Virus record (IMG/VR): IMGVR_UViG_3300023174_000045 | Coordinates: 62,001 to 126,000 of that record | DNA length: 64,000 nt | Reading direction: 5' to 3' (one strand) | In this document: positions 1 through 64,000 of the stretch, piece after piece | Numbering within the stretch: position 1 is the first letter of the stretch | How the letters are laid out: every line of letters starts with the position of its first letter | Notes under the pieces: generated by a model | What the model was told of the DNA's origin: nothing | Database searches by the model: none | What the model saw: the letters and a program-made list of their open reading frames with translations, nothing else | Program-made: the position numbers and the translations under genes

Positions 1-147
1 TCCTGACATCGAAATGCTGACCAAACACAACATCAACAATGGTGCCAGTATGCAAATAATGGAAAAAGTGGGATTCAAGTCAGTTGGCGAATATGTGTTT
101 GACTCAGTGGCATACAAAATGTATTCCAGCAATCCAAGAGGAGTTGA

Positions 148-390
148 ATGATGATTAGTGCAGTATTATTTGTCGTTGCCTTAATAGGATGGGGGTGGCT
201 GGTGTTTGGAAATCATTTCACATGGCTGGAACGCCGCCGAGAACTATGCAGTATTGGTGACCATTGGTTGACCAATAAGGGATTTACTTGGCATAACAAG
301 CACGGTGAATACTTTAGCGAGCATCATTGCAGAGCTTGCGATTACATGAAGGTACACAATGAGCCCAGAGCAACAGATCCGAGTACATGA
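148..390 (+). CDS. hypothetical protein with N-terminal TM segment
   Basis: ORF with upstream GAGGAG SD; hydrophobic N-terminus. Confidence 0.7.
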   Translation: MMISAVLFVVALIGWGWLVFGNHFTWLERRRELCSIGDHWLTNKGFTWHNKHGEYFSEHHCRACDYMKVHNEPRATDPST

Positions 391-592
391 AGAATGGTGC
401 CGACTGCGAGTAGAGGCCGCTGAGGCTGATCGTGACTATGCACTGGGCTTGGCCGGTGCCGCACATTTGGAATTGATGCAAGCCTTGAAATATGGATTCA
501 ATCCTGCCTCAGCACACAGCACACTGATCAGCATTGGCAAGTTGAGTCCAAGACTAAATCAAATAAGAGAAGAATATGAACGAAAAGTTTAA
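359..592 (+). CDS. hypothetical protein
   Basis: ORF in tightly packed + strand run. Confidence 0.6.
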   Translation: MSPEQQIRVHEEWCRLRVEAAEADRDYALGLAGAAHLELMQALKYGFNPASAHSTLISIGKLSPRLNQIREEYERKV

Positions 593-815
593 ACAGTTGG
601 CCCTCGAGGCCAAGATGGCGACTGCGGACTTTGATGTAGGCAGTTACTATGTGGCCACACCAGATCGGATGCAGAAACTTTGCGAATTGATTGTGCGGGA
701 ATGTGCCAAAGCCTGTATCAATATGGGCAATGACTATGAAATAAAATCTGCTGGTCAGTATCAAGCAGAAATGTTTGCTTTTGCGATTAAAAAACATTTT
801 GGAGTTGAACAATGA
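576..815 (+). CDS. hypothetical phage protein
   Basis: ORF overlapping neighbours; ATGA coupling to next gene. Confidence 0.7.
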   Translation: MNEKFKQLALEAKMATADFDVGSYYVATPDRMQKLCELIVRECAKACINMGNDYEIKSAGQYQAEMFAFAIKKHFGVEQ

Positions 816-1537
816 AAATTTACATCAGCGGATATAGAGATCATTGGATCTCACCTTACACCATGCTGGACTATGTGTTCTTCTGGACTGACTGGTCCAA
901 GTGTGCTCGTTGGACTGTGGAACAAAGTCTTGAAGATCATCGTAGAGAAAAATCTCAGTTTGTGGAACGTCCAGACTGGTGTGAAAAGTGGAGTGACCGT
1001 CTTACACCCATCAGCCGGGGCATCATGTGGGTACTGGATCGTGTGCATCCGCCCATCAACTACATCAAGATTGACCGCTACGATACCTGGAGCATGGACC
1101 ATACATTGAGTCCAATTATCTTGCCCATGCTGAAACAACTCAAAGAAAAAAAGCATGGCGCACCGTTTGTGGATGACGAGGATGTGCCTGAAGAACTGAA
1201 GTCAACATCTGCACCGCCCAAAGAAAATGACTGGGACACTGATGCCAATCACTTTGCTCGTTGGGACTGGGTCATGGATGAAATGATCTTTGCGTTTGAG
1301 TGCAAGGTAGATGACTCCTGGGAAGAAGCGTTTCGTTCAGGCGAACATGACCTGCTTTGGATACCAGTAGACAAAGAAGGCAATGAAGTGCCCAAAGGTG
1401 AACACAAATACTATCAAATGGGCAAAGGTCCCAAAGATACCTACCAGTGCGATTACGAAGGAATGAAAGTGGTAGAAACTCGCATCCAAAACGGCTTCCG
1501 CTTGTTTGGAAAATATTTTTCTTCGCTCTGGGACTGA
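812..1537 (+). CDS. hypothetical phage protein (Trp/Asp-rich)
   Basis: 241-aa ORF coupled to both neighbours. Confidence 0.8.
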   Translation: MKIYISGYRDHWISPYTMLDYVFFWTDWSKCARWTVEQSLEDHRREKSQFVERPDWCEKWSDRLTPISRGIMWVLDRVHPPINYIKIDRYDTWSMDHTLSPIILPMLKQLKEKKHGAPFVDDEDVPEELKSTSAPPKENDWDTDANHFARWDWVMDEMIFAFECKVDDSWEEAFRSGEHDLLWIPVDKEGNEVPKGEHKYYQMGKGPKDTYQCDYEGMKVVETRIQNGFRLFGKYFSSLWD

Positions 1538-1809
1538 TGCTCGGTCACAACTACAACGATCACAGAGCCAGTTTAGGCTATTCAATTAAAAGTCTAAAAG
1601 AAGCGGATCAGGCATTTCATTCTCGAGCTAAGTGGGCCGTGGAGTTTGCATGGTGGCCACACCGCTGTGAAATCACTAGAAAAATTATTTGGTTGCAACA
1701 TGCTTACCGTGGTTGTGTTAGGTGGTCTGATGGCTGGGCCACACCTGATTATCGTTGGCATGATCGCCATGAACATTTGATTTGGGTATTAAAAGGACCA
1801 TATGGGTAA
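1537..1809 (+). CDS. hypothetical protein
   Basis: TGATG coupling at 1535-1539 gives likely start MLGHNY within the 1447..1809 ORF. Confidence 0.6.
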   Translation: MLGHNYNDHRASLGYSIKSLKEADQAFHSRAKWAVEFAWWPHRCEITRKIIWLQHAYRGCVRWSDGWATPDYRWHDRHEHLIWVLKGPYG

Positions 1810-2056
1810 TGATGCGTTTGAAAACATGACAGCAGACTTGATGAACATGGCCGAAGGAGTAGAACGTCAGCACAGCATTACTGAAGCAGCCTACGAGGCT
1901 TGGCGACTGGAATTCACGTTTGATGGCATTCGAGGTCTTAGATACGGACAGAGTTTTTGCAATCATTTCGACATAACAGATTACGTGCTGTTTTACAAAA
2001 TGGACTGGGAAAGTGCTGATCAACACATAAGGACAGTGTATCTTGTACAGCCCTGA
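1802..2056 (+). CDS. hypothetical protein
   Basis: ORF with AGGA SD. Confidence 0.65.
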   Translation: MGNDAFENMTADLMNMAEGVERQHSITEAAYEAWRLEFTFDGIRGLRYGQSFCNHFDITDYVLFYKMDWESADQHIRTVYLVQP

Positions 2057-2270
2057 ACACACACATGGCCTGACCCTGCACTGGGCTCGGGACGACTACA
2101 TGGAACTGTGGAACATGCGCATGGCCAACATAGTAGAACTGTTTGGCCTGCCCGGTGACAGATACATCACAGAAATCACCCAAGATTACATGACCTTTTG
2201 GTTCCGTGATCACCGCGATGCCTTGCTATTTCGACTATGCCATGGACACAGTGAACTACGTACGGCTTGA
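2043..2270 (+). CDS. small hypothetical protein (FxF...DA..F.L family)
   Basis: C-terminal MTFWFRDHRDALLFRL motif shared with other small ORFs; start uncertain. Confidence 0.6.
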   Translation: MYSPEHTHGLTLHWARDDYMELWNMRMANIVELFGLPGDRYITEITQDYMTFWFRDHRDALLFRLCHGHSELRTA

Positions 2271-2469
2271 TTGTGGTTCTCAACAGGCCTTGGCCTACAA
2301 GCATCAACTGGATGCAGACGGACTTGTAGTGAATCAAGACTATGTCTGGCGCTATCAAAAGCCGGTGTATGATGAATTTGCCTGGACCGAATCAGAAGTC
2401 AGCCACGTCACATTCACATTCCGAAATCCCGCACTGGCCACATTCTATCAGTTAAAGTGGAGTAAATAA
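2206..2469 (+). CDS. small hypothetical protein (same family)
   Basis: C-terminal VTFTFRNPALATFYQLKW; start uncertain. Confidence 0.6.
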   Translation: MITAMPCYFDYAMDTVNYVRLDCGSQQALAYKHQLDADGLVVNQDYVWRYQKPVYDEFAWTESEVSHVTFTFRNPALATFYQLKWSK

Positions 2470-2473
2470 TTTA

Positions 2474-3085
2474 ATGTACAAACACCAACTCACTACACCA
2501 GACTGGTTGTGCCATCCAGCTAATATTTCTCCCGACCTTGTTCCAGCCTTAAGCAAAGAATTACTTGCACTTTATCACCATGTTGCAAATTCTGATGGAG
2601 TGTTAAATTTACCCGGTTTTTTGGTTTCTAATGAAACCGAAGAATTTCATAATAGCACCTGTCCAACTGTTATGTCTATGTTGGCACAACTAAAGATACG
2701 AGATTTTTTTCAACATTTTTGTTTTATCATCGAAGTCGCTGATCAGAATTCGGAGGTGCATGTTGACACTTTTTTTGATTTTGGACTCAATATTCCAATA
2801 TTAAATTGTCATGATAGTTATACTGTATGGTATGACAGTGAACCAGTTGGAAAAAATGTCAGCACAGGATATCAACTTAATTTTAAGTTAAATGTTGTAT
2901 CATGCCAAACTGAGGACATGAAAGAAATTGGTCGTTGTGATGCAAATGTCCCACATTGGATCAATGTCAATGTACCACATCGCCCAGTGGTCATGCATGA
3001 TAAATTAAGAATCAATGCCAGCTTGAGATTCAGCAATGATTTATTAATAGATAAACAGTTACCTTATTGGGTATATACAAAATGA
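2474..3085 (+). CDS. hypothetical protein, possible cupin/2OG-Fe(II) oxygenase-like fold
   Basis: HVD motif, distal His (VPHRP) and RINASLR; AT-rich. Confidence 0.45.
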   Translation: MYKHQLTTPDWLCHPANISPDLVPALSKELLALYHHVANSDGVLNLPGFLVSNETEEFHNSTCPTVMSMLAQLKIRDFFQHFCFIIEVADQNSEVHVDTFFDFGLNIPILNCHDSYTVWYDSEPVGKNVSTGYQLNFKLNVVSCQTEDMKEIGRCDANVPHWINVNVPHRPVVMHDKLRINASLRFSNDLLIDKQLPYWVYTK

Positions 3086-3879
3086 TTCGCGGTCTTATTG
3101 TAATCATTTTATTTTTTTATATCGGAACTGTGCATGGTCGTGAGCCCAGTGTTTACGTTTACAACGAAACCGCGGACCGTGTGGAATACCAACGCAACTC
3201 AACGGAGTATCGTCCCATAGCCAGTATCACCAAGTTAATGACTGCCATGGTGGCCTTGGACCACAGCAAGGACCTATTCCGTCAACTGCCACTCAACACC
3301 ACTGTCAAAAGCAACTTGCCACGTGGCACATACACACGCCAAGAACTGTTCAATGCCATGCTGGTACGTAGTGACAATGCTGCCGCGGAAACACTGGCCA
3401 ATGATTACCCAGGCGGACGTAAAGAGTTTATTTGGAAGATGAATCAACAGGCCCGAGAGTGGGGCATCAATGCTGTGTTTCGTGATCCCACAGGCTTGGA
3501 TCGCGGCAACATGGCCACTGCTGGTGACATAGGAACCATGGCTAGTTACGCCGCGGGATACTGGGTCATACGTGATGCCAGTGTGAAAAAAACAGTGGCA
3601 TTTGAAACCAAATTCAAAAAGAAACTGCGTAAAATTCAACTCAACAATACCAACCGTCCCATCTTGATAGAGTTTGACAACATCATCACTTCAAAAACAG
3701 GATTTACCAATCCAGCAGGTTACTGTGTTGCCCTGGTGGTAGAACATCAAAAGCAACGCAGAGTGATAGTTGTGTTGGGTGAGAAAAACAAAACACGCAG
3801 AATAGACACAGTACAGGACATCATGTACAATCATGTGCTGGATCAAAATTTGCAGGACACCCGGTACATCAATAACTAA
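3082..3879 (+). CDS. D-alanyl-D-alanine carboxy/endopeptidase (peptidase S11, PBP7-like)
   Basis: Signal peptide; SxxK (ASITKLM), SxN (SDN) and KTG (SKTGFT) motifs in order. Confidence 0.9.
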   Translation: MIRGLIVIILFFYIGTVHGREPSVYVYNETADRVEYQRNSTEYRPIASITKLMTAMVALDHSKDLFRQLPLNTTVKSNLPRGTYTRQELFNAMLVRSDNAAAETLANDYPGGRKEFIWKMNQQAREWGINAVFRDPTGLDRGNMATAGDIGTMASYAAGYWVIRDASVKKTVAFETKFKKKLRKIQLNNTNRPILIEFDNIITSKTGFTNPAGYCVALVVEHQKQRRVIVVLGEKNKTRRIDTVQDIMYNHVLDQNLQDTRYINN

Positions 3880-4121
3880 TGTTGATGCAACTGCAACAAC
3901 CCATCGGCTCCATACGTCTCGGCGAAAGTTTCAATCACGCACGGGAAATTGCTAGACCTTTTGGGCAAATTGATCGAATCATAGAGTGGTGCAAAACCGA
4001 ACTTGTGGGCGACTGGCGTTGGCAGGTAGTGGCCACCAGCTCAGACCGTGCTCCGGGACGCTACATTTTCTACTTTGACTCAGACCGTGACGCTGCCGCG
4101 TTTGCACTGTTCTGGGCATAA
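3879..4121 (+). CDS. small hypothetical protein (same family as 2043)
   Basis: C-terminal YIFYFDSDRDAAAFALFW. Confidence 0.65.
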   Translation: MLMQLQQPIGSIRLGESFNHAREIARPFGQIDRIIEWCKTELVGDWRWQVVATSSDRAPGRYIFYFDSDRDAAAFALFWA

Positions 4122-4142
4122 AAAACTAATACTTTTTACTAC

Positions 4143-4171
4143 TTGACTAGATATTCCTGATCTGCTATACT
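4143..4171 (+). promoter_or_regulatory. sigma70-type early promoter
   Basis: TTGACT-N17-TATACT. Confidence 0.75.
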
Positions 4172-4198
4172 ACGGGTATTGTATTGCAAAGGATTGAC

Positions 4199-4435
4199 AT
4201 GAATGACTGGGACCGTAACAACCTGCATTTCATCTTGGATTCAGATGAGGCCACGCTAGAGGACTTTTATAGTTGGGCCACAGAAGATGACTTGACCTAT
4301 GCCTTGAGTCTTGTGCGGCAAGCCAAAACAGAATTACTGATACAAGAAGCCGACATCTTGGACGAAATCTTGACCAATGCCACAGCAGATGATGTGTCAG
4401 ATGCTGCCACCATGTTAAAGCAATTTCAACTATGA
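4199..4435 (+). CDS. hypothetical acidic protein
   Basis: ATG at 4199 after AAAGGA. Confidence 0.7.
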   Translation: MNDWDRNNLHFILDSDEATLEDFYSWATEDDLTYALSLVRQAKTELLIQEADILDEILTNATADDVSDAATMLKQFQL

Positions 4436-4764
4436 GTCATCAGTTTTTGATCATGTGGTGCAATGAAGGCCTTGAGTGTTGCATAGATCTCACTGAGGAT
4501 GAGCAACGGCGCATGTGGCAACAGTTAAAGGGCGAGCCGGTGAGTGAGAGTGCGATTCCCAACTACAATCATCTCCTGCTACGTGCTAGATACAACAGTC
4601 AACGCCACTATGAGATCTACACTTGTGAAGCCACAGATGGCATCACTGCTGAGGATATCAAGGAAATGTTTGAAGCCAGTCCGCAGACTGCGGCTGACAC
4701 GATTCGACGCCTGGGTCACCGCATTCACAGTGACCGGGCCACAAACAAGGTGTTGATCACCTAA
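4432..4764 (+). CDS. hypothetical protein
   Basis: ATGA-coupled ORF. Confidence 0.7.
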   Translation: MSHQFLIMWCNEGLECCIDLTEDEQRRMWQQLKGEPVSESAIPNYNHLLLRARYNSQRHYEIYTCEATDGITAEDIKEMFEASPQTAADTIRRLGHRIHSDRATNKVLIT

Positions 4765-4988
4765 CTGGACGTTCCGGGTGTCTCCGGATACTGTGACCCA
4801 CAGGATGAGAAGTACAATGACATGTACGGGTGGTACACTTCGAACCGAAAGTGCGCTGGCAATGCGAGAACGGACCCTGTCGGGAAGCGGGTGGAAGGTG
4901 TGTGTTACAAGGCATTGAACCAAACGGGGAGCCAAAGTAACAACGGTGCGAGCTGACACACTAAATTACCGCCGGGGGTTGCAGAGCA
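4765..4988 (+). ncRNA. candidate structured ncRNA, class unknown
   Basis: GC-rich intergenic segment with multiple nested helices, 5'/3' long-range pairing and a possible pseudoknot (see findings). Confidence 0.55.
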
Positions 4989-4994
4989 TTTTGG

Positions 4995-5023
4995 TTGACA
5001 CAAATGAATTTTTGTGTTATATT
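4995..5023 (+). promoter_or_regulatory. sigma70-type promoter
   Basis: TTGACA-N17-TATATT with TG extension. Confidence 0.7.
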
Positions 5024-5078
5024 ATGAGCGTCTTGTTTAAGTTATAGGACAAACTCATTTTTTTAAAGGAAACAAATC

Positions 5079-6248
5079 ATGGCAACAACAGTAGCAACTC
5101 GCACAGTAAATCGCGGAGCAAATCCCTTTGCACCCATTGTCAAACAACAAAATCAACGTTTGACTCCCACTCACAACAACAGTGTATATCAGCCCATCAC
5201 ACAACGTGCTGGCGCCATACACAACAATCCTGCAATACAACAAGCACTAAAAATCCTTGCCGCCAACATGGCCGGGCAGAAATTTTCCAATGCTCATTGT
5301 GGAGAACTGGTATTAGTACCATTCCACTTGTTGGACATCAATATTGAAATTCAACGCGATGCTGAACCTGAACATCAGGCCAAAATCATTGTGCGTTTTG
5401 ATCCACGCATTTACATGCCTGTGATGGCTACCAAGTTAGCCAATGGTAGATACTCAGCGTGGGAGGGTCAGCAAACTGCTTGTACCTTGTATCACTTGTA
5501 TCAAGCTGGACTGTTAGAAGATGATTTCTTGGTCCAAGTCAAATGCTTTGACGAAACACTCACAGTACCGGGTTCTGCACTGGTAGGCGAAGCAGATGGC
5601 AATTATGGTTTCCGTCAAATCAATGGCGGCATGCGCAAACCCATTGATGCATTCCACTTGCACCGCAGTCGTGTCAACGGCGCTCGTTTATACAATTCTG
5701 TGTTTGACGAAGACGTACAAAGTGAAATGATTCAGTGTGTGCTGGAACGCAACAACATGTTTCCAGCCAAGTCCAGTGCGGCCAAGTACAACCAAGCCAC
5801 TCCAGGCATGGTCACTTACATTCATGGTTTGAATTTGATTGCTGGACATGGCACTGACATGAAGAAATTCAACGAAACCATCAAAGACCTAGAGTGGGCA
5901 CTGAAGTGGCACAACACCTACTTCCCCAATGAAAAGGGCGTGGATGGTGGTTTTATTCTTGCATTTGGTCGACTGCACGCCGCGGCACGTACCAACAAGC
6001 CTGAGATCAAATTGGATCATGCTGTGGAACTGGACCTGTACAAATTGTTCCAACACAAATACGGCAGTCCCAAGAGCTTCCACAATGACTGCAAACAACG
6101 CTGGGGTACATTCACTGCTGCCAACAACATGCCTGAATCTTGGAGCGACGGTTGCTTGACTCCCATCTTGGTCATGGACTATATAAACTGGGGCGGGCAG
6201 TGTGCTTTGCCGCAAGTGCCACACATGACAACTTACGCAGGTATCTAA
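5079..6248 (+). CDS. ParB/Srx-superfamily (DGQHR-like) domain protein
   Basis: IQRD...FDP...GRYSAWEGQQT resembles the ParB-like QR...DGQHR pattern. Confidence 0.5.
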   Translation: MATTVATRTVNRGANPFAPIVKQQNQRLTPTHNNSVYQPITQRAGAIHNNPAIQQALKILAANMAGQKFSNAHCGELVLVPFHLLDINIEIQRDAEPEHQAKIIVRFDPRIYMPVMATKLANGRYSAWEGQQTACTLYHLYQAGLLEDDFLVQVKCFDETLTVPGSALVGEADGNYGFRQINGGMRKPIDAFHLHRSRVNGARLYNSVFDEDVQSEMIQCVLERNNMFPAKSSAAKYNQATPGMVTYIHGLNLIAGHGTDMKKFNETIKDLEWALKWHNTYFPNEKGVDGGFILAFGRLHAAARTNKPEIKLDHAVELDLYKLFQHKYGSPKSFHNDCKQRWGTFTAANNMPESWSDGCLTPILVMDYINWGGQCALPQVPHMTTYAGI

Positions 6249-6249
6249 A

Positions 6250-6618
6250 ATGGAAGAAGCCAAACAATACTACTTCTATCTGTGGCGGCATCGTTACATT
6301 GATGATGCAACCGACCAGCCAGTCACACGCACATGCCTTGGCATCACCAGCAATCCCACATCAAGGATTCAGGGATATGAAGGTCATGTGGGACACACAG
6401 TAAAATTTACAACACTGTGGACTGGTCCTGAAAGATTGATCCGTGACCTTGAAGACAAAATCAAACGCGAGTTCTACGACTACTTGTTTGTGGGCACTGG
6501 CAATTTTAGATATGAATGGATTGACGAAAATGTTGATCATCACTCAGTGGTCAACTGGGTCACATGGGAAGTTGAAAACAGCTATATTGGCATTACCAAA
6601 GTTGAGGACACACAATGA
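6250..6618 (+). CDS. GIY-YIG-like nuclease domain protein
   Basis: YFYL...LGITSNPTSRIQGY...LE pattern. Confidence 0.5.
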   Translation: MEEAKQYYFYLWRHRYIDDATDQPVTRTCLGITSNPTSRIQGYEGHVGHTVKFTTLWTGPERLIRDLEDKIKREFYDYLFVGTGNFRYEWIDENVDHHSVVNWVTWEVENSYIGITKVEDTQ

Positions 6619-6857
6619 GCTCACTATATCTCAATTCAAGAACTTGGACTGTGTTTGACCCAAACAACGCAGACCACAGACGCTACTACTATGAGTTTAT
6701 CAAAACAAATACCTGGGGCCGCTGTCCTGTGAGGTTCGTGGTGCCGGATCGTCAAGGCGATTTGATCTCCATGATCCGTCGCAGTTTAATTGATTGGTAT
6801 GTGATGAACGAGTTTGATTCTAAAGGCAAACCTGGCAGGAAAAAAGTCAATGCCTGA
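6615..6857 (+). CDS. hypothetical protein
   Basis: Coupled ORF with GAGGA SD. Confidence 0.7.
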   Translation: MSSLYLNSRTWTVFDPNNADHRRYYYEFIKTNTWGRCPVRFVVPDRQGDLISMIRRSLIDWYVMNEFDSKGKPGRKKVNA

Positions 6858-8214
6858 CTTTACTGTTTGCACAGCCGCAGAGCTGGTTGATCTCTATCAA
6901 AAAGGGTCAGCCAGTCCTGTGACAGTGACTGAACAACTATTAAACAAGATTGACCAACTCAATCCTGTGTTAAATGCATTTTGTTATTTAGATCCTGATA
7001 CTACACTGCAACAGGCCCGGAACAGTGAACAACGCTGGCAACAGCACAGTCCATTGAGTAAATTGGATGGAGTGCCATTTGCTGTCAAAGATTCAATATT
7101 AACTCAAGGTTGGCCTACTTTGCAAGGAAGTCTAACTGTTGATCCTGTACAAGACTGGCCGGAGGACGCACCAGTGACTGCTCGATTACGAGCAGCCGGT
7201 GCAATTTTAATTGGCAAAACCACCATGCCTGAATTTGGAGTTGACAACCACAGTTCAAATTCGCAGTTGTATGGCATCACCCGAAATCCTTGGAATACCA
7301 AACACACACCTGGAGGCAGCTCCGGCGGATCGGCGGTGGCGGTGGCTGCCGGCATGGTACCAGTGGCCTTGGGCAGTGATTTTGGAGGAAGCATTGCTGT
7401 GCCCGCGGCATTCTGTGGCGTGTATGGTATGAAACCCAGTTTTGGACATGTTGCAAGATATCCCAGTGACACAGTTGATTTGACCACCATAGGACCAATG
7501 GCCAGATCGGTGCAGGATTTGACCACTGCACTTGAAGTAATTTCAGGTCCTGATGTTCGAGATTGGGCATCACTGCCTGATGGTCGGGTAGATCATAATT
7601 TTTCAACAAACCAATTACGAGTGGCATATTGTCAAGACTCAGTGACCACGTCTAAAATAGCACAAAGGTTGTCAGATCAAGGAGCAATGATTGGCCCCGT
7701 AGACTTTGACGTTGACATTGATGACGCAATGCAAATTATGAAAAACATCAATATTCCAGAACTATTTCAAAAATGGCAAAGTATACCTGAAGATCGTCGA
7801 CCACTGACCAGCAACAACATACAAAGATGGGCCATACTGTCCCATTCCAAAATTGATTTGTATCATTGGATTGATCGACGCAAAAAATTAATAGTTAAAT
7901 TTCGTGAATTCATGCAACACTATGACGCAATAATTTGTCCAGTCACTGCAATGTCTGCTGACGAATTTTTGGTTGATAATATGGTATCTCATAAAAAAGA
8001 TTTATTTCTTTCACAATTTTCTGTTTTGGCCTGCATTACAAAACAACCCACAGTCACAGTGCCAACAGGATTAAACAGTAATTCAATGCCTGAGGCTGTG
8101 CAAATTATTGGACCCATGCATGGCGATACATTGACATTACAAATAGCAAGTGCAATAGAATCCGCTTTCCCAATGCCTGCTGGTCCACTGTTATACGGCA
8201 AGTCAACACAGTAA
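6850..8214 (+). CDS. amidase signature family enzyme (GatA-like)
   Basis: AVKD Lys, GKTTMPEFG, PGGSSGGSA and GSDFGGSI motifs (Ser-cisSer-Lys triad). Confidence 0.9.
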   Translation: MPDFTVCTAAELVDLYQKGSASPVTVTEQLLNKIDQLNPVLNAFCYLDPDTTLQQARNSEQRWQQHSPLSKLDGVPFAVKDSILTQGWPTLQGSLTVDPVQDWPEDAPVTARLRAAGAILIGKTTMPEFGVDNHSSNSQLYGITRNPWNTKHTPGGSSGGSAVAVAAGMVPVALGSDFGGSIAVPAAFCGVYGMKPSFGHVARYPSDTVDLTTIGPMARSVQDLTTALEVISGPDVRDWASLPDGRVDHNFSTNQLRVAYCQDSVTTSKIAQRLSDQGAMIGPVDFDVDIDDAMQIMKNINIPELFQKWQSIPEDRRPLTSNNIQRWAILSHSKIDLYHWIDRRKKLIVKFREFMQHYDAIICPVTAMSADEFLVDNMVSHKKDLFLSQFSVLACITKQPTVTVPTGLNSNSMPEAVQIIGPMHGDTLTLQIASAIESAFPMPAGPLLYGKSTQ

Positions 8215-8313
8215 TACTCAAGTATTACTTTTTTGCCCCTATAATTTGTAGGGTTTCTCTTGACCGAATATTCCCAAAATGCTATAATATAGACATATTG
8301 TAACAAAAAGGAG
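8210..8313 (+). repeat. stem-loop + sigma70 promoter + SD cassette, copy 1
   Basis: AGTAATAC-tcaa-GTATTACT hairpin; TTGACC(8260)-N17-TATAAT(8283); AAATGCTATAATATxxACATATTGTAACAAAA(A)GGAG core. Confidence 0.85.
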
Positions 8314-8319
8314 CCAGTA

Positions 8320-8592
8320 ATGAAAGCACTCAACGCACTGATCAAACAAGAGAACGCTTGGTCCAGCATGTTCAACGGCAGTTTTGTGGCCTACGAAGTT
8401 GCCACAGCACCGGGTCGTGAGCGTGTGGCAAAAATGATTGACGCCAAGCTCAGTCCTGAGAATTTGAGCTGTGACGGCGAACTGCCCCGTGCTCAAGTAC
8501 AAGCTCGCTATCGCGCACTGACCAGTGCCGCACAAGATCTTGTCCGACTGGACCCCACAATGGCTCAGTTCATGTACGAGTTTGGAGAATAA
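8320..8592 (+). CDS. hypothetical early protein
   Basis: Follows promoter and AGGAG SD. Confidence 0.8.
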   Translation: MKALNALIKQENAWSSMFNGSFVAYEVATAPGRERVAKMIDAKLSPENLSCDGELPRAQVQARYRALTSAAQDLVRLDPTMAQFMYEFGE

Positions 8593-8593
8593 C

Positions 8594-8794
8594 ATGTGGA
8601 CCATTGCTGTAATCTTTGCCAGCTCTGTGCAGAACATAGGGCAGTTCACAAATCAGTCAGAATGTGAACGTGTCCTGGCACAGTTCCAAAAGCCCGGTGT
8701 GGTAGCAGGTTGTGTGCAACACCCCACACCTGAACAAAGCCTAGCACAGGCACAACGCATGATGAATGCCTTTATCAACAGCATGGAAAAGTAA
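8594..8794 (+). CDS. hypothetical protein
   Basis: ATG at 8594 after GGAG. Confidence 0.65.
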   Translation: MWTIAVIFASSVQNIGQFTNQSECERVLAQFQKPGVVAGCVQHPTPEQSLAQAQRMMNAFINSMEK

Positions 8795-8872
8795 TACTTT
8801 TTTAGTACTACTTTTCTGGTTGACCAGAAATAGCCGAAATGCTATAATATGAACATATTGTAACAAAAGGAG
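8788..8872 (+). repeat. stem-loop + sigma70 promoter + SD cassette, copy 2
   Basis: AAAGTAATACT...AGTACTACTTT hairpin; TTGACC(8820)-N17-TATAAT(8843); same core. Confidence 0.85.
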
Positions 8873-8878
8873 TTGTAA

Positions 8879-9355
8879 ATGGGAACACGCAGTCGAATTG
8901 GTGTCATGCACGGTGACAAGGTCAAAAGCATTTACTGCCATTGGGATGGCTACATAGAACACAACGGTCGTATCTTGCAAAATCACTATGACAGTGCCCG
9001 AGCCAACCACCTGGTGGCCCTGGGCGATATGTCAAGCCTGCAACCTGACATTGGTGAGAAGCACGCCTTCAGCAAGCATGACGTTCTTGGCATTGAGCAC
9101 CGTGAGCACAACGAAGAATGGTGTACCTTTTACGGACGTGATCGCGGTGAAAAGGACGTGGAGCACAAAGTGGCTCACACGTTTGACGAGTTCTTGGAAC
9201 AATGCGAGCTCTGTGGCGCCGAGTACTACTACATCATGAAAGATGGTGTGTGGTACATGGGCGACACTTACAGCTCTACCCCGTTAAGCAAAAAGTTAAC
9301 AGTTTTGACTGAAGCTTTGGAACAGTTTGCAGACGCTGAAGAGGTTGACCAATAA
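8879..9355 (+). CDS. hypothetical early phage protein (MGTRS..I...YCHWDGY type)
   Basis: ORF after promoter and SD. Confidence 0.8.
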   Translation: MGTRSRIGVMHGDKVKSIYCHWDGYIEHNGRILQNHYDSARANHLVALGDMSSLQPDIGEKHAFSKHDVLGIEHREHNEEWCTFYGRDRGEKDVEHKVAHTFDEFLEQCELCGAEYYYIMKDGVWYMGDTYSSTPLSKKLTVLTEALEQFADAEEVDQ

Positions 9356-9397
9356 TTGCCAAAATGCTATAATATGAACATATTGTAACAAAAGGAG
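9345..9397 (+). repeat. sigma70 promoter + SD cassette, copy 3
   Basis: TTGACC(9345)-N17-TATAAT(9368); same core. Confidence 0.85.
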
Positions 9398-9403
9398 CCC
9401 ACA

Positions 9404-9628
9404 ATGCAAGACACAAAAGAGATCTATTACGGCATGTTTACAGATGCAGGCAACCAGGCTGTGCATGCCATTGTTGAACACGCTCAAGCCAGCAGTCTGA
9501 CTTGGTTGGAAGTGTATCAAGAACTGTGCCGCTTGGCTGAAGTCAAGGCATTTGGTGAAGCCACTGACACCATGGTGCGTGAGATTGTTTATGACGCATT
9601 AGGTTTCAATTCTGATTTTTACGTTTAA
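9404..9628 (+). CDS. hypothetical early protein
   Basis: ORF after promoter and SD. Confidence 0.8.
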   Translation: MQDTKEIYYGMFTDAGNQAVHAIVEHAQASSLTWLEVYQELCRLAEVKAFGEATDTMVREIVYDALGFNSDFYV

Positions 9629-9638
9629 GGAGTCGGAG

Positions 9639-9827
9639 ATGACAATACGTAACGAATATTTGTGGCTTGTGTTGATTGTGGCCATCATCATTGTTGGCCC
9701 GCTGTTGAGCATCTGGGCCTTGAACACTTTGTTCCCTGTGTTGGCAATCCCTTACACCTTTGAAACATGGTTGGCTGTGATGTTGGTAGGCGGTATGTTC
9801 CGTGGCAGTTTTGTTCGGAAAGACTGA
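9639..9827 (+). CDS. small membrane protein
   Basis: Two hydrophobic segments; AAGGAG SD. Confidence 0.7.
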   Translation: MTIRNEYLWLVLIVAIIIVGPLLSIWALNTLFPVLAIPYTFETWLAVMLVGGMFRGSFVRKD

Positions 9828-9828
9828 T

Positions 9829-10596
9829 ATGTTTGTAGACGTAACCAACATGACAGCCCGTGACGTGCAACGTCTGGGTCACGAGGACGATGAGGGTCCT
9901 GTGCAACGCCAGTGGACATCACGCCGCAGTGCCGGTGGTGGACATCGTGGCTACAGTATCAGTGATGTGTGGGGTGCGGCATGCCATGCACAACGCATCA
10001 ATGGTGCCTACATCAAACAAGATGAGTGGGAACTGCCTTCAGAGTCGGCAACTGCTGTGCAACTCAAACGCAAGAGCAATCGCAACATCATGATGGAAGC
10101 CTTGGAAAATCCTTTCATGATCACTGACGAAGATCGTGTGGCAGGTGGGGAGTGCCTGAAATTCATTCAAAATGACATGACCTTCCGAGCACTGAAAAAT
10201 CAGCTCACAGACTTTGACCGTAGTGTAATGAAGATCACTGCTGTGACAGATAGATTCTTTCCGCAGGCGCATAAATTAGAATTAGCCACTGTGGCTTGTT
10301 TGCCCAACAGCTATCAACGTGCTTTGCAACGCATTGCGGAACAGGACCGGATCAATCAAACTGTTGGCTACATAGGCACAGTGGGCGACAAGGTCACAGT
10401 CACAGTGGACATTGTTCGTTGCAACTTCAGTCAGAAGTGGAACACCTATTATGCCACTGGCATCACAGCCAACAATGAAACAGTGTTCTTTTCCATCCGT
10501 GAACCCTTGAACACAGGCACAACATTGTCAATCCGTGGTACCGTCAAAGCTCACCGTGACGGACAAACCCAACTCAACCGTGTGAGCGTTTTATAA
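9829..10596 (+). CDS. hypothetical protein with C-terminal OB-fold-like domain
   Basis: C-terminal beta-rich region ending IRGTVKAH..QTQLNRV. Confidence 0.6.
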   Translation: MFVDVTNMTARDVQRLGHEDDEGPVQRQWTSRRSAGGGHRGYSISDVWGAACHAQRINGAYIKQDEWELPSESATAVQLKRKSNRNIMMEALENPFMITDEDRVAGGECLKFIQNDMTFRALKNQLTDFDRSVMKITAVTDRFFPQAHKLELATVACLPNSYQRALQRIAEQDRINQTVGYIGTVGDKVTVTVDIVRCNFSQKWNTYYATGITANNETVFFSIREPLNTGTTLSIRGTVKAHRDGQTQLNRVSVL

Positions 10597-10606
10597 GGGA
10601 ATCGCA

Positions 10607-10735
10607 ATGAAAAATATCTTTATTGGTTTTGTATTAGGCTTGGTTGTTGCGTCAGTGGGCTTTTCGGGCATTGCTCGAATTGCTGACCGAGGCGTCCAAA
10701 CCATCCAAACCCAAAGCAAAGAATTGGCCCAGTAA
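10607..10735 (+). CDS. small membrane protein, 42 aa (not in ORF track)
   Basis: MKNIFIGFVLGLVVASVGFSGIARIADRGVQTIQTQSKELAQ after AAGGGA. Confidence 0.6.
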   Translation: MKNIFIGFVLGLVVASVGFSGIARIADRGVQTIQTQSKELAQ

Positions 10736-10771
10736 TTCGGGCAAATCAAATCTAGATTGTGCAAAAAATGG

Positions 10772-10800
10772 TTGACACCAATATCGTTTTTGTGTATAAT
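10772..10800 (+). promoter_or_regulatory. sigma70-type promoter
   Basis: TTGACA-N17-TATAAT, perfect consensus. Confidence 0.85.
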
Positions 10801-10865
10801 TTGGATATGCTGACAAACAGCATGTTTCGTAACTTAACTTTAGGCAACTTTTGAAAGGCAACATC

Positions 10866-11219
10866 ATGTCAAACGACAAAACTTTTACCGTAGCAGGCAC
10901 CGCAACCAACAAAGATGGCACCGTCAAGGTCCGCTTTGCAAACGATCTTGTGGCTCGTATCAAGATCTTGAACAAGGCAGGTTGCAACAACATCAACTTG
11001 GTTGAACTGCCCCAGGCAATGACCAAGTTAGAAGCCCTGCAATACCTGCAGGCGCAAGGCATCACCACTGGTGATGAAGGCTTTGCAGTAGCAAACAAGC
11101 TGGCTGAGAAGAGCAAAGTGGCCAAGAAAGGCGAAGTCAAGGTCTCTGCAAAGAGTGCCAAGGCCAAGTCTGCTCCTGCAACTGTCAAGTCAGATGCAGT
11201 TGAAAGCACCAACGCCTAA
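10866..11219 (+). CDS. hypothetical basic protein with Lys/Ala-rich tail
   Basis: ORF between promoter and terminator. Confidence 0.75.
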   Translation: MSNDKTFTVAGTATNKDGTVKVRFANDLVARIKILNKAGCNNINLVELPQAMTKLEALQYLQAQGITTGDEGFAVANKLAEKSKVAKKGEVKVSAKSAKAKSAPATVKSDAVESTNA

Positions 11220-11237
11220 TACAAATAGGCTCCCAAC

Positions 11238-11262
11238 AACGCCGTCATTGACGGCGTTTTTT
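11238..11262 (+). terminator. intrinsic terminator
   Basis: AACGCCGTC-att-GACGGCGTT followed by T-run. Confidence 0.75.
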
Positions 11263-11291
11263 ATTGACGGCGCAAAAGAGATAATTACTGT

Positions 11292-11552
11292 ATGCACGAA
11301 TTCGAAAATGATCCCATCTACAACTACGCTAAAAATGTCATGTTTCAAATCATGACAGTGTTATACATAAACGGCCGCACAGAAGCGCACGTGGGTGCCA
11401 TTATGCGACTGTTAGGTGTAGATGAAGACCATGCCCGATTGCACGACGATGAGAGAATCGAACTGGATGAAAATTTTGCTCGGATGGCAGCTGAATTAAA
11501 TATGAATGAGCTTGTATCTGCTCAAGTCCCCCAAGGAACCACAATCCATTAA
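11292..11552 (+). CDS. hypothetical protein
   Basis: ORF coupled to next gene. Confidence 0.7.
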   Translation: MHEFENDPIYNYAKNVMFQIMTVLYINGRTEAHVGAIMRLLGVDEDHARLHDDERIELDENFARMAAELNMNELVSAQVPQGTTIH

Positions 11553-11800
11553 TGTCTATTCCCACGTACCGTGCAGTTGAACCACTGTACATTGTGATGT
11601 TGCGTAACAACAACCAAGCAGAACCCATGTTCAAAACTTGGATACGCCGACATCAAATTGAACATGCCACAGTCTCAGGCAACCGGATGATGCTTCATCA
11701 CCAACAAGCATTTGATCGATTTCTTGTGACTTGGACACATGAGTGGACTGCCATCACTGTGTGGGATACTTGGAACCGCAGACACATCTACGTGGACTAG
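11552..11800 (+). CDS. hypothetical protein
   Basis: TAATG-coupled ORF. Confidence 0.7.
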   Translation: MSIPTYRAVEPLYIVMLRNNNQAEPMFKTWIRRHQIEHATVSGNRMMLHHQQAFDRFLVTWTHEWTAITVWDTWNRRHIYVD

Positions 11801-11828
11801 GCAAGAGTGCCAAATTCATGCTTTTTTC

Positions 11829-11857
11829 TTGACATGCTGTTGAAAGGCATGTATAAT
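11829..11857 (+). promoter_or_regulatory. sigma70-type promoter
   Basis: TTGACA-N17-TATAAT. Confidence 0.85.
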
Positions 11858-11882
11858 TACTATTCACAACAAAGGAGTCTAC

Positions 11883-12071
11883 ATGACCAATCATGAACAA
11901 ATCGTAGCCGCTTACGACACATACATTGCGGAAAATGAAAAATTCACAGCCAAAGGCGTCAAAGCCGCCGCGGCTCGTGCTAGAAAAGCCTTGCAAGAAA
12001 TGAGCAAAGGCATCAAAGAACGCAGAAAAGAAATCACAGCAGAGAAGGAAGCTCTTGCGGCAGCCAAGTAA
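11883..12071 (+). CDS. histone H1-like Hc1-family small basic protein
   Basis: EKF..KGVKAAAARARKAL.E...KE.RK pattern; AAGGAG SD. Confidence 0.65.
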   Translation: MTNHEQIVAAYDTYIAENEKFTAKGVKAAAARARKALQEMSKGIKERRKEITAEKEALAAAK

Positions 12072-12084
12072 CACCCAGCCTGAG

Positions 12085-12264
12085 ATGCAAGAACTACATT
12101 CGTGGCCCTTGCACCTCACTGCCGACCTACGGCAGAAACTGTTGGATGACAAACTGCGTCGAGCCCAAAATTACTGGGAGGCGCAGAAAAAATCCGCAGT
12201 GCCAAAAATCGCAAATTCCCATGTCAATATCAGCAACACCGATACCCACGCTAACATTAGATGA
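12085..12264 (+). CDS. hypothetical protein
   Basis: Short ORF filling the gap. Confidence 0.45.
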   Translation: MQELHSWPLHLTADLRQKLLDDKLRRAQNYWEAQKKSAVPKIANSHVNISNTDTHANIR

Positions 12265-12700
12265 AGTCAATGAGTTGACCACTCACATAACCAGTGGTAC
12301 AGGAACTGACACCATCAACTGGGGCACTTCGGCCGGTTGGACCACAACAGGAACCACTATATCAGCCATTGGTGGCGGAACTGGATACACTTATACCTCA
12401 CCCAACACAGTGCCTTGGATCAGTACTGGTACTGGTACTGGTACTTTAAGTGTTGAACAAAGTGGCAGCATAGAAATCCAAGGTGAAAATGCTGACATCA
12501 AGATGAACGGTAAAAGCATGAAAGCCTGGATGGAAGCGGTAGAGGAACGACTGAACATACTCACACCCAATCCTGAACTGGAAAAAGATTGGGATGACCT
12601 GCGCAGACTGGGCCAACGCTACCGAGCCTTGGAAAAGAAGTGCCGAGAAAAAGCAAAAATGTGGGAAGCCTTGAAAAAAGTACAACCTAAACAACCATGA
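12221..12700 (+). CDS. hypothetical protein (Thr/Gly-rich N-terminus, coiled C-terminus)
   Basis: ORF; EERLNIL.PNPELE..W..L region. Confidence 0.7.
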   Translation: MSISATPIPTLTLDEVNELTTHITSGTGTDTINWGTSAGWTTTGTTISAIGGGTGYTYTSPNTVPWISTGTGTGTLSVEQSGSIEIQGENADIKMNGKSMKAWMEAVEERLNILTPNPELEKDWDDLRRLGQRYRALEKKCREKAKMWEALKKVQPKQP

Positions 12701-12784
12701 TATTAACGGCATAGTTAATGACAAAAACACACCTTTTTGACAGTTTTTTGACAGGTACACAGCAAAATCAAATAAGTAAAAGTG

Positions 12785-13087
12785 GTGGTAGAACAACACA
12801 TTGCAATCAAATAGGATCTTCTACTGCTAATTGGTACCTTGTCCAATCCAAAAAAACAAGTACCCGTGACACCGACCGATGTTTGTCCAAGCAGGCGCTG
12901 GTGTTCGAAAGAGACTCTCGGAAAGTCTCTTCGTTGACAACTAGAATTGGACAGGCTCATTTCTCAGGACGCGAGCTTGTCTTAAACGAGTATGCCAAGG
13001 AGGCCCGAGGTCTATCTATGCTCATCTCAACCCATCTTCTGTCAATGTGATCTACTCGGGACTCCGCGTATAGCCACGTATTGGCTT
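12785..13087 (+). ncRNA. candidate structured leader/ncRNA upstream of the cell wall hydrolase gene
   Basis: Seven consecutive stem-loops in a 400-nt gap. Confidence 0.45.
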
Positions 13088-13102
13088 TTTAAAGGAAATT
13101 GA

Positions 13103-13678
13103 ATGAAATTAAGTGCGAAACGACCCAATGCCCTGGCATCATGGTCTTCAAAAGTTATCAAGTTATTGGGACTGTTTTTGGTGGTCTCAATTGTGTGGAA
13201 CGTGTGTCAAGCACGTTTGAATGTGTTAAAACAAGACCGAGCAGCCGGCATGGTGGGCTATGTGTCAGCAGAAGACAAGTTGAAACAACTGGATTGCTTA
13301 ACACGCAATATCTACTGGGAAGCCGCCTCAGAGCCGTTTGAAGGCAAAGTAGCAGTGGCCCAGGTCACTATAAACCGTGTAGAATCGGGCCGCTTTGCTG
13401 ACACAGTATGCGGTGTGGTTTATCAAAAGAACGTGTTCTACGAAAAGGTAGTTTGCCAATTCTCATGGTTGTGCGAAGGCAACCACAAGATACGAGCTGT
13501 GTATCAGCCCATGTGGCAAGAAAGCGAACTAGTGGCCAAAAAAGTATTATTGGAAAACTTCCGATTACCCGGCATGAAAAATGCGTTATATTATCATGCT
13601 GATTATGTAAACCCCAACTGGCGCAAACCCCGAATTGAAAAAATCGGTCGTCACATCTTTTATGGAGAACATTCATGA
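13103..13678 (+). CDS. SleB-like cell wall hydrolase (Hydrolase_2)
   Basis: CL..NIYWEA.SEP..GKVAVAQVTINRV, CQFSW, ALYYHADYVNPNW, IGRHIFY; N-terminal TM. Confidence 0.9.
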   Translation: MKLSAKRPNALASWSSKVIKLLGLFLVVSIVWNVCQARLNVLKQDRAAGMVGYVSAEDKLKQLDCLTRNIYWEAASEPFEGKVAVAQVTINRVESGRFADTVCGVVYQKNVFYEKVVCQFSWLCEGNHKIRAVYQPMWQESELVAKKVLLENFRLPGMKNALYYHADYVNPNWRKPRIEKIGRHIFYGEHS

Positions 13679-13986
13679 ACAACTGGCCCTTTAACCTGCA
13701 AACAATCCGTGACTTCTTGACCAATCATCTGAGTAGAATTTCGGCAGATACCTTGGGTTGGTTGGCAGCCATTGTGTTGCACTGTGCTACCTTTCCCACC
13801 CTGCTGGCCTTGATGACTGGACTGAGTGATCGGGTGCCCAGCCTGGATGTGGTGGCGTTTCTTTGGTCAGGGCTTGTATTGCTGTTCTTGCGAGCCATTG
13901 TGCTCAAAGACACCCTAAACATCATCACAATTGGCGTGGGCTTTATAGTACAAGCCGGGCTCATGGCCTTAATACTTTTTCGCTAA
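13675..13986 (+). CDS. three-TM membrane protein
   Basis: Three hydrophobic helices; coupled to the hydrolase gene. Confidence 0.75.
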   Translation: MNNWPFNLQTIRDFLTNHLSRISADTLGWLAAIVLHCATFPTLLALMTGLSDRVPSLDVVAFLWSGLVLLFLRAIVLKDTLNIITIGVGFIVQAGLMALILFR

Positions 13987-14015
13987 TTGACCAATAAACT
14001 GGATTGTGCTATAAT
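13987..14015 (+). promoter_or_regulatory. sigma70-type promoter
   Basis: TTGACC-N17-TATAAT; ATG only 6 nt downstream. Confidence 0.8.
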
Positions 14016-14021
14016 AACAGC

Positions 14022-14252
14022 ATGATCCAGCACAAAACACCACCCAAAAACTATCGAACGATTTGCGCAGACGAGCCTGATTTTGCATTCATAGATGGGA
14101 TCATGTTGGTTAGTCGTGCGGCTATTGAAGTATCTGACAGATGCCCTGACTACTTGAAATCGGCAATCCGCCGTGCATTCAACGAAGGGCACATCAAACT
14201 GGTAGCAAACATTCCTGAACGAGAATACATGTGGGAGAAACTGCAATCATGA
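14022..14252 (+). CDS. hypothetical protein
   Basis: ORF after promoter. Confidence 0.7.
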   Translation: MIQHKTPPKNYRTICADEPDFAFIDGIMLVSRAAIEVSDRCPDYLKSAIRRAFNEGHIKLVANIPEREYMWEKLQS

Positions 14253-14641
14253 CTATGCATCTTGAAGGCCCTTGGCTCAGCATGGGCGGCAAAAAGCGCG
14301 GCAAAGTAAAGTTTCGCAACGCCGAAGAGGCACGGCGTGCCAGAGAACTAGAACAGTCGTGGAAAGAATTACTCAAGCGCCAAGGCGTTGAAGACGAGGC
14401 TAAGAAACGTGCTAGAGCCATGAAGGCACCTGCCTTGGATTACAAATTGAGTACCCCTCCAGGTCGCACAACCAGCACACACATTCCGTCACGCAACACA
14501 GGTGGCAATGCCACATTGGCCGCGCCCAAAGTGTACACAGGTACCAAGGTCAAGGGCATTGCCACCATGCACAAGTCAAACGCCGTGCCTGTGTTCTCAG
14601 ATGAAGAGGCCGTGGAAATCAGTCGCATGCGCCGTGGCTAA
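14249..14641 (+). CDS. hypothetical basic phage protein (GIATMHKSNAVPVF motif)
   Basis: ATGA coupling; motif I recognise from myovirus hypotheticals. Confidence 0.75.
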   Translation: MTMHLEGPWLSMGGKKRGKVKFRNAEEARRARELEQSWKELLKRQGVEDEAKKRARAMKAPALDYKLSTPPGRTTSTHIPSRNTGGNATLAAPKVYTGTKVKGIATMHKSNAVPVFSDEEAVEISRMRRG

Positions 14642-14642
14642 C

Positions 14643-14906
14643 ATGTACTACGGCGTCAAGGGCGACTATGCATGGAAACTCAAATGGAATCGCCCAAATT
14701 ATCTGGAGTGGTACAATGAACCCTGGCTCATGCGTGAAAGTGAACAGGTATGGTATCAAGGCCCACGTGGTGGTGTGAGAATGATCAAGAACGGCAAGTA
14801 TGCCAATCACATAGACCACTCAGCACCGTATCTGCGCCGGGATTCTGAAGCGATGAAACAGTTCGCCTGGATCAAACTTCAAGCACGGGCGTTGAAGCAA
14901 TCATGA
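14643..14906 (+). CDS. hypothetical protein
   Basis: ATG at 14643 in frame with the 14502 ORF. Confidence 0.6.
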   Translation: MYYGVKGDYAWKLKWNRPNYLEWYNEPWLMRESEQVWYQGPRGGVRMIKNGKYANHIDHSAPYLRRDSEAMKQFAWIKLQARALKQS

Positions 14907-15145
14907 TGCTACTTGGGCATGGCACAGTGTTTGGTGAACAGTATTATACTGTGGCTCTGCCCATGGGGTTGATGCCATGGAGTGATATGGAAGAATGGTG
15001 TACGGAAACTTTTGGTGCCAGCACTGGCAGTATTTGGTTCAAGGCCAATATACAGGCACCTAATGAACGTTGGTATCAAAACAACAGCAAGTTTTGGTTT
15101 CAGTCGGAAGCAGATAGAACTTGGTTTGTATTGAGATGGAGTTAG
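14903..15145 (+). CDS. small hypothetical protein (same family as 2043)
   Basis: C-terminal KFWFQSEADRTWFVLRW. Confidence 0.7.
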   Translation: MMLLGHGTVFGEQYYTVALPMGLMPWSDMEEWCTETFGASTGSIWFKANIQAPNERWYQNNSKFWFQSEADRTWFVLRWS

Positions 15146-15146
15146 A

Positions 15147-15302
15147 ATGAAATTAGCATTGATTGTAGTGTTATGTTTGCAGGGTTGTGCCACAGCATTT
15201 GCAGTGGCCGACGTGGCTGGTGCCACTGTGGTGTATGCAGGAAAAACTGTGGTCAATACCATTGACGCCATCACCCCGGACATTGTGAACAAAAAGAAAT
15301 GA
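15147..15302 (+). CDS. small lipoprotein, 51 aa (not in ORF track)
   Basis: MKLALIVVLCLQGC lipobox; GGAG SD. Confidence 0.65.
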   Translation: MKLALIVVLCLQGCATAFAVADVAGATVVYAGKTVVNTIDAITPDIVNKKK

Positions 15303-15337
15303 GAAAGAAACGTTTATTAACCAGCAGAGGAGAAATC

Positions 15338-15757
15338 ATGGAACAAACATTGACTTGGGAACAGCAAGAAGTATTTCGCTTGTTGAAAGCACAACCAGGC
15401 ACCGCCTATCAAGAATCAGACGAGACAGGTCGCATTATTTTTAGAGACTGGATGCGCAGTTTATTGAATGTGAGCGAAGTCACAGTGACCTTTGTCAAAG
15501 CAGATGGCAGCATACGTGACATGCGATGCACATTAGATGGTGATCGAATTCCGCCCCAGCCACCACGTGCAGAAAAGCCTGCCAAGGAAGCACCAGTGGA
15601 TGGACTTAGGCAACATGGCTTCTTGGGAGAGGCCAAAGAAGTCTCCAAACCTGAAGAATCGCACACCCAAAAAGTGTTTGACCTGGATGCAGGTGCCTGG
15701 CGCAGTTTCCGTTACGACAGACTCAAAAAGGTCACAGCCACCGTGAGTTTTGAATAA
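15338..15757 (+). CDS. WYL_2/Sm-like SH3 beta-barrel protein
   Basis: VTFVKADGS.R.M.CTL...VFDLD..AWRSFR motif; AGGAGA SD. Confidence 0.7.
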   Translation: MEQTLTWEQQEVFRLLKAQPGTAYQESDETGRIIFRDWMRSLLNVSEVTVTFVKADGSIRDMRCTLDGDRIPPQPPRAEKPAKEAPVDGLRQHGFLGEAKEVSKPEESHTQKVFDLDAGAWRSFRYDRLKKVTATVSFE

Positions 15758-15764
15758 GTAACGC

Positions 15765-15983
15765 ATGGCCAAAGAAGAAACAATCAGCATGGAGGGCAAG
15801 GTACAAGAAATCCTGCCCAACGCCATGTTTAGGGTATTGCTGGACGATGTCAACACAGAAGTAATTGCATATCTATCAGGCAAAATGCGCACCCACAACA
15901 TCAAAGTGTTGTTGGGCGATAGAGTTGCCATGGAGTTCAGCCCCTACGATTTAACTCGTGGCCGCATTACCCGACGCAGATAA
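15765..15983 (+). CDS. infA: translation initiation factor IF-1
   Basis: [19 protein letters not shown]...SGKMR...[17 protein letters not shown], full-length 72 aa. Confidence 0.97.
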
Positions 15984-15991
15984 ATATTGTT

Positions 15992-16534
15992 ATGCGTGAA
16001 CATATCGACCTAGTAGAAGCCAGCACAAGACCGGCCAAGTTAGAAACTACCCCTTTGCCTTATGGTCCCAAGGATCTAGCACCTGTTATGAGTGCTGAAA
16101 CCATTGATTATCACTACGAACACTTGGCCAAAGGTTATGCCCGGCGTTACAATGCTGGAGAAGGCAATGCAGATTTCAATCGTGCTGGCAGTTTTTTACA
16201 CAACAAATTTTTCCCACAACTGAGGCCGGTCAAAGGTGCCAACAGGCCGCGTGGTGCTGTGCTGGCCTTGATTGAAGAAAAGTTCAAGACTTACGAAGAT
16301 TTCAAAGCGGCAGTGAAAGAAACTGCCATGAAGATACAGGGCTCGGGTTGGGTTTATTTGAGCACTGGTGGCGACATCAAGACCATTGCCAACCATGCTG
16401 TGCGCACAGATATATGCGTGTTGATTGACTGGTGGGAACATGCCTGGGCATTGGACTACCAAAGTGACAAAGAACGTTACCTAGACAATATTTGGAAAAT
16501 TATTGACTGGGACGTTTGCAACGAAAGATTATGA
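15992..16534 (+). CDS. Fe/Mn superoxide dismutase
   Basis: LPY...LAP.MS.ETI.YH, LH, QGSGW, DWWEHAW.LDY. Confidence 0.9.
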
Positions 16535-16854
16535 TGAATTTACAACCAGCGGCCATTAGTAAACTGCAAGAACTTGTTGCTGAAGAAGGCAATCCCAACT
16601 TGATGTTGCGTGTGTTTGTGCAGGGCGGCGGATGTTCGGGATTTCAATATGGCTTTACATTTGACGAAGCACAAAACGAAGATGACTTTGACTTTGTTTA
16701 CGACTCAGTGAAAGTTGTAGTGGATGCCATGAGCATGCAATACTTACAAGACTCTGCAATTGATTACCGAGAAGATGCCATGGGCGCCAGCTTTGTGATC
16801 AACAATCCACAAGCAGTCAGCACCTGTGGATGTGGTTCAAGTTTTTCAGTCTAA
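16531..16854 (+). CDS. erpA: iron-sulfur cluster insertion protein (ErpA/IscA, HesB family)
   Basis: [20 protein letters not shown] ... TCGCGSSF. Confidence 0.92.
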
Positions 16855-19551
16855 ACAAACACACTGATCAGCCATGGTCATTTCAAAGTTGATCTTGTTG
16901 TAATCCACTGAGTAGAATCCATTGGCTTCCAATGTGACTGCGTGAGCAAATTGTGGCTGTTGCAACAAGTCTTGCGCCATGACTCCTGTCCATGTAATAT
17001 CACTCCAGACGTAATTAAAGTTGTAGATCTTTAATCCGTCATCTCGTGTTTGAATCAATTCAATATGATATTTCAGTCTACGATCTGAATAAGCAGAACC
17101 TGCTGAGCTTCCGCCGGCACTTGATGCGCCACTACCATTGCCAGCAGAACTGCCAGCTGATCCTACACCGCCGCTGTTTTTGTTATGCACAATCATGTTG
17201 TTTGCAACATACGTGTGATTGCCGTCAAGAACAAAATTGTAAAGCTGAGTGTCAGGATCTTCGGCATGTTCAGACATGGTGTTTATTGCAATTCCTATTC
17301 CGTCGGCAGTTTCAATTATGTCGCCAACTGACAATTTACCAATATTCCAATCTTGAAATAGTTCATATTTTGCTCGAGTTGCATCTGGGTTGGCTGATTT
17401 CCACTCACCATCTTTGCAATACACAGGATGATCATTGGTCATAAAAGCACTGCTTCCATTGATGGAAACAAGAGTTCTATTGCCCAGTACAGGTCTAATA
17501 TACGCAACAACTGTGTTTGAAACGCTGTCTTTGCCTAGTACTGTTTCTCCAATGCTGACATTTTCAATTGCTTTGCATGATCCATCGGCCATGGTTATTT
17601 GTGTGCCGGCTACAAAACAGCTAATACGCACACTGTCATATACCTTGGGCGGTGGTGGTGGCGCTGCTCTACGGTCCGACGGTCTTGATAATCTTCCAAA
17701 ATCATCAGTTTGTCCGGTGAAGTTTAATGCTGCACCACCAATCAACATTTGCCATGAATTATTGTAATATACATAGGTAGCTGTGGTTTGTTTCCAGGTA
17801 CCATTTACATAGACAAACGCATTCTTGACATCGTGCCAGGCACTGTCAACTGCATCATCTCTAATTTGAGTACCATACGCATCAAAAACTATTACAGCCG
17901 CACCATGCCGTGCTTGCAATTGACCTGCTGATGCTCCGGTGCCTGCCGATCCCACCAAAGAATAATATTGAGAATTTGCTCCAGCAGAAGCAATGCCAGT
18001 GGAATCAATTACCATGCCACCAATGGTAGCAGGTTCATTTCTGTAGCTAATGCCTACCGAGCCAGCTTGTGCATAACTGTCGCCCACACTGCTGTAACCA
18101 TTATTGCCGGCACCACCAGGTCCACCAGGTCCACCAGCACCACCTCCGCCACCGTCTTTGTAGAAGTCACCTTGATTTTGACCAACTTGGCCACTGCTAA
18201 TACCTCCCGCGGTTTGTCCACGCGGCCCGGGGGCATTTGATTCTGATCGACCAGTGGTGCTGTTGCCAGCACCACCACCACCTGCTCCGCCCACGGCCAC
18301 GGCCAACAATGTTTCATTTGTGGTTTTGGGATTCAGCACCAGTGTGGTGCAACCTCCAGAACCGCCACCGCCACCAGAACTACCTTGTGGCCCAGCCAGA
18401 CCACCTGTGGCACCTGACCAGCTTTTGCTGATTACCAGAGCAATACCTGCCGCAGGCAGTGTGGTGTCAGTAAAACTGGCTGTAAATGACAAAGTATGAT
18501 ACCCTTGGTTCACATAGACGTCTGTGACATAAGCAGTGGCGTATGAATCAGTGCCAGGAGTGGTGGCCACCACGGTGCCGTCAATGCTGACAGTGGCTGA
18601 GTTGGCAGCGGCCAGTTGTATTTGGTATATTCCATAATAGGGAAAATAGATATTGTTATAGGTACGAGAACACGATGCCGCTTTGATGTCTTGTTCCCAT
18701 ACCCCATGATCCACTATCAAATTACTGTAGGTTTGAAAAGAAGCGGCTGCTGGAGCAACTGGCGTATACAAAGGTGGACTGGCTGTGGTGGTCCTACTGT
18801 CAAATATTTGTCTTACCAGTCCACTACCACCCAATCCTGCGTTACCAGCAGCAGCTATGGTGAGCCCTACCCCAAAAGTTCCATAAGTTGCTCCAGGATT
18901 GGCTGTGGCAGTGATGCGTATGGTATGCTGTCCGGGTGTTATGGTACGTACAAAGTCCACGCCTGTGCTAACTTGATTGTTCCAACTGTCCAGACCAGAT
19001 TCAATGAATACTTCGCCATCAAGATACACTGTGGCCTGATAATAGGCAGCCAATGTAAACACATAGTTGATAGAATACTGAAACCACACTGTATATGATT
19101 GATCAAAGGTCAAAGTGTTGGCCTGACTGGTCACGCTGCCATTAAACGATGTGCCAGTATTCCATACACCAGTGTCATTTAAAAATTTTGACCATTTGGC
19201 AACATAGGTATTGCTGGCTCGAGGCAGTGTGGTACTACCTGGGCTGTTTGGCACAGCAGTGCGAGTGTTAAAAATGGGTGTTAGATAAGCATTTGCTGGT
19301 GTGCTGTTGACCCCACTGCTGCCAGCAGACCCCACTGTGACTTCAATGGTGTCCCCAGGAACTGCGGTAAACTCTGCTCGAACATAGCCCCCACCAGATC
19401 CTGTGCCTCCGCGATTCTGTCCGTCACTGCCGCCAGCGCCGCCGCCAGCGCCCCACAAGTAAGCAGTCACAGTGGGTGCGTAACCAATGGACGGAAAAGT
19501 TAAAAGTTGACGTGTTTGGGTATTGCCCAACGGTCTAGTTAATGTTGTCAT
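16846..19551 (-). CDS. Gly-rich tail fibre/virion protein with C-terminal Hint domain and S74 intramolecular chaperone domain
   Basis: LWGAGGG Gly-rich regions; CFVAGT...T.DHP...LYNF...HTY.AN..IVHN; YSDRRLK...GVMAQD...VDY. Confidence 0.8.
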
Positions 19552-19557
19552 TGCGCT

Positions 19558-21318
19558 TTATATAATTTGATACCAAATATCTCCAGTGACCCCGGGTAAA
19601 TTGGGGGCCGATGTGCTTACATAACGTGTGCCATACCCGTTGGAATTACTGGCGATTGTGATAGTTCGATCTTCACTGAGATCACCACCACCAGTCAGTC
19701 CACCTGATGCTGTAATGGTTCGAGCGTTTGGCGGAACTCCAAGTTCAAATTGAGCACCAGCTATGGTATTTGCATTGGTACCACCACTGGCAATGGGTAT
19801 GGCAGTGGTCAGGCCACTGATGTTGCCACCAATTATAGACACCGAGTTGGCATTTTGTGTGGAGATTGTGCCCAGGTTGGTGATTGAACCTCTTACAAAT
19901 TCTGTGGTAGCAATTTGCGTGGTGTTAGTGCCTGCTGGGGCAGTGGGGGCTGTGGGTGTGCCAGAGAATTCAGGGCTGACTTTGTTGTTTTGTACAAATT
20001 CTGTACTAGCAACTTGTGTGGTATTTGTTGTAACAGATGCAGTGGGCGCTGTGGGTGTGCCAGCAAATGCAGGGCTGTTGGTAACAAATGCTGTGGTAGC
20101 AAGTTGTGTGGTCGCTGTGCCAACACTGGCTGTGGGGGCTGTGGCATTGCCAGAAAACGCCGGACTGTTGGTCACAAATTCTGTGGTGGCAATTTGCAAG
20201 GTAGCTGTGCCAACGCTGGCTGTGGGGGCTGTGGGAACACCGGCAAATTGGGGGCTGTTGGTCACAAATTCTGTGGTGGCAATTTGTGTGTTTGCTGTGC
20301 CAGTGGATGCTGTAGGGGCTCTGGGTATGCCTGAAAACACCGGACTGATCTTGCTGTTTTGCACAAACGCTGTGGTAGCCAGTTGTGCGCTGTTTGTTGA
20401 TGTATCAGCAGTAGGAGCTTCTGGAATACCAGTAAATGTTGGGCTATTTTTTTCTCCTTGCACAAATGCTGTGGTAGCAATTCGTTCAGTGTTTGATCCA
20501 AATGCAGCAGTGGGTGCAGTGGGTGTGCCAGAAAATTGCGGACTGGTGAGCACAAATTCTGTGGTGGCAATTTGTGCAGTGCTTGTTCCTGGTGCGGCAG
20601 TGGGAGCCTGCGGCACACCAGTGAACACTGGACTGACCATGTTGTTTTGCACAAATGCTGTGGTGGCAATTTGCGTGGTGTTTGTTGACGCAGAAGCGGT
20701 GGGGGCAGTAGGAATACCACTTAATATAACACTGCTGGTCACAAATTCTGTGGTGGCAATTTGTGTGGTGTTGGTACCTGGCGAAGCAGTGGGGGCAGTA
20801 GGTGCGCCAGTGAATTCAGGACTGACCTTGTTGTTTTGCACAAATGCAGTGGTGGCCAGCTGTCCAGTGTTGGTTGTTACTGTGGCAGTGGGTGCTGTGG
20901 GGGTGCCGGTAAATGCAGGACTGACTTTGTTGTTTTGCACAAATGCAGTGGTAGCAATTTGTGTGGTGTTTGTTAGGTCAGATGCTGTGGGTGCCGTGGG
21001 AGTGCCAGATAATGCAGGCGAAATGGTCTGTGCATCTACATAAGTTTGGCTGGCCAATGCTGTCCAAGTGTTGGCTGTGCTGTATGCGCTGATGGTGTCA
21101 GTTGAGGAATTGTACCAAAGTTGTCCTAAAATAGGTTGTACTGGTGCAGAACCATTGGCAAAATTCTCCAACAAATATACGTAGTTTTCGTTTTGATATT
21201 CTCCGTAATTGACCACCGCGCGGCCAACCAATGCAAGATCTGTTGCAGTGGTGTTCACTGTGCCGTCGTCGACTACTGCAACAATATTGCCGCGACTGTT
21301 ATTGATGATGTATGACAT
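19558..21318 (-). CDS. tail fibre-like protein with tandem SP.F.G.PTAPTA..GT.T.QIATT.FV repeats
   Basis: 12 repeats of 26-29 aa; N-terminal L.LVGR...YGE..NEN...LLENFA domain. Confidence 0.8.
   Translation of the reverse strand: MSYIINNSRGNIVAVVDDGTVNTTATDLALVGRAVVNYGEYQNENYVYLLENFANGSAPVQPILGQLWYNSSTDTISAYSTANTWTALASQTYVDAQTISPALSGTPTAPTASDLTNTTQIATTAFVQNNKVSPAFTGTPTAPTATVTTNTGQLATTAFVQNNKVSPEFTGAPTAPTASPGTNTTQIATTEFVTSSVILSGIPTAPTASASTNTTQIATTAFVQNNMVSPVFTGVPQAPTAAPGTSTAQIATTEFVLTSPQFSGTPTAPTAAFGSNTERIATTAFVQGEKNSPTFTGIPEAPTADTSTNSAQLATTAFVQNSKISPVFSGIPRAPTASTGTANTQIATTEFVTNSPQFAGVPTAPTASVGTATLQIATTEFVTNSPAFSGNATAPTASVGTATTQLATTAFVTNSPAFAGTPTAPTASVTTNTTQVASTEFVQNNKVSPEFSGTPTAPTAPAGTNTTQIATTEFVRGSITNLGTISTQNANSVSIIGGNISGLTTAIPIASGGTNANTIAGAQFELGVPPNARTITASGGLTGGGDLSEDRTITIASNSNGYGTRYVSTSAPNLPGVTGDIWYQII
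19890..21025 (-). repeat. intragenic tandem repeat array, 12 units of 78-87 bp
   Basis: Recurring ACAAAT(T/G)CTGTGGT(A/G)GCAATTTG on the + strand. Confidence 0.9.
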
Positions 21319-21337
21319 TGATCACTCCGATTGCTAC

Positions 21338-21368
21338 TATTTAGCGGTACACAACGTTTTGGTAAATA
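21338..21368. promoter_or_regulatory. back-to-back TAAATA late promoters
   Basis: TATTTA at 21338 (minus) and TAAATA at 21363 (plus) between divergent fibre genes. Confidence 0.7.
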
Positions 21369-21387
21369 CTCAACTGGAACACTAAAC

Positions 21388-23691
21388 ATGGCACAAGAAA
21401 TTATCAACGTTGGAACCGCACCCAATGATGGCGCAGGGGATCCTTTACGAACAGCATTTACCAAAACCAACAACAACTTCAGTCAGTTGTTTGCAACAGG
21501 TGGTATATCGGGTATTTCCAACGGTACCAGCAACATCAGCATAGTTTACAACGGATCCATATTAATGGGCGCAACAGGCACAGCCAATGTGGTTGCGATC
21601 ACTGCTGGGGGTATGACAGTGACTGGCACACTGATTGGAAATTCAGCAATTTCGGCCACAGGAAATATCACAGCCGGCAACTTTTTTATTGGCAACGGAT
21701 CACAGTTAACTGGTGTTGTTTCTTCTCCAGCGGCTTCGTTGCTGACAGGTACTACGTTAAGCAGTAATGTGGTCACCAGCAGTTTGACCACCTTGGGCAC
21801 CTTGGGCAGTTTGGATGTCACTGCCAACGTACAAGCTGGAAATTTACGCACCAGCGGCCAAGTTTCTACTGCCGGCAATGTCAATGCTTCTAATTTCAAT
21901 GCAACCACTGCCATCAGTGCCGCAGGCAATATCAGTGGTGCTAATATATCAACTGGTGGACTGATTTCAGCCACAGGCAACATAACTGGAAATTATTTCC
22001 TGGGCAATGGCAGCCAATTAACTGGTATCGCACCCAGTGCAAATGCCGCACTGCTCACAGGCAGTGTGTTGAGTTCCAATGTGGTCACATCAAGTATTAC
22101 CACAGTGGGAACATTGGGCAGTTTGGCAGTCACGGCCAACATTGATGGTGGTAACTTGCGCACAGCAGGATTGATCTCAGCTGCTGGAAATATCACTGGC
22201 GGCAATGTTGATGCCATCAGTTTGACTGGTACCATAGTTAGTGCGTCAGGCAATATCACGGGTGGCAATGTCAATGCCACCAGTTTAACTGGCACCACAG
22301 TCAGTGCAAGTGGCAATATCACCGGTGGCAATGTGTTAGGTGGTGCCAATGTCAATGCTACCTTGTTCACAGGTACCACGGTGTCAGTGTCAGGCAATGT
22401 AACCGGAGGTAATGTCAATGGTGGGGCCAACGTCAATGCCACATTGATCTTGGGAACAACCGTAAGCGCCACAGGCAATGTGATTGGTGGCAACTTAATT
22501 ACGTCTGCGGCTGTTTCTGCCAGCTCAATTAGTGCCAGTGGCAATATCACAGGTGGCAACATCTTGGGCGGCGCCAACGTCAATGCCACAACTCACACAG
22601 GTACCACAGTATCAGTTTCAGGCAATATCACCGGTGGCAATGTGTTAGGTGGAGCCAATGTCAATGCCACAACTCACACAGGAACAACTGTTTCAGTAAC
22701 AGGCAATATCACCGGTGGTAACATTTCAGCTACCAATCACACAGGTACCACAGTGAGCGTAACTGGAAATGTTGATGCAAATAATTTTATTTCAGTAAAT
22801 GCATTCAAAGGTGTGTCATTGTCTGTGTCAGGAAACATCGAAGGTGCCAATATCAATGTCACAACCGCCAATGTCACAACCGCCAATGCTACTAGTTTGA
22901 TAGGTACTACGGTCAGTGTAACTGGAAATATCAATGCAAATAATTTTATTTCAGTTAATGCATTAAACGGTGTGTCATTGTCTGTGTCGGGAAATATCCA
23001 AGGCGCAAATGTTGATGCTGCCAACCATACAGGCGCCACAGTTAGTGTCACTGGCAACATCACCGGTGGCAATTTGAATGCTGCTGGATTGAGCTTGAGT
23101 TCAAATGTTGTATCAGCACTGAATGTAACGTCAAACATTGCCGGTGGAAATATCAACACCAGCGGATCTGTAAGTGCTACTGGCAATATCACCGGCGGCA
23201 ACATTTTAGGTGGTGCCAACGTCAATGCTACTACACATACAGGAACCACAGTTAGTGTGTCAGGTAATATCACCGGTGGTAACATTTCAGCTACCAATCA
23301 CACAGGTACCGCAGTCAGTGTAAGCGGCAACATCACTGGTGGTAATGTACTAGCAGGTTCGGGCATTGTCAGTACTTCAGGCAACATCACTGGTGGTAAT
23401 GTACTAGCAGGTTCGGGCATTATTAGTACTTCAGGCAATATCACAGGCGGCAATGTACTAGGTGGCGCCAACGTTAATGCCACAAGTTTGACCGGTACTA
23501 CAGTCAGCGTAACTGGTAATATCACTGGTGGAAATATCACAACTGGTGGTGTGGGCACATTCAACGGCACCTACATGGTGGTTCCAACTGGCACTACAGA
23601 TCCTGCGGTGACAACTGTAGGAGCATTTTATTATAATACTCTTACCAATGTGTTCAGGATTTACAGCGGTGGTATCTGGAGAAATGCATAA
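21388..23691 (+). CDS. virion fibre/adhesin-like protein with GNITGGN repeats
   Basis: N-terminal INVG.APNDG.GD.LR.AF.K.N.NF domain typical of T4-like fibre/baseplate proteins; many S(A/V)(T/S)GNITGGN repeats. Confidence 0.8.
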   Translation: MAQEIINVGTAPNDGAGDPLRTAFTKTNNNFSQLFATGGISGISNGTSNISIVYNGSILMGATGTANVVAITAGGMTVTGTLIGNSAISATGNITAGNFFIGNGSQLTGVVSSPAASLLTGTTLSSNVVTSSLTTLGTLGSLDVTANVQAGNLRTSGQVSTAGNVNASNFNATTAISAAGNISGANISTGGLISATGNITGNYFLGNGSQLTGIAPSANAALLTGSVLSSNVVTSSITTVGTLGSLAVTANIDGGNLRTAGLISAAGNITGGNVDAISLTGTIVSASGNITGGNVNATSLTGTTVSASGNITGGNVLGGANVNATLFTGTTVSVSGNVTGGNVNGGANVNATLILGTTVSATGNVIGGNLITSAAVSASSISASGNITGGNILGGANVNATTHTGTTVSVSGNITGGNVLGGANVNATTHTGTTVSVTGNITGGNISATNHTGTTVSVTGNVDANNFISVNAFKGVSLSVSGNIEGANINVTTANVTTANATSLIGTTVSVTGNINANNFISVNALNGVSLSVSGNIQGANVDAANHTGATVSVTGNITGGNLNAAGLSLSSNVVSALNVTSNIAGGNINTSGSVSATGNITGGNILGGANVNATTHTGTTVSVSGNITGGNISATNHTGTAVSVSGNITGGNVLAGSGIVSTSGNITGGNVLAGSGIISTSGNITGGNVLGGANVNATSLTGTTVSVTGNITGGNITTGGVGTFNGTYMVVPTGTTDPAVTTVGAFYYNTLTNVFRIYSGGIWRNA

Positions 23692-23697
23692 TTTAAT

Positions 23698-26600
23698 ATG
23701 TCACAACCTGTATGGATCACCCCCGCTGGCCCGCTAGGAGTAATTCCTGAAGGCATATTCTACCGACAAACAATGTTGGCAGACTCTGACCCGTTGTTTA
23801 ATATTGAATGCACAGCAACATCAGCAGTGACCAACCGTATCACTTGTGCAAGCACAGCAGGCATGTACACTGACTTGAACATCATGTTTACTGGCAATAT
23901 ATTTGGCGGAGTCAGTGACCAAATAAGATATTTTGTATTAGATGTTGTCAGCGACACTGAGTTCACTATTACACAAACTGAATTCAGTACCACACCGGTT
24001 GAATTGACCACAGCCACTGGCAACATGACCGGTGTGATCAAACAACATATCTATTATAAATTGATATCTGGCACATTGCCACTGGGCATTCAATGCAGTG
24101 ACAACGGATTGATCATAGGTGTGCCCAAAGCTGTGGCCAGTTTGCAAGGTGTGCCTTTTCCGGTGAATCGAAATGTTACCAGCAAATTTACAATCAGGGC
24201 GTACACACAAAATTTGGTCAACAATGCATTGGTGTTGGATCGAATCAGAGATCGCACATTTGAACTCACTGTCACGGGCAACAATGTTCCAGTATTTCTT
24301 GCCCCTACAGGATCTTTTGCCAGCAACAACTCAGCCACATTTACTGGTGCTATAAATGGCACACAGTTGATAGTGTCTGAAATACAATCGGGCACAGTGC
24401 AAAACGGCATGGTCATACGCGGTACCAACATAGTTCCTGGTACTACCATTGTCAGCACAGGAACAGCCAGTGGAGGCATTGGTACCTACACTGTGAACAT
24501 CAGTCAACAAAACACCGGCGCTGCCATCACAGGCTGGGTGGGAGTTTATTATGATGGCGACCTAGTGGATTTACAATTTGCATACACTGATGTTGACCCC
24601 AGTGAAAATGTAATAGTGAGATTGGCCGCTGGTGCTTTTCCTGCTGGGCTGACACTGAGTCCCAAAGGACGGCTGTATGGTTACATTGAACCTGCTGCCA
24701 ATGTTGATGTTCCAGTGGGATATGATGAAACTCCATTGAGTGGTCCACCTTATGATTTTTTAACCTCGGCCATCAGCAAAAGCTATCAATTTACCTTGGA
24801 AGTCACTGATGGCAAGCTGGGCACATTGAGACAATTTTCAATCTTTGTTTACAATCGTGCAGACCTCACAGCCGACACTACCACAATCACCAGTGACAAC
24901 ACATTTGTCACTGCTGATGAAAACACTGAACGTTCTCCATTCTTGCTGAATGCATATCCCACCAGCCTTGGTACAGTACGCAGTGACAATTATTTTGCTT
25001 ATCAATTCCGCGGCGACGACTATGACACAGTGGATATTACATACGCTATTTCAGTCAACGAAGGGGTGGGATTGCCACCTGGACTTGTACTGGATCCCAA
25101 ATCTGGTTGGTACTATGGATTCATTCCAGACCAAGGGCTCACAGAAATCACCTACAGTTTCAACATACAGGTAAGTCAGACTGACAACCCATTGATTGCC
25201 AGCCAGTTGTATCCATTCACACTGACCATCACTGGAGTCACAGATTCAGAAGTGACCTGGATCACTCCCAGCAATCTTGGTGTCATAGAAAATGGCAGTA
25301 CCAGCATACTAAATGTAGAAGCTGTGAATCGCGGTGGTGCCACAATGAAATATCGACTGGCCAGCGGCGCTTACAATCAACTACCACAAGGATTGACCCT
25401 GTTGCCCACAGGAGAGATTGCCGGACGAACCACATTCAATACATTTGCGGTAGATCTAGGATTTACCACATTTGATGCCACACAAAGCAACATAACTGGA
25501 ATCTCTGAAACCAATTTTGACACTGAGTTTACATTTACTGTCAATGCCTATGCTGAAGACACAGGGCAACTGTTGTACAATGTGGCCAGTGTGGACATCA
25601 CCGATGGCGGATCAGGTTACAGCAGCATTAACTTGCCTACTCTGCAATTCAGCAGTCCTGTTGGAGCCGCTGCTGTGACTGCGGTTGGTGAAGCTGTGGT
25701 CACAGGATCAGCAATCACCGCTGTGACTTTGACCGAGCAAGGTGCAGGCTATACATCAGCACCTACCATAACTGTCACTCAAGGTTTTGGCGGATCAGGT
25801 GCGGTACTAACTCCCATCATGCAGGTCACCGGACAACGTGATGCCATCAGTGTGTTCAAAACATTCACAGTCAAAGTTTATAGGGCATACAACTATCCTT
25901 ATCAAAATTTGTTTTGTTTGGCCATGCCACCGGCCAATGATCGACTGTTGATCAACGAGTTGTTGGACAACCAAGAAATTTTTGTGCCCAGTTACATCTA
26001 CAGACCTGATGACGCCAACTTTGGAAAAAGCACTCAAGTCAAATACGAACATGCATACGGACTTGCTCCTGATACCTTGGATCAGTATGTCAGCAGTTTG
26101 TACGAAAATCATTATTGGAAAAATCTTGTGCTGGGAGAAATCAACACAGCACAGGCCTTGGATGCTGCCGGAAACATAATTTATGAAGTTGTGTACAGCA
26201 AGATCATTGACAACTTGGTCAACGATGCAGGACAAAGTGTTGCAAAAATTGTAAACTTGCCATATGCCATAACTGACCCTGACGGCAGCACCATAGACAC
26301 ACAAGTGTATCCCAACAGTTTGATCAACATGCGAGATCAAGTGATAGATGTTGTGGGTCAAATTTCAACCAAGTTGCCAATTTGGATGACATCAAAACAA
26401 ACCAATGGTCGTGTGTTGGGCTTTACACCAAGCTGGGTAATTTGTTATACCCAGCCTGGCAGGTCTGCTCAAATTGCCTATTACATACAGCAATATTTTG
26501 CAAAGCAATTGAACAGTGTGGATTTCAAGGTGGACAGATATGTGCTGGATCGCACTTTGAGTAAAAATTGGGACACCATAGACCAAAAATGGACTCCCAA

Positions 26601-27558
26601 AGGCAGCCTGACCACATTTGATTTTTACAACACCGCTGGTTATGTAAACATTGGTCAGGTAAACTGCGCCACAAATTTGGCCTATGTTGATATTAATTTT
26701 AGAACTCAAGAAGAAATAAATGCTCTTGGGGGTATCGACGGCGCAACTTGGTTTGAAGTAGAAGGACAAGCACCTCCTGTGGGAACCAAGGTTGTGCTCA
26801 CAACTGGTACCAAAATTATTTTTGTTCAACAAGAAAACTATCAGAACTATACAGTAACTCAGGCCTGGCAGAATTATATACAAAGATTTGACGATCCTGG
26901 GTCTTATGATGAAACTGGCACACTGTTTGACGAATCTTATACCATTCCTGGCGGATACACAGTGACATGTACTGCTACTTCATCATCCAACAATCGCATT
27001 ACTTGCACAAGTACCACAGGCATGACAGCAGGCGATATGATTTGGTTCACTGGTGACACATTTGGTGATGTGACTGCATTTGCTAACAACAATCAAATTT
27101 ACTATATTTTGGCCGTGGTCAATGGTACACAATTTACCATCACAGATACTGTAGATGGAACCACTGAGGTAACGTTGAATACAGACACAGGATCAATGAC
27201 TGCCAATTGGGGCAATTATCGCATGGACATTTATGAAGTCACAGTTAACGCAGGATTGACTGAGTCAGATCCTGCATACATCACACTGAGCCCATTGCAA
27301 CAAATTGCCCCTAACGACTATGTGACAGTGACTCAGGGTGCGTACTACAACACTGCTCAGTTGTATAGACCCACTGCTCCTGGACCAGGATTCACATTGA
27401 TCAGTTGGTTGCCACTGATTACCACCATCACTGTGGTGGGAGATCAGACCACATTTGATCAGGACAGCATGCAGTTTATTGCTCCAGTTGATATGTACAC
27501 TACAAGTACTGCACTGGATAAATATCTGGTATTTCCCAAAGCAAATATTTTGGTATAA
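23698..27558 (+). CDS. large virion structural protein with Ig-like repeats (baseplate/tail)
   Basis: 1286 aa; repeated G.LP.GL.L...G.I.G Ig-like motifs; GGSGY/GAGYTSAPT motifs. Confidence 0.7.
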   Translation: MSQPVWITPAGPLGVIPEGIFYRQTMLADSDPLFNIECTATSAVTNRITCASTAGMYTDLNIMFTGNIFGGVSDQIRYFVLDVVSDTEFTITQTEFSTTPVELTTATGNMTGVIKQHIYYKLISGTLPLGIQCSDNGLIIGVPKAVASLQGVPFPVNRNVTSKFTIRAYTQNLVNNALVLDRIRDRTFELTVTGNNVPVFLAPTGSFASNNSATFTGAINGTQLIVSEIQSGTVQNGMVIRGTNIVPGTTIVSTGTASGGIGTYTVNISQQNTGAAITGWVGVYYDGDLVDLQFAYTDVDPSENVIVRLAAGAFPAGLTLSPKGRLYGYIEPAANVDVPVGYDETPLSGPPYDFLTSAISKSYQFTLEVTDGKLGTLRQFSIFVYNRADLTADTTTITSDNTFVTADENTERSPFLLNAYPTSLGTVRSDNYFAYQFRGDDYDTVDITYAISVNEGVGLPPGLVLDPKSGWYYGFIPDQGLTEITYSFNIQVSQTDNPLIASQLYPFTLTITGVTDSEVTWITPSNLGVIENGSTSILNVEAVNRGGATMKYRLASGAYNQLPQGLTLLPTGEIAGRTTFNTFAVDLGFTTFDATQSNITGISETNFDTEFTFTVNAYAEDTGQLLYNVASVDITDGGSGYSSINLPTLQFSSPVGAAAVTAVGEAVVTGSAITAVTLTEQGAGYTSAPTITVTQGFGGSGAVLTPIMQVTGQRDAISVFKTFTVKVYRAYNYPYQNLFCLAMPPANDRLLINELLDNQEIFVPSYIYRPDDANFGKSTQVKYEHAYGLAPDTLDQYVSSLYENHYWKNLVLGEINTAQALDAAGNIIYEVVYSKIIDNLVNDAGQSVAKIVNLPYAITDPDGSTIDTQVYPNSLINMRDQVIDVVGQISTKLPIWMTSKQTNGRVLGFTPSWVICYTQPGRSAQIAYYIQQYFAKQLNSVDFKVDRYVLDRTLSKNWDTIDQKWTPKGSLTTFDFYNTAGYVNIGQVNCATNLAYVDINFRTQEEINALGGIDGATWFEVEGQAPPVGTKVVLTTGTKIIFVQQENYQNYTVTQAWQNYIQRFDDPGSYDETGTLFDESYTIPGGYTVTCTATSSSNNRITCTSTTGMTAGDMIWFTGDTFGDVTAFANNNQIYYILAVVNGTQFTITDTVDGTTEVTLNTDTGSMTANWGNYRMDIYEVTVNAGLTESDPAYITLSPLQQIAPNDYVTVTQGAYYNTAQLYRPTAPGPGFTLISWLPLITTITVVGDQTTFDQDSMQFIAPVDMYTTSTALDKYLVFPKANILV

Positions 27559-27570
27559 CAAGGATGACAA

Positions 27571-28479
27571 ATGTCAAGTAATATTAACCCCAACAACATC
27601 GACGGCACGTATCCAATTGCCGGACAAGACAACAATTCACAAGGTTTCCGTGACAACTTCACGCAGACCAAAGTTAACTTTCAATATGCCGCGTCAGAAA
27701 TCACTGACCTGCAAAACAACGCAGTGTTAAAATCAGCGCTCACAGGCGGCACACTAGACAACAACATGGGCGGTGCATTGTTGTATGATGCTACCATCCA
27801 GGATTTTGCAGCCACAGTGGTAGCAATATCATTGAGTGGAACTACTTGCACAGTTAACTACGCATCGGGACACTATCAAACAGTGACCATTGGATCTGCG
27901 ATAACTGTGGCATTTACCAATTTTCCCGCCAGCGGCTATCAAGGCTGGGTGATTCTACGAGTTACAGCCACCGCAGGTCAGACCATGACGTTGCCGGCGG
28001 CCGTAGGTGCAGGTGTCAGTGCAGCCAGTGTTCTGGGCATTCAAGGCATTGCAAGCAATGTGATCACATTCAAAGAATCTGGAACTTATGAATTTTTGTT
28101 TCATACCATTGATGGTGGATCATCTATATTCATCAGCGAACTAACACGCCCAAGAAATCGTTGGGTCAACCCACTGTTCATTGCAAGCAGTGAAGACCTG
28201 GCACCCAGTGCTGCTGCGAGCTTGACCACTTACAACAGTTACTTTACCACAGACAGTGCTGAAACTGCCACCCTGGCCGCAGGCACAGAAGGCCAAATCA
28301 AAGTGTTCAGTGCGTCCAGTGTCACTGCCGGCAACATGGTCATAACCGTGGCCAACGCTGGATGGCAAAGTTCGGGCACAGGAACTATTACCTTTGCTTC
28401 TCGCGGAGTCGGTTGTACATTACAATACATCAATTCCAAATGGTATTGTATTGGCAACAACGGCTGTACGTTTGGCTAA
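27571..28479 (+). CDS. virion structural protein
   Basis: YPIAGQDN.SQGFRDNF N-terminus; beta-rich; in structural operon. Confidence 0.65.
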   Translation: MSSNINPNNIDGTYPIAGQDNNSQGFRDNFTQTKVNFQYAASEITDLQNNAVLKSALTGGTLDNNMGGALLYDATIQDFAATVVAISLSGTTCTVNYASGHYQTVTIGSAITVAFTNFPASGYQGWVILRVTATAGQTMTLPAAVGAGVSAASVLGIQGIASNVITFKESGTYEFLFHTIDGGSSIFISELTRPRNRWVNPLFIASSEDLAPSAAASLTTYNSYFTTDSAETATLAAGTEGQIKVFSASSVTAGNMVITVANAGWQSSGTGTITFASRGVGCTLQYINSKWYCIGNNGCTFG

Positions 28480-28488
28480 TCAAATGCC

Positions 28489-28517
28489 TTGACTTTGTCG
28501 GCAACATGCCATATAAT
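28489..28517 (+). promoter_or_regulatory. sigma70-type promoter
   Basis: TTGACT-N17-TATAAT; ATG 5 nt downstream. Confidence 0.8.
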
Positions 28518-28522
28518 ACACT

Positions 28523-28759
28523 ATGGAACATCCGCTGATAGGCTCACTTGAAGAATTAACGCTGGAAGAACTTGGCGCCAAAGTCAACGAACTGGGCAAA
28601 AAATTGGGCATTGCGGCCCGAACAGGAAATGGACATTTGTGTAATCAAATACGCATGGCCATGGAAAACTATCAAAACATGTATCAAACCAAATTGCAAG
28701 AGAGCTACAAAAAGGCTCAGGACGACAACAACTTTGATGACAAGATCAACATCCAATGA
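28523..28759 (+). CDS. hypothetical protein
   Basis: ORF after promoter. Confidence 0.7.
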   Translation: MEHPLIGSLEELTLEELGAKVNELGKKLGIAARTGNGHLCNQIRMAMENYQNMYQTKLQESYKKAQDDNNFDDKINIQ

Positions 28760-29355
28760 ACGTTAGACTACAATACGACTTAGAATTCATGGCTGGCATC
28801 TACTACGATGACCGACTGCAACTAAACAGTTATTCAGTTAATCTGGGCTTGTTGACCAAGACTACAGACGCTGCCAGCACCAACATTGCCATGGACCGAC
28901 TCAAGTACTTTGTGCATGGCGAACTAGCCAACACTGTGTTTGTGAATCAAGATTCACAAGAACGTGCTGAAATGATGCAGATAATGGGTATCAATGTCAC
29001 GACCTTGCCTGAAGAACCAGTAGACCAAATTGTGGGCATGATGTTATACTACAAGCTCAATGCCATCATGGAAGGGCGCATGACTGTGACCAGATTGGAT
29101 TTAAGCAGTATACTAGGTGATTCAGTTTGGTATCAACACGACGAAGATGATGCCTGGGGGCCTTTCCGTGAGGATGGATGGTGGCATGCGCCCACGGTAC
29201 AACATGACAGTATTTTAGAATCTGTCACAGCCGACAATGTAGTGCGTGTGATACCCAATGCCTGGCACGAGCTGGGATTGATTTGGCCCGAAGAGGAAAC
29301 TGAACCCACTGCCAACACTGTGGTGTTTGCCAACTTCACAAAAAATGAGAACTGA
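28756..29355 (+). CDS. hypothetical protein
   Basis: ATGA-coupled 199-aa ORF. Confidence 0.75.
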   Translation: MNVRLQYDLEFMAGIYYDDRLQLNSYSVNLGLLTKTTDAASTNIAMDRLKYFVHGELANTVFVNQDSQERAEMMQIMGINVTTLPEEPVDQIVGMMLYYKLNAIMEGRMTVTRLDLSSILGDSVWYQHDEDDAWGPFREDGWWHAPTVQHDSILESVTADNVVRVIPNAWHELGLIWPEEETEPTANTVVFANFTKNEN

Positions 29356-29857
29356 TCAATACGGACAAATGATCTACAACGAAGACGATCTTGTGGACAT
29401 GATCATGCGTGGTATCACTTTGGATCATTTGTCCGCGGTCATTGTGGAACCTGGAGTGAGCTTGGAACGTGCCAGTGCATACTTGCAACAGGTTCCCGAA
29501 CTGGTAGAATATGCATTCACTGTGATGCCAGTGGAGGAATTTGATCAGTTCAAACAAAACATCTGGCACATGCCCGAAGAATACCGACAACTAGACATTG
29601 CTGAATATATTTTGAGCCTGTGTGATTCAGACGCCAAACTGCAACGATGTGGTCAAGAACTGTTGTTGTTTCAAGAACGCAACTTGTTTGACCTGTTGCG
29701 TTATCTCAAATATCTTGTGGATACCATGCGCAGTCACAACATGATTTGGGGTGTAGGGCGTGGCAGTTCAGTGGCCAGCTATGTGTTGTATCTATTGGGA
29801 GTACACAGAATTGATTCAATTTACTACGATTTAGAACCCACTGAGTTCTTGCGTTAA
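29345..29857 (+). CDS. stand-alone fragment of DNA polymerase III alpha (DnaE)
   Basis: R...EL......YL.YLVD.MR...I.WGVGRGSSVASYVLYLLGVHRID.I.YDL...FL matches the DnaE GRGS region; only 170 aa. Confidence 0.8.
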   Translation: MRTDQYGQMIYNEDDLVDMIMRGITLDHLSAVIVEPGVSLERASAYLQQVPELVEYAFTVMPVEEFDQFKQNIWHMPEEYRQLDIAEYILSLCDSDAKLQRCGQELLLFQERNLFDLLRYLKYLVDTMRSHNMIWGVGRGSSVASYVLYLLGVHRIDSIYYDLEPTEFLR

Positions 29858-29878
29858 ATAATATTTTAGGAGAAAGAA

Positions 29879-30106
29879 ATGACCAAAGATGTATACAAAA
29901 GTTCTAGAGGCAAAGCCGTGGACATGGGCGCACTGCGTTTAAAAAACGAAAATGAACGTGCAGTAGGCAACATGAAAGTCAATGCTCGTGGAGATGCTGT
30001 AGATGATAAAAATGTTGCAATTCAAAGCAAGCCACAACAGGCACACAAACAGTATCAACAGCAGGTTCAGGCAAAAACAACATCACACAAATGGGATCTA
30101 GACTAA
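29879..30106 (+). CDS. hypothetical protein
   Basis: After TAAATA (29855) and AGGAG. Confidence 0.75.
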   Translation: MTKDVYKSSRGKAVDMGALRLKNENERAVGNMKVNARGDAVDDKNVAIQSKPQQAHKQYQQQVQAKTTSHKWDLD

Positions 30107-30483
30107 TGAAGGCAGCATATTCAGCACACCGAGTCAGCAAATTACAAGCACTGAGTGATTCAGTCTTGGTAGAAGACATGACATTTGACGAACGCTTATC
30201 CAATGGCGGTATTGTGTTGTTGAACGACAATGGCAAGAGCTCAGGTATCCGTCCACGGTGGGGTCGGGTATATGCCATCGGACCTGCTCAGCAAGATGTG
30301 CGTGTAGGCGAGTGGATACTGGTGGCACACGGACGTTGGACACGAGGACTGGACATTGAAGATGATGCAGGCAAACGTACCATTCGTAAAATTGATCCCA
30401 AAGACATATTGATGAGTGCAGATGAACGCCCAGCTGATGTCACATTCTCTGATGCCATTCACGTGGAAAAGAAAGAACGATGA
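30106..30483 (+). CDS. co-chaperonin GroES family protein
   Basis: L.AL.D.VLV...GGIVL...GRVYAIGP...VRVGE.IL...DIL. Confidence 0.8.
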   Translation: MKAAYSAHRVSKLQALSDSVLVEDMTFDERLSNGGIVLLNDNGKSSGIRPRWGRVYAIGPAQQDVRVGEWILVAHGRWTRGLDIEDDAGKRTIRKIDPKDILMSADERPADVTFSDAIHVEKKER

Positions 30484-30713
30484 TCAAAAATTGGAATGTG
30501 AATCAGGTCATTGGCCAATGCCAACAGATGTATTTTGGTGCCACTGATCCACACATGACGGGCTTTGTCAATTGGCCTTGTAAACAAGACTTATATCGTG
30601 TAAAATTTGCTGTAGACGAAATGTTGGCAAAAACCAGCCGGTTCTCCGGAGAAGATGAATGGCTGTTGGAGCAAGAGCAACAACAGATGTGGAAAGTTTT
30701 AAAATCAAGGTAA
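30480..30713 (+). CDS. hypothetical protein
   Basis: Coupled ORF. Confidence 0.7.
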   Translation: MIKNWNVNQVIGQCQQMYFGATDPHMTGFVNWPCKQDLYRVKFAVDEMLAKTSRFSGEDEWLLEQEQQQMWKVLKSR

Positions 30714-30717
30714 CAAA

Positions 30718-31641
30718 ATGCAAGAGCTATGGGTAGAAAAATATCGTCCCCGAACAGTGGATGGTTATGTGTTTGTTGATCAAGCACAACGTGAACAAGT
30801 AGACAGTTGGATTCAAGCCAGATCAATTCCGCATTTGTTGTTGAGTGGTGCCGCCGGAACAGGTAAGACCACCTTGGCCAAGATGTTGATCAATGAGCTG
30901 GGCGTGGATGAATATGATGTCATGTACGTGAATGGGTCCAAGGAAGGCCGCAAAATTGAATGGGTCGACAAGCTGATTAGTTTTTGTCAAACCATGCCAT
31001 TTGGTGATTTCAAAGTGGTGCTGATTGACGAAGCTGATTACATGAACAATCATTCGGTGCAACCAGCCTTGCGCAACTTGATGGAAGATTATTCACGAAC
31101 TGTGCGATTCATAATGACTTGTAACTACCCGCACAAGATCATTGCACCATTGCACAGTAGATTGCAAGGTTTTCATATTACCAAAACAGATCACACTGAA
31201 TTCACAGCCCGGGCAGCCACGGTGTTGGTCACAGAAAATATACAATTTGATCTGGATGTGTTAGATACCTATGTCAAAGCCACCTATCCCGACTTGAGAA
31301 AATGTTTGAATTTGTTGCAACAAAACAGCACCAATGGCACGTTGATTGCTCCTGGTGCCACAGACAAAAGCGCAGGTGACTGGAAGCTGGACTGTGTGGA
31401 TTTGTTCAAACGTGGTCAAACTAGACAGGCTCGAGCACTGATTTGTCAAAGCAGTGCGCCGGAGGAATCTGAAGACGTATTTCGTTGGATGTATGATAAT
31501 TTAGAACTGTGGGGTAAAACTCCCGAACGCCAAGATCAAGCAATCATGATCATACGGCAAGGCCTAGTAAATCACAACTCGGTTGCTGACGCAGAGATCA
31601 ACTTGAGTGCAACCATTGTGGAATTGTGTAACATCGAATGA
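30718..31641 (+). CDS. sliding clamp loader AAA+ subunit (RFC small/T4 gp44-like)
   Basis: LWVEKYRP, GAAGTGKTT, LIDEADY, CNYPHKII.PL.SR. Confidence 0.93.
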   Translation: MQELWVEKYRPRTVDGYVFVDQAQREQVDSWIQARSIPHLLLSGAAGTGKTTLAKMLINELGVDEYDVMYVNGSKEGRKIEWVDKLISFCQTMPFGDFKVVLIDEADYMNNHSVQPALRNLMEDYSRTVRFIMTCNYPHKIIAPLHSRLQGFHITKTDHTEFTARAATVLVTENIQFDLDVLDTYVKATYPDLRKCLNLLQQNSTNGTLIAPGATDKSAGDWKLDCVDLFKRGQTRQARALICQSSAPEESEDVFRWMYDNLELWGKTPERQDQAIMIIRQGLVNHNSVADAEINLSATIVELCNIE

Positions 31642-31919
31642 GATATTTACTTTTAACTTACTACAAAAAGCCTGATGGCAAAATTGACGAAGTCATGGCC
31701 GTGGCCAAGAACTTGAAAATGCGTGATCATCAAACTTGCAATGTGATTTTGGACTTTAAGAAATTACAAGTGATCAAAGCCAACATGTCAGGCACAGACG
31801 TACTAAAAGATTTTGACCGAATTGCGGGTTATTATCATCAACACTATGCTTCTACCATTGAACGTTTGTTCAAAGAAAATGGCTACGAAGTTGAAGTAAA
31901 TCCCGAAGTTCAGGGATAA
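31638..31919 (+). CDS. hypothetical protein
   Basis: Coupled ORF. Confidence 0.7.
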   Translation: MRYLLLTYYKKPDGKIDEVMAVAKNLKMRDHQTCNVILDFKKLQVIKANMSGTDVLKDFDRIAGYYHQHYASTIERLFKENGYEVEVNPEVQG

Positions 31920-33904
31920 GTTAATTTTCTAAAGAAATCAACCAACTGCTCAATACTTTGTTGATTTTGTTCGGTATGATTTGAAAAGAATCCTTTTCTT
32001 GGTTTCAAGAAAAAAGCAATAGCAGGGTTTTCAAAATAAAATTTAAACACACTGTCAGCATGATACAATCCTGCTGACTTTGTCTTGACTGCGTCATTGA
32101 TCACAAAGCCCTGTTGATACAAGTCACTGTGTCGCACACGCACGTCTCCAAACACAATTTCATTTATTACCACAGTTTTGTCTCGAACAATCACGCCATT
32201 TTCCACAACAGTGTCATGCTGTGTTTTATTCTTCAAGTGAATTGACAGCATGTTGCGCTTTTTCAAGCCCGGTACTGTGATTTTTATAACTTGATTGTTT
32301 TCAACCACAACAGATTGTGCAACAATTTGTGAATTTATCATGATGTCAATTTCAGGCCAGTCGGTGCTACAAGTACCAGTTAATGAAATAGATATTGTCA
32401 TCGGCTCAGGATCAACTGGCAGTTGATAATTTTTTGACACAGTGTTGAACATGTCATTTTGCCATTCAACACTGTCACGGTTTTGCGGTGAAACAGATTT
32501 CAACGAAATCAGCAAACTAGACAATTCATACAGCACATTGTTTGCCGGCCATTTCAAACTTTCAATAACCTGCTGTGCCATGATACGTCTTCTGATACTT
32601 TCCACATAATCAACTGTGGTCACAAGGCTGGTCCATTGAGTGGCATTGTCTTGTTCTATTTTCCATATTTTGTTTTTTTCTTTGGCCAACGGCGTGTTGG
32701 GAAGAATTTGAAATCCACCGCCCAGGATCAATCCCACCAGGGTGCCATCAGCCACGTACTTGATGTATCGTTTGAACATGTCCAAGGTGTCCACAAAGTC
32801 CTGTTCAGTTTCTGTGGGATAGCCAATGATGATGTAAAAACTGCAAGTTATACCATGTTGACTGAATTGTTCCATTTCCAAGTCAAGGTCGTGGTTGGTA
32901 AAGCCTTTTTTCATGTGAGCTCTCACTGCATCACTGCCGGTTTCCACTCCAATGGTGAGATTGTGTGCGCCACTGGCCTTGATCAGTTGATAGTAATTTT
33001 TAGGCAGTCCTTGTTGTTTTCTAGATATCCATTGGCCGCCCCAGGTAAAGTCAGCGCCAGTGGCCTGTTTGTAATCAGCTAGAGTCTGCATCATGATCAT
33101 GAGTTCTTTGACATTGCCATTGATCAAACTGTCAGTGAAAAAGTAATTCTTTATGCCAGTCTGAGCATGCATGTCAATGATGTCTTGTGCAATCTTTGCC
33201 CCTGATCGAGACTTGAATTTTGGCCAAAAATGTGCAACGTCACAGAACGAACAACTTCTTACACAGCCGCGACTGCCTGTGATTTGCACAGTGATGCCAT
33301 CATAAAAATTGTCATAATCTTTCAATCTGTGATAATCGCTGTAGTCAGGTGGACCCAATGCGTCCAAGTCTTGAATTTGCTCCCCAGCACAATTAATGCC
33401 CGGGTAGGACATGTTTCCAGATAGTAAATTTTCCAAGGCCAATTCGCCTTCGCCGTAGATGGCCACATCAGCAAGGTGTTTGACTTGTTCAAAGAATTTT
33501 TCAGTTACACCATGGCCGCCCAACAGTATTCGGGATTCTGGCAATTTCTTTTTGACCACATATGGCAACAAATCACGACAAAATTTCCTACTGTCTTTGG
33601 TAAAAACACTTATGCCATACCATCGACTGTTGGTGTTGACCAAATCTCTGGACAGGTATTCCAGCACATTGTTGTACACTGCTTGGTCTTGTTGGGACAA
33701 TACCACAGCATCTTCCAACCAGTAGTTGATCAGTCTAGACATCAATTCAGCATCGTTGATGGCCAATTTGGTTTCTAAATTGTATTCTTTGGTAGTGACC
33801 CGATATCCTTGACTTTGCAAATGCCCTTTGAGCACCGCTGGCGCTGCCGGCGGCAGGTTGGTGGGAATGTAGGGTATGGAAACTACACAGAGATCAAAGG
33901 TCAT
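31910..33904 (-). CDS. B12-binding-domain radical SAM protein
   Basis: LLGG..GEGE; GSRGCVRSCSFC (CxxxCxxC); GVETGS; IIGYPTET. Confidence 0.88.
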   Translation of the reverse strand: MTFDLCVVSIPYIPTNLPPAAPAVLKGHLQSQGYRVTTKEYNLETKLAINDAELMSRLINYWLEDAVVLSQQDQAVYNNVLEYLSRDLVNTNSRWYGISVFTKDSRKFCRDLLPYVVKKKLPESRILLGGHGVTEKFFEQVKHLADVAIYGEGELALENLLSGNMSYPGINCAGEQIQDLDALGPPDYSDYHRLKDYDNFYDGITVQITGSRGCVRSCSFCDVAHFWPKFKSRSGAKIAQDIIDMHAQTGIKNYFFTDSLINGNVKELMIMMQTLADYKQATGADFTWGGQWISRKQQGLPKNYYQLIKASGAHNLTIGVETGSDAVRAHMKKGFTNHDLDLEMEQFSQHGITCSFYIIIGYPTETEQDFVDTLDMFKRYIKYVADGTLVGLILGGGFQILPNTPLAKEKNKIWKIEQDNATQWTSLVTTVDYVESIRRRIMAQQVIESLKWPANNVLYELSSLLISLKSVSPQNRDSVEWQNDMFNTVSKNYQLPVDPEPMTISISLTGTCSTDWPEIDIMINSQIVAQSVVVENNQVIKITVPGLKKRNMLSIHLKNKTQHDTVVENGVIVRDKTVVINEIVFGDVRVRHSDLYQQGFVINDAVKTKSAGLYHADSVFKFYFENPAIAFFLKPRKGFFSNHTEQNQQSIEQLVDFFRKLTYP

Positions 33905-33974
33905 ATTTTTGGTGGGAATAAATTATGTATCCTGAACTGGATTATACATTAGTATTTACAGAACCACAACCACA

Positions 33975-34003
33975 TTGACAAACAAACAACGATGTGTTAT
34001 AAT
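33975..34003 (+). promoter_or_regulatory. sigma70-type promoter
   Basis: TTGACA-N17-TATAAT. Confidence 0.85.
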
Positions 34004-34026
34004 TCAACATCAATAACAAGGATGAT

Positions 34027-34620
34027 ATGAAAAAGAATTTAATTTTGGTCGACGCTGATGGCGTGTTACTGGATTGGGAATACGCATTTTCAATCTGGAT
34101 GGAAGAACACGGATTTGTCAAGCGCGAAGGTCACCAATTTGAATACGACATTGGCACACGCTATGGCATTGACTGGGATCAAGGCAAGAAATTAATCACC
34201 ATGTTCAATGAATCGGCCGCAATTGGTTTCTTGCCCCCACTGCGTGATGCCATGTACTATGTAAAGCGACTGCACGAAGAACATGGCTATGTGTTTCACT
34301 GCATCACCAGTTTGAGCACAGACGTCAATGCTGGTCGTCTGCGTGAAATGAATTTGCGCAAACTGTTTGGCAAAACTGCGTTCGAAGGAGTGACTTGTTT
34401 GGCCACCGGTGCCAACAAAGACTCAGCCTTGGAACCCTATGCAGGATCAGGCCTGTGGTGGGTGGAAGACAAACCCGAAAATGCTGACCTAGGCCACCGC
34501 CTGGGTTTGCGGAGCATATTAATGGAACACGGGCACAACATGCATCATGAGTGCCCGTACCCGGTGGTTAAAAATTGGCGAGAAATTTACGCAATCATAA
34601 CTGGTTACCTTACAGAATAA
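34027..34620 (+). CDS. HAD-superfamily hydrolase (5'-nucleotidase-like)
   Basis: LVDADGVLLDW motif I, ITS, WVEDK. Confidence 0.82.
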   Translation: MKKNLILVDADGVLLDWEYAFSIWMEEHGFVKREGHQFEYDIGTRYGIDWDQGKKLITMFNESAAIGFLPPLRDAMYYVKRLHEEHGYVFHCITSLSTDVNAGRLREMNLRKLFGKTAFEGVTCLATGANKDSALEPYAGSGLWWVEDKPENADLGHRLGLRSILMEHGHNMHHECPYPVVKNWREIYAIITGYLTE

Positions 34621-34626
34621 ACACTG

Positions 34627-35322
34627 CTATATAGGTTTAGACAAAAATTCGTAGATGTCGGTGTCATTGCAGTGATTGGCATAAGTGCGATGACTGGCAA
34701 GCATAATTTCTTTAAAGTTTAGTTCAATGTACTCAACTACTTCGTTGTAATTGAGCAATATTTTTTCTTTATTACCGTACACCAATAGATGATTTGTACT
34801 TGCATTTTCCACATGTTGTAAAATATCTTCGTAAAATACTACATAATCACTAGGAAATAATTGACTGCTGTAGTGTCGATGCCAGGCACAATACTGATTG
34901 CATAATAATTTTAAATTATACCATTGATCAAATACAAAAGGATCTAACTGTAGATCAGTTGTTAGTCTACCGTTGTAATGATATACGATATGGTTATCTA
35001 CATCGGTTTTTTTGTGATACACTTTAAATTGATTGACAAATAAATTAGATAATATGGTCTGCACCGGATCTTTCCGTAAACTATATACTCGACAAAATGG
35101 CAAAAGGTCACTTGGCTTGTGCAACCAGTGTGTATGTTGTATTGGGTATAAAGGTAATAACTCATCGGGAGTTTTTACAAATTTAGTCTCAAAAGAATTT
35201 AAATGAATACCAATACGTTGCGCCAGCATTGTCGATGCAGAGCGTCCGTGACTTAGTACAATAAATCTTCTATTGATATCAAACATTGTGGTACTTAGCG
35301 TACCACAATGTTTTAATTGCAT
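34627..35322 (-). CDS. sulfotransferase-like protein
   Basis: SHGRSASTML (5'-PSB-like loop), LRKDPV..ILS (3'-PB-like), FYEDI; AT-rich; start uncertain. Confidence 0.5.
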   Translation of the reverse strand: MQLKHCGTLSTTMFDINRRFIVLSHGRSASTMLAQRIGIHLNSFETKFVKTPDELLPLYPIQHTHWLHKPSDLLPFCRVYSLRKDPVQTILSNLFVNQFKVYHKKTDVDNHIVYHYNGRLTTDLQLDPFVFDQWYNLKLLCNQYCAWHRHYSSQLFPSDYVVFYEDILQHVENASTNHLLVYGNKEKILLNYNEVVEYIELNFKEIMLASHRTYANHCNDTDIYEFLSKPI

Positions 35323-35358
35323 TACAAATTGGCGGGAAATCTACGCAATAATCACCTC

Positions 35359-36093
35359 CTAAACCGCGTAGAGTTTCAACACTGACCCAATAATGCTGTG
35401 GCGTTGCACGTCACGAGTTTGCATTTCGCACACAGCAATTCCTGCGACTGCGGTTTGTTGCAGTTTCGCACATAGATCGTACAGGCCATTGCTGTCCTGG
35501 GCACGATCTGCTTGTTCCACATCTCCTGTGATCACAATCTTAGAGTTCTGTCCAATGCGAGTCATCAGCATTTTTACCTGTGCTGGTGTTGCATTCTGCA
35601 TTTCGTCTGCGATGATCCACGAATTTTTGAAGGTCCGGCCTCTCATGTATGCCAGAGGAGATATTTCCAGAATCTGATCTTCAATCATGGCCAAGATATC
35701 CTGTGGCCTATAGTATTCACGCATGACGTCCAAAAGCGGACGAGTCCAAGGTTCCATTTTGGCAACTAAATTGCCGGGAAGAAAGCCATGACTCTCTCCC
35801 TCTACACCCACTGCGGGTCTTGTCAGCACTATTCGATCGCATACTCCTTCTCTTAAATTCTTAACAGCAGCCAGCATCGCCAGGTACGTTTTACCTGTTC
35901 CAGCGGGTCCTGCTGTGACGACAATGTGTTGATCCGGATCTTGCAAAGCCATGACCAAGCGTTCTTGATTTCGTGTGCGAGGGATCAAGTCAATGCGACG
36001 AGGCTGTGCTCGCGGCGCTGAGTTAAAGGCTATGGTGTTTGCTATTTCCAGGTTCATACGTTTTTGTGCTTTTTGTGCTCTTTGTCTACTCAA
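35359..36093 (-). CDS. phoH: PhoH family ATPase
   Basis: GPAGTGKT, GFLPG, YMRGRTF, DEMQN, GD.EQ.D; likely TTG start at 36093 with AGGAGA SD and TAAATA at 36130-36125. Confidence 0.93.
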   Translation of the reverse strand: MSRQRAQKAQKRMNLEIANTIAFNSAPRAQPRRIDLIPRTRNQERLVMALQDPDQHIVVTAGPAGTGKTYLAMLAAVKNLREGVCDRIVLTRPAVGVEGESHGFLPGNLVAKMEPWTRPLLDVMREYYRPQDILAMIEDQILEISPLAYMRGRTFKNSWIIADEMQNATPAQVKMLMTRIGQNSKIVITGDVEQADRAQDSNGLYDLCAKLQQTAVAGIAVCEMQTRDVQRHSIIGSVLKLYAV

Positions 36094-36260
36094 GTGTGAT
36101 TCTCCTAAGCCCTGTAGGGCCAGGTATTTACGGTGGTAGATTTGACAATAACGGAGTGGTATTTTCAAATACTTGGTCACTAAATACTGACCAGGCTAGA
36201 TAAAAGTACCATGACTCAAGTCTGTTGTGTGTGCTCAACAACTTTGGTAAATAATGCATT

Positions 36261-36872
36261 ATGCAAACCAAGAACATACACGGCACCAACGACAAAGAAC
36301 TGTTCAAAAATCACGAAGATTATTGGCAGGTCTCTGACAACATTCGTGACATTTACATGAGCGATGGCAGCTTGACCACGCTGTTGGACTTTGAGCGTGT
36401 GCTGGACGAAATGGACGTCTACGCATTTAAAAACTGGGAAATCGGCGAACTAGTTGCCGGTCCAGACATTGGCAAATACACAGTGGGCGTGACATTCATG
36501 TGGCCGGAAAAAATGATGCCTGACCCACGTGGCGGCAAACGTCTTCTGCCATTTGATTGCAAAATCACATACAAAAAACAAAAGATCAAAATCCCCATCA
36601 AAATTGATGATCCCAGTGATTACATTCCTGGCACCAAAAAAGCCAAGATTGTTGAGAAACCTGTGTGGCTGGTTGAAATTGTCATGCCCAAGCGACTCAT
36701 GAGTGAGATCCGCACAGGTGCAGTAGAAATGGAAGATCAGGACATTGACCTGAGTGAACTAGATGCAGCCTACGAGCAGGATCTAGACAAAGAAGACACA
36801 CAAAGTGATGCAAAGGCACAAGATGCACAACAAAACCTCGAACAAGACCTCCAGCCCGTTCCCGCTGCTTGA
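36261..36872 (+). CDS. hypothetical late protein
   Basis: TAAATA at 36248; 203-aa ORF. Confidence 0.75.
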   Translation: MQTKNIHGTNDKELFKNHEDYWQVSDNIRDIYMSDGSLTTLLDFERVLDEMDVYAFKNWEIGELVAGPDIGKYTVGVTFMWPEKMMPDPRGGKRLLPFDCKITYKKQKIKIPIKIDDPSDYIPGTKKAKIVEKPVWLVEIVMPKRLMSEIRTGAVEMEDQDIDLSELDAAYEQDLDKEDTQSDAKAQDAQQNLEQDLQPVPAA

Positions 36873-37392
36873 AGGGCTACAGTATCGTGACCTAGAAGGC
36901 ATGATGAAACCCACCATTCACGTGGATGAATTTAGTGGTAAAATGGGCGATGACGAAGACATCATTGTGCTGAGCTTTTTTGTGCGTGACAAACAAGCAG
37001 CCAAAGATCTAGTGGCCTGGTTTGAAAAAGGCTATGACTTTGTGTTGGATGCTGACCGCAGCCCAGGTGAGATCAAACCCAGTCGTTATTTAGTGTATGT
37101 GGAAATGCGTCGTCGCAGTGCCGCACCACAGTATGTGGCAGAACTGATTGATGACTTGGAAACACTCACAGAACATGAGAGTGAAGACTGGACCATGCGC
37201 TATGATGGCCGAACTCAGCCTTTCTCAGAAGAAGCATTTGCTCAAACTGTGCCGTTGACTCCTGATGACTATCGTCGAACGCACGAAACAGATTTGAATG
37301 AATGGCGCACAGCCGCTGGTTTGCCTATTAAAAAGATTCATGAAACCAAATCAGACATACGTGAATTACAATCAGCCGCTGGGCTTATCTAA
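36805..37392 (+). CDS. hypothetical late protein
   Basis: 195-aa ORF; start uncertain. Confidence 0.7.
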   Translation: MMQRHKMHNKTSNKTSSPFPLLEGLQYRDLEGMMKPTIHVDEFSGKMGDDEDIIVLSFFVRDKQAAKDLVAWFEKGYDFVLDADRSPGEIKPSRYLVYVEMRRRSAAPQYVAELIDDLETLTEHESEDWTMRYDGRTQPFSEEAFAQTVPLTPDDYRRTHETDLNEWRTAAGLPIKKIHETKSDIRELQSAAGLI

Positions 37393-37834
37393 GTCAATCA
37401 AACGCATCTTGATCATGGGCCTGCCAGGCTCAGGTAAAACAACACTGGCACAAGAACTAAAAAAACAACTGCAACAAGCTGGCCGAACAGTTGAATGGTT
37501 GAATGCCGATGAAGTTAGAACAACTTACAATGACTGGGATTTCAGTGAATCTGGCCGTATTCGCCAAAGTCGGCGCATGCGAGAACTAGCAGATAAGTTT
37601 GCAACTGACTATGTCATAGCTGATTTTGTGGCACCTTTAACGGAAATGCGTGAAAATTTTGATGCTGATTGTACCATCTGGGTTGATACCATAGAACAAG
37701 GACGCTTTGCTGATACCAACGCCATGTTTCAAGCACCAGATCACTGTGATTTTCGTGTTACAGAACAGGATTGTGAAACGTGGGCTGATGCTATTAAAAA
37801 ATACCTAATCACTGCACACCACGTCAATAGCTAA
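37340..37834 (+). CDS. adenylyl-sulfate kinase-like P-loop kinase
   Basis: IMGLPGSGKTTLA...LNADEVR...DFS..GR...FVAP...R; start uncertain. Confidence 0.75.
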   Translation: MKPNQTYVNYNQPLGLSKSIKRILIMGLPGSGKTTLAQELKKQLQQAGRTVEWLNADEVRTTYNDWDFSESGRIRQSRRMRELADKFATDYVIADFVAPLTEMRENFDADCTIWVDTIEQGRFADTNAMFQAPDHCDFRVTEQDCETWADAIKKYLITAHHVNS

Positions 37835-37842
37835 ATATCAGT

Positions 37843-38289
37843 ATGTGGATCTTGCACTTCTTACCTGAATCTTTAATCTTGTTTGTGACTACTTCGTTGT
37901 TGCTGGCTGGCATAGCCACCACCACAGTTTCTTTTTTACCGGCGTTGGCCCAATATCGAATTCCCACACAAGTCCTGGGCATCGCACTGTTGGTTGCAGG
38001 TGTGTACTTTCGAGGCGGATACAGCATTGAAATGGAATGGCGTGAGCGTGTGGCTGAAGTAGAAGCCCGAGTTGCGGCTGCTGAAGCAAAGAGTAAAGAA
38101 ACCAACACAAAGATTGTCACAAAGGTAGTGACAAAAACACAAGTAGTCAAGACTCGTGGTGAGACCATTACCAAGTACATTGACCGAGAAATTGTCCGAT
38201 ATGACACAAAGTTTGCACCCGGCGGACAGTGCGAAATTCCCCGAGAATTTATCAAAGCCATCAACGATGCAGCAGAGGTACCCAAATGA
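37843..38289 (+). CDS. membrane-anchored protein, i-spanin (Rz)-like candidate
   Basis: N-terminal TM segments, coiled coil, C-terminal Cys; in lysis region. Confidence 0.45.
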   Translation: MWILHFLPESLILFVTTSLLLAGIATTTVSFLPALAQYRIPTQVLGIALLVAGVYFRGGYSIEMEWRERVAEVEARVAAAEAKSKETNTKIVTKVVTKTQVVKTRGETITKYIDREIVRYDTKFAPGGQCEIPREFIKAINDAAEVPK

Positions 38290-39290
38290 AAATAAACGAC
38301 ATTATCACAGAAAACTACAACGGCGAGTATGATGACGAAGCCGGCATGGTACAAGGCAACTTGTACACCATTGCCAAGGCAGCACAAGGCTTGCTGGACA
38401 CCATTGATGATCATGACAACTTGCCTGAGTGGGTGCAAGAAAAGATTGCCAAAGTAGAAGGCATGATGGTCACTGCATGGAATTACTTGCAGAGTCAAGA
38501 AGCACAGGGCATTGATCCCAAAATGTTTGAAGCTGCCAATGCCGCACAACAGGCTGCCATTGCCATCAACATGAAGAAGCATCACAAGAAGCCCAAGCAT
38601 GTAGACGAAAGTTCGGAGTTAGCAGAAGAGTTTGATCTCATTGAATCAATCATTGAACGCCTGGCCAAACACAATGGCGTTGATGCTGAAGTAATCTGGG
38701 CGGATTTAGAAACACTCACAGAAGATGAACTGTATGCTTTTGCTGTGACATCAGAGCCCATTATGGAATCACAAGACATGGCGGAAGGCTCACTAAACGA
38801 ACTCAGTAAAGATACTTTAAAATCTTATGCTAAAAAAGCAGTTCCTGATATGCAAACAAGTCAAAAAAGGTCAGAAATTGAGGCAGGAAAAGCAGCATCA
38901 ACAAAGGACGACAAAACTGCTAAAACGCATTACGATGCTGCAAAACAAGCCAGAGACAGAACAGAAAAAAGAATGGCCGGAATAAGTGGTGCTATTAAAA
39001 GAGTTACCAATCAAGGTATGGCGGAAGATTGGCAAAAGGCCAACAAGCGTGACAAAACAGATGGCATGAGCCGCAAAGCAGTCAACACCTATCGCAGAGA
39101 ACATCCTGGCAGCAAATTGCAAACTGCTGTGACCACCAAGCCCAGCAAGTTAAAGAAGGGCTCAAAGGCGTCAAAGCGTAGAAAAAGTTATTGCAGTCGC
39201 AGTCGTGGACAGATGAAAATGCACAGCATCAGTTGCGCTAAAACTCCTGACAAAGCCATATGCAAAGCACGACGTCGTTGGAACTGCTGA
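38286..39290 (+). CDS. modular putative internal virion protein
   Basis: MKINDIITE N-terminus; xxE linkers; basic C-terminal module ending ARRRWNC. Confidence 0.6.
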   Translation: MKINDIITENYNGEYDDEAGMVQGNLYTIAKAAQGLLDTIDDHDNLPEWVQEKIAKVEGMMVTAWNYLQSQEAQGIDPKMFEAANAAQQAAIAINMKKHHKKPKHVDESSELAEEFDLIESIIERLAKHNGVDAEVIWADLETLTEDELYAFAVTSEPIMESQDMAEGSLNELSKDTLKSYAKKAVPDMQTSQKRSEIEAGKAASTKDDKTAKTHYDAAKQARDRTEKRMAGISGAIKRVTNQGMAEDWQKANKRDKTDGMSRKAVNTYRREHPGSKLQTAVTTKPSKLKKGSKASKRRKSYCSRSRGQMKMHSISCAKTPDKAICKARRRWNC

Positions 39291-39550
39291 TGAGAATTGC
39301 ACTGTTATCATTGCTACTTGTTGGGTGTTCAACTGTGGTACCTGTCACACAGCGGTTTCCTGAAGCACCGGGCAACACGGCAATGACCGCTTGCCCACAA
39401 CTGCAAAAGGTTGCTGAAGATGCCCAACTCAGTGACATCTCAAAAACCATAACTGTAAACTATGGCACCTATTATGAGTGTGCTGTGAAAACAGATGCCT
39501 GGATTGAATGGTATCAAAAACAACAACAAATATTCAACAACATAAAATAA
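39290..39550 (+). CDS. lipoprotein, o-spanin (Rz1)-like candidate
   Basis: Lipobox LVGC; Pro/Cys-containing; adjacent to endolysin. Confidence 0.6.
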   Translation: MRIALLSLLLVGCSTVVPVTQRFPEAPGNTAMTACPQLQKVAEDAQLSDISKTITVNYGTYYECAVKTDAWIEWYQKQQQIFNNIK

Positions 39551-39560
39551 GGAGCCACCT

Positions 39561-40175
39561 ATGGAATTAACAATCAGTCAATTAAAACAAATGGTACCTG
39601 GCATACCCCATGCTGAGCATTGGTATGAAGCCTTGGACCAACTGTTGCCTGACTATGAAATCAACACACCCCATCGCATTGCTGCCTTCATAGCACAGTG
39701 CGCACATGAATCAGGCGGTTTTAAATTCATCAAAGAGAACTTGAACTACAAAGCAGAAAGTCTGCGCAAAATATTTGGCAAGTATTTTCCCACAGACGAA
39801 TTAGCACAGGCCTATGCCAAAAAACCTGAAATGATTGCCAACAGAATCTATGCCAACCGCATGGGCAATGGCGACGAACACTCTGGCGATGGATATCGCT
39901 ACTGTGGACGTGGACTTATCCAGTTAACTGGCCGGAGCAACTATGAAAACTTTGCTGCCAGTTTGGAAATCTCACCAGAAGAAGCTGCCGAATACTTGGC
40001 CACATTTGAAGGTGCCGCACAAAGCGCCTGCTGGTTCTGGGAAAGCAACAATCTAAATGCAGAAGCCGATGCTGGCGACATCAAGAAAATGACCAAGAAA
40101 ATCAATGGCGGTTTTATTGGATTAGAGGATCGTATCAAGCACTACGAACACGCATTACACATTATGGGAGCCTAA
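39561..40175 (+). CDS. GH19 endolysin
   Basis: RIAAFIAQCAHES, ENLNY, GRGLIQLTGR.NY, TKKINGG..GL.DR. Confidence 0.92.
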   Translation: MELTISQLKQMVPGIPHAEHWYEALDQLLPDYEINTPHRIAAFIAQCAHESGGFKFIKENLNYKAESLRKIFGKYFPTDELAQAYAKKPEMIANRIYANRMGNGDEHSGDGYRYCGRGLIQLTGRSNYENFAASLEISPEEAAEYLATFEGAAQSACWFWESNNLNAEADAGDIKKMTKKINGGFIGLEDRIKHYEHALHIMGA

Positions 40176-40176
40176 C

Positions 40177-40716
40177 ATGGCACAAGCAGAAACAAAACCC
40201 TTATCACGTTCAGAACGTGAAGCAGCAATCAAAGACAAAGCAGGCTTAGTGATTGTGATCATGGCCCTGTTCATGGCTGTGACAACTTACTTTTCAAACA
40301 GTTACTCAGGTGCTGTGCTGAAAAACATGCTCAAAGCCACAGACACCTATGCTTTTTATCAAAGCAAAAGTATCAAGCAAAGCATTGCTGAAGGACAACT
40401 GGAACAAACTCAAAACCCTCAACGCCGAGCAGAACTTGAAGCCAAGATTGCTCGCTACGAAAGTGACCCTGCCAAAGGCGAAGGCAAGAAAGAATTGTTG
40501 GCCAAGGCACAGGCCTACGAAGCCGCACGTGATGAGGCTACCCGTCATAGTCCATGGTTGACGTTTGCGTCATTGGCATTTCAACTGGCCATTGTGCTGT
40601 TGAGTGCCAGCATTTTGAGTGTGAACAACACCATGTACCGTATCAGTGAAGTGGTGGCTGTGATTGGCACAGTGTTGTTGAGCCAGGGCATCTGGTTATG
40701 GATACCAGGAGTATAA
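40177..40716 (+). CDS. membrane protein, DUF4337-like
   Basis: TM - YQSKSIKQ coiled region - two TMs. Confidence 0.6.
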   Translation: MAQAETKPLSRSEREAAIKDKAGLVIVIMALFMAVTTYFSNSYSGAVLKNMLKATDTYAFYQSKSIKQSIAEGQLEQTQNPQRRAELEAKIARYESDPAKGEGKKELLAKAQAYEAARDEATRHSPWLTFASLAFQLAIVLLSASILSVNNTMYRISEVVAVIGTVLLSQGIWLWIPGV

Positions 40717-40717
40717 T

Positions 40718-41470
40718 ATGGCATTACCAGGAATAAAAATTGAAGGCGGAATCAGCATTGGCGGCGGTATTTTTATGGGCACTGGCACACCGCCAACACC
40801 GCCCACTACAGGCAGTGTGTTGTTTAACTCCACACCTTCGCAATATCTTTCAGTACCTAACAATGCGGCATTTACACAAAATCAACCGTTCACTATTGAA
40901 ACATGGTTCTACCCAACCGATATCACTGGTGGTTATATTTGGGCAATGCTACAGCCTAACTTTTTGACTGTGGCCTATAGAAGCAGTGGTAAATTTCAGA
41001 TTGACATGAGTTATGTTGGTCTTCCACCAGGTTACTCTACGCTAGACACTACATACCCAATCAACAACTGGTATCACATAGCACTAACATGGGACGGCGC
41101 TATAGGATGTTTGTGGATCAACGGCGGCCAAGAGTCTCAATTTTCTGGTGCGGGCGCAACTGTAGCAGGCGGCAATCCATTCCTTATTGGACAATACCAA
41201 GGTCAAGGTCAACCAACACCCTTGGGCAACTTGTCAAACTTCCGTGTGGTCAAGGGAGTGGCAGTTTACACAGGCCCATTTACTGTGCCCACAGCACCGC
41301 TTGCAACCACACAGAGTGCAGGCACAAACATCTCGGCCATTACAGGTACACAAACTCAACTGTTGTTGAACACTATAAATGATGGAAGCTTCTTGACAGA
41401 CACTTCAGCTAACGCATTTACTGTCACAAACAATGGCAGTGTGACAAGTGCCGCACTAAATCCATTCTAA
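40718..41470 (+). CDS. ConA-like lectin/LamG domain virion protein
   Basis: FTIETWFYP, WYHIALT, LWING, G.LSNFRVVKGVAVY. Confidence 0.8.
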   Translation: MALPGIKIEGGISIGGGIFMGTGTPPTPPTTGSVLFNSTPSQYLSVPNNAAFTQNQPFTIETWFYPTDITGGYIWAMLQPNFLTVAYRSSGKFQIDMSYVGLPPGYSTLDTTYPINNWYHIALTWDGAIGCLWINGGQESQFSGAGATVAGGNPFLIGQYQGQGQPTPLGNLSNFRVVKGVAVYTGPFTVPTAPLATTQSAGTNISAITGTQTQLLLNTINDGSFLTDTSANAFTVTNNGSVTSAALNPF

Positions 41471-41544
41471 TTAACCACTGGTTAATCTAACGCCAAGATC
41501 CGTTAAATACTCTAGCCCCCAGCGTAGGGGCATGAGCAATAACA

Positions 41545-42369
41545 ATGGATCCACTAACACTATTTGCCTTGGCCAACACGGCTGTTGCGGCTGTGAAAAA
41601 AGGATGTCAACTGTACAAGGACATCAAAAGTGCCGCGGGCGATGTAAAAGGCGTACTTAAAGATCTTGACGATCAGTTTCACAAAAAGTACGATGGCAAA
41701 CCACCGCCACCAGCGGCTGTGAAACAACTCAACGAAGAAAAAGCTCGGGTAACTGAACTCAACAAACGCAGTGAAGACAGCACCAATATCTACACAGAGA
41801 TTGGCGATGCCCTGGGAGCCTACTACGACAACTATTTCAAGTGCCTAGCAGTGCTGGAAGACGAAGAGAAACGATCAAAAACTGAAGTGTATTCAGGTGG
41901 TGACAGTCTGGCCAAACGTGCGTTGAAACGTGTGTTGATGCAAAAGCAACTGGAACAAATGGGCAAGGAACTGCGCGAGCTCATGATCTACCAATCACCG
42001 CCCGAACTGGGTGCGTTGTTCACCGAAGTTGAAAGCATGACCAAAGAGCTGGGCAAAGAACAAAAAGTGCTCATGGCTCGTGAACTTGAACGAGCCCATC
42101 GCAAACGCCAACGCATGCAGAAATATCAATTTGAAATTGCCCTGGGCATTGGTGCCATTGTGGTAATATTTGTGATGATGGGCATGTTCATGTACATTGC
42201 CTACGATGCACAACGCCGTTGGGGCGGTGTAACTGACACCAGATACAGAGACACACTAGCGGCAGTGCAAAAACAAGAGTGGTTTGAGCGCCAACAAAGA
42301 CTGCAAGAATACCAAGATTTCTTGGAACAACGTCGACGCCGGGACAAGCAAGATGAATCCAGTAACTAA
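41545..42369 (+). CDS. coiled-coil membrane protein
   Basis: After TAAATA (41504); single C-proximal TM. Confidence 0.75.
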   Translation: MDPLTLFALANTAVAAVKKGCQLYKDIKSAAGDVKGVLKDLDDQFHKKYDGKPPPPAAVKQLNEEKARVTELNKRSEDSTNIYTEIGDALGAYYDNYFKCLAVLEDEEKRSKTEVYSGGDSLAKRALKRVLMQKQLEQMGKELRELMIYQSPPELGALFTEVESMTKELGKEQKVLMARELERAHRKRQRMQKYQFEIALGIGAIVVIFVMMGMFMYIAYDAQRRWGGVTDTRYRDTLAAVQKQEWFERQQRLQEYQDFLEQRRRRDKQDESSN

Positions 42370-42688
42370 GACCTTGTTGTTGACCATGGGCACAATACTT
42401 GCCATGGTTGCAGTACCTGCGGTGCTGATCATATTCCATGTGTACTTGAATGCATTTTTTGCCATTGTGCTGGTGCTGACTTGTTTTGTGCTGTTTGCCT
42501 ATTACACCTATCAAGAGTTTCTGCCAGAGTTTCAACAGGCACAGCTGGAAGAAGAGCAAATCATGCATAGGTTTGCAGGTGATCCTGAAAAAATAAAATT
42601 CTACCGTGGATTCAAAAAACACTTCGACGGGGATTTAAATTTAGACGAGTTAAAACAGTGGTTGATTGACCATCCTAGAAAACATTAA
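42353..42688 (+). CDS. two-TM membrane protein
   Basis: Hydrophobic N-half. Confidence 0.65.
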   Translation: MNPVTKTLLLTMGTILAMVAVPAVLIIFHVYLNAFFAIVLVLTCFVLFAYYTYQEFLPEFQQAQLEEEQIMHRFAGDPEKIKFYRGFKKHFDGDLNLDELKQWLIDHPRKH

Positions 42689-42828
42689 CGACGAACATAA
42701 AACCACACAGCACTCAATACTATGGCAGAGATAACCAGGAACATGCCGAACACTGACACAAGAAACAACCAAGGACGTTTTACCGTGGAAAGATATTCGT
42801 ACAATTGATCAATGGTAGATTGGGCCAT
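42685..42828 (-). CDS. small single-TM protein, 47 aa (not in ORF track)
   Basis: MAQSTIDQLYEYLSTVKRPWLFLVSVFGMFLVISAIVLSAVWFYVRR; minus-strand TAAATA at 42839-42834. Confidence 0.6.
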   Translation of the reverse strand: MAQSTIDQLYEYLSTVKRPWLFLVSVFGMFLVISAIVLSAVWFYVRR

Positions 42829-42912
42829 GTTATTATTTAAAGAAGTGCGGCTTAAATATTACACAGCAGTTATCTTGGCCCGAACTACATAAATATTCAA
42901 AAGGAGCCCACT

Positions 42913-43335
42913 ATGGCAGAACAACAACAACCAGAAAAGAAAGACGAAGATTGGATGCAGAAGAAATGGCGTCCAGCCATGGGATGGATGTACATGGGCA
43001 TCTGTACCTTGGACATGGCAGTGTTCCCAGTGCTGTGGTCAGTGTTGCAAGTGATTCAACACACCACGATCACTCAATGGCAACCACTCACACTGCAAGG
43101 CGCTGGCCTATTCCACGTGGCCATGGGTGCTGTGTTGGGTATTGCCGCATTTGGTCGCACACAAGAAAAGATTGCAGGGGCCGCACAAAACCCTGCACCC
43201 ACAGCATCAGGTACACCGTTGCCAGCACCGGCCCCAGTCCCTGTGGCGGCATCTGCACCAGCTGCGTCCACAGCAGTTACCACAGGCTTTGGCGGTAAGA
43301 AAGCACCACCTGAGCCTGCGTTCCCAGAAATCTAA
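42913..43335 (+). CDS. holin-like protein (GTA 3TM holin type)
   Basis: W..KWRPAMGW.Y ... LGIAAFGRTQEK. Confidence 0.7.
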   Translation: MAEQQQPEKKDEDWMQKKWRPAMGWMYMGICTLDMAVFPVLWSVLQVIQHTTITQWQPLTLQGAGLFHVAMGAVLGIAAFGRTQEKIAGAAQNPAPTASGTPLPAPAPVPVAASAPAASTAVTTGFGGKKAPPEPAFPEI

Positions 43336-43345
43336 AAGGATCAAA

Positions 43346-43549
43346 ATGAAAAAACTAATCACACTCGTATTAATTTCAGCAATGAGCATGTCGGTGTATG
43401 CAGAAGCCGAAGTCAAAGAAGTTTGCAAAGACAAAAAAGACAAAGCAGGCAAAGTAGTCGTAGACAAAGCAGGCAAGGCCAAACAAGAATGTAAAAAGAT
43501 CAAAGTACATAAGAAACTCGAAGGCACCAAAGTTCCTGAAAAGAAATAA
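43346..43549 (+). CDS. small secreted Lys-rich protein
   Basis: Sec signal MKKLITLVLISAMSMSVYA; two Cys. Confidence 0.65.
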   Translation: MKKLITLVLISAMSMSVYAEAEVKEVCKDKKDKAGKVVVDKAGKAKQECKKIKVHKKLEGTKVPEKK

Positions 43550-43593
43550 TTGACAAGCAACCCTGGGTCCTGTATAATTAAACATACAGGACC
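43550..43593 (+). promoter_or_regulatory. sigma70 promoter overlapped by a 10-bp inverted repeat
   Basis: TTGACA(43550)-N17-TATAAT(43573); GGTCCTGTAT-N8-ATACAGGACC. Confidence 0.75.
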
Positions 43594-43599
43594 TTTCTT

Positions 43600-44373
43600 A
43601 TGACCGACTACTACGCCACACTAGGTGTGCCCCGAACTGCCACTGCTGACGAAATCAAACGGGCATTTCGTCGATTGGCCAGCCAGCATCATCCGGACAA
43701 AGGCGGCGATACTCAAAAGTTTCAGGCCATTCAAGAAGCCTATGCCACACTGGGCGACGAACAAAAACGTGCCGAATACAACAATCCCAGGCCACAGTTT
43801 TCAGGATTCAATGGCAGTGTCAACATCAATGACATATTCAACATGTTTGGGCATGGACACGGGTTTGCTCAACAGCCACGGCCACGCAGTCATGTGAGAA
43901 TGACCTTGACCATTACATTGAATGACGTGGCCACAGGTGGCAAACGCACTGTGAGCCTGGGCACAGCACAAGGCATAAGTGCTGTGGAAATTGAAATACC
44001 CATAGGCATCAATGACGGAGACAATGTGCATTATGAAGGCATCGGTCCCGGTGGCTCAGATCTTGTGGTACAGTATCGAGTTCAACCAGACCGAGTTTGG
44101 CAACGTCAGGATCTCAATTTAATTACTGAAACACGAGTGAGCATTTGGGATATAATATTGGGAACCGAATTGCACATTACCACAATTACCGGCAGTGTTT
44201 TGAGTGCCAATATACCTCCCAGAAGTCAACCCGGTGTGACCTTGAGACTGCGAGGAAGAGGATTGACCAACCGAAATGGCAACACTGGTGACATCATGGT
44301 GCGAGTGCAGGCCTTTGTGCCAGATTCCGTCGCACCCGAATTGCTGGCAGCTATTCAAGCACACCACAAATAA
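43600..44373 (+). CDS. DnaJ/CbpA-type chaperone
   Basis: J domain (YYATLGV, HPDKGG, AY.TL) plus DnaJ_C; no zinc finger. Confidence 0.92.
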
Positions 44374-44449
44374 ATATTTTGGCACAGTCAAGGTTGCACC
44401 CAATAACAAAATAGCATATAATAAACCATAGGACAACTCAAGGACCCAC

Positions 44450-46702
44450 ATGCAAAACAATCCCGAAATTGAACACATTGTAGATCAAGCAGTGAAAATT
44501 GCTCGAGACAAACATCACGAATATGTCATAACTGAACACTTGTTGTTGAGTCTGATCAGGCATGCACCGTTCCGTAAAACCTTGGACAATTTTGGTGTGG
44601 AAGTTGATCAAATGGATCAAGAGGTTGATGTGTATCTTGACAGTTTGAAAAACTTGGTCAAGCCCGGTGAAGAAGTGCAACCACGCAAAACACAAACCTT
44701 GGAACGCCTGTTCAATCGTGCCAATGTGCAGGTCATGTTCACAGGACGCAGAACACTGACCACCTTGGATTTGTACTTGAGCATCATGGCCGAAACCAAC
44801 AGCCATGCACACTACTTCTTGCTGAAATATGGCGTGAAGAAAACTGAGTTTTCAGAATTCTACGGCAAAAATTATCATGCCGGTGAAACCAAAATGAATC
44901 CAGTGCAGGCCAACGAAATACTCACTGAGTACTGCACCAACTTGACAGCCTTGGCACAAGCAGACAAACTGGAACCCTTGATCGGGCGTCAAACAGAACT
45001 GCACGAAATGATCACTGTGATGGCTCGACGCTTCAAGGCCAATGTGCTCATGGTAGGCGATCCTGGCGTAGGCAAGACCTGCATTGTGGACGGCTTGGCA
45101 CAGGAAATTGTGGCTGGACGTGTGCCCAAGTTCATACAAAATCATGAAGTATGGGGACTAGAAGTTGGAAGTTTGCTGGCAGGATCAAAGTACCGCGGGG
45201 AGTTTGAAGAAAAATTCAAGGCTGTGATTGCTGCCTTGGAAACCAAAAAAAACTGTATCCTGTTCATTGACGAAGCACACACCATGAAAGGTGCCGGTGC
45301 CGGAAGCCAAAGTTCATTAGACTTTGCCAACATGCTAAAGCCTGCAATCACCAAAGGCAACTTGAAAGTGATTGCGTCAACAACATGGGAAGAGTATTAC
45401 GAATCATTCGAAAAGGATCGTGCGTTGATGCGCAGGTTCTATCGTATTTCAATTGATGAGCCAGATACAGAAACCACAGAAAAGATTCTCATTGGCCTAA
45501 GCCCAAGACTGGAAAAGTTCCATGATGTGCTAATTGACACAGAAGCAATGATGGCTGCTGTGGAACTGGCCAATCGCTACATACACGATCGTAAAAATCC
45601 TGACAAAGCCATTGACTTGTTGGATGCAAGTTGCGCACGTGAACGTGTGAAAGATCAAGGTACCATCACAGTCACCAAAGAAATGATTCAAGCACAGGTG
45701 TCACGTGTGGCAGGTGTGCCTGTGGATCGCTTGCAAAATGAACGATCGGCAAAGATTGTGGATTTGGAAAGCAATATCAAACAGAAGTTATACGGACAGG
45801 ATAGTGCTGTGGATGCGGTGTTAGAACGTGTGTACATCAACTTTGCCGGCATTGGCAATGCCCGACGTCCTATCTCAAGTTTCTTGTTCTTAGGCCCAAC
45901 AGGTACAGGTAAAACTGAACTGGCCAAACTGTTGAGTGACAACTTGGAAATGAAACTGTTGCGATATGACATGAGTGAGTATCAGGAAAAGCACACAGTA
46001 TCAAGCCTGATTGGTGCGCCTCCTGGTTATGTGGGCTTTGAAGATGGCAACATAGGCGGTGGTAAACTGATCAGTGACATCAGCAAGAATCCCTATGCTA
46101 TCATCTTGTTTGACGAGATTGAAAAAGCACACAGTGATGTCACCAACATCCTGTTGCAAATGCTGGACGAAGGACACATTACGTCAGCCAATGGCAAACG
46201 AGTAGACGTCAAGAACTGCATCATTATCATGACGTCCAACTTGGGGGCTCAAGCCAATGATGCCAACAACATTGGCTTTGGTAGCCTGGAAAAGACCGGT
46301 GAAGAAGATCGTGCCATGAAAGAGTTCTTCCGTCCAGAACTGCGCAATCGTATTGATCGTATCTGCAAGTTCAACAAACTAGACACATTGGCCATCAAGA
46401 AAATTGTGGTGAAGTTTGTGGATGAACTCAAAGCCAGCATGACTGACAAGAACATTCGTCTAGTATTGACTGAGCCTGTGATTGACCACTTGGCTGACAA
46501 AGGCTACGACAGCAAAATGGGCGCACGTCCTTTATCACGCAAGATCGACGAGTTGATCCGTGTTCCACTCAGCAAAAAGATCTTGTTTGATCGACTAGAA
46601 AACTGCGTGATCACAGCAGTGATGGCAACGGATGTTGTGGAATTTGAAATTGAACTAGACAAAGTGAGCACGGTAAATGCCGACGGAATCATTGTTGTAT
46701 AA
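44450..46702 (+). CDS. clpA: ATP-dependent Clp protease ATP-binding subunit (ClpA-like)
   Basis: Clp N domain; GDPGVGKT, LFIDEAH; GPTGTGKTE, DMSEYQEKH, GAPPGYVG, FRPE..NR, GARPL. Confidence 0.92.
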   Translation: MQNNPEIEHIVDQAVKIARDKHHEYVITEHLLLSLIRHAPFRKTLDNFGVEVDQMDQEVDVYLDSLKNLVKPGEEVQPRKTQTLERLFNRANVQVMFTGRRTLTTLDLYLSIMAETNSHAHYFLLKYGVKKTEFSEFYGKNYHAGETKMNPVQANEILTEYCTNLTALAQADKLEPLIGRQTELHEMITVMARRFKANVLMVGDPGVGKTCIVDGLAQEIVAGRVPKFIQNHEVWGLEVGSLLAGSKYRGEFEEKFKAVIAALETKKNCILFIDEAHTMKGAGAGSQSSLDFANMLKPAITKGNLKVIASTTWEEYYESFEKDRALMRRFYRISIDEPDTETTEKILIGLSPRLEKFHDVLIDTEAMMAAVELANRYIHDRKNPDKAIDLLDASCARERVKDQGTITVTKEMIQAQVSRVAGVPVDRLQNERSAKIVDLESNIKQKLYGQDSAVDAVLERVYINFAGIGNARRPISSFLFLGPTGTGKTELAKLLSDNLEMKLLRYDMSEYQEKHTVSSLIGAPPGYVGFEDGNIGGGKLISDISKNPYAIILFDEIEKAHSDVTNILLQMLDEGHITSANGKRVDVKNCIIIMTSNLGAQANDANNIGFGSLEKTGEEDRAMKEFFRPELRNRIDRICKFNKLDTLAIKKIVVKFVDELKASMTDKNIRLVLTEPVIDHLADKGYDSKMGARPLSRKIDELIRVPLSKKILFDRLENCVITAVMATDVVEFEIELDKVSTVNADGIIVV

Positions 46703-47372
46703 AGTCGAAACAGACGATCGTAGCAGTCTATACTACAATCAGTATGAGTGGTGCATAACCATCAACATTTCTGAGGCCAGTTGCTTGCGATACTTGGAAA
46801 CTGTGAGATTTGAAGCGGCTGTTCGCAATGCCAAGTACTGGGCCGAAAATGATCGGTGGACAGACCGAGCATGGAGCATGACCAAAGAAACTGCCCTGCG
46901 CGAAACTCGAGATTTGCTGTTGAACGAAACTGCGCCATTCAAAACTGTGGTCAGTTTCAACACTGTGTGCATATACACCAACAATAGACGCATGGCTGAT
47001 CGACTGATTGATCTAGACAACGATGGAGTTCGAGTGCGCCTGGTGCGACAAGCAGTACTTACTCGACCTGCTAATGTGGTTCAACTGCGTGAATCAAAAT
47101 ATGCGTATAGAACTTATTTCAAAGAACGCAAATACAGTCGAGAACAACGGCTCATGCTGGCCAATTTTTTGAACTCAAGAAAAGACACACTGCATCCTTG
47201 TGAATCATTGATGTCGTGGTTGACCGGTCAGTTTCCTGGTTATGTGTTAAATCTCAACTACTCTCGAGCCCATTATTTTGTGGATCATGATCACCCCAAC
47301 GAAGGCACCATGCTGAGCCTGGTGATGCCGGGCATTGTAAGAAAGACCATGCCCATAGAAACGACTAAATAA
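46677..47372 (+). CDS. hypothetical protein
   Basis: 231-aa ORF. Confidence 0.7.
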   Translation: MPTESLLYKVETDDRSSLYYNQYEWCITINISEASCLRYLETVRFEAAVRNAKYWAENDRWTDRAWSMTKETALRETRDLLLNETAPFKTVVSFNTVCIYTNNRRMADRLIDLDNDGVRVRLVRQAVLTRPANVVQLRESKYAYRTYFKERKYSREQRLMLANFLNSRKDTLHPCESLMSWLTGQFPGYVLNLNYSRAHYFVDHDHPNEGTMLSLVMPGIVRKTMPIETTK

Positions 47373-47378
47373 TTGACT

Positions 47379-47543
47379 ATGGCAAAAATTCAGGAAGAAG
47401 TAGTTGTGATCAAACTCTCAAAATTGATCCGAGATACCGATGCTGGCAGCGAAATTGCTACCACAGACATCGTTGCCGCCTTGCAATCAGTGGCTGAAGA
47501 GCTTGCTGGTGCAGGTGTTGTTGTGGAAGCGGACAAGGCTTAA
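47379..47543 (+). CDS. small hypothetical protein, 54 aa (not in ORF track)
   Basis: MAKIQEEVVVIKLSKL...EADKA after TAAATA (47366); TAATG-coupled to next gene. Confidence 0.7.
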   Translation: MAKIQEEVVVIKLSKLIRDTDAGSEIATTDIVAALQSVAEELAGAGVVVEADKA

Positions 47544-47905
47544 TGACCACGCAAACCATTCTTGATACCACTGAATATGGTGTGCCTTCGGGCAACTATG
47601 ACGGTTCTAGTCAAGACTGGTCCAGTGATCCTGTGACTGCGGCCAACTACTATCGCGGGCGCGGCAGTGTGCAAACTGTGTTTTTCTCTGTGGACGCATT
47701 TGAAGGTGACATGTACCTGGAAGCCTGCTTGGATCAAGATCCTGCTGAGGCCAATTGGTTTACCACATACGTCTATGGTGATGGCAGTACTATTCCACTC
47801 ACAGACTATCACCCTGCATCCGTAACAGGTAACTTTACCTGGATGCGTTTACGTATAGCCGGATTCAGCGGCGGTATTATCAATTCTGTGACAATCACCT
47901 ACTGA
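47543..47905 (+). CDS. hypothetical beta-rich (possibly structural) protein
   Basis: 120-aa ORF. Confidence 0.7.
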   Translation: MTTQTILDTTEYGVPSGNYDGSSQDWSSDPVTAANYYRGRGSVQTVFFSVDAFEGDMYLEACLDQDPAEANWFTTYVYGDGSTIPLTDYHPASVTGNFTWMRLRIAGFSGGIINSVTITY

Positions 47906-47921
47906 CATTTTAGGATAAAAA

Positions 47922-48356
47922 TTGGAAACTGTGCAAATTTCATTTGATGTGGAAACGTCTGACGCCGAGTGTCCACTGAGTGTTCAAATTTGGCTGAATG
48001 ATTCTTTGTTGCTGGACAACGCCCATGTAAAAGAAAAGATTGCATTTGTTCACGACATGAGCGATGATGATGGCAAACATCAATTGCGCATTGTGATTTC
48101 AGGCAAAACACCAGATCATACCAAAGTTGACGACAACGGCAATATTATCAAAGATGCCACTTTGCAACTGTCTGCTGTGACCATTGACGGCATTGACGTA
48201 AATCAGTTGTTTTTAGACAGGTGTGTTTACACACATGATTTCAACGGCACACAACCCAAAATTGCTGACACATTTCACAGTGTTGCAGGTTGTAATGGCA
48301 CTATTGTGTTTGAATTTACCACTCCCATTTACCTGTGGTTGTTGGAAAACATGTAA
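47922..48356 (+). CDS. hypothetical protein
   Basis: TTG start after AGGA. Confidence 0.65.
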   Translation: METVQISFDVETSDAECPLSVQIWLNDSLLLDNAHVKEKIAFVHDMSDDDGKHQLRIVISGKTPDHTKVDDNGNIIKDATLQLSAVTIDGIDVNQLFLDRCVYTHDFNGTQPKIADTFHSVAGCNGTIVFEFTTPIYLWLLENM

Positions 48357-48371
48357 CCATAAATACAGGGT

Positions 48372-49418
48372 ATGAAACAAGTTGTTATTATGCCCGGTGG
48401 CTTTCACCCTTTTCACGCAGGACACGCTGAGTTATATCAATCAGCGAAAAAAGCCTTTCCTGGCGCTGACGTGTATGTGGCTGCTACCAACGACACCAGC
48501 AACAGACCTTTCCCCTTTGCACTGAAAGAAAAACTGGCACAGTTGGCCGGAATCCCTGCAGGCCGATTTGTACAAGTCAAGTCACCGTTTGGTGCAGAAG
48601 AAATAACCAGCCGATACGATCCAGAAACCACACAGTTGATCTTTGTCAAGAGTGAAAAAAACAGCCGATCAGGTCCCAGCCCCGAAGGTCCTTTTCCAGC
48701 AGAGCCTGATCCTGCAACAGGCCAATTGCCCTTGGTCACTAGAGGAGCCAGAAAAGGCTTGCCTGTGAGTGATCGATTACAATATTATCAACCAGGTCAG
48801 CCAATGGCGCCCATGAGTCAACACTCTTATCTTGCTTATTTGCCCACTGTGGAATTTGGCCCTGGTATGACATCAGGGTCCGAAATACGCACAGCATGGC
48901 CAAAATTAAATGAAAAACGTAAAACTGCGCTGATAATGAGCTTGTATCCAAAGACACAAGCCAACCCCAAGTTAGCCGCCAATGTTGTGCAAATGCTGGA
49001 CAATGCCATGGGCACAGTGGACGAAGACATCAGCCGCAGAGGATTTTTACGTGGTGCAGGTGCTGCCGCTGGCATGGCTGCCGCAGGCGCTGTGGGTGCA
49101 AAAGAACTTGCCCGGCCAACAATCATAGCCATTGTACGAATTGGCGATCAGACAAAACAATTCAACCTTGGTACTAAATTTGATACTTCAAAACAAGCAG
49201 AAGATTTTGTTGCCAATTTTCTAGACAAACAAGGCATACAAGGATACACCATTGAAATACAACGTGGTTATACCAACGAAAATCAAGGCTGGGCTGCCAC
49301 ATATGAAGCAGACGGACTCACTGCCGGAACCGGTGTCACAGGTGGCATGCATGCCACATACCAAGATCGATACAATCAACCCACTACAGAAGACTATGTG
49401 GAAGAACGTCGGTCGTAA
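48372..49418 (+). CDS. cytidylyltransferase-like (HxGH) protein with C-terminal modules including an internal Tat-like signal
   Basis: MPGGFHPFHAGH, TSGSEIR; VDE-DISRRGFLRG. Confidence 0.7.
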   Translation: MKQVVIMPGGFHPFHAGHAELYQSAKKAFPGADVYVAATNDTSNRPFPFALKEKLAQLAGIPAGRFVQVKSPFGAEEITSRYDPETTQLIFVKSEKNSRSGPSPEGPFPAEPDPATGQLPLVTRGARKGLPVSDRLQYYQPGQPMAPMSQHSYLAYLPTVEFGPGMTSGSEIRTAWPKLNEKRKTALIMSLYPKTQANPKLAANVVQMLDNAMGTVDEDISRRGFLRGAGAAAGMAAAGAVGAKELARPTIIAIVRIGDQTKQFNLGTKFDTSKQAEDFVANFLDKQGIQGYTIEIQRGYTNENQGWAATYEADGLTAGTGVTGGMHATYQDRYNQPTTEDYVEERRS

Positions 49419-49475
49419 AAAATAACACACGCTGTTATAATCTTTAAATACTAGCACATTTTTAACGGAGAACCC

Positions 49476-50390
49476 ATGTCTGAAACCAAAGCCGACGCAG
49501 TGCCTACCACTGTACCCCCAACTGATCCTGTGCAAACAAATCAGAACAATATTCAAGTAAACATTGATTATTTGCGTACCACACGAGTGCATATCTGCAT
49601 GCCTTGTTATGGTGGACAGTTGACAGAACAATGTTTTATGAGTTATATCAAATGGGCCAACATGTGCCGTCAACTCAACATTGACTGGACTGTGGAAACC
49701 ATGACCAATGAATCATTGATCAGTCGCGCACGTAACACACTCACTGCCAAGTTCTTGCACAACAAAGAAAGCACACACTTGATGTTTATTGACGCTGACA
49801 TTGGCTGGGAACCCTGGCATTTGTTGGTCATGCTGGATGCACAAAAAGACGTCATCGGTGGATTGTATCCTATGAAAAGCCTGCCTGTGAAATGGTGTGT
49901 CAACGGTATTCCTGGCTTGGTAGAAGACCCCAACAGCCCACACATCGAAGTCACAAAAACTGGCACAGGTTTCTTGTTGATCAAGCGTGATGTGTTTGAA
50001 AAATTAGATGCACATCCTGCCACTAGACCTTTCAACAACGACATTGGCCTGCCCGCAGAACTCAATCCCTACATGAAAACCTACTTTGACACTGCTGTGC
50101 GTGAAAACCGCTACTATTCAGAAGACTGGACATTCTGTGAAAACTGGCGTGATCTGGGTGGACAAGTGTTTGTGGACAAGCGTATTTTGTTGCGCCACGT
50201 GGGCACATACACATTTGACTACAACACACACGAGCAACTGTACAAGGATCTCAAAGTGATGTTTGAGCCAACTATCACCGTGGCTGCCCCCGAGGCAACA
50301 CATGAATTAATCAGCGATGCCAATCCTGCTGTAGAGCCTGAAGTAATGGCAAGTAGCAAGAAGAGCAAGAAAGCCGCTGCCGCAGTGTAA
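49476..50390 (+). CDS. GT-A fold glycosyltransferase-like protein
   Basis: ESLISRARN, FIDADI, GTGFLLIKR.VF, SEDW.FC, HVG. Confidence 0.7.
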   Translation: MSETKADAVPTTVPPTDPVQTNQNNIQVNIDYLRTTRVHICMPCYGGQLTEQCFMSYIKWANMCRQLNIDWTVETMTNESLISRARNTLTAKFLHNKESTHLMFIDADIGWEPWHLLVMLDAQKDVIGGLYPMKSLPVKWCVNGIPGLVEDPNSPHIEVTKTGTGFLLIKRDVFEKLDAHPATRPFNNDIGLPAELNPYMKTYFDTAVRENRYYSEDWTFCENWRDLGGQVFVDKRILLRHVGTYTFDYNTHEQLYKDLKVMFEPTITVAAPEATHELISDANPAVEPEVMASSKKSKKAAAAV

Positions 50391-50405
50391 CGGTAAATAC
50401 AACTT

Positions 50406-53400
50406 ATGAATATTCATGAGTTGGACTCTTACAATCTTGGCGACGCAGTAAAGTTTCACCGCCGTCTCAATCCCAGAATCTGGGGGCGAGACGAGCATTT
50501 ACTGCCAGAAGTGCGCAACAAACTGCTGGCCATTGCCGCAGACTTTCAAGAATTCTTGGGTGTTGATAATCTCAACGTTGAAGATATCACCATATCAGGC
50601 TCCAACGCAGCCTACTCCTACACAAAAAACTCAGACATTGATCTACACCTTGTTGTAGCAATGCCCGACAATCCTGTGTATCAGGAATTGTTTAATGCTA
50701 AAAAATATCAATACAACGACGAGCACAACATAAAAATTGGCGGTGCTGATGTGGAATTGTATGTGCAACCTGCGGATCAAGCACACCACAGTCAAGGCAT
50801 TTACTCAATCAAAGATTCGGAATGGCGTCAGATACCACAACGCAAACGTGCGCAGATAGATGATTCTTGTGTGCGTGACAAAACAGCTGACTTGGATGCT
50901 AGAATACACGCCGCAATCAAAAGTCGAAATTTAGAATCCATTAGCACACTGTGGGACAAGATCAAAGCCATGCGCAAAAGCGGACTTGAACAGCACGGTG
51001 AATTTGGTTGCGAAAATATCTCTTTCAAACTGTTGCGCAACAAGGGCTGTATTGGTGCGCTAAAAGATGCAATGATGTCCGAAAAAGATCGTGAACTCAG
51101 TTTGCGTGAAGCACCTGCAACGCCATTTCGTTATGGCTATGGTTCTGAAGTTGACGAAGCCAGTTTGGCAGACATGCGAGCTGCCTTTGCCGCAGATGCC
51201 AAACCACAAAAACAAGAAGTATTTCACAGTCATGATGAATACGAAAAAGTTCGAAAACAACGCGAAGCTGAACGCGAAGAAAAAATCAAACAAATAGCAA
51301 GAAAACCAATGAAGCCGTGGTCGGGAGGCTTGGAAGAAGGCCATCAAGGTCAACCTTACAGTAGTGAAGATGGTGTTGCTGCCAGTACCAAAATGTTCTG
51401 TGAAGACAATGATGACACCCTGGTACACGACTTTATTCAACACACTGCCATGGAACTGGGCATTGATCCCATGCCCGAAATTGTGTTGCACACTGATCCT
51501 GAATGGAGCACCAACAATCACAGTTTTGGCCGCTATGACCCCGAAAGCCACACACTCAACGTCAGCATGCCCAATCGTCACATCCTGGATGTGTTGCGTA
51601 CTGTGGCACATGAACTGGTACACTGCTCACAAAATCAACAGCATGGCAACTTGCCTCCAAATGCAGGCGAAACTGGTAGTCGCTGGGAAAATGATGCCAA
51701 TGCCCGAGCTGGCATAATCATGCGTGACTGGGCCAACACACATCCTGAACACTTTGAATTGCCCCCACTGGACGAAAGTGCGTCAGGATACATTCCTAAA
51801 AATAAAAAAGAAGCAGCCATGCCACAGTATGCCATGGCCTTGAGCGTGGATATCAAGCCAGGACAGACTGGCAAAGAAGCCAACAAGCTGGCATTGCAAA
51901 CAGGCCGCAATGGCGAGCCAGGCTTGTTGATGAAAACTGTGAACTTGCGTGAGTATAAGATGCCACAGCCCAGTCAAGGTCCTGGACGATATAGAGACTT
52001 GAATGAACCACTGGGTCCAGAGACTCCGCCCGAAATGCCAGATGGCACAATCAAAGTAGATGTATCGGACATGTACGACTGGTACAAACTGGGTCAAAAG
52101 ATATCAGACTTAGGCAGTATCAAACCTGGTGAACTAGGGTCAGGTCCTCCAAGTACAGTGTTTGCATTTGGCTCAGAAGATTTAGAAAACATGTACAGTC
52201 ATGAACTCACAAAACTGGGTTTAAAAACACACGACTTGGATGAGCCTGGCGAAGAAGACATTGACGAGAGTGCAAGCGATTACCAAATACACAACACTGA
52301 GAAACTGGATCGTGTGCTGGCCAAGTGTTGTGCTATGATTGAGCGAGGGCAACAAACGGATCCTGAGCGTTACGGTATGGTTGCTGCCTGTGTGATTGAT
52401 CCTGACAATAAACAGGTGTACGGCATCAACTTACCCGGCACTGATGGCACACGCAGACATGCTGAACGTGTGGCCATCAACAAGTACCGCAAGCAGCACG
52501 GTGACATTCCTAAAGGCAGCATTGTGGTCACGACACTGAGTCCCTGCAATAGCCCCATGGATGAACGTGCAGGCGAGAGTTGCAAAGACTTACTAAACAG
52601 TGCGGGCATACACAAAGTGTATTGTGGTTACATTGACCCCACACAGCACGATGATGAGGATGCTGACTTTGTTACAGGTGTCACACAAAATGACGACTTG
52701 TGGGACAGTTGCAAAGCATTTGCCGACACATTCTTACATGAAGATGACTTAGAAGAAGGAATAAAGTCTGCATTGGCCACTGCGGCTTTGGCAGGAACAA
52801 TGGCCATGGGGGCTCAAGCAAAAGCACCAACTATGGTTCAACAAATCGTCGAGCCTGGTGATACAATTTACAGCATAGCAAGACAAACTGGTGCAGATCC
52901 CAAAGAGATATACAAACTCAACAAGATGGATCGTAATACCAAGCTAGAGATAGGACAAAAGGTTCTGGTACCCGATTATGCTAGGCCTATTAGTAAAATG
53001 CCTGCCTCTGTAACACCCACAGTCAAACAAGAACCTGTAAAAGTGGCACCTCCTGCACCAACATTAAAAGATAAAATCTCATCAATGCTACCTAAATTTC
53101 CAGATGATGACGAAGGTGTTGTATTATTGAGCGACAATCCTGACGCAGAAGCCGCGCTACAAACTGCTGCCAAAGCCGCAGGACTTAAAGGTTCTGAACT
53201 GGCACAGTTCATGGCACAGACCCGACACGAAAGTGCAAACTTTGCACACATGAAAGAAATTGGCACTAAGAAAAAATTTGATCATTATGAAAAAAATCGT
53301 ACTCTAGCAAGACGATTAGGCAATACAGTCAAAGGTGATGGAGAAAGATTTAAAGGCCGTGGGTTCATTCAGTTGACCGGACGTGACAACTATACCAGAG

Positions 53401-53630
53401 CCAGCCAACAAATCTTTGGCGATGACCGACTGGTAAGAAATCCTGACTTGGCCAGCAAGTTGGATGTGGCAGCAAAAGTTGCACTGTGGTATTGGAAAAA
53501 TCAAGTTAGGCCCAAAGTCAATGATTTTAACAATACCACACAAGTTGTCAAAGCAATCAATGCTGACGAACCAATGAATGTTGTAAAACAACGTCACAAC
53601 AAATTCAAAGAATATTTGGCGGTGTTATGA
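50406..53630 (+). CDS. five-enzyme mosaic protein: nucleotidyltransferase, zincin, deaminase, LysM, GH19
   Basis: GSNA...SDIDLH; AHELVH..E; HAE...TLSPC...C; VEPGDTIYSIA...L.IGQKVLVP; FMAQT.HES...GRGFIQLTGRDNY. Confidence 0.85.
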   Translation: MNIHELDSYNLGDAVKFHRRLNPRIWGRDEHLLPEVRNKLLAIAADFQEFLGVDNLNVEDITISGSNAAYSYTKNSDIDLHLVVAMPDNPVYQELFNAKKYQYNDEHNIKIGGADVELYVQPADQAHHSQGIYSIKDSEWRQIPQRKRAQIDDSCVRDKTADLDARIHAAIKSRNLESISTLWDKIKAMRKSGLEQHGEFGCENISFKLLRNKGCIGALKDAMMSEKDRELSLREAPATPFRYGYGSEVDEASLADMRAAFAADAKPQKQEVFHSHDEYEKVRKQREAEREEKIKQIARKPMKPWSGGLEEGHQGQPYSSEDGVAASTKMFCEDNDDTLVHDFIQHTAMELGIDPMPEIVLHTDPEWSTNNHSFGRYDPESHTLNVSMPNRHILDVLRTVAHELVHCSQNQQHGNLPPNAGETGSRWENDANARAGIIMRDWANTHPEHFELPPLDESASGYIPKNKKEAAMPQYAMALSVDIKPGQTGKEANKLALQTGRNGEPGLLMKTVNLREYKMPQPSQGPGRYRDLNEPLGPETPPEMPDGTIKVDVSDMYDWYKLGQKISDLGSIKPGELGSGPPSTVFAFGSEDLENMYSHELTKLGLKTHDLDEPGEEDIDESASDYQIHNTEKLDRVLAKCCAMIERGQQTDPERYGMVAACVIDPDNKQVYGINLPGTDGTRRHAERVAINKYRKQHGDIPKGSIVVTTLSPCNSPMDERAGESCKDLLNSAGIHKVYCGYIDPTQHDDEDADFVTGVTQNDDLWDSCKAFADTFLHEDDLEEGIKSALATAALAGTMAMGAQAKAPTMVQQIVEPGDTIYSIARQTGADPKEIYKLNKMDRNTKLEIGQKVLVPDYARPISKMPASVTPTVKQEPVKVAPPAPTLKDKISSMLPKFPDDDEGVVLLSDNPDAEAALQTAAKAAGLKGSELAQFMAQTRHESANFAHMKEIGTKKKFDHYEKNRTLARRLGNTVKGDGERFKGRGFIQLTGRDNYTRASQQIFGDDRLVRNPDLASKLDVAAKVALWYWKNQVRPKVNDFNNTTQVVKAINADEPMNVVKQRHNKFKEYLAVL

Positions 53631-54934
53631 GAGCACATGAATTTCTATACAAAAAACCTCTTGATGAAGATGTTGAGAATTTTCCCATTGCCAACGTGCG
53701 CAGACCCAACGGTGCCATTGGTAACCAAGGTGTCAACACCGAACAAGCAGCAGATGTGTTGACTCATGCTGCCGGCATGCAGGTATCGCCAGACATGACC
53801 ATGCGTCAAATGGTGGATGCACTACGAGCAGATCCTGCGGCACAACAACGACTGAGACAATTTGTACAACAAAACCCTGTGACAGTGTATGCACTGCCAG
53901 ATGGTTCATATCATTTGCAAGATGGACATCACAGAACATTTTTGCTGAACTTGCTGGGTGATGAAACAGTGCCAGCCATAGTCAAAGAAGATGTCAAGGA
54001 AGCCAACACTGTGGAGTTTGAAGGGTTGACTTTGAAAGTAATCAAAAGCGGACATGAGTTAGTAGTTGATGCCCTTGATGACTGGGGTAACAAGGTACTA
54101 GGACATGTACGATTCAACATAGGCGACAACAAAGAATTGGATCCGCAAGATCTCTCTGTGGATGAGAAATATCAAGGCCAAGGTATTGCCCGTGTCATGT
54201 ATGATTATATCAAAAGCCAGGGCTATACCATTGTTAGAAGTTGGGATCAAACTGATGCAGGCGCAGGCTTTTGGAACAAGCATCGCGGAGAAGATGTTCG
54301 AGTTTGGGAAACCTTTGACAACCCTTACAAGGGCACGTGGGAAAAAAGCGATTATGGTGACGTTGATCTAAACACAAAATTACCAGACGGCACATATCTC
54401 AACATCATGTTCAATCAAGAATATGACGGAGAAGGCGACGAAGTCGTTCAAGTTGAATTCCACAGAAACAACAGCCAAGAAGTCACGGGCGAGGGCGATG
54501 CACAGCGTATCTTTGCCACAGTGTTGGATGCTATACAAAAATACATTAAAAAATACAAACCCGAAAGACTAAGTTTCTCAGCAAGCAAATCAGTGGACAT
54601 GGACGCAGACGATGTTGAACACTTCAATCCAGAAAGCCGTGCCAAGTTATACACCAGACTGGTACAACGATATGCTGGCACCTGGGGTTATCAGGCTCAG
54701 GTCAGCGACGAAGGCGATGTGGTTATATATCAACTGACTAGAACCATAGCAGAAAACTTTGCAGACGGTAAAAATCCCGGCCGCAAAGGACTCAGTAAGC
54801 GCATGGGTGTGAACACCAAGGCCAGTGTTAGTAGTTTGCGCAACACAGCCAAACATTCATCAGGTGAGAAACAACGCATGGCCCACTGGCTGGCCAACAT
54901 GAAAGCTGGTAGAGCAAAGGCACGAAGAAAATGA
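53627..54934 (+). CDS. mosaic protein: ParB-like, GNAT, unknown domain, basic C-terminal module
   Basis: LQDGHHR; VDEKYQGQGIA..MY..QT.AG..FW. Confidence 0.75.
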   Translation: MRAHEFLYKKPLDEDVENFPIANVRRPNGAIGNQGVNTEQAADVLTHAAGMQVSPDMTMRQMVDALRADPAAQQRLRQFVQQNPVTVYALPDGSYHLQDGHHRTFLLNLLGDETVPAIVKEDVKEANTVEFEGLTLKVIKSGHELVVDALDDWGNKVLGHVRFNIGDNKELDPQDLSVDEKYQGQGIARVMYDYIKSQGYTIVRSWDQTDAGAGFWNKHRGEDVRVWETFDNPYKGTWEKSDYGDVDLNTKLPDGTYLNIMFNQEYDGEGDEVVQVEFHRNNSQEVTGEGDAQRIFATVLDAIQKYIKKYKPERLSFSASKSVDMDADDVEHFNPESRAKLYTRLVQRYAGTWGYQAQVSDEGDVVIYQLTRTIAENFADGKNPGRKGLSKRMGVNTKASVSSLRNTAKHSSGEKQRMAHWLANMKAGRAKARRK

Positions 54935-56094
54935 AAATACGACAAATTGTAGAAGCCGCTGAACGTGGCAAAACACTGGGCGGATTCCCCATCAAAGTAT
55001 TGCATGTGGAACACGGTGCCACAGACGAAGCACTCAAACTGGATGCACCACAACAGTCTTGGAGCAACCAAGACATGCAAGACTACTTGAGTCGTGTTAA
55101 AACTGGTACCAAGACCAAAGCCGACAAGTTCCGACCCATCATACACGGCAGCAATGTCAAAGCCATTACCAAAGATGACGGTGGTACAGAATGGGATTTG
55201 GATGATTTAAAAAGTCAGATCATGCAGCCGCCAAGACAGATCTTGGGTACCAATGCCAAAATGGCCAAGAGCAAACAAGAAGGCGCCATCACATATGACC
55301 TAACACTGCCGGCATTGAGTGGCATTGTGGTGGATGAAGACACAGGCGAATTTGTGGAAGTGATAACCTGCCCTGGTGCTGGCGAGTGCCAAACCTACTG
55401 CTATGCTAGAAAAGGTGGTTATGTGATGTTCCCAGCCAGTTCAATGAGTGCGGCACAGGCCTTGAACTTCTTGGTCAACCACCCTTCGGACTACATGGAG
55501 AAGTTTGACGGCGAAGTCAAAAAAGCCGCTGCATTAGCCAGCAAAAACGGCATCAAGTTGTTGGTGCGCATACATGATGCTGGCGACTTCTTCTCCAAAG
55601 AATACTACAATCTCATGATGGATGTGGCCAAGAACAATCCAGATGTAAAGTTCTATTTCTACACCAAGATGGGACAAATAGTAACAGACCCTGACACACC
55701 CGACAACGTGGTCAAACAGTTCTCACCTGGCGCCAAGAGTCGTGAAGTCAAAACAGTTCAACTGCAACGTGATGCTGGCAAACATGTCAAAGACGCGGTG
55801 ACATTGCCCAAGGACATGTTCCGTGATTTGTTTGTGACAGATGCCAAGGGCAAGTATGTCAAGGACGAAAAGGGACGTACACAGGTTCGCAGTCCCCAGG
55901 CGTGGCAACAGTTCCGTCAAGAACTGGGCGCAAAATACAACATTGACCCCGACACTGTGATCACATACGATGAAATGAACCGCATACCCGAAGGCCCTGC
56001 ACCCAAATGGAACGTTGTAGTGTTTCCTGCAGGGCATGGAGACCTAGGCGCCAGCAGACTGGACGTGGCAAACCAATTCTTGATGTTCCACTAA
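54931..56094 (+). CDS. GP88-like Cys-cluster protein
   Basis: N.KM, LPA, TCPGAGECQTYCYA.KG, RIHDAGDF, YFYTK. Confidence 0.7.
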   Translation: MKIRQIVEAAERGKTLGGFPIKVLHVEHGATDEALKLDAPQQSWSNQDMQDYLSRVKTGTKTKADKFRPIIHGSNVKAITKDDGGTEWDLDDLKSQIMQPPRQILGTNAKMAKSKQEGAITYDLTLPALSGIVVDEDTGEFVEVITCPGAGECQTYCYARKGGYVMFPASSMSAAQALNFLVNHPSDYMEKFDGEVKKAAALASKNGIKLLVRIHDAGDFFSKEYYNLMMDVAKNNPDVKFYFYTKMGQIVTDPDTPDNVVKQFSPGAKSREVKTVQLQRDAGKHVKDAVTLPKDMFRDLFVTDAKGKYVKDEKGRTQVRSPQAWQQFRQELGAKYNIDPDTVITYDEMNRIPEGPAPKWNVVVFPAGHGDLGASRLDVANQFLMFH

Positions 56095-56104
56095 ATATAT
56101 TATC

Positions 56105-57229
56105 ATGAATTTATACGACCTGTTCAACGAAGAAAAAGTGCGCCTTGACCCCAAGTGCTGGAAGGGCAAAAAGATTGGCAATCCCAAGACCAAGATGAAG
56201 GGCGGCGTGCGTGTAAACAACTGTGTGCCTGCTGAGAGCATAGCAGAAAATGCCGGGCAACCACTCACAGTTCAACAATTGGCCGCCATCAGTGATGAGG
56301 CCTTGGATCAAGCATATGGGTATGGACGTAGTACACCCAGCAACAACTTTGGCTGGCAAGCCAATTTGAAGTCAGCTGCCTATGCCAAGCAAATGATTGA
56401 TCAGGGTGTGACAGACATTGAAGCCATCAGTGATGCTATTCACAAAGGATGGAACACTACTGCACAGGCATTTGTACAAGATCCTGAACAGTTTGATGAC
56501 ACAGCAAAACTGGCAGCAGCCGGCAAACTAGAAGCCAAACTTCAACAGCGAGCACAGTTGATGAAACAAAATTATGCTCAGTTACCTGAAGAAGAAAAAG
56601 AAAAAGACCGTGTGGTTGCACGAGCACTGTTACAGGCCATTCGTGGATCACAACAACCAGATGTGGCAGAAGGCGTGATGTACGGTGCAGAAAACTTGCA
56701 CGTAGGCGACGATGTGATCATTAGTGGCGATGTCAATCTCAAAGGTGCCACTGGCGTGATTGACAGCTTTGGCCAAGACAAACGTTTTGTTGTTGTCAAC
56801 CTGTACAATCATGGCAAGCACAGTTTCCACTCTAGTGATGTCAGCATCAACGACCATGATAATGATGAACACGATGACGATGTACTGGATGAAAAGTCTG
56901 TGAGCCAAGCACAGTTCCGTACCATGGCAGCGGCTGCACACAATCCCAAGTTTGCCAAGAAAGTTGGCATCAGTCAAGATGTTGCCAAAGAGTTTCACTC
57001 AGCAGACAAGCACAGCAATTACAAAAAGTTACCAGATCGTACCACTGAAGGCGAGCAACAAAAGGGTGCAGACTATCGTGACCCTAAGGAAGTTGACTAC
57101 GATGACGAATACGATGCCATGGTTGCCAGAGTTAAAAAGTTAGCCGGACTGGGCCCTATGCGAACTGTGTACGATCCCGCCAAGCGACAATATCGCAACA
57201 TGCCCACAGCAGTGCAGCCTAAAAAATGA
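56105..57229 (+). CDS. mosaic protein with RyR-like and KOW-like modules
   Basis: CWKG...NCVP module; AIHKGW...YAQLPEEEKEKDR; VGDDVIISG..KGATGVI. Confidence 0.65.
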   Translation: MNLYDLFNEEKVRLDPKCWKGKKIGNPKTKMKGGVRVNNCVPAESIAENAGQPLTVQQLAAISDEALDQAYGYGRSTPSNNFGWQANLKSAAYAKQMIDQGVTDIEAISDAIHKGWNTTAQAFVQDPEQFDDTAKLAAAGKLEAKLQQRAQLMKQNYAQLPEEEKEKDRVVARALLQAIRGSQQPDVAEGVMYGAENLHVGDDVIISGDVNLKGATGVIDSFGQDKRFVVVNLYNHGKHSFHSSDVSINDHDNDEHDDDVLDEKSVSQAQFRTMAAAAHNPKFAKKVGISQDVAKEFHSADKHSNYKKLPDRTTEGEQQKGADYRDPKEVDYDDEYDAMVARVKKLAGLGPMRTVYDPAKRQYRNMPTAVQPKK

Positions 57230-57723
57230 GAGCCCAAGAGTTTGTTGCTGAAGGCAAACAACCTGGAAAGCCAGTGGTTGATGCCATACAGAAAGTATTA
57301 CCCATGGCACAAGAAATATGGTTTCATGGTAGTCGTGCCACAGGTCGGCATCGTAGAAATAGCGACACTGACATCTTGGTGGTTGTGCCTGACAACCTTG
57401 TGGGTGATCAGTATCTTGCGGTGGTAAGAATACTACAAAAACTTGCTTCTCACTTTGACAACTATGACATACAGCCTACCAAGTCAGGCACTAACATACA
57501 TCGTATAGCACAAGAAGAAGGTCGATTGTTATGGTCCAGCAAGCTAGGTGTGGCAGAAGAACAACTAGACGAACTCAGTTTCCTAGGATCAGAATGCACC
57601 AAAGACTGTTCAGGACATCGCGCTGGATATGAGTGGTCAAAACGCAAGGGCCTGCGTCAAGCCAACAGCCTGTACAGTCCCAGTTTCAACAAAGGTGCCG
57701 CCTTGGCAGTGGCCGGCAAATAG
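57226..57723 (+). CDS. minimal nucleotidyltransferase (MNT-like) with a Cys module
   Basis: IWFHGSRATG...SDTDILVV...DI; CTKDCSGHRAGY.W. Confidence 0.75.
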   Translation: MRAQEFVAEGKQPGKPVVDAIQKVLPMAQEIWFHGSRATGRHRRNSDTDILVVVPDNLVGDQYLAVVRILQKLASHFDNYDIQPTKSGTNIHRIAQEEGRLLWSSKLGVAEEQLDELSFLGSECTKDCSGHRAGYEWSKRKGLRQANSLYSPSFNKGAALAVAGK

Positions 57724-57764
57724 TCCCCAAAAAGTTATCCACGTAGATTTCGCTAAATACTTCT

Positions 57765-58070
57765 ATGCAAACATTTTTTGTTAGAGTAGAATGTGACGTC
57801 ACTGCCAAAGTTCATGAGCAGCCCTTTCGTTACAGAGCCTATGTCAACAACGAACTGTTCACAGAACGAACATGGATTTGGGAAAATTGTTACTTGGAAG
57901 AAAACTTTCAGATATCTGCACCAGCTGGTGTTTACCCCATAAGATTCGAAACTGTGGATAATGCCAATGGTCGGATCAAAGCACGTAATTACAGAGTTGT
58001 TGCAGGCCCTGGAAGAATAATGGAATATCAAGGTGAAATAGCCGTGGAGATATCAAATGAGAGCAAGTGA
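57765..58070 (+). CDS. hypothetical protein
   Basis: After TAAATA (57754). Confidence 0.7.
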   Translation: MQTFFVRVECDVTAKVHEQPFRYRAYVNNELFTERTWIWENCYLEENFQISAPAGVYPIRFETVDNANGRIKARNYRVVAGPGRIMEYQGEIAVEISNESK

Positions 58071-58275
58071 AATTGTGGAATCAGCGTCAGCAGGCGCCTC
58101 AGCCGCAGGTGGCATTGCACCTGTGAGCATGCCCATGGGCGTGGTGTCAAGATCTGGAGGTTCCATGTTGTCAGGTAAATATGTAACTGGATCAGATCCT
58201 ACGCCTAACACGCCCAAGGAATACAAAAGGAATAAAAATGCTCGCGGACAGTTTAAAAACTCTATTAGCAACTGA
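58057..58275 (+). CDS. small putative internal virion protein
   Basis: MRASEIVE-SASAGASAAGGIA. Confidence 0.65.
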   Translation: MRASEIVESASAGASAAGGIAPVSMPMGVVSRSGGSMLSGKYVTGSDPTPNTPKEYKRNKNARGQFKNSISN

Positions 58276-58681
58276 ATATGCTTTCAGTATCAAGGCTCAG
58301 TTATTTCACTGGAACGTGGAAGGCCCTGATTTCGCTCAACTGCATGAGTTTTTTGGCAACCTGTATGAAGAGGTCTACGACGGTTCGATAGACAAAACCG
58401 CAGAATACATACGTGCCATGGGCGACTACGCACCTGGCAGCTTTGAACGTTTTGCTGAACTCAGCATCATTCAAGGACAAACAAAAATCCCACGAGCCAG
58501 ACTCATGATCGAAGAACTGCTGGCCAACAATGGTCAGCTGTTGGAACTACTCAACGAGAATTTCGCCATTGCCGAACAAGAAAATCAACAAGGCATTGCT
58601 AACTTTATTGCAGAACGCATTGATGCACATCAGAAACATGCATGGATGCTGAGAAGTTTCCTGAAAGACAATAGAGCATGA
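58238..58681 (+). CDS. dps: Dps/ferritin-like protein
   Basis: HWNVEGPDF.QLHEFF..LYE...D..AE.IR...H.KHAWML. Confidence 0.93.
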   Translation: MLADSLKTLLATEYAFSIKAQLFHWNVEGPDFAQLHEFFGNLYEEVYDGSIDKTAEYIRAMGDYAPGSFERFAELSIIQGQTKIPRARLMIEELLANNGQLLELLNENFAIAEQENQQGIANFIAERIDAHQKHAWMLRSFLKDNRA

Positions 58682-59610
58682 GCAACGACATTAGATCAAT
58701 ATTAGACCGACTGGCCACAGTGGAAGGTAAGTTGAGTCCAGCGCAACAAAAAGTACCACAACTGCCTGCGCTGTTCAAACCACGACACATTCGTGCCTTG
58801 GATTCAAAAACAGATCCTGCTCATCCCATGGACGGATACATGGTGGGTGATTCAATAGAGCCTAAAAAAACTGCGCTTGAAGAAGCCATGGCAGAAATTG
58901 AAGAAGACATGTTGAGCAAGGTCAAGAAAGACCTAACAACATATTTGGATCGACTGGAAAAGAAGGTACGTGTTGACCGTGACTTAAAAGACAAAGCTCA
59001 GGACGCTGTACAAAAAGGCAAGGCCGAAGAAGAGATTGAAGAGTTTGCACCACCAGGTGGTGATGACCGCGAACCCGACGAAGAAGAAATTCTACGACGC
59101 CTGGCTGCACAGTGGTGGAATGGAACGGAACAACAAATGGCCAAGGCACAAAACACATTGTCTGCAATGGGCTGGGAAATTGGTCAAGACGAAAGTGGTG
59201 ATGACGATGCTGGGGTATTCCTTGTACGTGCCGGCGATGTCAACGGTGATAGTTACATGGCGTTCAATCACAGTGACTTAGATTTAAACGAAGAAATTGA
59301 CACTGATCCTGCTGCCATTCACGGACCGTCAGATCCTGGAGACACTGAAGTAGCACACGCCGCTGAACTAGATGTAGACAACACACTCAGCGCACCACAA
59401 GCACCTGTGGCCACATTTGAAATGGCCGACGGTGCGGCACTGGAATGCTGGGGCGATGACAATTCGGGCTATGAAATTCGACATGGAGAACGTGCATTGC
59501 CCAGTCGCTTTAAGAGCCTGGATGACGCTGGCATGGCAGTGAAGTTGTATCAAGCTCGACAGCGAGCACAGCAACGCAACTCAGATGCAGATTACATAGA
59601 AGAACGATAA
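58678..59610 (+). CDS. acidic modular protein (putative internal head/scaffold-like)
   Basis: Many xxE linkers; ends DYIEER, resembling the DYVEERRS end of the 48372 protein. Confidence 0.6.
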   Translation: MSNDIRSILDRLATVEGKLSPAQQKVPQLPALFKPRHIRALDSKTDPAHPMDGYMVGDSIEPKKTALEEAMAEIEEDMLSKVKKDLTTYLDRLEKKVRVDRDLKDKAQDAVQKGKAEEEIEEFAPPGGDDREPDEEEILRRLAAQWWNGTEQQMAKAQNTLSAMGWEIGQDESGDDDAGVFLVRAGDVNGDSYMAFNHSDLDLNEEIDTDPAAIHGPSDPGDTEVAHAAELDVDNTLSAPQAPVATFEMADGAALECWGDDNSGYEIRHGERALPSRFKSLDDAGMAVKLYQARQRAQQRNSDADYIEER

Positions 59611-59612
59611 TC

Positions 59613-62600
59613 ATGATCACAAGCGATTTATTCACCAACAACTCATCTGCCTTGTTTGAAAACACAGGCCCAGTCACACACCGCGTTGGTCTCACAGTGA
59701 CTGACCCCAACCACCCCATGGTTTCAAAGCGTGGCGAAACTATTCAAAAGACTGTGCGTGTCAAAGGTGACGACCGTGAAAAAGCCATCAACGGTGCCAT
59801 TGCACACCTTCGCCGCAAAGGTTACAAAGTACATGACCATCACTATATTGGCACAGTGGATCAAGGTGTGTCAGAAGGTCAGTTGGAATTAAACACACCA
59901 GATCCTGTTGTAGTGGTACAAGATCAACAAGGTAAAATTCTAGATAAAATAAATTTATCAGTGGCTGCACAAAAATACAAATTGGGTCAACCACAAAACA
60001 TAAAGAATCAGTTGGCGCATCAAAATTATACCAAAATTGGTAGTTACACCATAGTATCTCCCATGAGCGGGCAGCCACAAGATCAAACAACCACTGGACA
60101 GAAAACTACGTTTGCCACGCCTGGCGTGGTGGAAGATATGCCACATGGTCAAGACATAAATGATCCGTTAGACCCTAGCTACGGTGGTAACCGCAATCGT
60201 TCAGTCAAGCAGAATATCCAAGCCCGTTTAGGTCACGATGAACGTGGTGATGCAAGAGAGCGAGCTGGTCAACCACGCAGTACTCATGCACGACACAAAC
60301 CACAACTGCCAGAAAGTTCAATGGATGACGATGCTATTTGGCGTCAATATGGACAGTATAACGCACAAGACTTGATGCAGGAATTTCCAAATCTAAATCC
60401 CAAGGATGCACAGACCATAGTAAATTACGCCGAGTATGGTTGGTCATCTTCCAATCCACAAAAATTTAGAAATGAAGTGGTACAGCGAGTTAAAATGGCC
60501 ATGGGTCAACAAGGTGTGAACGAAGTCAGCCTAGGTGACTATCGTAAAAAAGCACAACTAAGTCAAGCAGGTGCCAAGATAAACAAGTTCTTTGACCGTG
60601 ACGATCCTGCAGCGGTTGCCGCTGCTGATCAAACCATTGCCAAGCGAGAAAAGGGCCTGGCACGTGCTGATGCTAGAATCAAGCCATACACACCTCCTGC
60701 ACAAGATGCTGAAAAACACCAACGTGATTTAACCGCCAAGTATCCCAACATTGACGAATTAGTGGCCGCAGCCGAACAGCGCCGTGACCCCAATTACGAC
60801 TACGCCGAAGGTGATGCTTATTATCGTGGCCGCGAAGCTGAACAAAACTATCAAAAATTAAAACAAATCCAACGTGTGATTCAAGGCTTAAATGAATCTT
60901 GTGCCGCAGTAAAAAAAAATTATCTGTATGAAGGCCTAGACCGTGACAGCGTGAACACAGTCAAGCTGTGGGAAAGTGCTGGCCAACGCATTGTGGAAGC
61001 CCAACTCACAGTTGATCAAATCAATCAATTGTTCAAATCCGCAGAACAAGACGCTACTGCTGCTGGTGGCAACAGAACCATGGTTGGCAAGGGCAAAGAC
61101 GCTGCTGTAGCAGTCAACCGAGCCTGGGAAGATTTAAAGACCAAGGTACAAAATTCTGGTCCTATCAAGAGTGTGGATGCTGCCTATGATTCGGCAGCAG
61201 AAAAATTAAAACAAGCCACTGGTGGTGACCAGGGCGTGATGAAGTACGTGCAAAAGTATCGTGACTTTGCCAAGGCACATCCTGTGGCACAGAGTTTGAT
61301 TTACTCGGCCTTGATTGCTGCCGCAGGTATTTCAGGAGCTGGTGTAGGTGGGGCCGCTGCCTTAGGTCTGTTCAAACTTGTGGACAAACTGTTGCAAGGT
61401 GAAAAGTTCTCCAGTGCCGCCTACTCAGGTGCTAAGACTGGCGCAATGGCCTATGGGGCCAGCAAGGTTGCTGACTACTTTAGAGGACCACAAACACCGC
61501 AAGGTGGCGGTGGTCTTGATCCCAAGGATCCTGATGTTGCAGCATTCCGACGAGATGTAGCCGACATGCGTGGGTACGATAATTACATGACTAAAAATCC
61601 CACATCATCGTTGAGTCCAGAACAGTATGCGGCAAAAATAGGCAAAGCTTCTGCATTGACACCAGATGGTTCTGGATTGACATCGCAGGCCAGCATGATG
61701 AATAATATTGCCAGCAAAATGGGATTGCCACCCGGTGCTCACCAAGCAACATTCCAAGGCGGTGTACCAGTGACCATAGATGGCAAAGCTGTACCATTGA
61801 ATTTGTTGTCAGGAGATCAGCAAAGAAATATCGAAGCCGCTCGTGCTATGCGACAGGCTATGTCCGGATCACAGTCTCTTGCTCAGAAAGCGGCCGCTGC
61901 TGCCGCCGCAGCGGACAAAACTTATGAATCACTCAATGTTCATACCAGTCACAAATTAACTGATGCAGACTTGTATTTCATATTCAGTGCCGCCACACAA
62001 CTCAACGAAGGCATCTGGGACAGCATCAAAGGCACTGCCGGCAAGGCTGCTGGCAAGGCTGCTGACTGGGCCAAAACACAGGGTACCAATCTCACCACCA
62101 AAGTCACTGCTGACAAATTAAAGAGTGCATGGCTCAAGGCTGGTTCACCCACAGACAGTGACCAAGTTTACAATGTGATGACTCAGGCCGGGGTGGCACC
62201 ACAAATATTAGACACTGTGTACAAGACCATGGGCGTCCCCACGTTCAAAGAAAAAGCCCTAGCAAGACCAACAACACCTGCTTTTTCAAGCGCACCAATA
62301 CCTGCTGGACCAGCATCTAAATCAGCAGCAGCCGCTGGGTCAGCACCAGCGACTACAACGCCAGCAAGTCCTGAAGTCACGCCTAACGCCGCTACACCAG
62401 CAACAGCCGATGCCCCCAAGACAAAACAGTTGGGCACTGGTACTGGTCGTATCAATCCTGCCACTGGACGACCCTGGACTCCTAGCGAGCTCAAAGCCAA
62501 GTATGCGCAACCACAGTCAACAGCGCCCACACCAGACTCAGAGCCACCTGCACCAGAACTTACTTCGCCAGAGCCTGCTTTAAAATCTAGCCCAACCGCA

Positions 62601-63056
62601 CCGCAAAGCCCTGAAGAAATTAGAAAAGCCAAACAATCAGCTGCTGCTCTTGCTGCACAACAGGCCATGGGAGATGTTGCTTCACCAGCACCTGCACCTA
62701 CTGTGGCGTCTACCCCGGCTCCAGCATCATCTGCCGCGCCTTCGGGTCCTCCTGGATTCAATGCTGGCAACTTGGCACAACTTCCCGGTATGGCACAATA
62801 CATGCAACAAAAGCCGGCTGCGGCCAAACCTGCACCCAATTTTGCTCGAGGACCTGCTGCATATGGAAAGACCACAATGAATGTTGGACCAACTGCAACC
62901 AAACCAACAGCCACAGCAGCACCAGCTGGCAAAAAGCCCACTGCACAACAGCAACAAGAATATTATAAATCTTTGGGATTGGCAGAGTCTCTGACCTGGA
63001 GCCAAAATTTTGATCCTGGACGCAGTCTGTATCGTAGAATGAAACAGGATATTTAA
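59613..63056 (+). CDS. large modular protein with hydrophobic central segment and Pro/Ala-rich tail
   Basis: 1147 aa; QGVSE, QGVNE, GLNE, QLNE, GLAE linkers. Confidence 0.7.
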   Translation: MITSDLFTNNSSALFENTGPVTHRVGLTVTDPNHPMVSKRGETIQKTVRVKGDDREKAINGAIAHLRRKGYKVHDHHYIGTVDQGVSEGQLELNTPDPVVVVQDQQGKILDKINLSVAAQKYKLGQPQNIKNQLAHQNYTKIGSYTIVSPMSGQPQDQTTTGQKTTFATPGVVEDMPHGQDINDPLDPSYGGNRNRSVKQNIQARLGHDERGDARERAGQPRSTHARHKPQLPESSMDDDAIWRQYGQYNAQDLMQEFPNLNPKDAQTIVNYAEYGWSSSNPQKFRNEVVQRVKMAMGQQGVNEVSLGDYRKKAQLSQAGAKINKFFDRDDPAAVAAADQTIAKREKGLARADARIKPYTPPAQDAEKHQRDLTAKYPNIDELVAAAEQRRDPNYDYAEGDAYYRGREAEQNYQKLKQIQRVIQGLNESCAAVKKNYLYEGLDRDSVNTVKLWESAGQRIVEAQLTVDQINQLFKSAEQDATAAGGNRTMVGKGKDAAVAVNRAWEDLKTKVQNSGPIKSVDAAYDSAAEKLKQATGGDQGVMKYVQKYRDFAKAHPVAQSLIYSALIAAAGISGAGVGGAAALGLFKLVDKLLQGEKFSSAAYSGAKTGAMAYGASKVADYFRGPQTPQGGGGLDPKDPDVAAFRRDVADMRGYDNYMTKNPTSSLSPEQYAAKIGKASALTPDGSGLTSQASMMNNIASKMGLPPGAHQATFQGGVPVTIDGKAVPLNLLSGDQQRNIEAARAMRQAMSGSQSLAQKAAAAAAAADKTYESLNVHTSHKLTDADLYFIFSAATQLNEGIWDSIKGTAGKAAGKAADWAKTQGTNLTTKVTADKLKSAWLKAGSPTDSDQVYNVMTQAGVAPQILDTVYKTMGVPTFKEKALARPTTPAFSSAPIPAGPASKSAAAAGSAPATTTPASPEVTPNAATPATADAPKTKQLGTGTGRINPATGRPWTPSELKAKYAQPQSTAPTPDSEPPAPELTSPEPALKSSPTAPQSPEEIRKAKQSAAALAAQQAMGDVASPAPAPTVASTPAPASSAAPSGPPGFNAGNLAQLPGMAQYMQQKPAAAKPAPNFARGPAAYGKTTMNVGPTATKPTATAAPAGKKPTAQQQQEYYKSLGLAESLTWSQNFDPGRSLYRRMKQDI

Positions 63057-63059
63057 GAA

Positions 63060-63136
63060 CACACCTACCTTAGGACCGTGTGGCCCGGCTGCTGGGTGAC
63101 GTGAGCGATTCGCTACCGTGATCGTCAAAGTGAGCA
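63060..63136 (+). ncRNA. candidate small structured RNA
   Basis: GC-rich; CCCGG-ctg-CTGGG, AGCG-att-CGCT, TGACG/CGTCA stems. Confidence 0.35.
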
Positions 63137-63144
63137 AATTTCCA

Positions 63145-63172
63145 TTGACAATGCCAAAATTTGTGTTATACT
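63145..63172 (+). promoter_or_regulatory. sigma70-type promoter
   Basis: TTGACA-N16-TATACT with TG extension. Confidence 0.7.
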
Positions 63173-63190
63173 AGTGTTTTAGGAGTATAC

Positions 63191-63451
63191 ATGGATACCA
63201 AAACATTCAACGGCGAGCAAAAACTCAAACTCACTCAAATCATCAACGAAGGTATGGCCGTGATGCACGAGATTGATACCCTTCAAGGTGGCCTGACCGA
63301 TACCATCAAGGCTGTGGCAGAAGAATTAGAAATCAAACCAGCTGTGCTGAAAAAAGCCATTAGAGTGGCACACAAGGCCGAATTTGGCAAGACCAAACAA
63401 GATCAAGAGCTGTTGGAAACAATTCTTGAAACCGTAGGCAAGACCTTATAA
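63191..63451 (+). CDS. small dsDNA-binding protein (T4 DsbA/GapR-like)
   Basis: Helical I...AEELEIKP..LKKAIRVAHK pattern; AGGAG SD. Confidence 0.5.
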   Translation: MDTKTFNGEQKLKLTQIINEGMAVMHEIDTLQGGLTDTIKAVAEELEIKPAVLKKAIRVAHKAEFGKTKQDQELLETILETVGKTL

Positions 63452-63526
63452 ATACTGTTTTCAACAACAGCGAGTCGTTCACGTTACGAACATGTATCAT
63501 GGCTTACCGGCCACAAACGGAGAACA

Positions 63527-64000
63527 ATGAGTTATATTGACGCACTATTTGATCGTGAACACGATCGCATTCATGTTGTAGAACGCCGCGACGGCAAACG
63601 GCAGTATCGAGAGTATCCTGCCAATTATGTGTTCTACTACGACGACCCCCGAGGCAAGTTCCAAAGTATCTACGGCACGCCAGTGTCAAGGTTCAGTACC
63701 CGCAACAACAAAGAATTCCGCAAGGAAGTCCGAGCACAAAGCGGGCGACAGATCTACGAATCGGACATAAATCCCATATTCCGTTGCTTTGAAGAAAACT
63801 ACCGAGACCAAGACGCCCCCACATTACACACAGCATTTTTTGACATTGAAGTTGCTTTTGATGCTGTGCGTGGATTCTCGCCTGTGGAGGATCCTTTCAA
63901 TCCCATCACTGCTATATCGGTATATCTGGATTGGCTGGAGCAACTTGTGACACTTGTTGTGGCACCACGCCACATGAGTGCAGAGACTGCTCGTGAGATC
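63527..64000 (+). CDS. family B DNA polymerase, N-terminal part (runs off window)
   Basis: MSYIDALFDRE...YESDINP...AFFDIEV (ExoI motif)...NPITAISV; open to the window end; GGAG SD. Confidence 0.85.
   Translation, partial: MSYIDALFDREHDRIHVVERRDGKRQYREYPANYVFYYDDPRGKFQSIYGTPVSRFSTRNNKEFRKEVRAQSGRQIYESDINPIFRCFEENYRDQDAPTLHTAFFDIEVAFDAVRGFSPVEDPFNPITAISVYLDWLEQLVTLVVAPRHMSAETAREI

Follow-up and report, generated by a model that had tools for sequence, protein, structure and literature searches.

A structured RNA of phage tRNA islands

Does a short, G+C-rich stretch between two phage genes encode a structured RNA, and if so, what sort of RNA is it? The question arises at positions 4765-4988 of a 64,000-nt window (the whole stretch of DNA that was analysed), which corresponds to positions 62001-126000 of a 225-kb IMG/VR virus record (IMGVR_UViG_3300023174_000045) estimated to be 65% complete, and so to a jumbo phage. 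The original prediction, made from sequence alone, listed eight pairs of complementary segments and proposed a structured, probably pseudoknotted RNA that could not be matched by eye to tRNA, tmRNA, RNase P or a small ribozyme. All eight segment pairs are present in the sequence. The region has no conserved ORF and its G+C content is 0.53-0.565, against about 0.40-0.48 in its flanks. Upstream is a 110-aa ORF of unknown function (4432-4764, +), whose stop codon lies 2 nt before the element as delimited below. Downstream, starting 6 nt after the element, is a sigma-70-like promoter (4995-5023, +; TTGACA, 17 nt, TATATT; 11 of 12) for a 389-aa ORF at 5079-6248. The 5' untranslated region of that ORF (4999-5081) is partly conserved in the loci of three of its homologues and gives a weak, sub-threshold match to the Rfam 'freshwater-2' motif (15.4 bits against a gathering score of 49.9, E = 7.6), which is probably due to chance. 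In the wider neighbourhood (3067-3879 and 6615-8214) the phage encodes a D-Ala-D-Ala carboxypeptidase (Peptidase_S11, E = 4e-37) and a 466-aa amidase-family protein (E = 1.5e-85) preceded by an overlapping 80-aa ORF, a layout that resembles gatC-gatA.

Taken alone, the sequence does not fold better than chance. The MFE is -68.5 kcal/mol against a shuffle mean of -71.3, giving z = +0.62 on the + strand and +0.44 on the - strand. No match to any of the 4227 models of Rfam 15 was found in the window at gathering score, and none within the element at E <= 10. In the largest variant (locus L096) the only match at E <= 10 is a weak, chance-level, minus-strand hit to a nematode snoRNA (ceN44, E 0.39, 18.2 bits against a gathering score of 70), and the loci of eleven relatives give only tRNAs and one tmRNA elsewhere. 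ARAGORN finds no tRNA or tmRNA in the window. A blastn search of 50,697 GenBank phage records, T4-like records included, gave no match with either the window locus or the commonest variant as query. An exact-pattern scan of 185,579 prokaryote species genomes gave 14 hits, about the number expected by chance, none of which matched the family HMM. Searches of 8.4 million papers and preprints, by topic and by the conserved sequence strings, found no description of the element, although it may be listed anonymously among about 10,000 candidate viral structured RNAs (PMC10690425), whose individual motifs could not be compared.

Comparison with relatives, in contrast, makes the structure real. Homologues of the 110-aa ORF in viral contigs (loci L005-L009) carry the same stretch directly after their stop codon, where it is more conserved than the flanking coding sequence and four hairpins show compensatory changes. 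A 51%-identical homologue of the ORF in an AT-rich phage (L010) ends with the same KVLIT* and has no element after it, so the element is not part of this gene. The last codons of the ORF (4748-4762) form a hairpin (AGGUG-UUGAU-CACCU), and the stretch GTGTTGATCACCT (4750-4762) is identical at every base, including synonymous sites, in all six relatives that carry the element, whereas L010 encodes the same residues with other codons and has no hairpin; it could be a processing or stability signal. A pattern built on two invariant blocks matched 114 places in viral contigs, and a second pattern, based on the 5' domain and leaving the 3' domain unconstrained, gave at least 119 matches. A profile HMM finds 173 full-length copies among the retrieved loci, representing 128 distinct sequences and 131 distinct contexts, all from uncultivated phage contigs. 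Across 73 to 128 distinct homologues in unrelated flanks, conservation begins at about 4767-4769 and ends at about 4989, almost exactly the limits first proposed. The element is thus 4767-4989 (+), 223 nt here and 197-270 nt in relatives.

On 73 sequences, 97.9% of cells form standard pairs against 85.7% in shuffles, 25 pairs change on both sides, and the covariation score is 0.362, against at most 0.081 when partners are slid by 1-3 columns. With the second set of sequences the model was refined, and the 128 distinct homologues support nine helices with many compensatory changes. The 5' domain opens with a single-stranded tail, (G/A)AACGU (4767-4772), in which A4769 is 96% and C4770 100% conserved. 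It is followed by hairpin P1 (4773-4788; 4773-4777 with 4784-4788), 99.5% paired with five pair types at 4777-4784, and by P2 (4791-4803; 4791-4794 with 4800-4803; loop GACCC), 100% paired with compensatory changes at three of four pairs. A conserved junction, GAUGAGAA (4804-4811; columns 88-100% conserved), leads to P3 (4812-4827; 4812-4816 with 4823-4827), with compensatory changes at three pairs. After the near-invariant strand GGGUGGUA (4828-4835; 96-100% conserved) come P4 (4836-4853; 4836-4840 with 4849-4853), with compensatory changes at four pairs and a loop containing an invariant CC preceded by a near-invariant A (..ACC..), and P5 (4854-4866; 4854-4856 with 4864-4866), CGC/GCG with the 7-nt loop U(G/A)GCAAU, 100% paired, in which 4856-4864 is C-G 103 and U-A 25.

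The 3' domain is one long irregular arm. Its base is the long-range helix P6, whose 5' strand (4873-4882) pairs as 4873-4878 with 4975-4980 and 4881-4882 with 4973-4974, leaving a GU bulge; it is 100% paired with up to four pair types per position, and is compensated, for example, as GAAUC/GAUUC in one relative (L113). A local hairpin CCC-UGUC-GGG was rejected in favour of P6. P7 (GCGG, 4887-4890, with 4969-4972) is also 100% paired, and its 3' strand is continuous with that of P6 (4969-4980). Pair 4888-4971 occurs as C-G 116, U-A 6 and A-U 6 and is never unpaired, which rejects two competing registers using the same CCGCC, namely GGUGG with CCGCC and the long-range GGUGGUA/UUACCGCC helix given by RNAalifold. 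An internal loop follows, with GUGGAAG (4891-4897) opposite UA(U)AAUUA (4962-4968). In the first set of sequences 4891-4894 and 4966-4968 were fixed by the search pattern, but GUGGAAG is conserved as well in the members found through the 5'-domain pattern, which places no constraint there. P8 (4898-4903 with 4956-4961, within 4898-4961) has five pairs with compensatory changes and carries a distal part (4904-4955) that varies in length and sequence and is longer here than in most relatives. The 3' tail, GCAGAGCAU (4981-4989), is 97-100% conserved.

Tertiary contacts are also indicated. A mutual-information scan found a loop-loop contact between P1 (UGUC, 4779-4782) and P3 (GACA, 4819-4822), in which 4780-4821 occurs as G-C 88, A-U 26 and G-U 10. 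The near-invariant GGGUGGU (4828-4834) can pair with the P2 loop (ACCC) and/or the P4 loop (ACC, 4844-4846). In three sequences U4831C co-occurs with A4844G and with a changed P2 loop, so a pseudoknot is likely, though its register is not resolved, and as several conserved G-rich and C-rich strands could pair in more than one way the tertiary model is incomplete. Measured against these data, five of the eight pairings first proposed are confirmed: CTGTG/CACAG (4791/4799; 100% paired, closing pair C-G 72, G-C 53, U-A 3), GTACA/TGTAC (4812/4823), CACTT/AAGTG (4836/4849), GCGG/CCGC (4887/4969), and GTGTGTT/GACACAC (4900/4955) in the register 4898-4903 with 4956-4961. ACCC/GGGT (4796/4828) is plausible, being nearly invariant with one position changing from A-U to G-C in 3 sequences. 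CGTTC/GAACG (4770/4868) is refuted, as 4773-4774 pair locally in P1 with covariation and the proposed partners give 21 and 25+ mismatches, and TCTCCGG/CCGGGGG (4781/4972) is refuted, as it is only 78% paired and both strands are used by the covarying helices P1 and P6/P7. The proposal of a structured, probably pseudoknotted non-coding RNA is otherwise supported.

Frequent G-U pairs, which would be A-C mismatches on the other strand, show that the RNA is the + strand. Compensatory changes passing through G-U pairs on one strand indicate RNA and not a DNA-level site such as an origin, attachment site or protein-binding array. The sharp borders in many different flanks resemble a mobile insertion, and the element lies among tRNA genes, but a self-splicing intron or a diverged tRNA, tmRNA or RNase P RNA is very unlikely. 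The flanking genes are complete, the upstream ORF ends as its element-free homologue does, a promoter follows the element in the window, tRNAs on both sides in arrays are intact, and no spliced joint was seen. ARAGORN and all Rfam models are negative, and the two ends form no terminal helix of the kind expected for RNase P RNA. Nor do the models or the covariation-supported pairings fit twister, hammerhead, ZTP or cobalamin RNAs or a tRNA cloverleaf.

The genomic niche of the element is distinctive. In 121 of 131 distinct contexts tRNA genes lie within 2.5 kb, and in 113 within 500 nt. All 1256 neighbouring tRNAs are on the element's strand. In 65 contexts a tRNA ends within 3 nt of the first base of the element, typically as ...CCA then (G)AACGU, with a spacer of 0-4 nt before the conserved AACG; the tRNA is most often Tyr (25) or Ser (12). 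In 36 contexts a tRNA starts within 12 nt after the 3' end. The element therefore occupies a slot in the phage tRNA array like another RNA gene, and no consistent neighbouring protein gene was seen. The phage of the window (genome G000) is an exception, as its array of 34 tRNAs and a permuted two-piece tmRNA (tag ANDEQFALAA) lies at C1:160504-171726, about 95 kb away, and nhmmer finds only the one copy in the 225-kb genome. One tRNA of this array (C1:164544-164622, called 'Pyl' by ARAGORN) has a CUA anticodon and so looks like an amber suppressor, and in the relative L096 the tmRNA matches the betaproteobacterial tmRNA model, which hints at a betaproteobacterial host. Three 95-100% complete phages of 332-347 kb have one copy of the element each, whereas a complete 524-kb phage (G003) carries two diverged copies, at C1:424194-424394 (+) and C1:119583-119794 (-), about 300 kb apart and 97% and 84% identical to the commonest variant.

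The same arrays contain two further unannotated modules. Module B (about 165 nt; L019:5119-5285, +) has a 20-bp terminal stem with compensatory changes between loci, an MFE z-score of -5.5 and no Rfam match at E <= 10, and was found in 44 of the retrieved loci. In the phage of the window it sits flush between tRNA-Tyr and tRNA-Asp (G000 C1:164297-164459), the slot where the element usually precedes it. Module C is a conserved stretch of about 78 nt with complementary ends (UUGAAGCACAU ... GUGUGUUUCAA) and no Rfam match, found in 43 of the retrieved loci; it lies between the element and module B in many arrays, for example directly after the element in L017 (about 1432-1510) and also in L020, L021, L029 and L041. 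The common order of tRNA-Tyr, element, C, B, tRNA raises the possibility that the element is one domain of a larger composite RNA in the manner of GOLLD, sometimes with tRNAs in the linkers. This is unlikely, as the element and B are about 98 kb apart in the phage of the window, most copies have no B or C beside them, and B and C have a depth of only 0-25 in the lake RNA run described next, against thousands in the element.

Metatranscriptomes from more than 15 studies of lakes, rivers, estuaries and wetlands contain sequence words of the element. Aligned to the window, contigs of four runs give a summed depth of 45-250 in the element against 0-8 in the flanks. Aligned to the commonest variant with its neighbours (L020), a lake run (X19) gives a depth of 166 to 11,017 inside the element, 15-74 over the junction and the adjoining tRNA-Tyr, and 0-32 beyond the 3' end, with 0-25 over B and C. 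Runs X1 and X16 show the same pattern at lower depth. These are assembled contigs without direction, depth in the invariant core is summed over all family members, DNA in the libraries is not excluded, and tRNAs are poorly recovered by ordinary RNA-seq, which exaggerates the contrast; abundance and molecule ends are thus indicated but not proven. Contig starts at 4769/4770 were not taken as RNA ends, because assembly graphs branch there anyway. In contigs of X19 and of a further run, X23, Illumina adapter sequence abuts the element at fixed internal positions (L020 + strand 433/434, 446 and 562; element positions about 145, 132 and 16), so that many identical short fragments ended there, which fits very high abundance with preferred break or reverse-transcription stop sites. 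Despite the caveats on depth, a family sum of about 10^4 confined to the element fits an abundant, discrete, stable RNA much better than a leader or a DNA site.

A cis-acting role, as a riboswitch or leader for the downstream gene or as a 3'-end structure or terminator protecting the upstream transcript, is accordingly improbable. In the window the element lies in the 3' untranslated region of the 110-aa ORF and is followed by UUUU, and a U run follows in 45 of 94 copies without a tRNA within 15 nt downstream, against 6 of 35 copies that have one; several copies then have an RBS and ATG. However, in most contexts both neighbours are tRNAs, downstream genes differ between contexts, a strong promoter separates the element from the next gene in the window, and no alternative terminator/antiterminator pairing is conserved.

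The main rival is a new self-cleaving ribozyme that cuts at its own 5' edge, releasing the upstream tRNA with its CCA end (or the upstream mRNA) and freeing itself, as HDV-like 'theta' ribozymes are reported to do next to phage tRNAs. The flush junction with CCA would fit this, a structured 200-nt trailer would otherwise block 3' trimming of that tRNA, the core is very strongly conserved and pseudoknotted, as in ribozymes, and depth in X19 falls 7- to 20-fold across the 5' boundary. Nevertheless this reading is doubtful. No ribozyme model in Rfam 15 matches. The first helix is a local, covarying hairpin and not the 5'-terminal P1 of the HDV fold, and at 205 nt the RNA is far larger than known self-cleavers of this kind need, three to four times the size of theta ribozymes, which are probably minimal nested double pseudoknots of about 50-70 nt. 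The spacer after CCA varies, the element is kept intact where no tRNA is near, as in the window, and contigs bridging tRNA and element exist in RNA libraries (X23 record 26).

The invariant unpaired segments, namely the 5' AAC, GAUGAGAA, GGGUGGU, the P4 and P5 loops, the GGAA bulge, the GUGGAAG / UAUAAUUA internal loop and the GCAGAGCA tail, are the obvious functional surface. Several contain UGG or GAAC/AACC, complementary to tRNA CCA ends and to the GGUUC of T arms, which is only a lead. A new class of catalytic or tRNA-recognising RNA, either cutting itself out of tRNA precursors and maturing the neighbouring CCA end, or binding tRNA 3' ends or elbows through these strands and so manipulating translation or blunting tRNA-directed host defences during infection, is not excluded but remains speculative.

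Among known systems the closest are GOLLD and ROOL, which are encoded by phages, often in or beside tRNA islands, have elaborate pseudoknotted covarying structures, and have no known protein partner or function; at least ROOL is reported to be highly abundant (PMC12286853). The element shares their niche but shows no similarity to either covariance model at E <= 10, differs in architecture, and is smaller, at about 205-270 nt against probably well over 500 nt (many GOLLD members exceed 800 nt; PMC12286853). The tmRNA of the same phages is likewise a structured, pseudoknotted RNA gene of the tRNA array matured by tRNA-processing enzymes, but it is separate and recognisable (in G000 and L096), and the element has no tRNA-like domain and no tag reading frame. 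No Ro60/TROVE gene was found in G000 or in four 95-100% complete carrier phages, with control genomes positive, so neither the element nor module B is an obvious Y RNA.

Taken together, the data identify a previously uncatalogued family of phage non-coding RNAs of about 200-270 nt. The best reading, held with moderate confidence in the absence of any functional test, is an independent RNA gene. It is inferred to be co-transcribed with tRNAs in the polycistronic precursor (in the window, instead, behind two small ORFs, possibly from a promoter-like site at 4143-4171) and to be cut out by the nucleases that mature tRNAs, that is, RNase P at the 5' end of the next tRNA and an endonuclease plus trimming at the CCA of the preceding one. 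It would then accumulate as a stable RNA acting in trans, and its invariant unpaired nucleotides most plausibly contact a conserved partner of the tRNA or translation apparatus, or of a host defence aimed at it, although nothing points to a specific partner. Phage tRNA islands are already known to hold puzzling large RNAs, GOLLD and ROOL, whose roles are unsolved. The element adds a third class that is much smaller, and so easier to study, with hundreds of natural variants, a nearly complete covariation-supported secondary structure and signs of very high abundance in lakes and rivers. Its near-invariant unpaired nucleotides point to a conserved partner or to a catalytic centre, and finding that partner could show what phage tRNA islands do beyond supplying tRNAs. 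As the same arrays hold at least two further unannotated structured modules, these islands look like a general reservoir of unknown RNA biology.

What the first reader, a model, noticed from the sequence alone, without database searches (positions are those of the whole stretch)
16846..17619. Tandem autoproteolytic modules (Hint + S74 chaperone) at the tip of a fibre protein
Seen: a 146-aa Hint domain (Cys at 17619 to His-Asn at 17187-17182) followed by Lys rather than Cys/Ser/Thr, then a Gly/Ser linker, then the S74 motif YSDRRLK. Known: canonical splicing needs a +1 nucleophile; Hint domains lacking it cleave, or ligate the N-terminal fragment to an external nucleophile (Hedgehog, BIL domains); S74 domains assist trimer folding and release themselves. 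Inference: two release devices in series, or Hint-mediated covalent attachment of the fibre C-terminus to another molecule.
Basis: partly seen in the sequence, partly recalled or inferred. Interest (0 to 1): 0.62.

Follow-up and report, generated by a model that had tools for sequence, protein, structure and literature searches.

The report
Intein-like domain plus S74 tail
A lake-water giant phage protein ends in two self-cutting modules, an intein-like (BIL-type) Hint domain and a short S74 chaperone/protease tail; the Hint belongs to a phage family that always ends His-Asn-Lys and occurs in 0 to 5 tandem copies at this spot in related phages.

Summary
The gene is window 16846-19551 (-), 901 aa. 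It encodes a 146-aa Hint domain (Cys645 to His789-Asn790) followed by Lys791, then a 30-aa Gly/Ser linker, then an S74-type tail with Ser822 and Lys827.

By sequence profile and by predicted fold, the Hint is closest to bacterial intein-like (BIL, type A) domains, not to true inteins. The tail is a short S74 domain, shown through homologues that pass Pfam's threshold.

Family context:
- Among 93 orthologues at the same syntenic locus, the body carries 0-5 tandem Hints.
- These are followed by one of several terminal modules: S74, a CFI-like domain, a Hedgehog-like Hint with a hydrophobic tail, or nothing.
- In 148 distinct Hint copies, Cys1 and the block B His are invariant, His-Asn is kept in 142, and the next residue is always Lys (139) or Arg (3).
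- The Hint is under purifying selection (dN/dS 0.2-0.27).
- The same Hint type is inserted 0-4 times in an unrelated large viral protein.

Most likely these are two independent self-processing devices in series, with the Hint a modular, dispensable BIL cassette. Covalent attachment through the thioester remains possible and has a precedent in Tetrahymena BIL2. This is a new variant of known kinds, and no chemistry has been tested.

The parts
16846..19551 (-). Whole gene, 901 aa (P0001)
   Evidence: ORF list and translation. More than 100 orthologues at 58-93% identity over the body.
17872..19551 (-). Body, residues 1-560: Gly_rich_2 domain with two internally similar PA14-like modules
   Evidence: Pfam on the 92%-identical P0002: Gly_rich_2 at 8.6e-8, PA14 at 4.2e-5. 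Internal repeat between body1 and body2. dN/dS 0.12-0.15.
17620..17871 (-). Pre-Hint domain and Pro-rich junction, residues 561-644, ending in Ser644 (the -1 residue)
   Evidence: Conserved in all orthologues. It is also present in remote 500-640-aa relatives that end shortly after it.
17182..17619 (-). BIL-type (type A) Hint domain, Cys645 to His789-Asn790, 146 aa, no endonuclease insert
   Evidence: Cys1 in 148/148 copies, His-Asn in 142/148. dN/dS 0.27 and 0.205.
17428..17439 (-). Block B motif Thr705-Asn-Asp-His708 of the Hint
   Evidence: His708 is invariant and Asp707 is 95% conserved across 148 copies.
17179..17181 (-). Lys791, the +1 residue
   Evidence: +1 is Lys in 139 and Arg in 3 of the 142 Hint copies that keep His-Asn. 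Hint-less orthologues in a second protein family show the Lys belongs to the inserted unit.
17089..17178 (-). Gly/Ser/Ala-rich linker, residues 792-821
   Evidence: Conserved in sequence among single-Hint/S74 orthologues (consensus). dN/dS 0.14-0.28.
16849..17088 (-). Short S74/ICA-type C-terminal domain, Ser822 to Asp901, with the putative Ser822/Lys827 dyad
Evidence: Ser, Asp, Arg and Lys of the motif are invariant in 20 tails. PF13884 is hit by 20/20 tails, best 3.5e-8. phrog_6121 'virion structural protein' at 3.2e-14.
19558..21318 (-). Upstream neighbour: repeat-rich tail-fibre protein, 586 aa
   Evidence: phrog_2631 'tail fiber' at 2.5e-68 and many other tail-fibre PHROGs. Conserved synteny.
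16516..16854 (+). Convergent neighbour: IscA-like Fe-S biosynthesis protein. Its 3' end overlaps the gene's end by 9 bases.
   Evidence: Pfam Fe-S_biosyn at 8.4e-17. Same position in all related contigs.

Best explanation
The gene encodes a virion-associated glycine-rich/PA14-like protein of a freshwater jumbo phage. Its last 257 residues consist of two autonomous, single-turnover self-processing modules.

Module 1 is a 146-aa type-A bacterial-intein-like (BIL) Hint domain. It is inferred to do two things. Cys645 attacks the Ser644-Cys645 peptide bond to give a thioester. Asn790 cyclises to break the Asn790-Lys791 bond. With no Cys/Ser/Thr at +1, the usual outcome for such domains is excision by cleavage at both ends, with at most minor ligation.

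Module 2 is a short S74/ICA domain. It is inferred to help the chains associate and then to cut itself off at Tyr821|Ser822, using the Ser822/Lys827 dyad.

The net result is a mature protein that ends at or near Ser644, with the Hint, the linker and the S74 tail discarded.

The Hint is not a purpose-built partner of the S74 tail. It belongs to a phage-borne BIL family whose repeat unit runs from Cys to His-Asn-Lys. That unit is inserted, duplicated and lost in inter-domain linkers of large structural proteins. It stays catalytically intact because an unprocessed copy would burden the host protein.

Shown: the anatomy, the homology, the fold, the conservation, the selection and the modularity. 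Inferred: every chemical step, trimerisation, and presence in the virion.
For: - Coordinates and motifs.
- BIL affinity. Profile against the PDB: 2lwy at 7.5e-21 and BIL2 at 2e-17, while full-length mini-inteins reach only ~1e-7. Foldseek on the pLDDT-91 model: BIL2 TM 0.76-0.80, 2lwy TM 0.71-0.79.
- Catalytic residues in 148 distinct copies: Cys1 100%, block B His 100%, His-Asn 96%.
- Purifying selection: Hint dN/dS 0.27 and 0.205, against 0.12 and 0.147 for the body.
- Modularity at one syntenic locus: 0-5 Hints and four kinds of ending (synteny).
- A Hint-less orthologue, P0100, has a terminal domain 93-97% identical to copies that follow a Hint.
- The same Hint type occurs 0-4 times at one linker site of another protein family. 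Hint-less orthologues there lack the Lys.
- S74: invariant Ser/Lys with the same spacing as the endoNF S911/K916 and MyRF S587/K592 dyads (PMC8326128).
- Type A BIL behaviour: Cys1 plus His-Asn, no +1 nucleophile, cleavage dominant, located in hypervariable regions of non-conserved proteins (PMC4031507, PMC7664689, PMC7765530).
Against: - No processing has been observed. No RNA or protein data exist, and no RNA run holds the stretch.
- The invariant Lys/Arg at +1 is not explained by simple cleavage.
- In this family every S74 tail (34 of 34 cluster representatives) is preceded by at least one Hint. In the 2- and 3-Hint forms the last Hint abuts the S74 serine directly (His-Asn-Lys-Ser-Asp). 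This hints at coupling.
- Terminal Hints with nothing downstream are kept. Four representatives end His-Asn-Lys-stop. Six have lost His-Asn but keep Cys1 and the block B His. This is easier to understand if the thioester is used for something.
- If the Hint cut early, the S74 tail could not chaperone the body. Known S74 domains sit directly on a trimeric stalk, whereas here a flexible linker and a Hint intervene.
- The S74 tail is only 80 aa, and the model shows no long C-terminal helix.
Confidence: 0.5

Rival explanations
1. Thioester-driven conjugation. The Hint activates the carboxyl of Ser644 as a thioester. An amine or hydroxyl other than water resolves it, so the body becomes covalently attached to something. 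That could be the epsilon-amine of Lys791 (an isopeptide 'splice'), a Lys of another virion protein or subunit, or a lipid or glycan. This parallels Tetrahymena BIL2 or Hedgehog.
For: - BIL2 is among the closest solved relatives: second by sequence profile after 2lwy, and best by fold. It is reported to form an isopeptide bond between a Lys epsilon-amine and the C-terminus, and to conjugate its N-extein to other proteins (PMC8616854, section 2.4).
- +1 is Lys in 139 of 142 copies.
- Terminal Hints without any C-extein are maintained. The terminal Hint-without-His-Asn plus hydrophobic-tail modules resemble the Hedgehog Hint+SRR layout.
- Cys runs lie directly before Cys1 in 83/148 copies.
Against: - Arg replaces Lys at +1 in several distant copies. 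This points to conservation of charge rather than of an amine nucleophile.
- In tandem arrays the Lys is also the -1 residue of the next Hint.
- Hint-less orthologues exist, so no essential attachment depends on the Hint.
- There is no acceptor candidate and no experimental data.
Confidence: 0.17
2. True self-removal by splicing. As in type A BILs, Asn790 cyclises first and the freed alpha-amine of Lys791 attacks the thioester. The body is then rejoined to the linker and the S74 tail. All Hints, however many, vanish without trace. They are essentially selfish passengers, and the S74 tail then acts on the rejoined chain.
For: - Splicing without a +1 nucleophile is documented for type A BILs (PMC4031507; 2lwy, title cited in PMC7664689).
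- The variable copy number, 0-5 and 0-4 at a fixed site in two protein families, looks like a neutral passenger.
- This would let the S74 tail remain attached to the body until trimerisation.
- The strict conservation of catalytic residues matches the logic that keeps inteins active.
Against: - Cleavage products dominate in the BILs studied (PMC4031507, PMC7664689).
- The insertion sites are flexible linkers, not conserved folded cores, so ligation is not needed for host-protein folding.
- Versions that end in His-Asn-Lys-stop have nothing worth ligating.
Confidence: 0.15
3. Non-catalytic structural use. The Hint domains stay in the mature protein as compact beads that set the length or stickiness of the distal end. 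The conserved Cys/His/Asn serve metal binding or folding.
For: - Copy-number variation resembles that of Ig-like spacer domains in phage fibres.
- BIL2 binds Zn through His residues (PMC8616854).
- Proteins ending exactly at His-Asn-Lys look like finished products.
Against: - Conservation of exactly the four intein catalytic positions is 96-100% across copies that are only ~30-50% identical overall.
- His-Asn is lost only in copies that have no downstream sequence. This is what is expected if His-Asn exists to cut a downstream bond.
Confidence: 0.1

Closest known systems
Type A bacterial intein-like (BIL) domains, e.g. Clostridium thermocellum BIL (PDB 2lwy)
   Same: Same size (~140-150 aa). 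Cys1, block B His, C-terminal His-Asn and no Cys/Ser/Thr at +1. No endonuclease. Sits in a hypervariable region of a non-conserved protein. Best sequence-profile match (7.5e-21); fold TM 0.71-0.79.
   Different: Found in phage structural proteins. The +1 residue is invariantly Lys/Arg. Copies occur in head-to-tail arrays of up to five, joined by that single Lys. Often preceded by a Cys run. Followed here by an S74 tail.
BIL2 of the Tetrahymena thermophila BUBL1 polyubiquitin-like locus (PDB 6tmm, 6y75)
   Same: Best fold match (TM 0.76-0.80) and second-best sequence match (2e-17). Occurs in repeated arrays. A Lys amine is the reported acceptor of the activated C-terminus (PMC8616854).
   Different: In BUBL the BILs alternate with ubiquitin-like domains, and the acceptor Lys lies in the next Ubl. 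Here nothing but one Lys, or a Gly/Ser/Cys linker, separates copies. No conjugation has been shown.
Class 1 mini-inteins, e.g. the helicase intein of Vibrio phage K389
   Same: About 30% identity over the whole Hint. Same blocks A, B, F and G.
   Different: The intein sits in a conserved enzyme site and is followed by Cys. The window's Hint sits in a linker and is followed by Lys.
S74 / intramolecular chaperone auto-cleavage (ICA) domains of endosialidase endoNF, T5 L-shaped fibre, GA-1 gp12 and MyRF
   Same: Placed at the C-terminus. Same Ser and Lys spacing as the Ser-Lys dyad (S911/K916 in endoNF). PF13884 homology through orthologues (PMC8326128).
   Different: Only 80 aa, with no predicted long C-terminal helix. 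Not adjacent to a triple beta-helix stalk: a 30-aa Gly/Ser linker and a Hint lie upstream.
Brucella phage Tb gp23 'virion structural protein' (short S74 tail)
   Same: 49% identical over 69 aa, including the S-D-R-R-L-K motif. Same short form ending ~65 aa after the Ser. Passes PF13884.
   Different: No Hint. A 328-aa protein with an unrelated body.
PT-HINT modules of polymorphic toxins
   Same: A Hint placed just before an exchangeable C-terminal module. PF07591 hits on paralogous copies. A phage example, with a WHH-like end, is in Ruminococcus phage NatCom_3870.
   Different: The downstream module here is a chaperone/protease tail, not a toxin.
Hedgehog Hog domain (Hint + sterol-recognition region)
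   Same: Some orthologues end in a Hint that keeps Cys1 and the block B His, lacks His-Asn and is followed by ~100 aa with a hydrophobic end.
   Different: The window's own Hint keeps His-Asn and has no such tail.

Membership tests
HINT superfamily | Hint fold (horseshoe of beta-strands with pseudo-twofold symmetry) | tested here: met
   AF2 model of residues 641-795: pLDDT 91, pTM 0.85. Foldseek gives 49 PDB matches at E<=0.001; those listed are inteins, BIL or Vint domains, top TM 0.80.
Type A BIL domain | N-terminal Cys/Ser nucleophile | tested here: met
   Cys645. Cys in 148/148 family copies.
Type A BIL domain | Block B Thr-x-x-His | tested here: met
   Thr705-Asn-Asp-His708. The His is invariant.
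Type A BIL domain | C-terminal His-Asn | tested here: met
   His789-Asn790. Present in 142/148 copies.
Type A BIL domain | No Cys/Ser/Thr at +1 | tested here: met
   Lys791. Lys in 139 and Arg in 3 of 142 copies.
Type A BIL domain | Located in variable regions of non-conserved proteins; no homing endonuclease | tested here: met
   Inter-domain linker, 0-5 copies among orthologues, 146 aa with no insert. Criterion taken from PMC7765530.
Type A BIL domain | Autocleavage at the N and C junctions | not testable with these tools
   Needs expression and MS.
Canonical class 1 intein | Cys/Ser/Thr at +1 for trans-esterification | tested here: not met
   +1 is Lys. The related helicase intein of Vibrio phage K389 has Cys.
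Canonical class 1 intein | Insertion in a conserved site of an essential protein | tested here: not met
   Sits in a Pro- and Gly-rich linker. A Hint-less orthologue exists with a different junction.
Peptidase S74 / ICA domain | Match to PF13884 above the gathering score | tested here: inconclusive
   The window's tail scores 18.9 bits, below the cut-off of 22. The orthologue P0037 scores 33.2 and Brucella phage Tb gp23 scores 35.1, both above it. All 20 tails hit at E<=0.1.
Peptidase S74 / ICA domain | Ser-Lys catalytic dyad, Ser-x4-Lys | tested here: met
   Ser822 and Lys827 are invariant in 20 tails. The spacing matches S911/K916 and S587/K592 (PMC8326128).
Peptidase S74 / ICA domain | Trimerisation with a C-terminal helical coiled coil | tested here: inconclusive
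   The monomer model shows beta-strands and one short helix only. The three-copy fold gave no verdict. The fold match to MyRF ICA is only Z 3.2.
Peptidase S74 / ICA domain | Directly follows a trimeric stalk whose folding it assists | tested here: not met
   A Gly/Ser linker and a Hint lie upstream.
Peptidase S74 / ICA domain | Self-cleavage at the Ser | not testable with these tools
   Needs expression and MS.
Hedgehog-type Hog domain | Hint without His-Asn followed by an adduct-recognition region | tested here: not met
   The window's copy keeps His-Asn and is followed by a linker and S74. Only other orthologues carry the Hog-like ending.

The most novel reading that the evidence does not exclude
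The His-Asn-Lys Hint domains could be a phage-encoded, enzyme-free conjugation device. Each copy would turn the carboxyl end of the segment before it into a thioester, and an amine or hydroxyl would capture it. Candidates are the adjacent Lys, a Lys on another virion or host-surface protein, or a lipid in the Hedgehog-like terminal variants. The distal end of the structural protein would then be covalently cross-linked or anchored, and the S74 tail would bring three such reactive ends together.
Probability: 0.12. Interest if true: 0.85.

Novelty: new variant of a known kind. Interest (0 to 1): 0.55.

Why it matters
BIL domains are known from bacterial surface and toxin proteins and from ciliate polyubiquitin-like loci. 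Their biological purpose is still debated.

This work shows a large, coherent BIL family in structural proteins of freshwater phages. It has a strict His-Asn-Lys signature and arrays of up to five copies. Natural 'experiments' come ready-made: orthologues with 0-5 copies, terminal copies that have lost His-Asn, and Hedgehog-like endings.

That makes a long-standing question directly testable with a few constructs: do BILs merely cut, do they splice, or do they conjugate?

The Hint-S74 series has practical uses. It is a compact natural cassette that should release a protein's C-terminus in two chemically different ways. It also warns annotators that the mature ends of such phage proteins differ from the gene's end.

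Tried and rejected
- A first AF2 model of residues 625-901, built from 22 close orthologues, was poor (mean pLDDT 48.5). Only the S74 part reached 70-86, and Hint matches were weak at Z<=6.5. It was replaced by a model of the Hint alone from a diverse 40-row alignment.
- A three-copy fold of the S74 tail gave 'no answer' (score 0.02). It is not evidence either way.
- A profile of the S74 tails found no solved structure by sequence at E<=1.
- blastn of the gene and tblastn of the body against 50,697 cultured-phage records found nothing. Only the Hint (inteins, BIL-like) and the S74 tail (Brucella phages) had matches.
- The Atlas look-up gave only the Gly_rich_2 cluster.
- NCBIfam and Pfam gave no name for the alternative terminal domains, apart from a weak CFI_box_CTERM hit on a remote relative.
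- Literature searches found no description of Hint or BIL domains in phage fibre or structural proteins, or next to S74. The primary BIL2 paper is not held.
- Rejected: a canonical intein, because +1 is Lys and the site is a linker.
- Rejected: a decaying relic, because dN/dS is 0.2-0.27 and the catalytic residues are invariant.
- Rejected: an assembly chimera, because the same architecture appears on independent contigs from other samples.
- Considered and set aside: a link between the Cys runs and the neighbouring IscA gene. The window's own protein has no Cys run before Cys645.
- No other genetic code was needed. Read laying and the large representative search were not used.
Full report
**Observation.** The finding lies in one ORF, window 16846-19551 on the minus strand, 901 aa (P0001). 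A script located every landmark:
- Cys645 at 17619-17617
- His789-Asn790 at 17187-17182
- Lys791 at 17181-17179
- a Gly/Ser/Ala-rich stretch, residues 791-821
- the motif Y-S-D-R-R-L-K, with Ser822 at 17088-17086 and Lys827 at 17073-17071
- 80 residues from Ser822 to the end

**Source.** The window is part of a 225-kb IMG/VR virus record judged 65% complete, which implies a jumbo phage of roughly 350 kb. Near-identical DNA occurs in lake, freshwater and river metagenomes from 14 studies. One orthologue lies on a 351-kb contig.

**Neighbourhood.** The gene sits directly downstream of a repeat-rich tail-fibre gene (19558-21318, minus; phrog_2631 at 2.5e-68). It converges on an IscA-like gene and a Fe/Mn superoxide dismutase gene. 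This order is kept on every related contig examined. The body is a Gly_rich_2 domain with two PA14-like modules. No cultured phage has a detectable homologue of it. 'Fibre' is therefore an inference from position, not a demonstrated property.

**The Hint domain.**
- Pfam Hom_end_hint matches the N-terminal block at 7.9e-10.
- I built a profile from 40 diverse family copies (alignment A3) and searched it against all PDB sequences. The C. thermocellum bacterial intein-like domain 2lwy came first (7.5e-21, full length), followed by the BIL2 domain of the Tetrahymena BUBL1 locus (2e-17). Full-length mini-inteins reached only about 1e-7.
- An AF2 model of residues 641-795 from that alignment has pLDDT 91. 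Its best Foldseek matches are BIL2 (TM 0.76-0.80) and 2lwy (TM 0.71-0.79), ahead of all inteins.
- The domain has Cys1, the block B motif Thr-Asn-Asp-His, the C-terminal His-Asn, no endonuclease insert and no Cys/Ser/Thr at +1. That set is the published definition of a type A BIL. Such domains mostly cleave at both ends but can ligate their flanks through the freed alpha-amine (PMC4031507; PMC7664689). They typically lie in hypervariable regions of non-conserved proteins (PMC7765530).
- The nearest cultured-phage relatives of the Hint are true helicase inteins of Vibrio phages, about 30% identical. These are followed by Cys.

**The S74 tail.**
- On its own the window's tail falls below Pfam's threshold (18.9 bits against 22).
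- All 20 aligned homologous tails hit PF13884. The orthologue P0037 scores 33.2 bits. The C-terminus of Brucella phage Tb gp23, a 'virion structural protein', is 49% identical over 69 aa and scores 35.1 bits.
- Ser, Asp, Arg and Lys of the motif are invariant.
- The Ser-to-Lys spacing equals that of the catalytic dyads S911/K916 of endoNF and S587/K592 of MyRF. In those proteins cleavage occurs only in the trimer (PMC8326128).
- It is a short form, with no predicted long C-terminal helix. It is not attached to a trimeric stalk. A three-copy fold gave no verdict. Homology and the dyad are established; trimerisation and cleavage are inferred.

**Family context.** Two word-index searches were run, one seeded in the C-terminal third and one in the body. 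Together they returned 133 cluster representatives. Domain mapping shows 93 proteins with the same body and pre-Hint domain but different ends:

| Ending | Representatives |
|---|---|
| 1 Hint + linker + S74 (the window's type) | 23 |
| 2 Hints + S74 | 10 |
| 3 Hints + S74 | 1 |
| 1 Hint + a ~135-aa 'CFI-like' domain | 26 |
| CFI-like domain with no Hint (P0100) | 1 |
| 2 Hints and nothing else (4 end His-Asn-Lys-stop; 6 end in a last Hint that has lost His-Asn) | about 10 |
| 0-4 canonical Hints + a terminal Hint lacking His-Asn + ~100 aa with a hydrophobic end | 16 |

- The His-Asn-Lys-stop form is a complete gene: it ends 18 nt before the IscA gene on a 15.8-kb contig.
- P0100's terminal domain is 93-97% identical to copies that follow a Hint, while the bodies are only 70-74% identical. 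The C-terminal cassettes are therefore shuffled by recombination.
- More remote relatives of 500-640 aa end shortly after the pre-Hint domain. The whole cassette region is thus an add-on of this phage clade.

**Conservation within the Hints.** Across 148 distinct copies:
- Cys1 is present in 148.
- The block B His is present in all.
- His-Asn is present in 142.
- The six exceptions are terminal copies with nothing downstream.
- The residue after Asn is Lys in 139 and Arg in 3.
- The residue before Cys1 is Cys in 83, often as a run of two or three.

Where copies abut, the junction is His-Asn-Lys|Cys. Where the last copy abuts the S74 tail, it is His-Asn-Lys|Ser-Asp.

A tree of the copies groups them by position in the array. 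It nests the two kinds of terminal copies inside the clade of copies that abut S74. That tree is the quick search, not the finished careful one. It implies old duplications, vertical descent and secondary loss of the S74 tail.

Against two orthologues with DNA in hand, dN/dS of the Hint is 0.27 and 0.205. For the body it is 0.12 and 0.147, and for the S74 tail 0.12 and 0.18. The Hint is constrained, somewhat less than its host.

**The same Hint elsewhere.** A scan of viral contigs found the same His-Asn-Lys Hint inside a different, very large (about 2,000-aa or larger) viral protein. It occurs 0, 1, 2, 3 or 4 times in tandem, always after a Pro-rich linker and immediately before a conserved domain that begins Asp-Pro-Ile/Leu-Ala-Gln. 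Hint-less orthologues pass from the linker straight into Asp-Pro, with no Lys. The inserted unit therefore runs from Cys to Lys inclusive.

**Interpretation.** The anatomy supports 'two release devices in series'. The Hint is best seen as a modular BIL cassette rather than as a device evolved for this fibre. It is dispensable and copy-number variable, and it combines with unrelated downstream modules and with an unrelated host protein. I put 0.5 on plain double cleavage plus S74 self-cleavage, which would leave a mature protein ending near Ser644.

Several facts do not fit comfortably:
- the invariant basic +1 residue
- the fact that no S74 tail in this family lacks a preceding Hint (34 of 34)
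- the maintenance of terminal Hints that keep only the N-terminal chemistry
- the Hedgehog-like terminal modules
- the Cys runs

These keep two alternatives alive: a thioester-capture (conjugation) reading and a splicing reading.

BIL2, the best fold match and second by sequence profile, is reported to form a Lys isopeptide bond and to conjugate its N-extein to other proteins (PMC8616854). This gives the conjugation idea a real precedent. On the other hand, the occasional Arg at +1 argues that charge rather than the amine is conserved. None of the chemistry can be decided in silico. The constructs that would decide it are listed under next steps.

**Novelty and score.** Each module is a known kind. 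I found no description of BIL or Hint domains in phage structural proteins, in tandem arrays joined by a single Lys, or next to an S74 tail. I rate it a new variant of a known kind, with interest 0.55.

Noticed in passing
L002-L004 and L028-L039 (viral contigs): A second family of very large viral proteins (about 2,000 aa or more) carries the same His-Asn-Lys Hint. It occurs 0-4 times in tandem after a Pro-rich linker and just before a conserved domain starting Asp-Pro-Ile/Leu-Ala-Gln. Hint-less orthologues lack the Lys.
   Followed up: partly
Orthologues P0008-P0016, P0089-P0093, P0097, P0099, P0105, P0107 (C-terminal ~230 aa); L042 2083-3525: A Hedgehog-like terminal module: a Hint with Cys1 and block B His but Val-Asn-Gly-Tyr instead of His-Asn, then ~100 aa ending in a hydrophobic stretch plus basic residues. 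Achromobacter phage 2-1 gp27, next to the baseplate hub, ends in a similar Hint preceded by a Cys-rich run.
   Followed up: partly
Orthologues such as P0061, P0063, P0083-P0088, P0100 (last ~135 aa): An alternative terminal domain begins Cys-Cys-Phe-Ile-Met-Leu-Glu-Ala. It is highly conserved (93-97%) across bodies that are only 70-74% identical. It has no Pfam or NCBIfam name.
   Followed up: partly
Linkers before Cys1 in 83 of 148 Hint copies (not in the window's own copy): Runs of two or three Cys lie immediately before the catalytic Cys, with further Cys in the Gly-rich linkers. Their function is unknown.
   Followed up: no
window 19558-21318 (-) and 19763-21043 (+): The tail-fibre gene region is open on both strands: 586 aa (-) with strong tail-fibre PHROG hits, and 426 aa (+). 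Gene callers on related contigs picked different strands.
   Followed up: partly
window 15992-16854 (+): IscA-like Fe-S assembly and Fe/Mn superoxide dismutase genes lie next to the structural genes. In relatives they are conserved together with eIF-1a-like, WYL_2 and radical SAM genes.
   Followed up: partly
window 50406-53630 (+): A 1074-aa protein with an endolysin/transglycosylase-like C-terminal part (phrog_181 at 1.3e-30). It may be a virion-associated lysin.
   Followed up: no
window 44450-46702 (+): A 750-aa two-AAA+ 'ATP-dependent protease' (phrog_4871, 4e-237), an unusual cargo for a phage.
   Followed up: no
L041 2251-3804 (Ruminococcus phage NatCom_3870): A 518-aa phage protein has a Hint (His-Asn followed by Ala) and then a C-terminal module with a Trp-His-His motif. 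This is the layout of a polymorphic toxin.
   Followed up: no

What the first reader, a model, noticed from the sequence alone, without database searches (positions are those of the whole stretch)
29345..29857. Stand-alone 170-aa DnaE fragment in a phage that also encodes PolB
Seen: an intact coupled ORF with the DnaE GRGS motif, ending at PTEFLR, which corresponds to FERFL just before the catalytic PDID motif; no intein residues follow. A family B polymerase starts at 63527. Inference: either one subunit of a naturally split, intein-less C-family polymerase whose catalytic part lies outside this window, or a repurposed fragment that interferes with the host replisome.
Basis: partly seen in the sequence, partly recalled or inferred. 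Interest (0 to 1): 0.6.

Follow-up and report, generated by a model that had tools for sequence, protein, structure and literature searches.

The report
N-half of split mini Pol III
This 170-residue gene of an uncultured freshwater jumbo phage is the nucleotide-binding half of a stripped-down, two-gene version of the bacterial replicative DNA polymerase; this split enzyme was described from sequence alone in 2021, and its catalytic half lies 91 kb away, at the cut end of the same contig.

Summary
Window 29345-29857 (+) is an intact 170-aa ORF. Its residues 62-170 are the first half of the DnaE palm (E. coli 271-393), with GRGS, and it ends at EFLR just before the catalytic PDxD.

It is not an orphan fragment. 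It matches phrog_11127 end to end (E 3e-43). At least 8000 metagenomic protein clusters are relatives; all 155 inspected end at the same EFL. dN/dS is about 0.15.

The same phages carry a second, distant gene of about 190 aa (phrog_11778). It begins with DxDxD and holds the third catalytic Asp and finger motifs. In this genome only its last 71 residues remain, at the contig start.

Genus counts of the two genes match in isolate phages. A cognate pair from a relative co-folds with ipSAE 0.89, against 0.10 for the best control.

Iyer et al. 2021 (Viruses 13:63) described exactly this: a minimal Pol III alpha in group 2.2 jumbo phages, split into two distantly encoded proteins, beside a family B polymerase.

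Its activity and role are untested. One side observation: a Clostridium phage has a full-size DnaE cut at the same site by an HNH endonuclease gene.

The parts
29345..29857 (+). Gene for the N-terminal (NTP-binding) unit of the split minimal Pol III alpha: 170 aa plus TAA stop (P0001)
   Evidence: ORF. phrog_11127 E 3e-43 over its full length. PF07733 E 5e-7. Structural match to the first half of the DnaE palm, Z 9-11. dN/dS 0.15-0.17 against relatives.
29345..29527 (+). Phage-specific N-terminal extension (residues 1-61). It is variable, modelled with low confidence, and not matched to DnaE. In the co-fold of a relative, parts of it touch the partner.
   Evidence: pLDDT 47-68. No structural match before residue 62. 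Chain-1 residues 3, 6-9, 19 and 33-36 lie in the predicted interface. Variable in alignments A2 and A6.
29756..29767 (+). GRGS motif (residues 138-141). This is the G[GS] triphosphate-binding motif of the pol-beta-like nucleotidyltransferase fold (role taken from established knowledge of the fold).
   Evidence: Read directly from the sequence. Present in 155 of 155 homologues. Invariant in A2, A4 and A6. The strand around it pairs with the partner's DxDxD strand in the co-fold.
29843..29857 (+). C-terminal boundary: EFLR plus the stop. It corresponds to FERFL of DnaE, a few residues before the catalytic PDxD.
   Evidence: All 155 homologues end in EFL plus one residue. The profile alignment ends on Taq FERFLN at residue 455. 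The model ends at E. coli residue 393.
29879..30106 (+). Context: conserved small neighbour (phrog_14844, 75 aa) of unknown function. It is not a DnaE remainder, although it lies in the same frame.
   Evidence: phrog_14844 E 4e-7. Alignment A1. The same position in PA5oct, Phosso, GAP32, XacN1 and Atu_ph07.
30091..30483 (+). Context: GroES / T4 gp31-like co-chaperonin, part of the conserved block.
   Evidence: phrog_931 E 5e-14 and Cpn10 E 2e-4.
30718..31641 (+). Context: gp44 / RFC-like clamp-loader large subunit, part of the conserved block.
   Evidence: phrog_168 E 2e-75, plus AAA and DNA_pol3_delta2.
63527..64000 (+). Context: start of the family B DNA polymerase (911-aa frame that runs out of the window).
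   Evidence: PF00136, 104 bits.

Best explanation
The ORF encodes the N-terminal unit of a two-subunit, minimal C-family (Pol III alpha-like) nucleotidyltransferase typical of T4-like 'group 2.2' jumbo phages.

Shown by sequence and models: the N-unit is the first half of the DnaE palm. It has helices plus the strand that carries GRGS, and it stops just before the catalytic aspartates. A separate gene of about 190 aa elsewhere in the genome encodes the C-unit. That protein starts with the DxDxD strand, has only about 60 residues where DnaE has its roughly 150-residue thumb region, then carries the K-x-D strand with the third catalytic Asp and a shortened finger with the RPxK and K-S-H-like motifs.

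Inferred: the two proteins assemble in trans. The GRGS strand pairs with the DxDxD strand and completes the palm sheet and the dNTP/Mg2+ site. The N-unit's phage-specific N-terminal 60 residues probably help to clasp the partner. The heterodimer is probably an active auxiliary DNA polymerase that works beside the phage's family B replicase, in repair, gap filling or synthesis of one strand, as Iyer et al. proposed. It lacks PHP, clamp-binding, OB and tau-binding parts, so it is unlikely to be processive alone.

My confidence by step: about 0.95 that this is the N-unit, about 0.8 that the two units pair, and about 0.5 that the pair is a templated DNA polymerase.
For: Family identity: phrog_11127 full length, E 3e-43. 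PF07733 above its cut-off. Structural match to DnaE 271-393, Z 9-11.

Conservation: at least 8000 clusters of relatives. All 155 inspected end at EFL and all have GRGS. dN/dS 0.13-0.24.

Partner: phrog_11778 genes start with DxDxD in Phosso, XacN1, PA5oct and G003. 116 of 120 homologues start this way. D6, D8, D10, K69, D71, R138, P139, K141 and H171 are invariant in 67 sequences. The C-unit model's residues 71-190 align to Taq Pol III alpha 620-836 (Z 8.4) and E. coli 557-779 (Z 7.3); the next unrelated hit has Z 2.8.

Own genome: the partner's last 71 residues sit at the contig start, next to the same converging gene as in relative G003.

Co-occurrence: genus counts in isolate phages are equal: Escherichia 34/34, Pseudomonas 11/11, Salmonella 8/8, Erwinia 8/8, Xanthomonas 4/4, Yersinia 4/4 and Agrobacterium 2/2, with Klebsiella at 10/11. 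Both 100%-complete IMG/VR genomes chosen for having the C-unit also have the N-unit.

Co-fold of the cognate G003 pair: ipSAE 0.89 against a best control of 0.10. That mark was reached by 58 of 80 solved complexes and 2 of 110 mismatched pairs, roughly, since my own alignments were used. Runs agree in at least 94% of contacts and the partner's pLDDT is at least 86. N-unit residues 135-148 touch C-unit residues 4-12.

Literature: Iyer et al. 2021 describe this split minimal Pol III alpha in group 2.2 phages.
Against: No experiment exists for binding or activity. I found none in the 2021 paper or in a 2026 review.

The co-fold used a relative whose N-unit is 48-49% identical to the window's, not the window's own pair. 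It may also score high from memory of intramolecular DnaE contacts.

In this genome the partner's N-terminal part, with DxDxD, is cut off by the contig end, so its intactness is not shown.

The C-unit's likeness to DnaE is weak by sequence. There is no PDB hit by profile, no Pfam hit for the G003 copy, and only a weak hhalign match.

With almost no thumb, a finger shortened by about 100 positions, and no clamp-binding or HhH domain, templated synthesis on duplex DNA is not assured.

A mirror-tree test of co-evolution was inconclusive (r 0.39, p about 0.10).
Confidence: 0.8

Rival explanations
1. The two units do assemble into a pol-beta-fold active site, but the enzyme is not a templated DNA polymerase. 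It could be a template-independent tailing enzyme, a primer-making or primer-extending enzyme, or a synthase of a nucleotide product.
For: The thumb is nearly absent: 61 residues lie between the DxD and the third Asp, against about 150 in E. coli DnaE by my recollection of its numbering. The finger lacks about 100 profile positions. No PHP, HhH, OB or clamp-binding parts occur in this record or in five complete relatives. The pol-beta-like superfamily holds many non-polymerase transferases (established knowledge).
Against: The retained motifs (GRGS, DxDxD, K-x-D, RPxK, K-S-H-like) are specifically those of C-family polymerases. The nearest structures are only DnaE and PolC. The N-unit gene sits in a conserved block with the clamp loader.
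Confidence: 0.13
2. A stand-alone DnaE mimic that the phage uses to interfere with the host replisome.
For: The protein lacks catalytic aspartates of its own, and phages are known to target host replication.
Against: It co-occurs strictly with a C-unit that carries the missing catalytic residues. Its invariant residues lie on the strand and helices that meet the partner. Hosts range from alpha- to gammaproteobacteria and unknown freshwater hosts, while the sequence is conserved by phage lineage. The part of DnaE retained is not, to my knowledge, a known binding site for beta, epsilon or tau.
Confidence: 0.03
3. A decaying remnant of a captured DnaE gene, or an assembly or frameshift artefact.
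For: It is only a third of the PF07733 domain, and the next ORF downstream is in the same frame.
Against: dN/dS is 0.13-0.24. The same end point occurs in 155 of 155 homologues at 30-97% identity. The downstream ORF belongs to an unrelated conserved family. Independent public assemblies show the same ORF and stop.
Confidence: 0.01

Closest known systems
Split minimal DNA polymerase III alpha of group 2.2 jumbo phages (Iyer, Anantharaman, Krishnan, Burroughs, Aravind 2021, Viruses 13:63; PMC7824862). PHROG families phrog_11127 (N-unit) and phrog_11778 (C-unit).
   Same: The N-unit carries the NTP-binding part. The C-unit carries the Mg2+- and template-binding parts. The two genes lie far apart, accompanied by a T4-like family B polymerase and an RFC-like clamp loader. 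The named relatives are the same (Atu_ph07 and Rak2-like phages).
   Different: Nothing essential. This copy comes from an uncultured freshwater phage, and only the tail of its C-unit is on the contig.
Bacterial replicative Pol III alpha (DnaE / PolC), e.g. E. coli DnaE (PDB 5FKU) and T. aquaticus Pol III alpha (2HPI, 4IQJ)
   Same: The pol-beta-like palm with GRGS, DxD and a third Asp, and the start of the fingers. Structural alignments give Z 9-11 for the N-unit and Z 7-8 for the C-unit.
   Different: About 360 aa in two chains instead of about 1160 in one. There is no PHP, the thumb is almost gone, the finger is shortened, and there is no HhH/beta-binding, OB or tau-binding domain.
Genes-in-pieces DnaE of Clostridium phage CS266P3 (OP172777.1); seen here, and I found no paper on it
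   Same: It is cut at the same place. The N piece ends just after the FERF(L/M)-like motif and the C piece starts M-DxDxDF. In Pfam PF07733 the boundary falls at positions 102|103.
   Different: It is full-size: PHP on the N piece, and finger plus HHH_6 on the C piece. The pieces are adjacent, separated only by an HNH (I-HmuI-like) endonuclease gene.
Intein-split DnaE of cyanobacteria (DnaE-n / DnaE-c, trans-splicing; from my own knowledge, not tested here)
   Same: A C-family polymerase encoded by two distant genes.
   Different: In cyanobacteria the halves carry split-intein parts and are spliced into one chain, and the split lies much further along the protein. Here no intein residues follow EFLR or precede DxDxD, so the halves must work as a non-covalent pair.

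Membership tests
Split minimal Pol III alpha of group 2.2 jumbo phages, N-unit (phrog_11127) | Stand-alone protein of about 170 aa that matches the family profile end to end | tested here: met
   phrog_11127 E 3e-43; residues 4-170 match profile positions 10-171 of 171
Split minimal Pol III alpha of group 2.2 jumbo phages, N-unit (phrog_11127) | Homology to the first half of the DnaE palm, including the GRGS NTP-binding motif | tested here: met
   PF07733 at 30 bits against a cut-off of 23.9. PDB profile hit on Taq 381-455. VIA-align Z 9.2-10.9. GRGS at residues 138-141.
Split minimal Pol III alpha of group 2.2 jumbo phages, N-unit (phrog_11127) | Ends at the FERFL-equivalent, before the catalytic DxD, with no intein | tested here: met
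   EFLR then the stop. 155 of 155 homologues end alike. No Pfam hit downstream.
Split minimal Pol III alpha of group 2.2 jumbo phages, N-unit (phrog_11127) | A C-unit gene (phrog_11778: DxDxD start, third Asp, finger motifs) elsewhere in the same genome | tested here: inconclusive
   Present, but cut: only the last 71 residues (RPGK and KKSHA motifs) remain at G000:C1:3-218, E 6e-15, with synteny to relative G003. The DxDxD end is lost to the contig end. Complete in relatives.
Split minimal Pol III alpha of group 2.2 jumbo phages, N-unit (phrog_11127) | Genome of the T4-like type, with a family B polymerase and an RFC-like clamp loader | tested here: met
   PolB 911-aa frame. gp44-like clamp loader at 30718-31641.
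Split minimal Pol III alpha of group 2.2 jumbo phages, N-unit (phrog_11127) | The two units bind and together have polymerase activity | not testable with these tools
   Prediction only: ipSAE 0.89 against a best control of 0.10 for the pair of relative G003. I found no published assay.
Canonical replicative Pol III alpha (DnaE/PolC) | Single chain with an N-terminal PHP domain | tested here: not met
   No PHP in this record (the record is 65% complete) or in five complete relatives.
Canonical replicative Pol III alpha (DnaE/PolC) | Full thumb and fingers plus HhH/beta-binding and OB domains | tested here: not met
   A full-length DnaE profile (phrog_405) matches only positions 340-437, 580-693 and 776-809 in relatives, and 388-434 and 775-809 here.
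Intein-split DnaE | Split-intein halves flanking the break | tested here: not met
   The N-unit ends at EFLR. The C-units start with M plus 0-6 residues and then DxDxD. No other domain was found.
Genes-in-pieces made by a homing endonuclease (as in CS266P3 DnaE) | The two pieces are adjacent, with an endonuclease gene between them | tested here: not met
   The halves lie 11 to 224 kb apart. The N-unit's downstream neighbours are phrog_14844 and a GroES-like gene.

The most novel reading that the evidence does not exclude
The roughly 360-aa heterodimer is a naturally minimised, self-sufficient C-family polymerase core. Either it gives these phages a true two-polymerase replisome (PolB plus mini-Pol III, each on one strand), or it carries out a non-canonical nucleotidyl transfer. 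The split itself arose by insertion of a homing endonuclease at the FERFL|PDxD codons, as still seen in Clostridium phage CS266P3, after which the halves drifted apart.
Probability: 0.2. Interest if true: 0.7.

Novelty: already known. Interest (0 to 1): 0.33.

Why it matters
On its own this copy is one more member of a published family, so it adds little. The family is still worth bench work. It would be the smallest known C-family polymerase core, it is made of two non-covalent chains, and it sits in phages that already have a family B replicase. Showing what it does would bear on how small a Pol III active site can be, on why some phages keep two polymerase families, and on the claim of Iyer et al. 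that it models an ancestral form of the bacterial replicase. The same-site split in a small Clostridium phage gives a concrete, testable route for how such a split can arise.

Tried and rejected
A third piece carrying the thumb or PHP. Full-length DnaE (phrog_405), PF07733, PF17657 and PF02811 scans of five complete relatives and of this record found only the two units. The Phosso hit at 170115 lies in a Cys-tRNA synthetase gene and is chance. A weak GAP32 hit (56579-56737, 13 bits, two stops) was not followed up.

The downstream in-frame ORF as a DnaE remainder: rejected. It belongs to phrog_14844, and read-through adds only about 2 bits.

A weak C-unit-like hit inside the window (18693-18842, E 0.0013, 58-aa frame): taken as chance.

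Plain Foldseek on the N-unit model gave only weak E-values (0.5-1.3), although its top nine hits were all DnaE. VIA-align settled the match.

A PDB profile search with the C-unit alignment found nothing. hhalign of the C-unit against the CS266P3 C piece aligned only the K-S-H region.

The mirror-tree (Mantel) test on seven genome pairs was inconclusive: r 0.39, p about 0.10, with distances saturated.

I tried to find the C-unit in the 360,714-bp JGI contig of a 79%-identical relative (P0255, L098). That record is not held for genome search.

The supplement of Iyer et al. is not held, so I could not match accession numbers.

The large representative-protein search was not used, because the word search and the family scans left nothing open.

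Full report
1. THE OBSERVATION

Window 29345-29857 (+) is an intact ORF of 170 codons ending in TAA. Its ATG overlaps the stop of the upstream 199-aa ORF by 11 nt, so the two are coupled.

Residues 138-141 are GRGS, and the protein ends in EFLR. Pfam PF07733 (DNA_pol3_alpha) matches residues 99-169 to profile positions 24-94 of 260, at E 5e-7 and above the curated cut-off. A profile of six family members aligns to T. aquaticus Pol III alpha 381-455 and ends on its FERFLN.

An AlphaFold2 model (mean pLDDT 75.6, over 90 for residues 80-130) aligns over residues 62/78-170 to E. coli DnaE 271/279-393 (Z 9.2, rmsd 2.7 A) and to M. tuberculosis DnaE1 307-413 (Z 10.9). This is the first half of the palm, which stops a few residues before the catalytic aspartates.

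Nothing intein-like follows. There are 21 nt with a GGAG, then a 75-aa ORF of an unrelated conserved family (phrog_14844) that happens to lie in the same frame.

A family B polymerase does start at 63527, in a 911-aa frame matching PF00136 with 104 bits.

Public assemblies from lake and river metagenomes of at least three studies carry the same ORF and stop.

2. IT IS A CONSERVED STAND-ALONE PROTEIN, NOT DEBRIS

The protein matches PHROG family phrog_11127 (171 positions) end to end at E 3e-43.

A tblastn search of 50,697 phage records finds it in about 96 jumbo phages: PA5oct-like, Rak2/GAP32/121Q-like, Atu_ph07, Phosso, XacN1, SCTP-2 and RsoM2USA. It also gives weak hits to ordinary full-length DnaE genes of Mycobacterium, Bacillus and Clostridium phages.

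The word search of metagenomic proteins reached its ceiling of 8000 clusters. Among the 155 sequences I retrieved:
- 127 are exactly 170 aa,
- all carry GRGS,
- all end in EFL plus one residue.

Pairwise dN/dS against three relatives of about 79% identity is 0.15-0.17.

The gene sits in a block kept across very distant lineages: N-unit, phrog_14844, a GroES/gp31-like gene, a small ORF, then the gp44-like clamp loader. In the window these are 29879-30106, 30091-30483, 30480-30713 and 30718-31641.

3. THE MISSING CATALYTIC PART EXISTS AS A SECOND GENE

Scanning five complete relatives with the DnaE finger model gave weak hits in ORFs of about 190 aa, far from the first gene. These belong to phrog_11778 (E 1e-73 to 1e-79). 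They also match a full-length DnaE profile (phrog_405) at positions 580-693 and 776-809, whereas the N-unit matches 340-437.

The C-unit proteins begin, after M and 0-6 residues, with DxDxD. In 67 diverse sequences the following are invariant: D6, D8, D10, K69, D71, R138, P139, K141 and H171. These are the DxD pair, the K-x-D strand with the third catalytic Asp, and the RPxK and K-S-H-like finger motifs of C-family polymerases. The equivalence to E. coli D401, D403 and D555 rests on my knowledge of DnaE plus the structural alignment below.

An AF2 model of the C-unit of relative G003 (pLDDT 81.6) aligns over residues 71-190 to Taq Pol III alpha 620-836 (Z 8.4) and E. coli DnaE 557-779 (Z 7.3). 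The top six hits are all C-family polymerases, and the next hit has Z 2.8.

What the enzyme lacks:
- Only 61 residues separate the DxD pair from the third Asp, so the thumb is essentially gone.
- About 100 finger positions are missing.
- No PHP domain and no third piece was found in this record or in the five complete relatives.

4. THIS GENOME

The window is positions 62001-126000 of a 225,080-bp IMG/VR record, estimated 65% complete.

The C-unit is present at contig positions 3-218 (E 6e-15), but only its last 71 residues, which carry the RPGK and KKSHA motifs. The contig end cuts off the rest. It is followed by the same converging 125-aa gene as in relative G003.

So the partner lies about 91 kb upstream of the finding and outside the window. 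Its DxDxD end cannot be checked here.

5. DO THE TWO BELONG TOGETHER?

Co-occurrence. Genus counts of records holding the two genes are almost all equal (N-unit/C-unit): Escherichia 34/34, Pseudomonas 11/11, Klebsiella 10/11, Salmonella 8/8, Erwinia 8/8, Xanthomonas 4/4, Yersinia 4/4, Agrobacterium 2/2. Both 100%-complete IMG/VR genomes that I picked for having a C-unit also have an N-unit.

Gene positions. The genes are never adjacent and lie 11 to 224 kb apart.

Co-fold. A relative's 293-kb contig (G003; its N-unit is 48-49% identical to the window's) holds both genes 62 kb apart. Its cognate pair gave ipSAE 0.89 in the median run, against 0.10 for the best of three controls. That mark was reached by 58 of 80 solved complexes and 2 of 110 mismatched pairs; these counts hold only roughly, because I supplied my own alignments. 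The runs agree in at least 94% of contacts, and the partner's pLDDT is at least 86. The strand around GRGS (N-unit residues 135-148) lies against the DxDxD strand (C-unit residues 4-12).

This supports binding but does not show it. The model may be recalling the intramolecular contacts of DnaE.

A mirror-tree test was inconclusive.

6. WHAT IS KNOWN

Iyer, Anantharaman, Krishnan, Burroughs and Aravind (Viruses 2021, 13:63; PMC7824862) wrote about group 2.2 jumbo phages. [quoted passage not shown] They suggest that it cooperates with the B-family enzyme in synthesis of one strand or in repair, and that it models an ancestral form.

That is exactly the system found here, in the same phage lineages.

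Genome papers simply label the N-unit "Pol III alpha". A 2026 review of jumbo phages does not mention it. I found no experimental work.

The finding is therefore a further, uncultured freshwater member of an already described kind.

7. MECHANISM

Shown: the anatomy of both units, their conservation, their co-occurrence, and the absence of all accessory DnaE domains.

Inferred:
- The units form a non-covalent heterodimer that rebuilds the pol-beta-like palm.
- The variable N-terminal 60 residues of the N-unit help to hold the partner. They appear in the predicted interface, but their own model confidence is low.
- The complex is catalytically active, because every catalytic residue is invariant.

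Whether it is a templated DNA polymerase is open, because there is almost no thumb and there are no clamp-binding or HhH parts. I put this at about one half, and at about 0.13 for some other nucleotidyl-transfer chemistry.

8. A SIDE OBSERVATION ON ORIGIN

In Clostridium phage CS266P3 (47.9 kb) a full-size DnaE is in two adjacent pieces, cut at the same place:
- The N piece has PHP plus PF07733 positions 2-102. It ends just after the FERF(L/M)-like motif.
- The C piece starts M-DxDxDF. It carries PF07733 positions 103-260, the finger and HHH_6.
- Between them lies an HNH endonuclease gene annotated I-HmuI.

This looks like a gene in pieces made by a homing endonuclease. It suggests, but does not show, how the jumbo-phage split began.

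9. VERDICT

The system is already known from comparative genomics but is untested at the bench. Interest is moderate to low for this copy, and higher for the family as an experimental target.

Noticed in passing
L102 (Clostridium phage CS266P3, OP172777.1): 2035-3243, 3465-3953, 4075-5601: A full-size DnaE is in two adjacent pieces, cut at the same FERF(L/M)|DxDxD site as the jumbo-phage mini enzyme. An HNH 'I-HmuI' endonuclease gene lies between the pieces. Sister phages CS266P1 and CS266P4 also gave hits. This may be a model for how the split arose.
   Followed up: partly
L103 and row H97 (Alishewanella phage vB_AspM_Slicko01, OQ508956.1, 141 kb): A phage well below jumbo size carries both the N-unit (79020-79532) and the C-unit (about 67582-68154), 11 kb apart. 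The split mini-Pol III is therefore not confined to genomes over 200 kb.
   Followed up: no
window 29879-30106 (+): A small conserved protein (phrog_14844) always follows the N-unit gene. Its N-terminal motif is conserved (S-x-RG-x-x-VD ... NARGD), its tail is variable and charged, and its function is unknown. Here it lies in the same frame as the N-unit, after two stops.
   Followed up: partly
window 29345-31641 (+): The gene order N-unit, phrog_14844, GroES/gp31-like, small ORF, gp44-like clamp loader is kept in PA5oct, Phosso, GAP32, XacN1, Atu_ph07 and uncultured relatives. A head-assembly co-chaperonin sits inside a replication block.
   Followed up: partly
window 31910-33904 (-): A 664-aa protein with a CxxxCxxC-type radical SAM signature converges on the clamp-loader block. 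The matching gene in relative L098 carries PF04055. Its role is unknown.
   Followed up: no
window 59613-63056 (+): A 1147-aa protein with a long Ala/Pro/Gln-rich, low-complexity C-terminal half lies just upstream of the PolB gene. It was not examined.
   Followed up: no
window 18693-18842 (+): A weak match (E 0.0013, 33% identity) of the Phosso C-unit's residues 44-92 falls in a 58-aa open frame. It is probably chance.
   Followed up: no
W03 = Cronobacter phage GAP32, NC_019401.1: 56579-56737: A weak PF07733 hit (13 bits, profile positions 174-226) lies in a frame with two TAG stops. It could be chance or a relic of the thumb region.
   Followed up: no
L007 (XacN1 118779-119372) and the Atu_ph07 paper (gp671): Some phages with the split mini-Pol III also have a gene annotated as Pol III epsilon-like exonuclease. 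In XacN1 it lies about 2.3 kb from the C-unit gene. It could be a proofreading partner.
   Followed up: no
window 28700-30800; runs X1-X20: The locus, or close strains of it, occurs in lake, river and freshwater metagenomes of several studies. A freshwater metatranscriptome library holds a 735-nt contig of a relative that spans the whole N-unit gene. That is not proof of transcription.
   Followed up: partly
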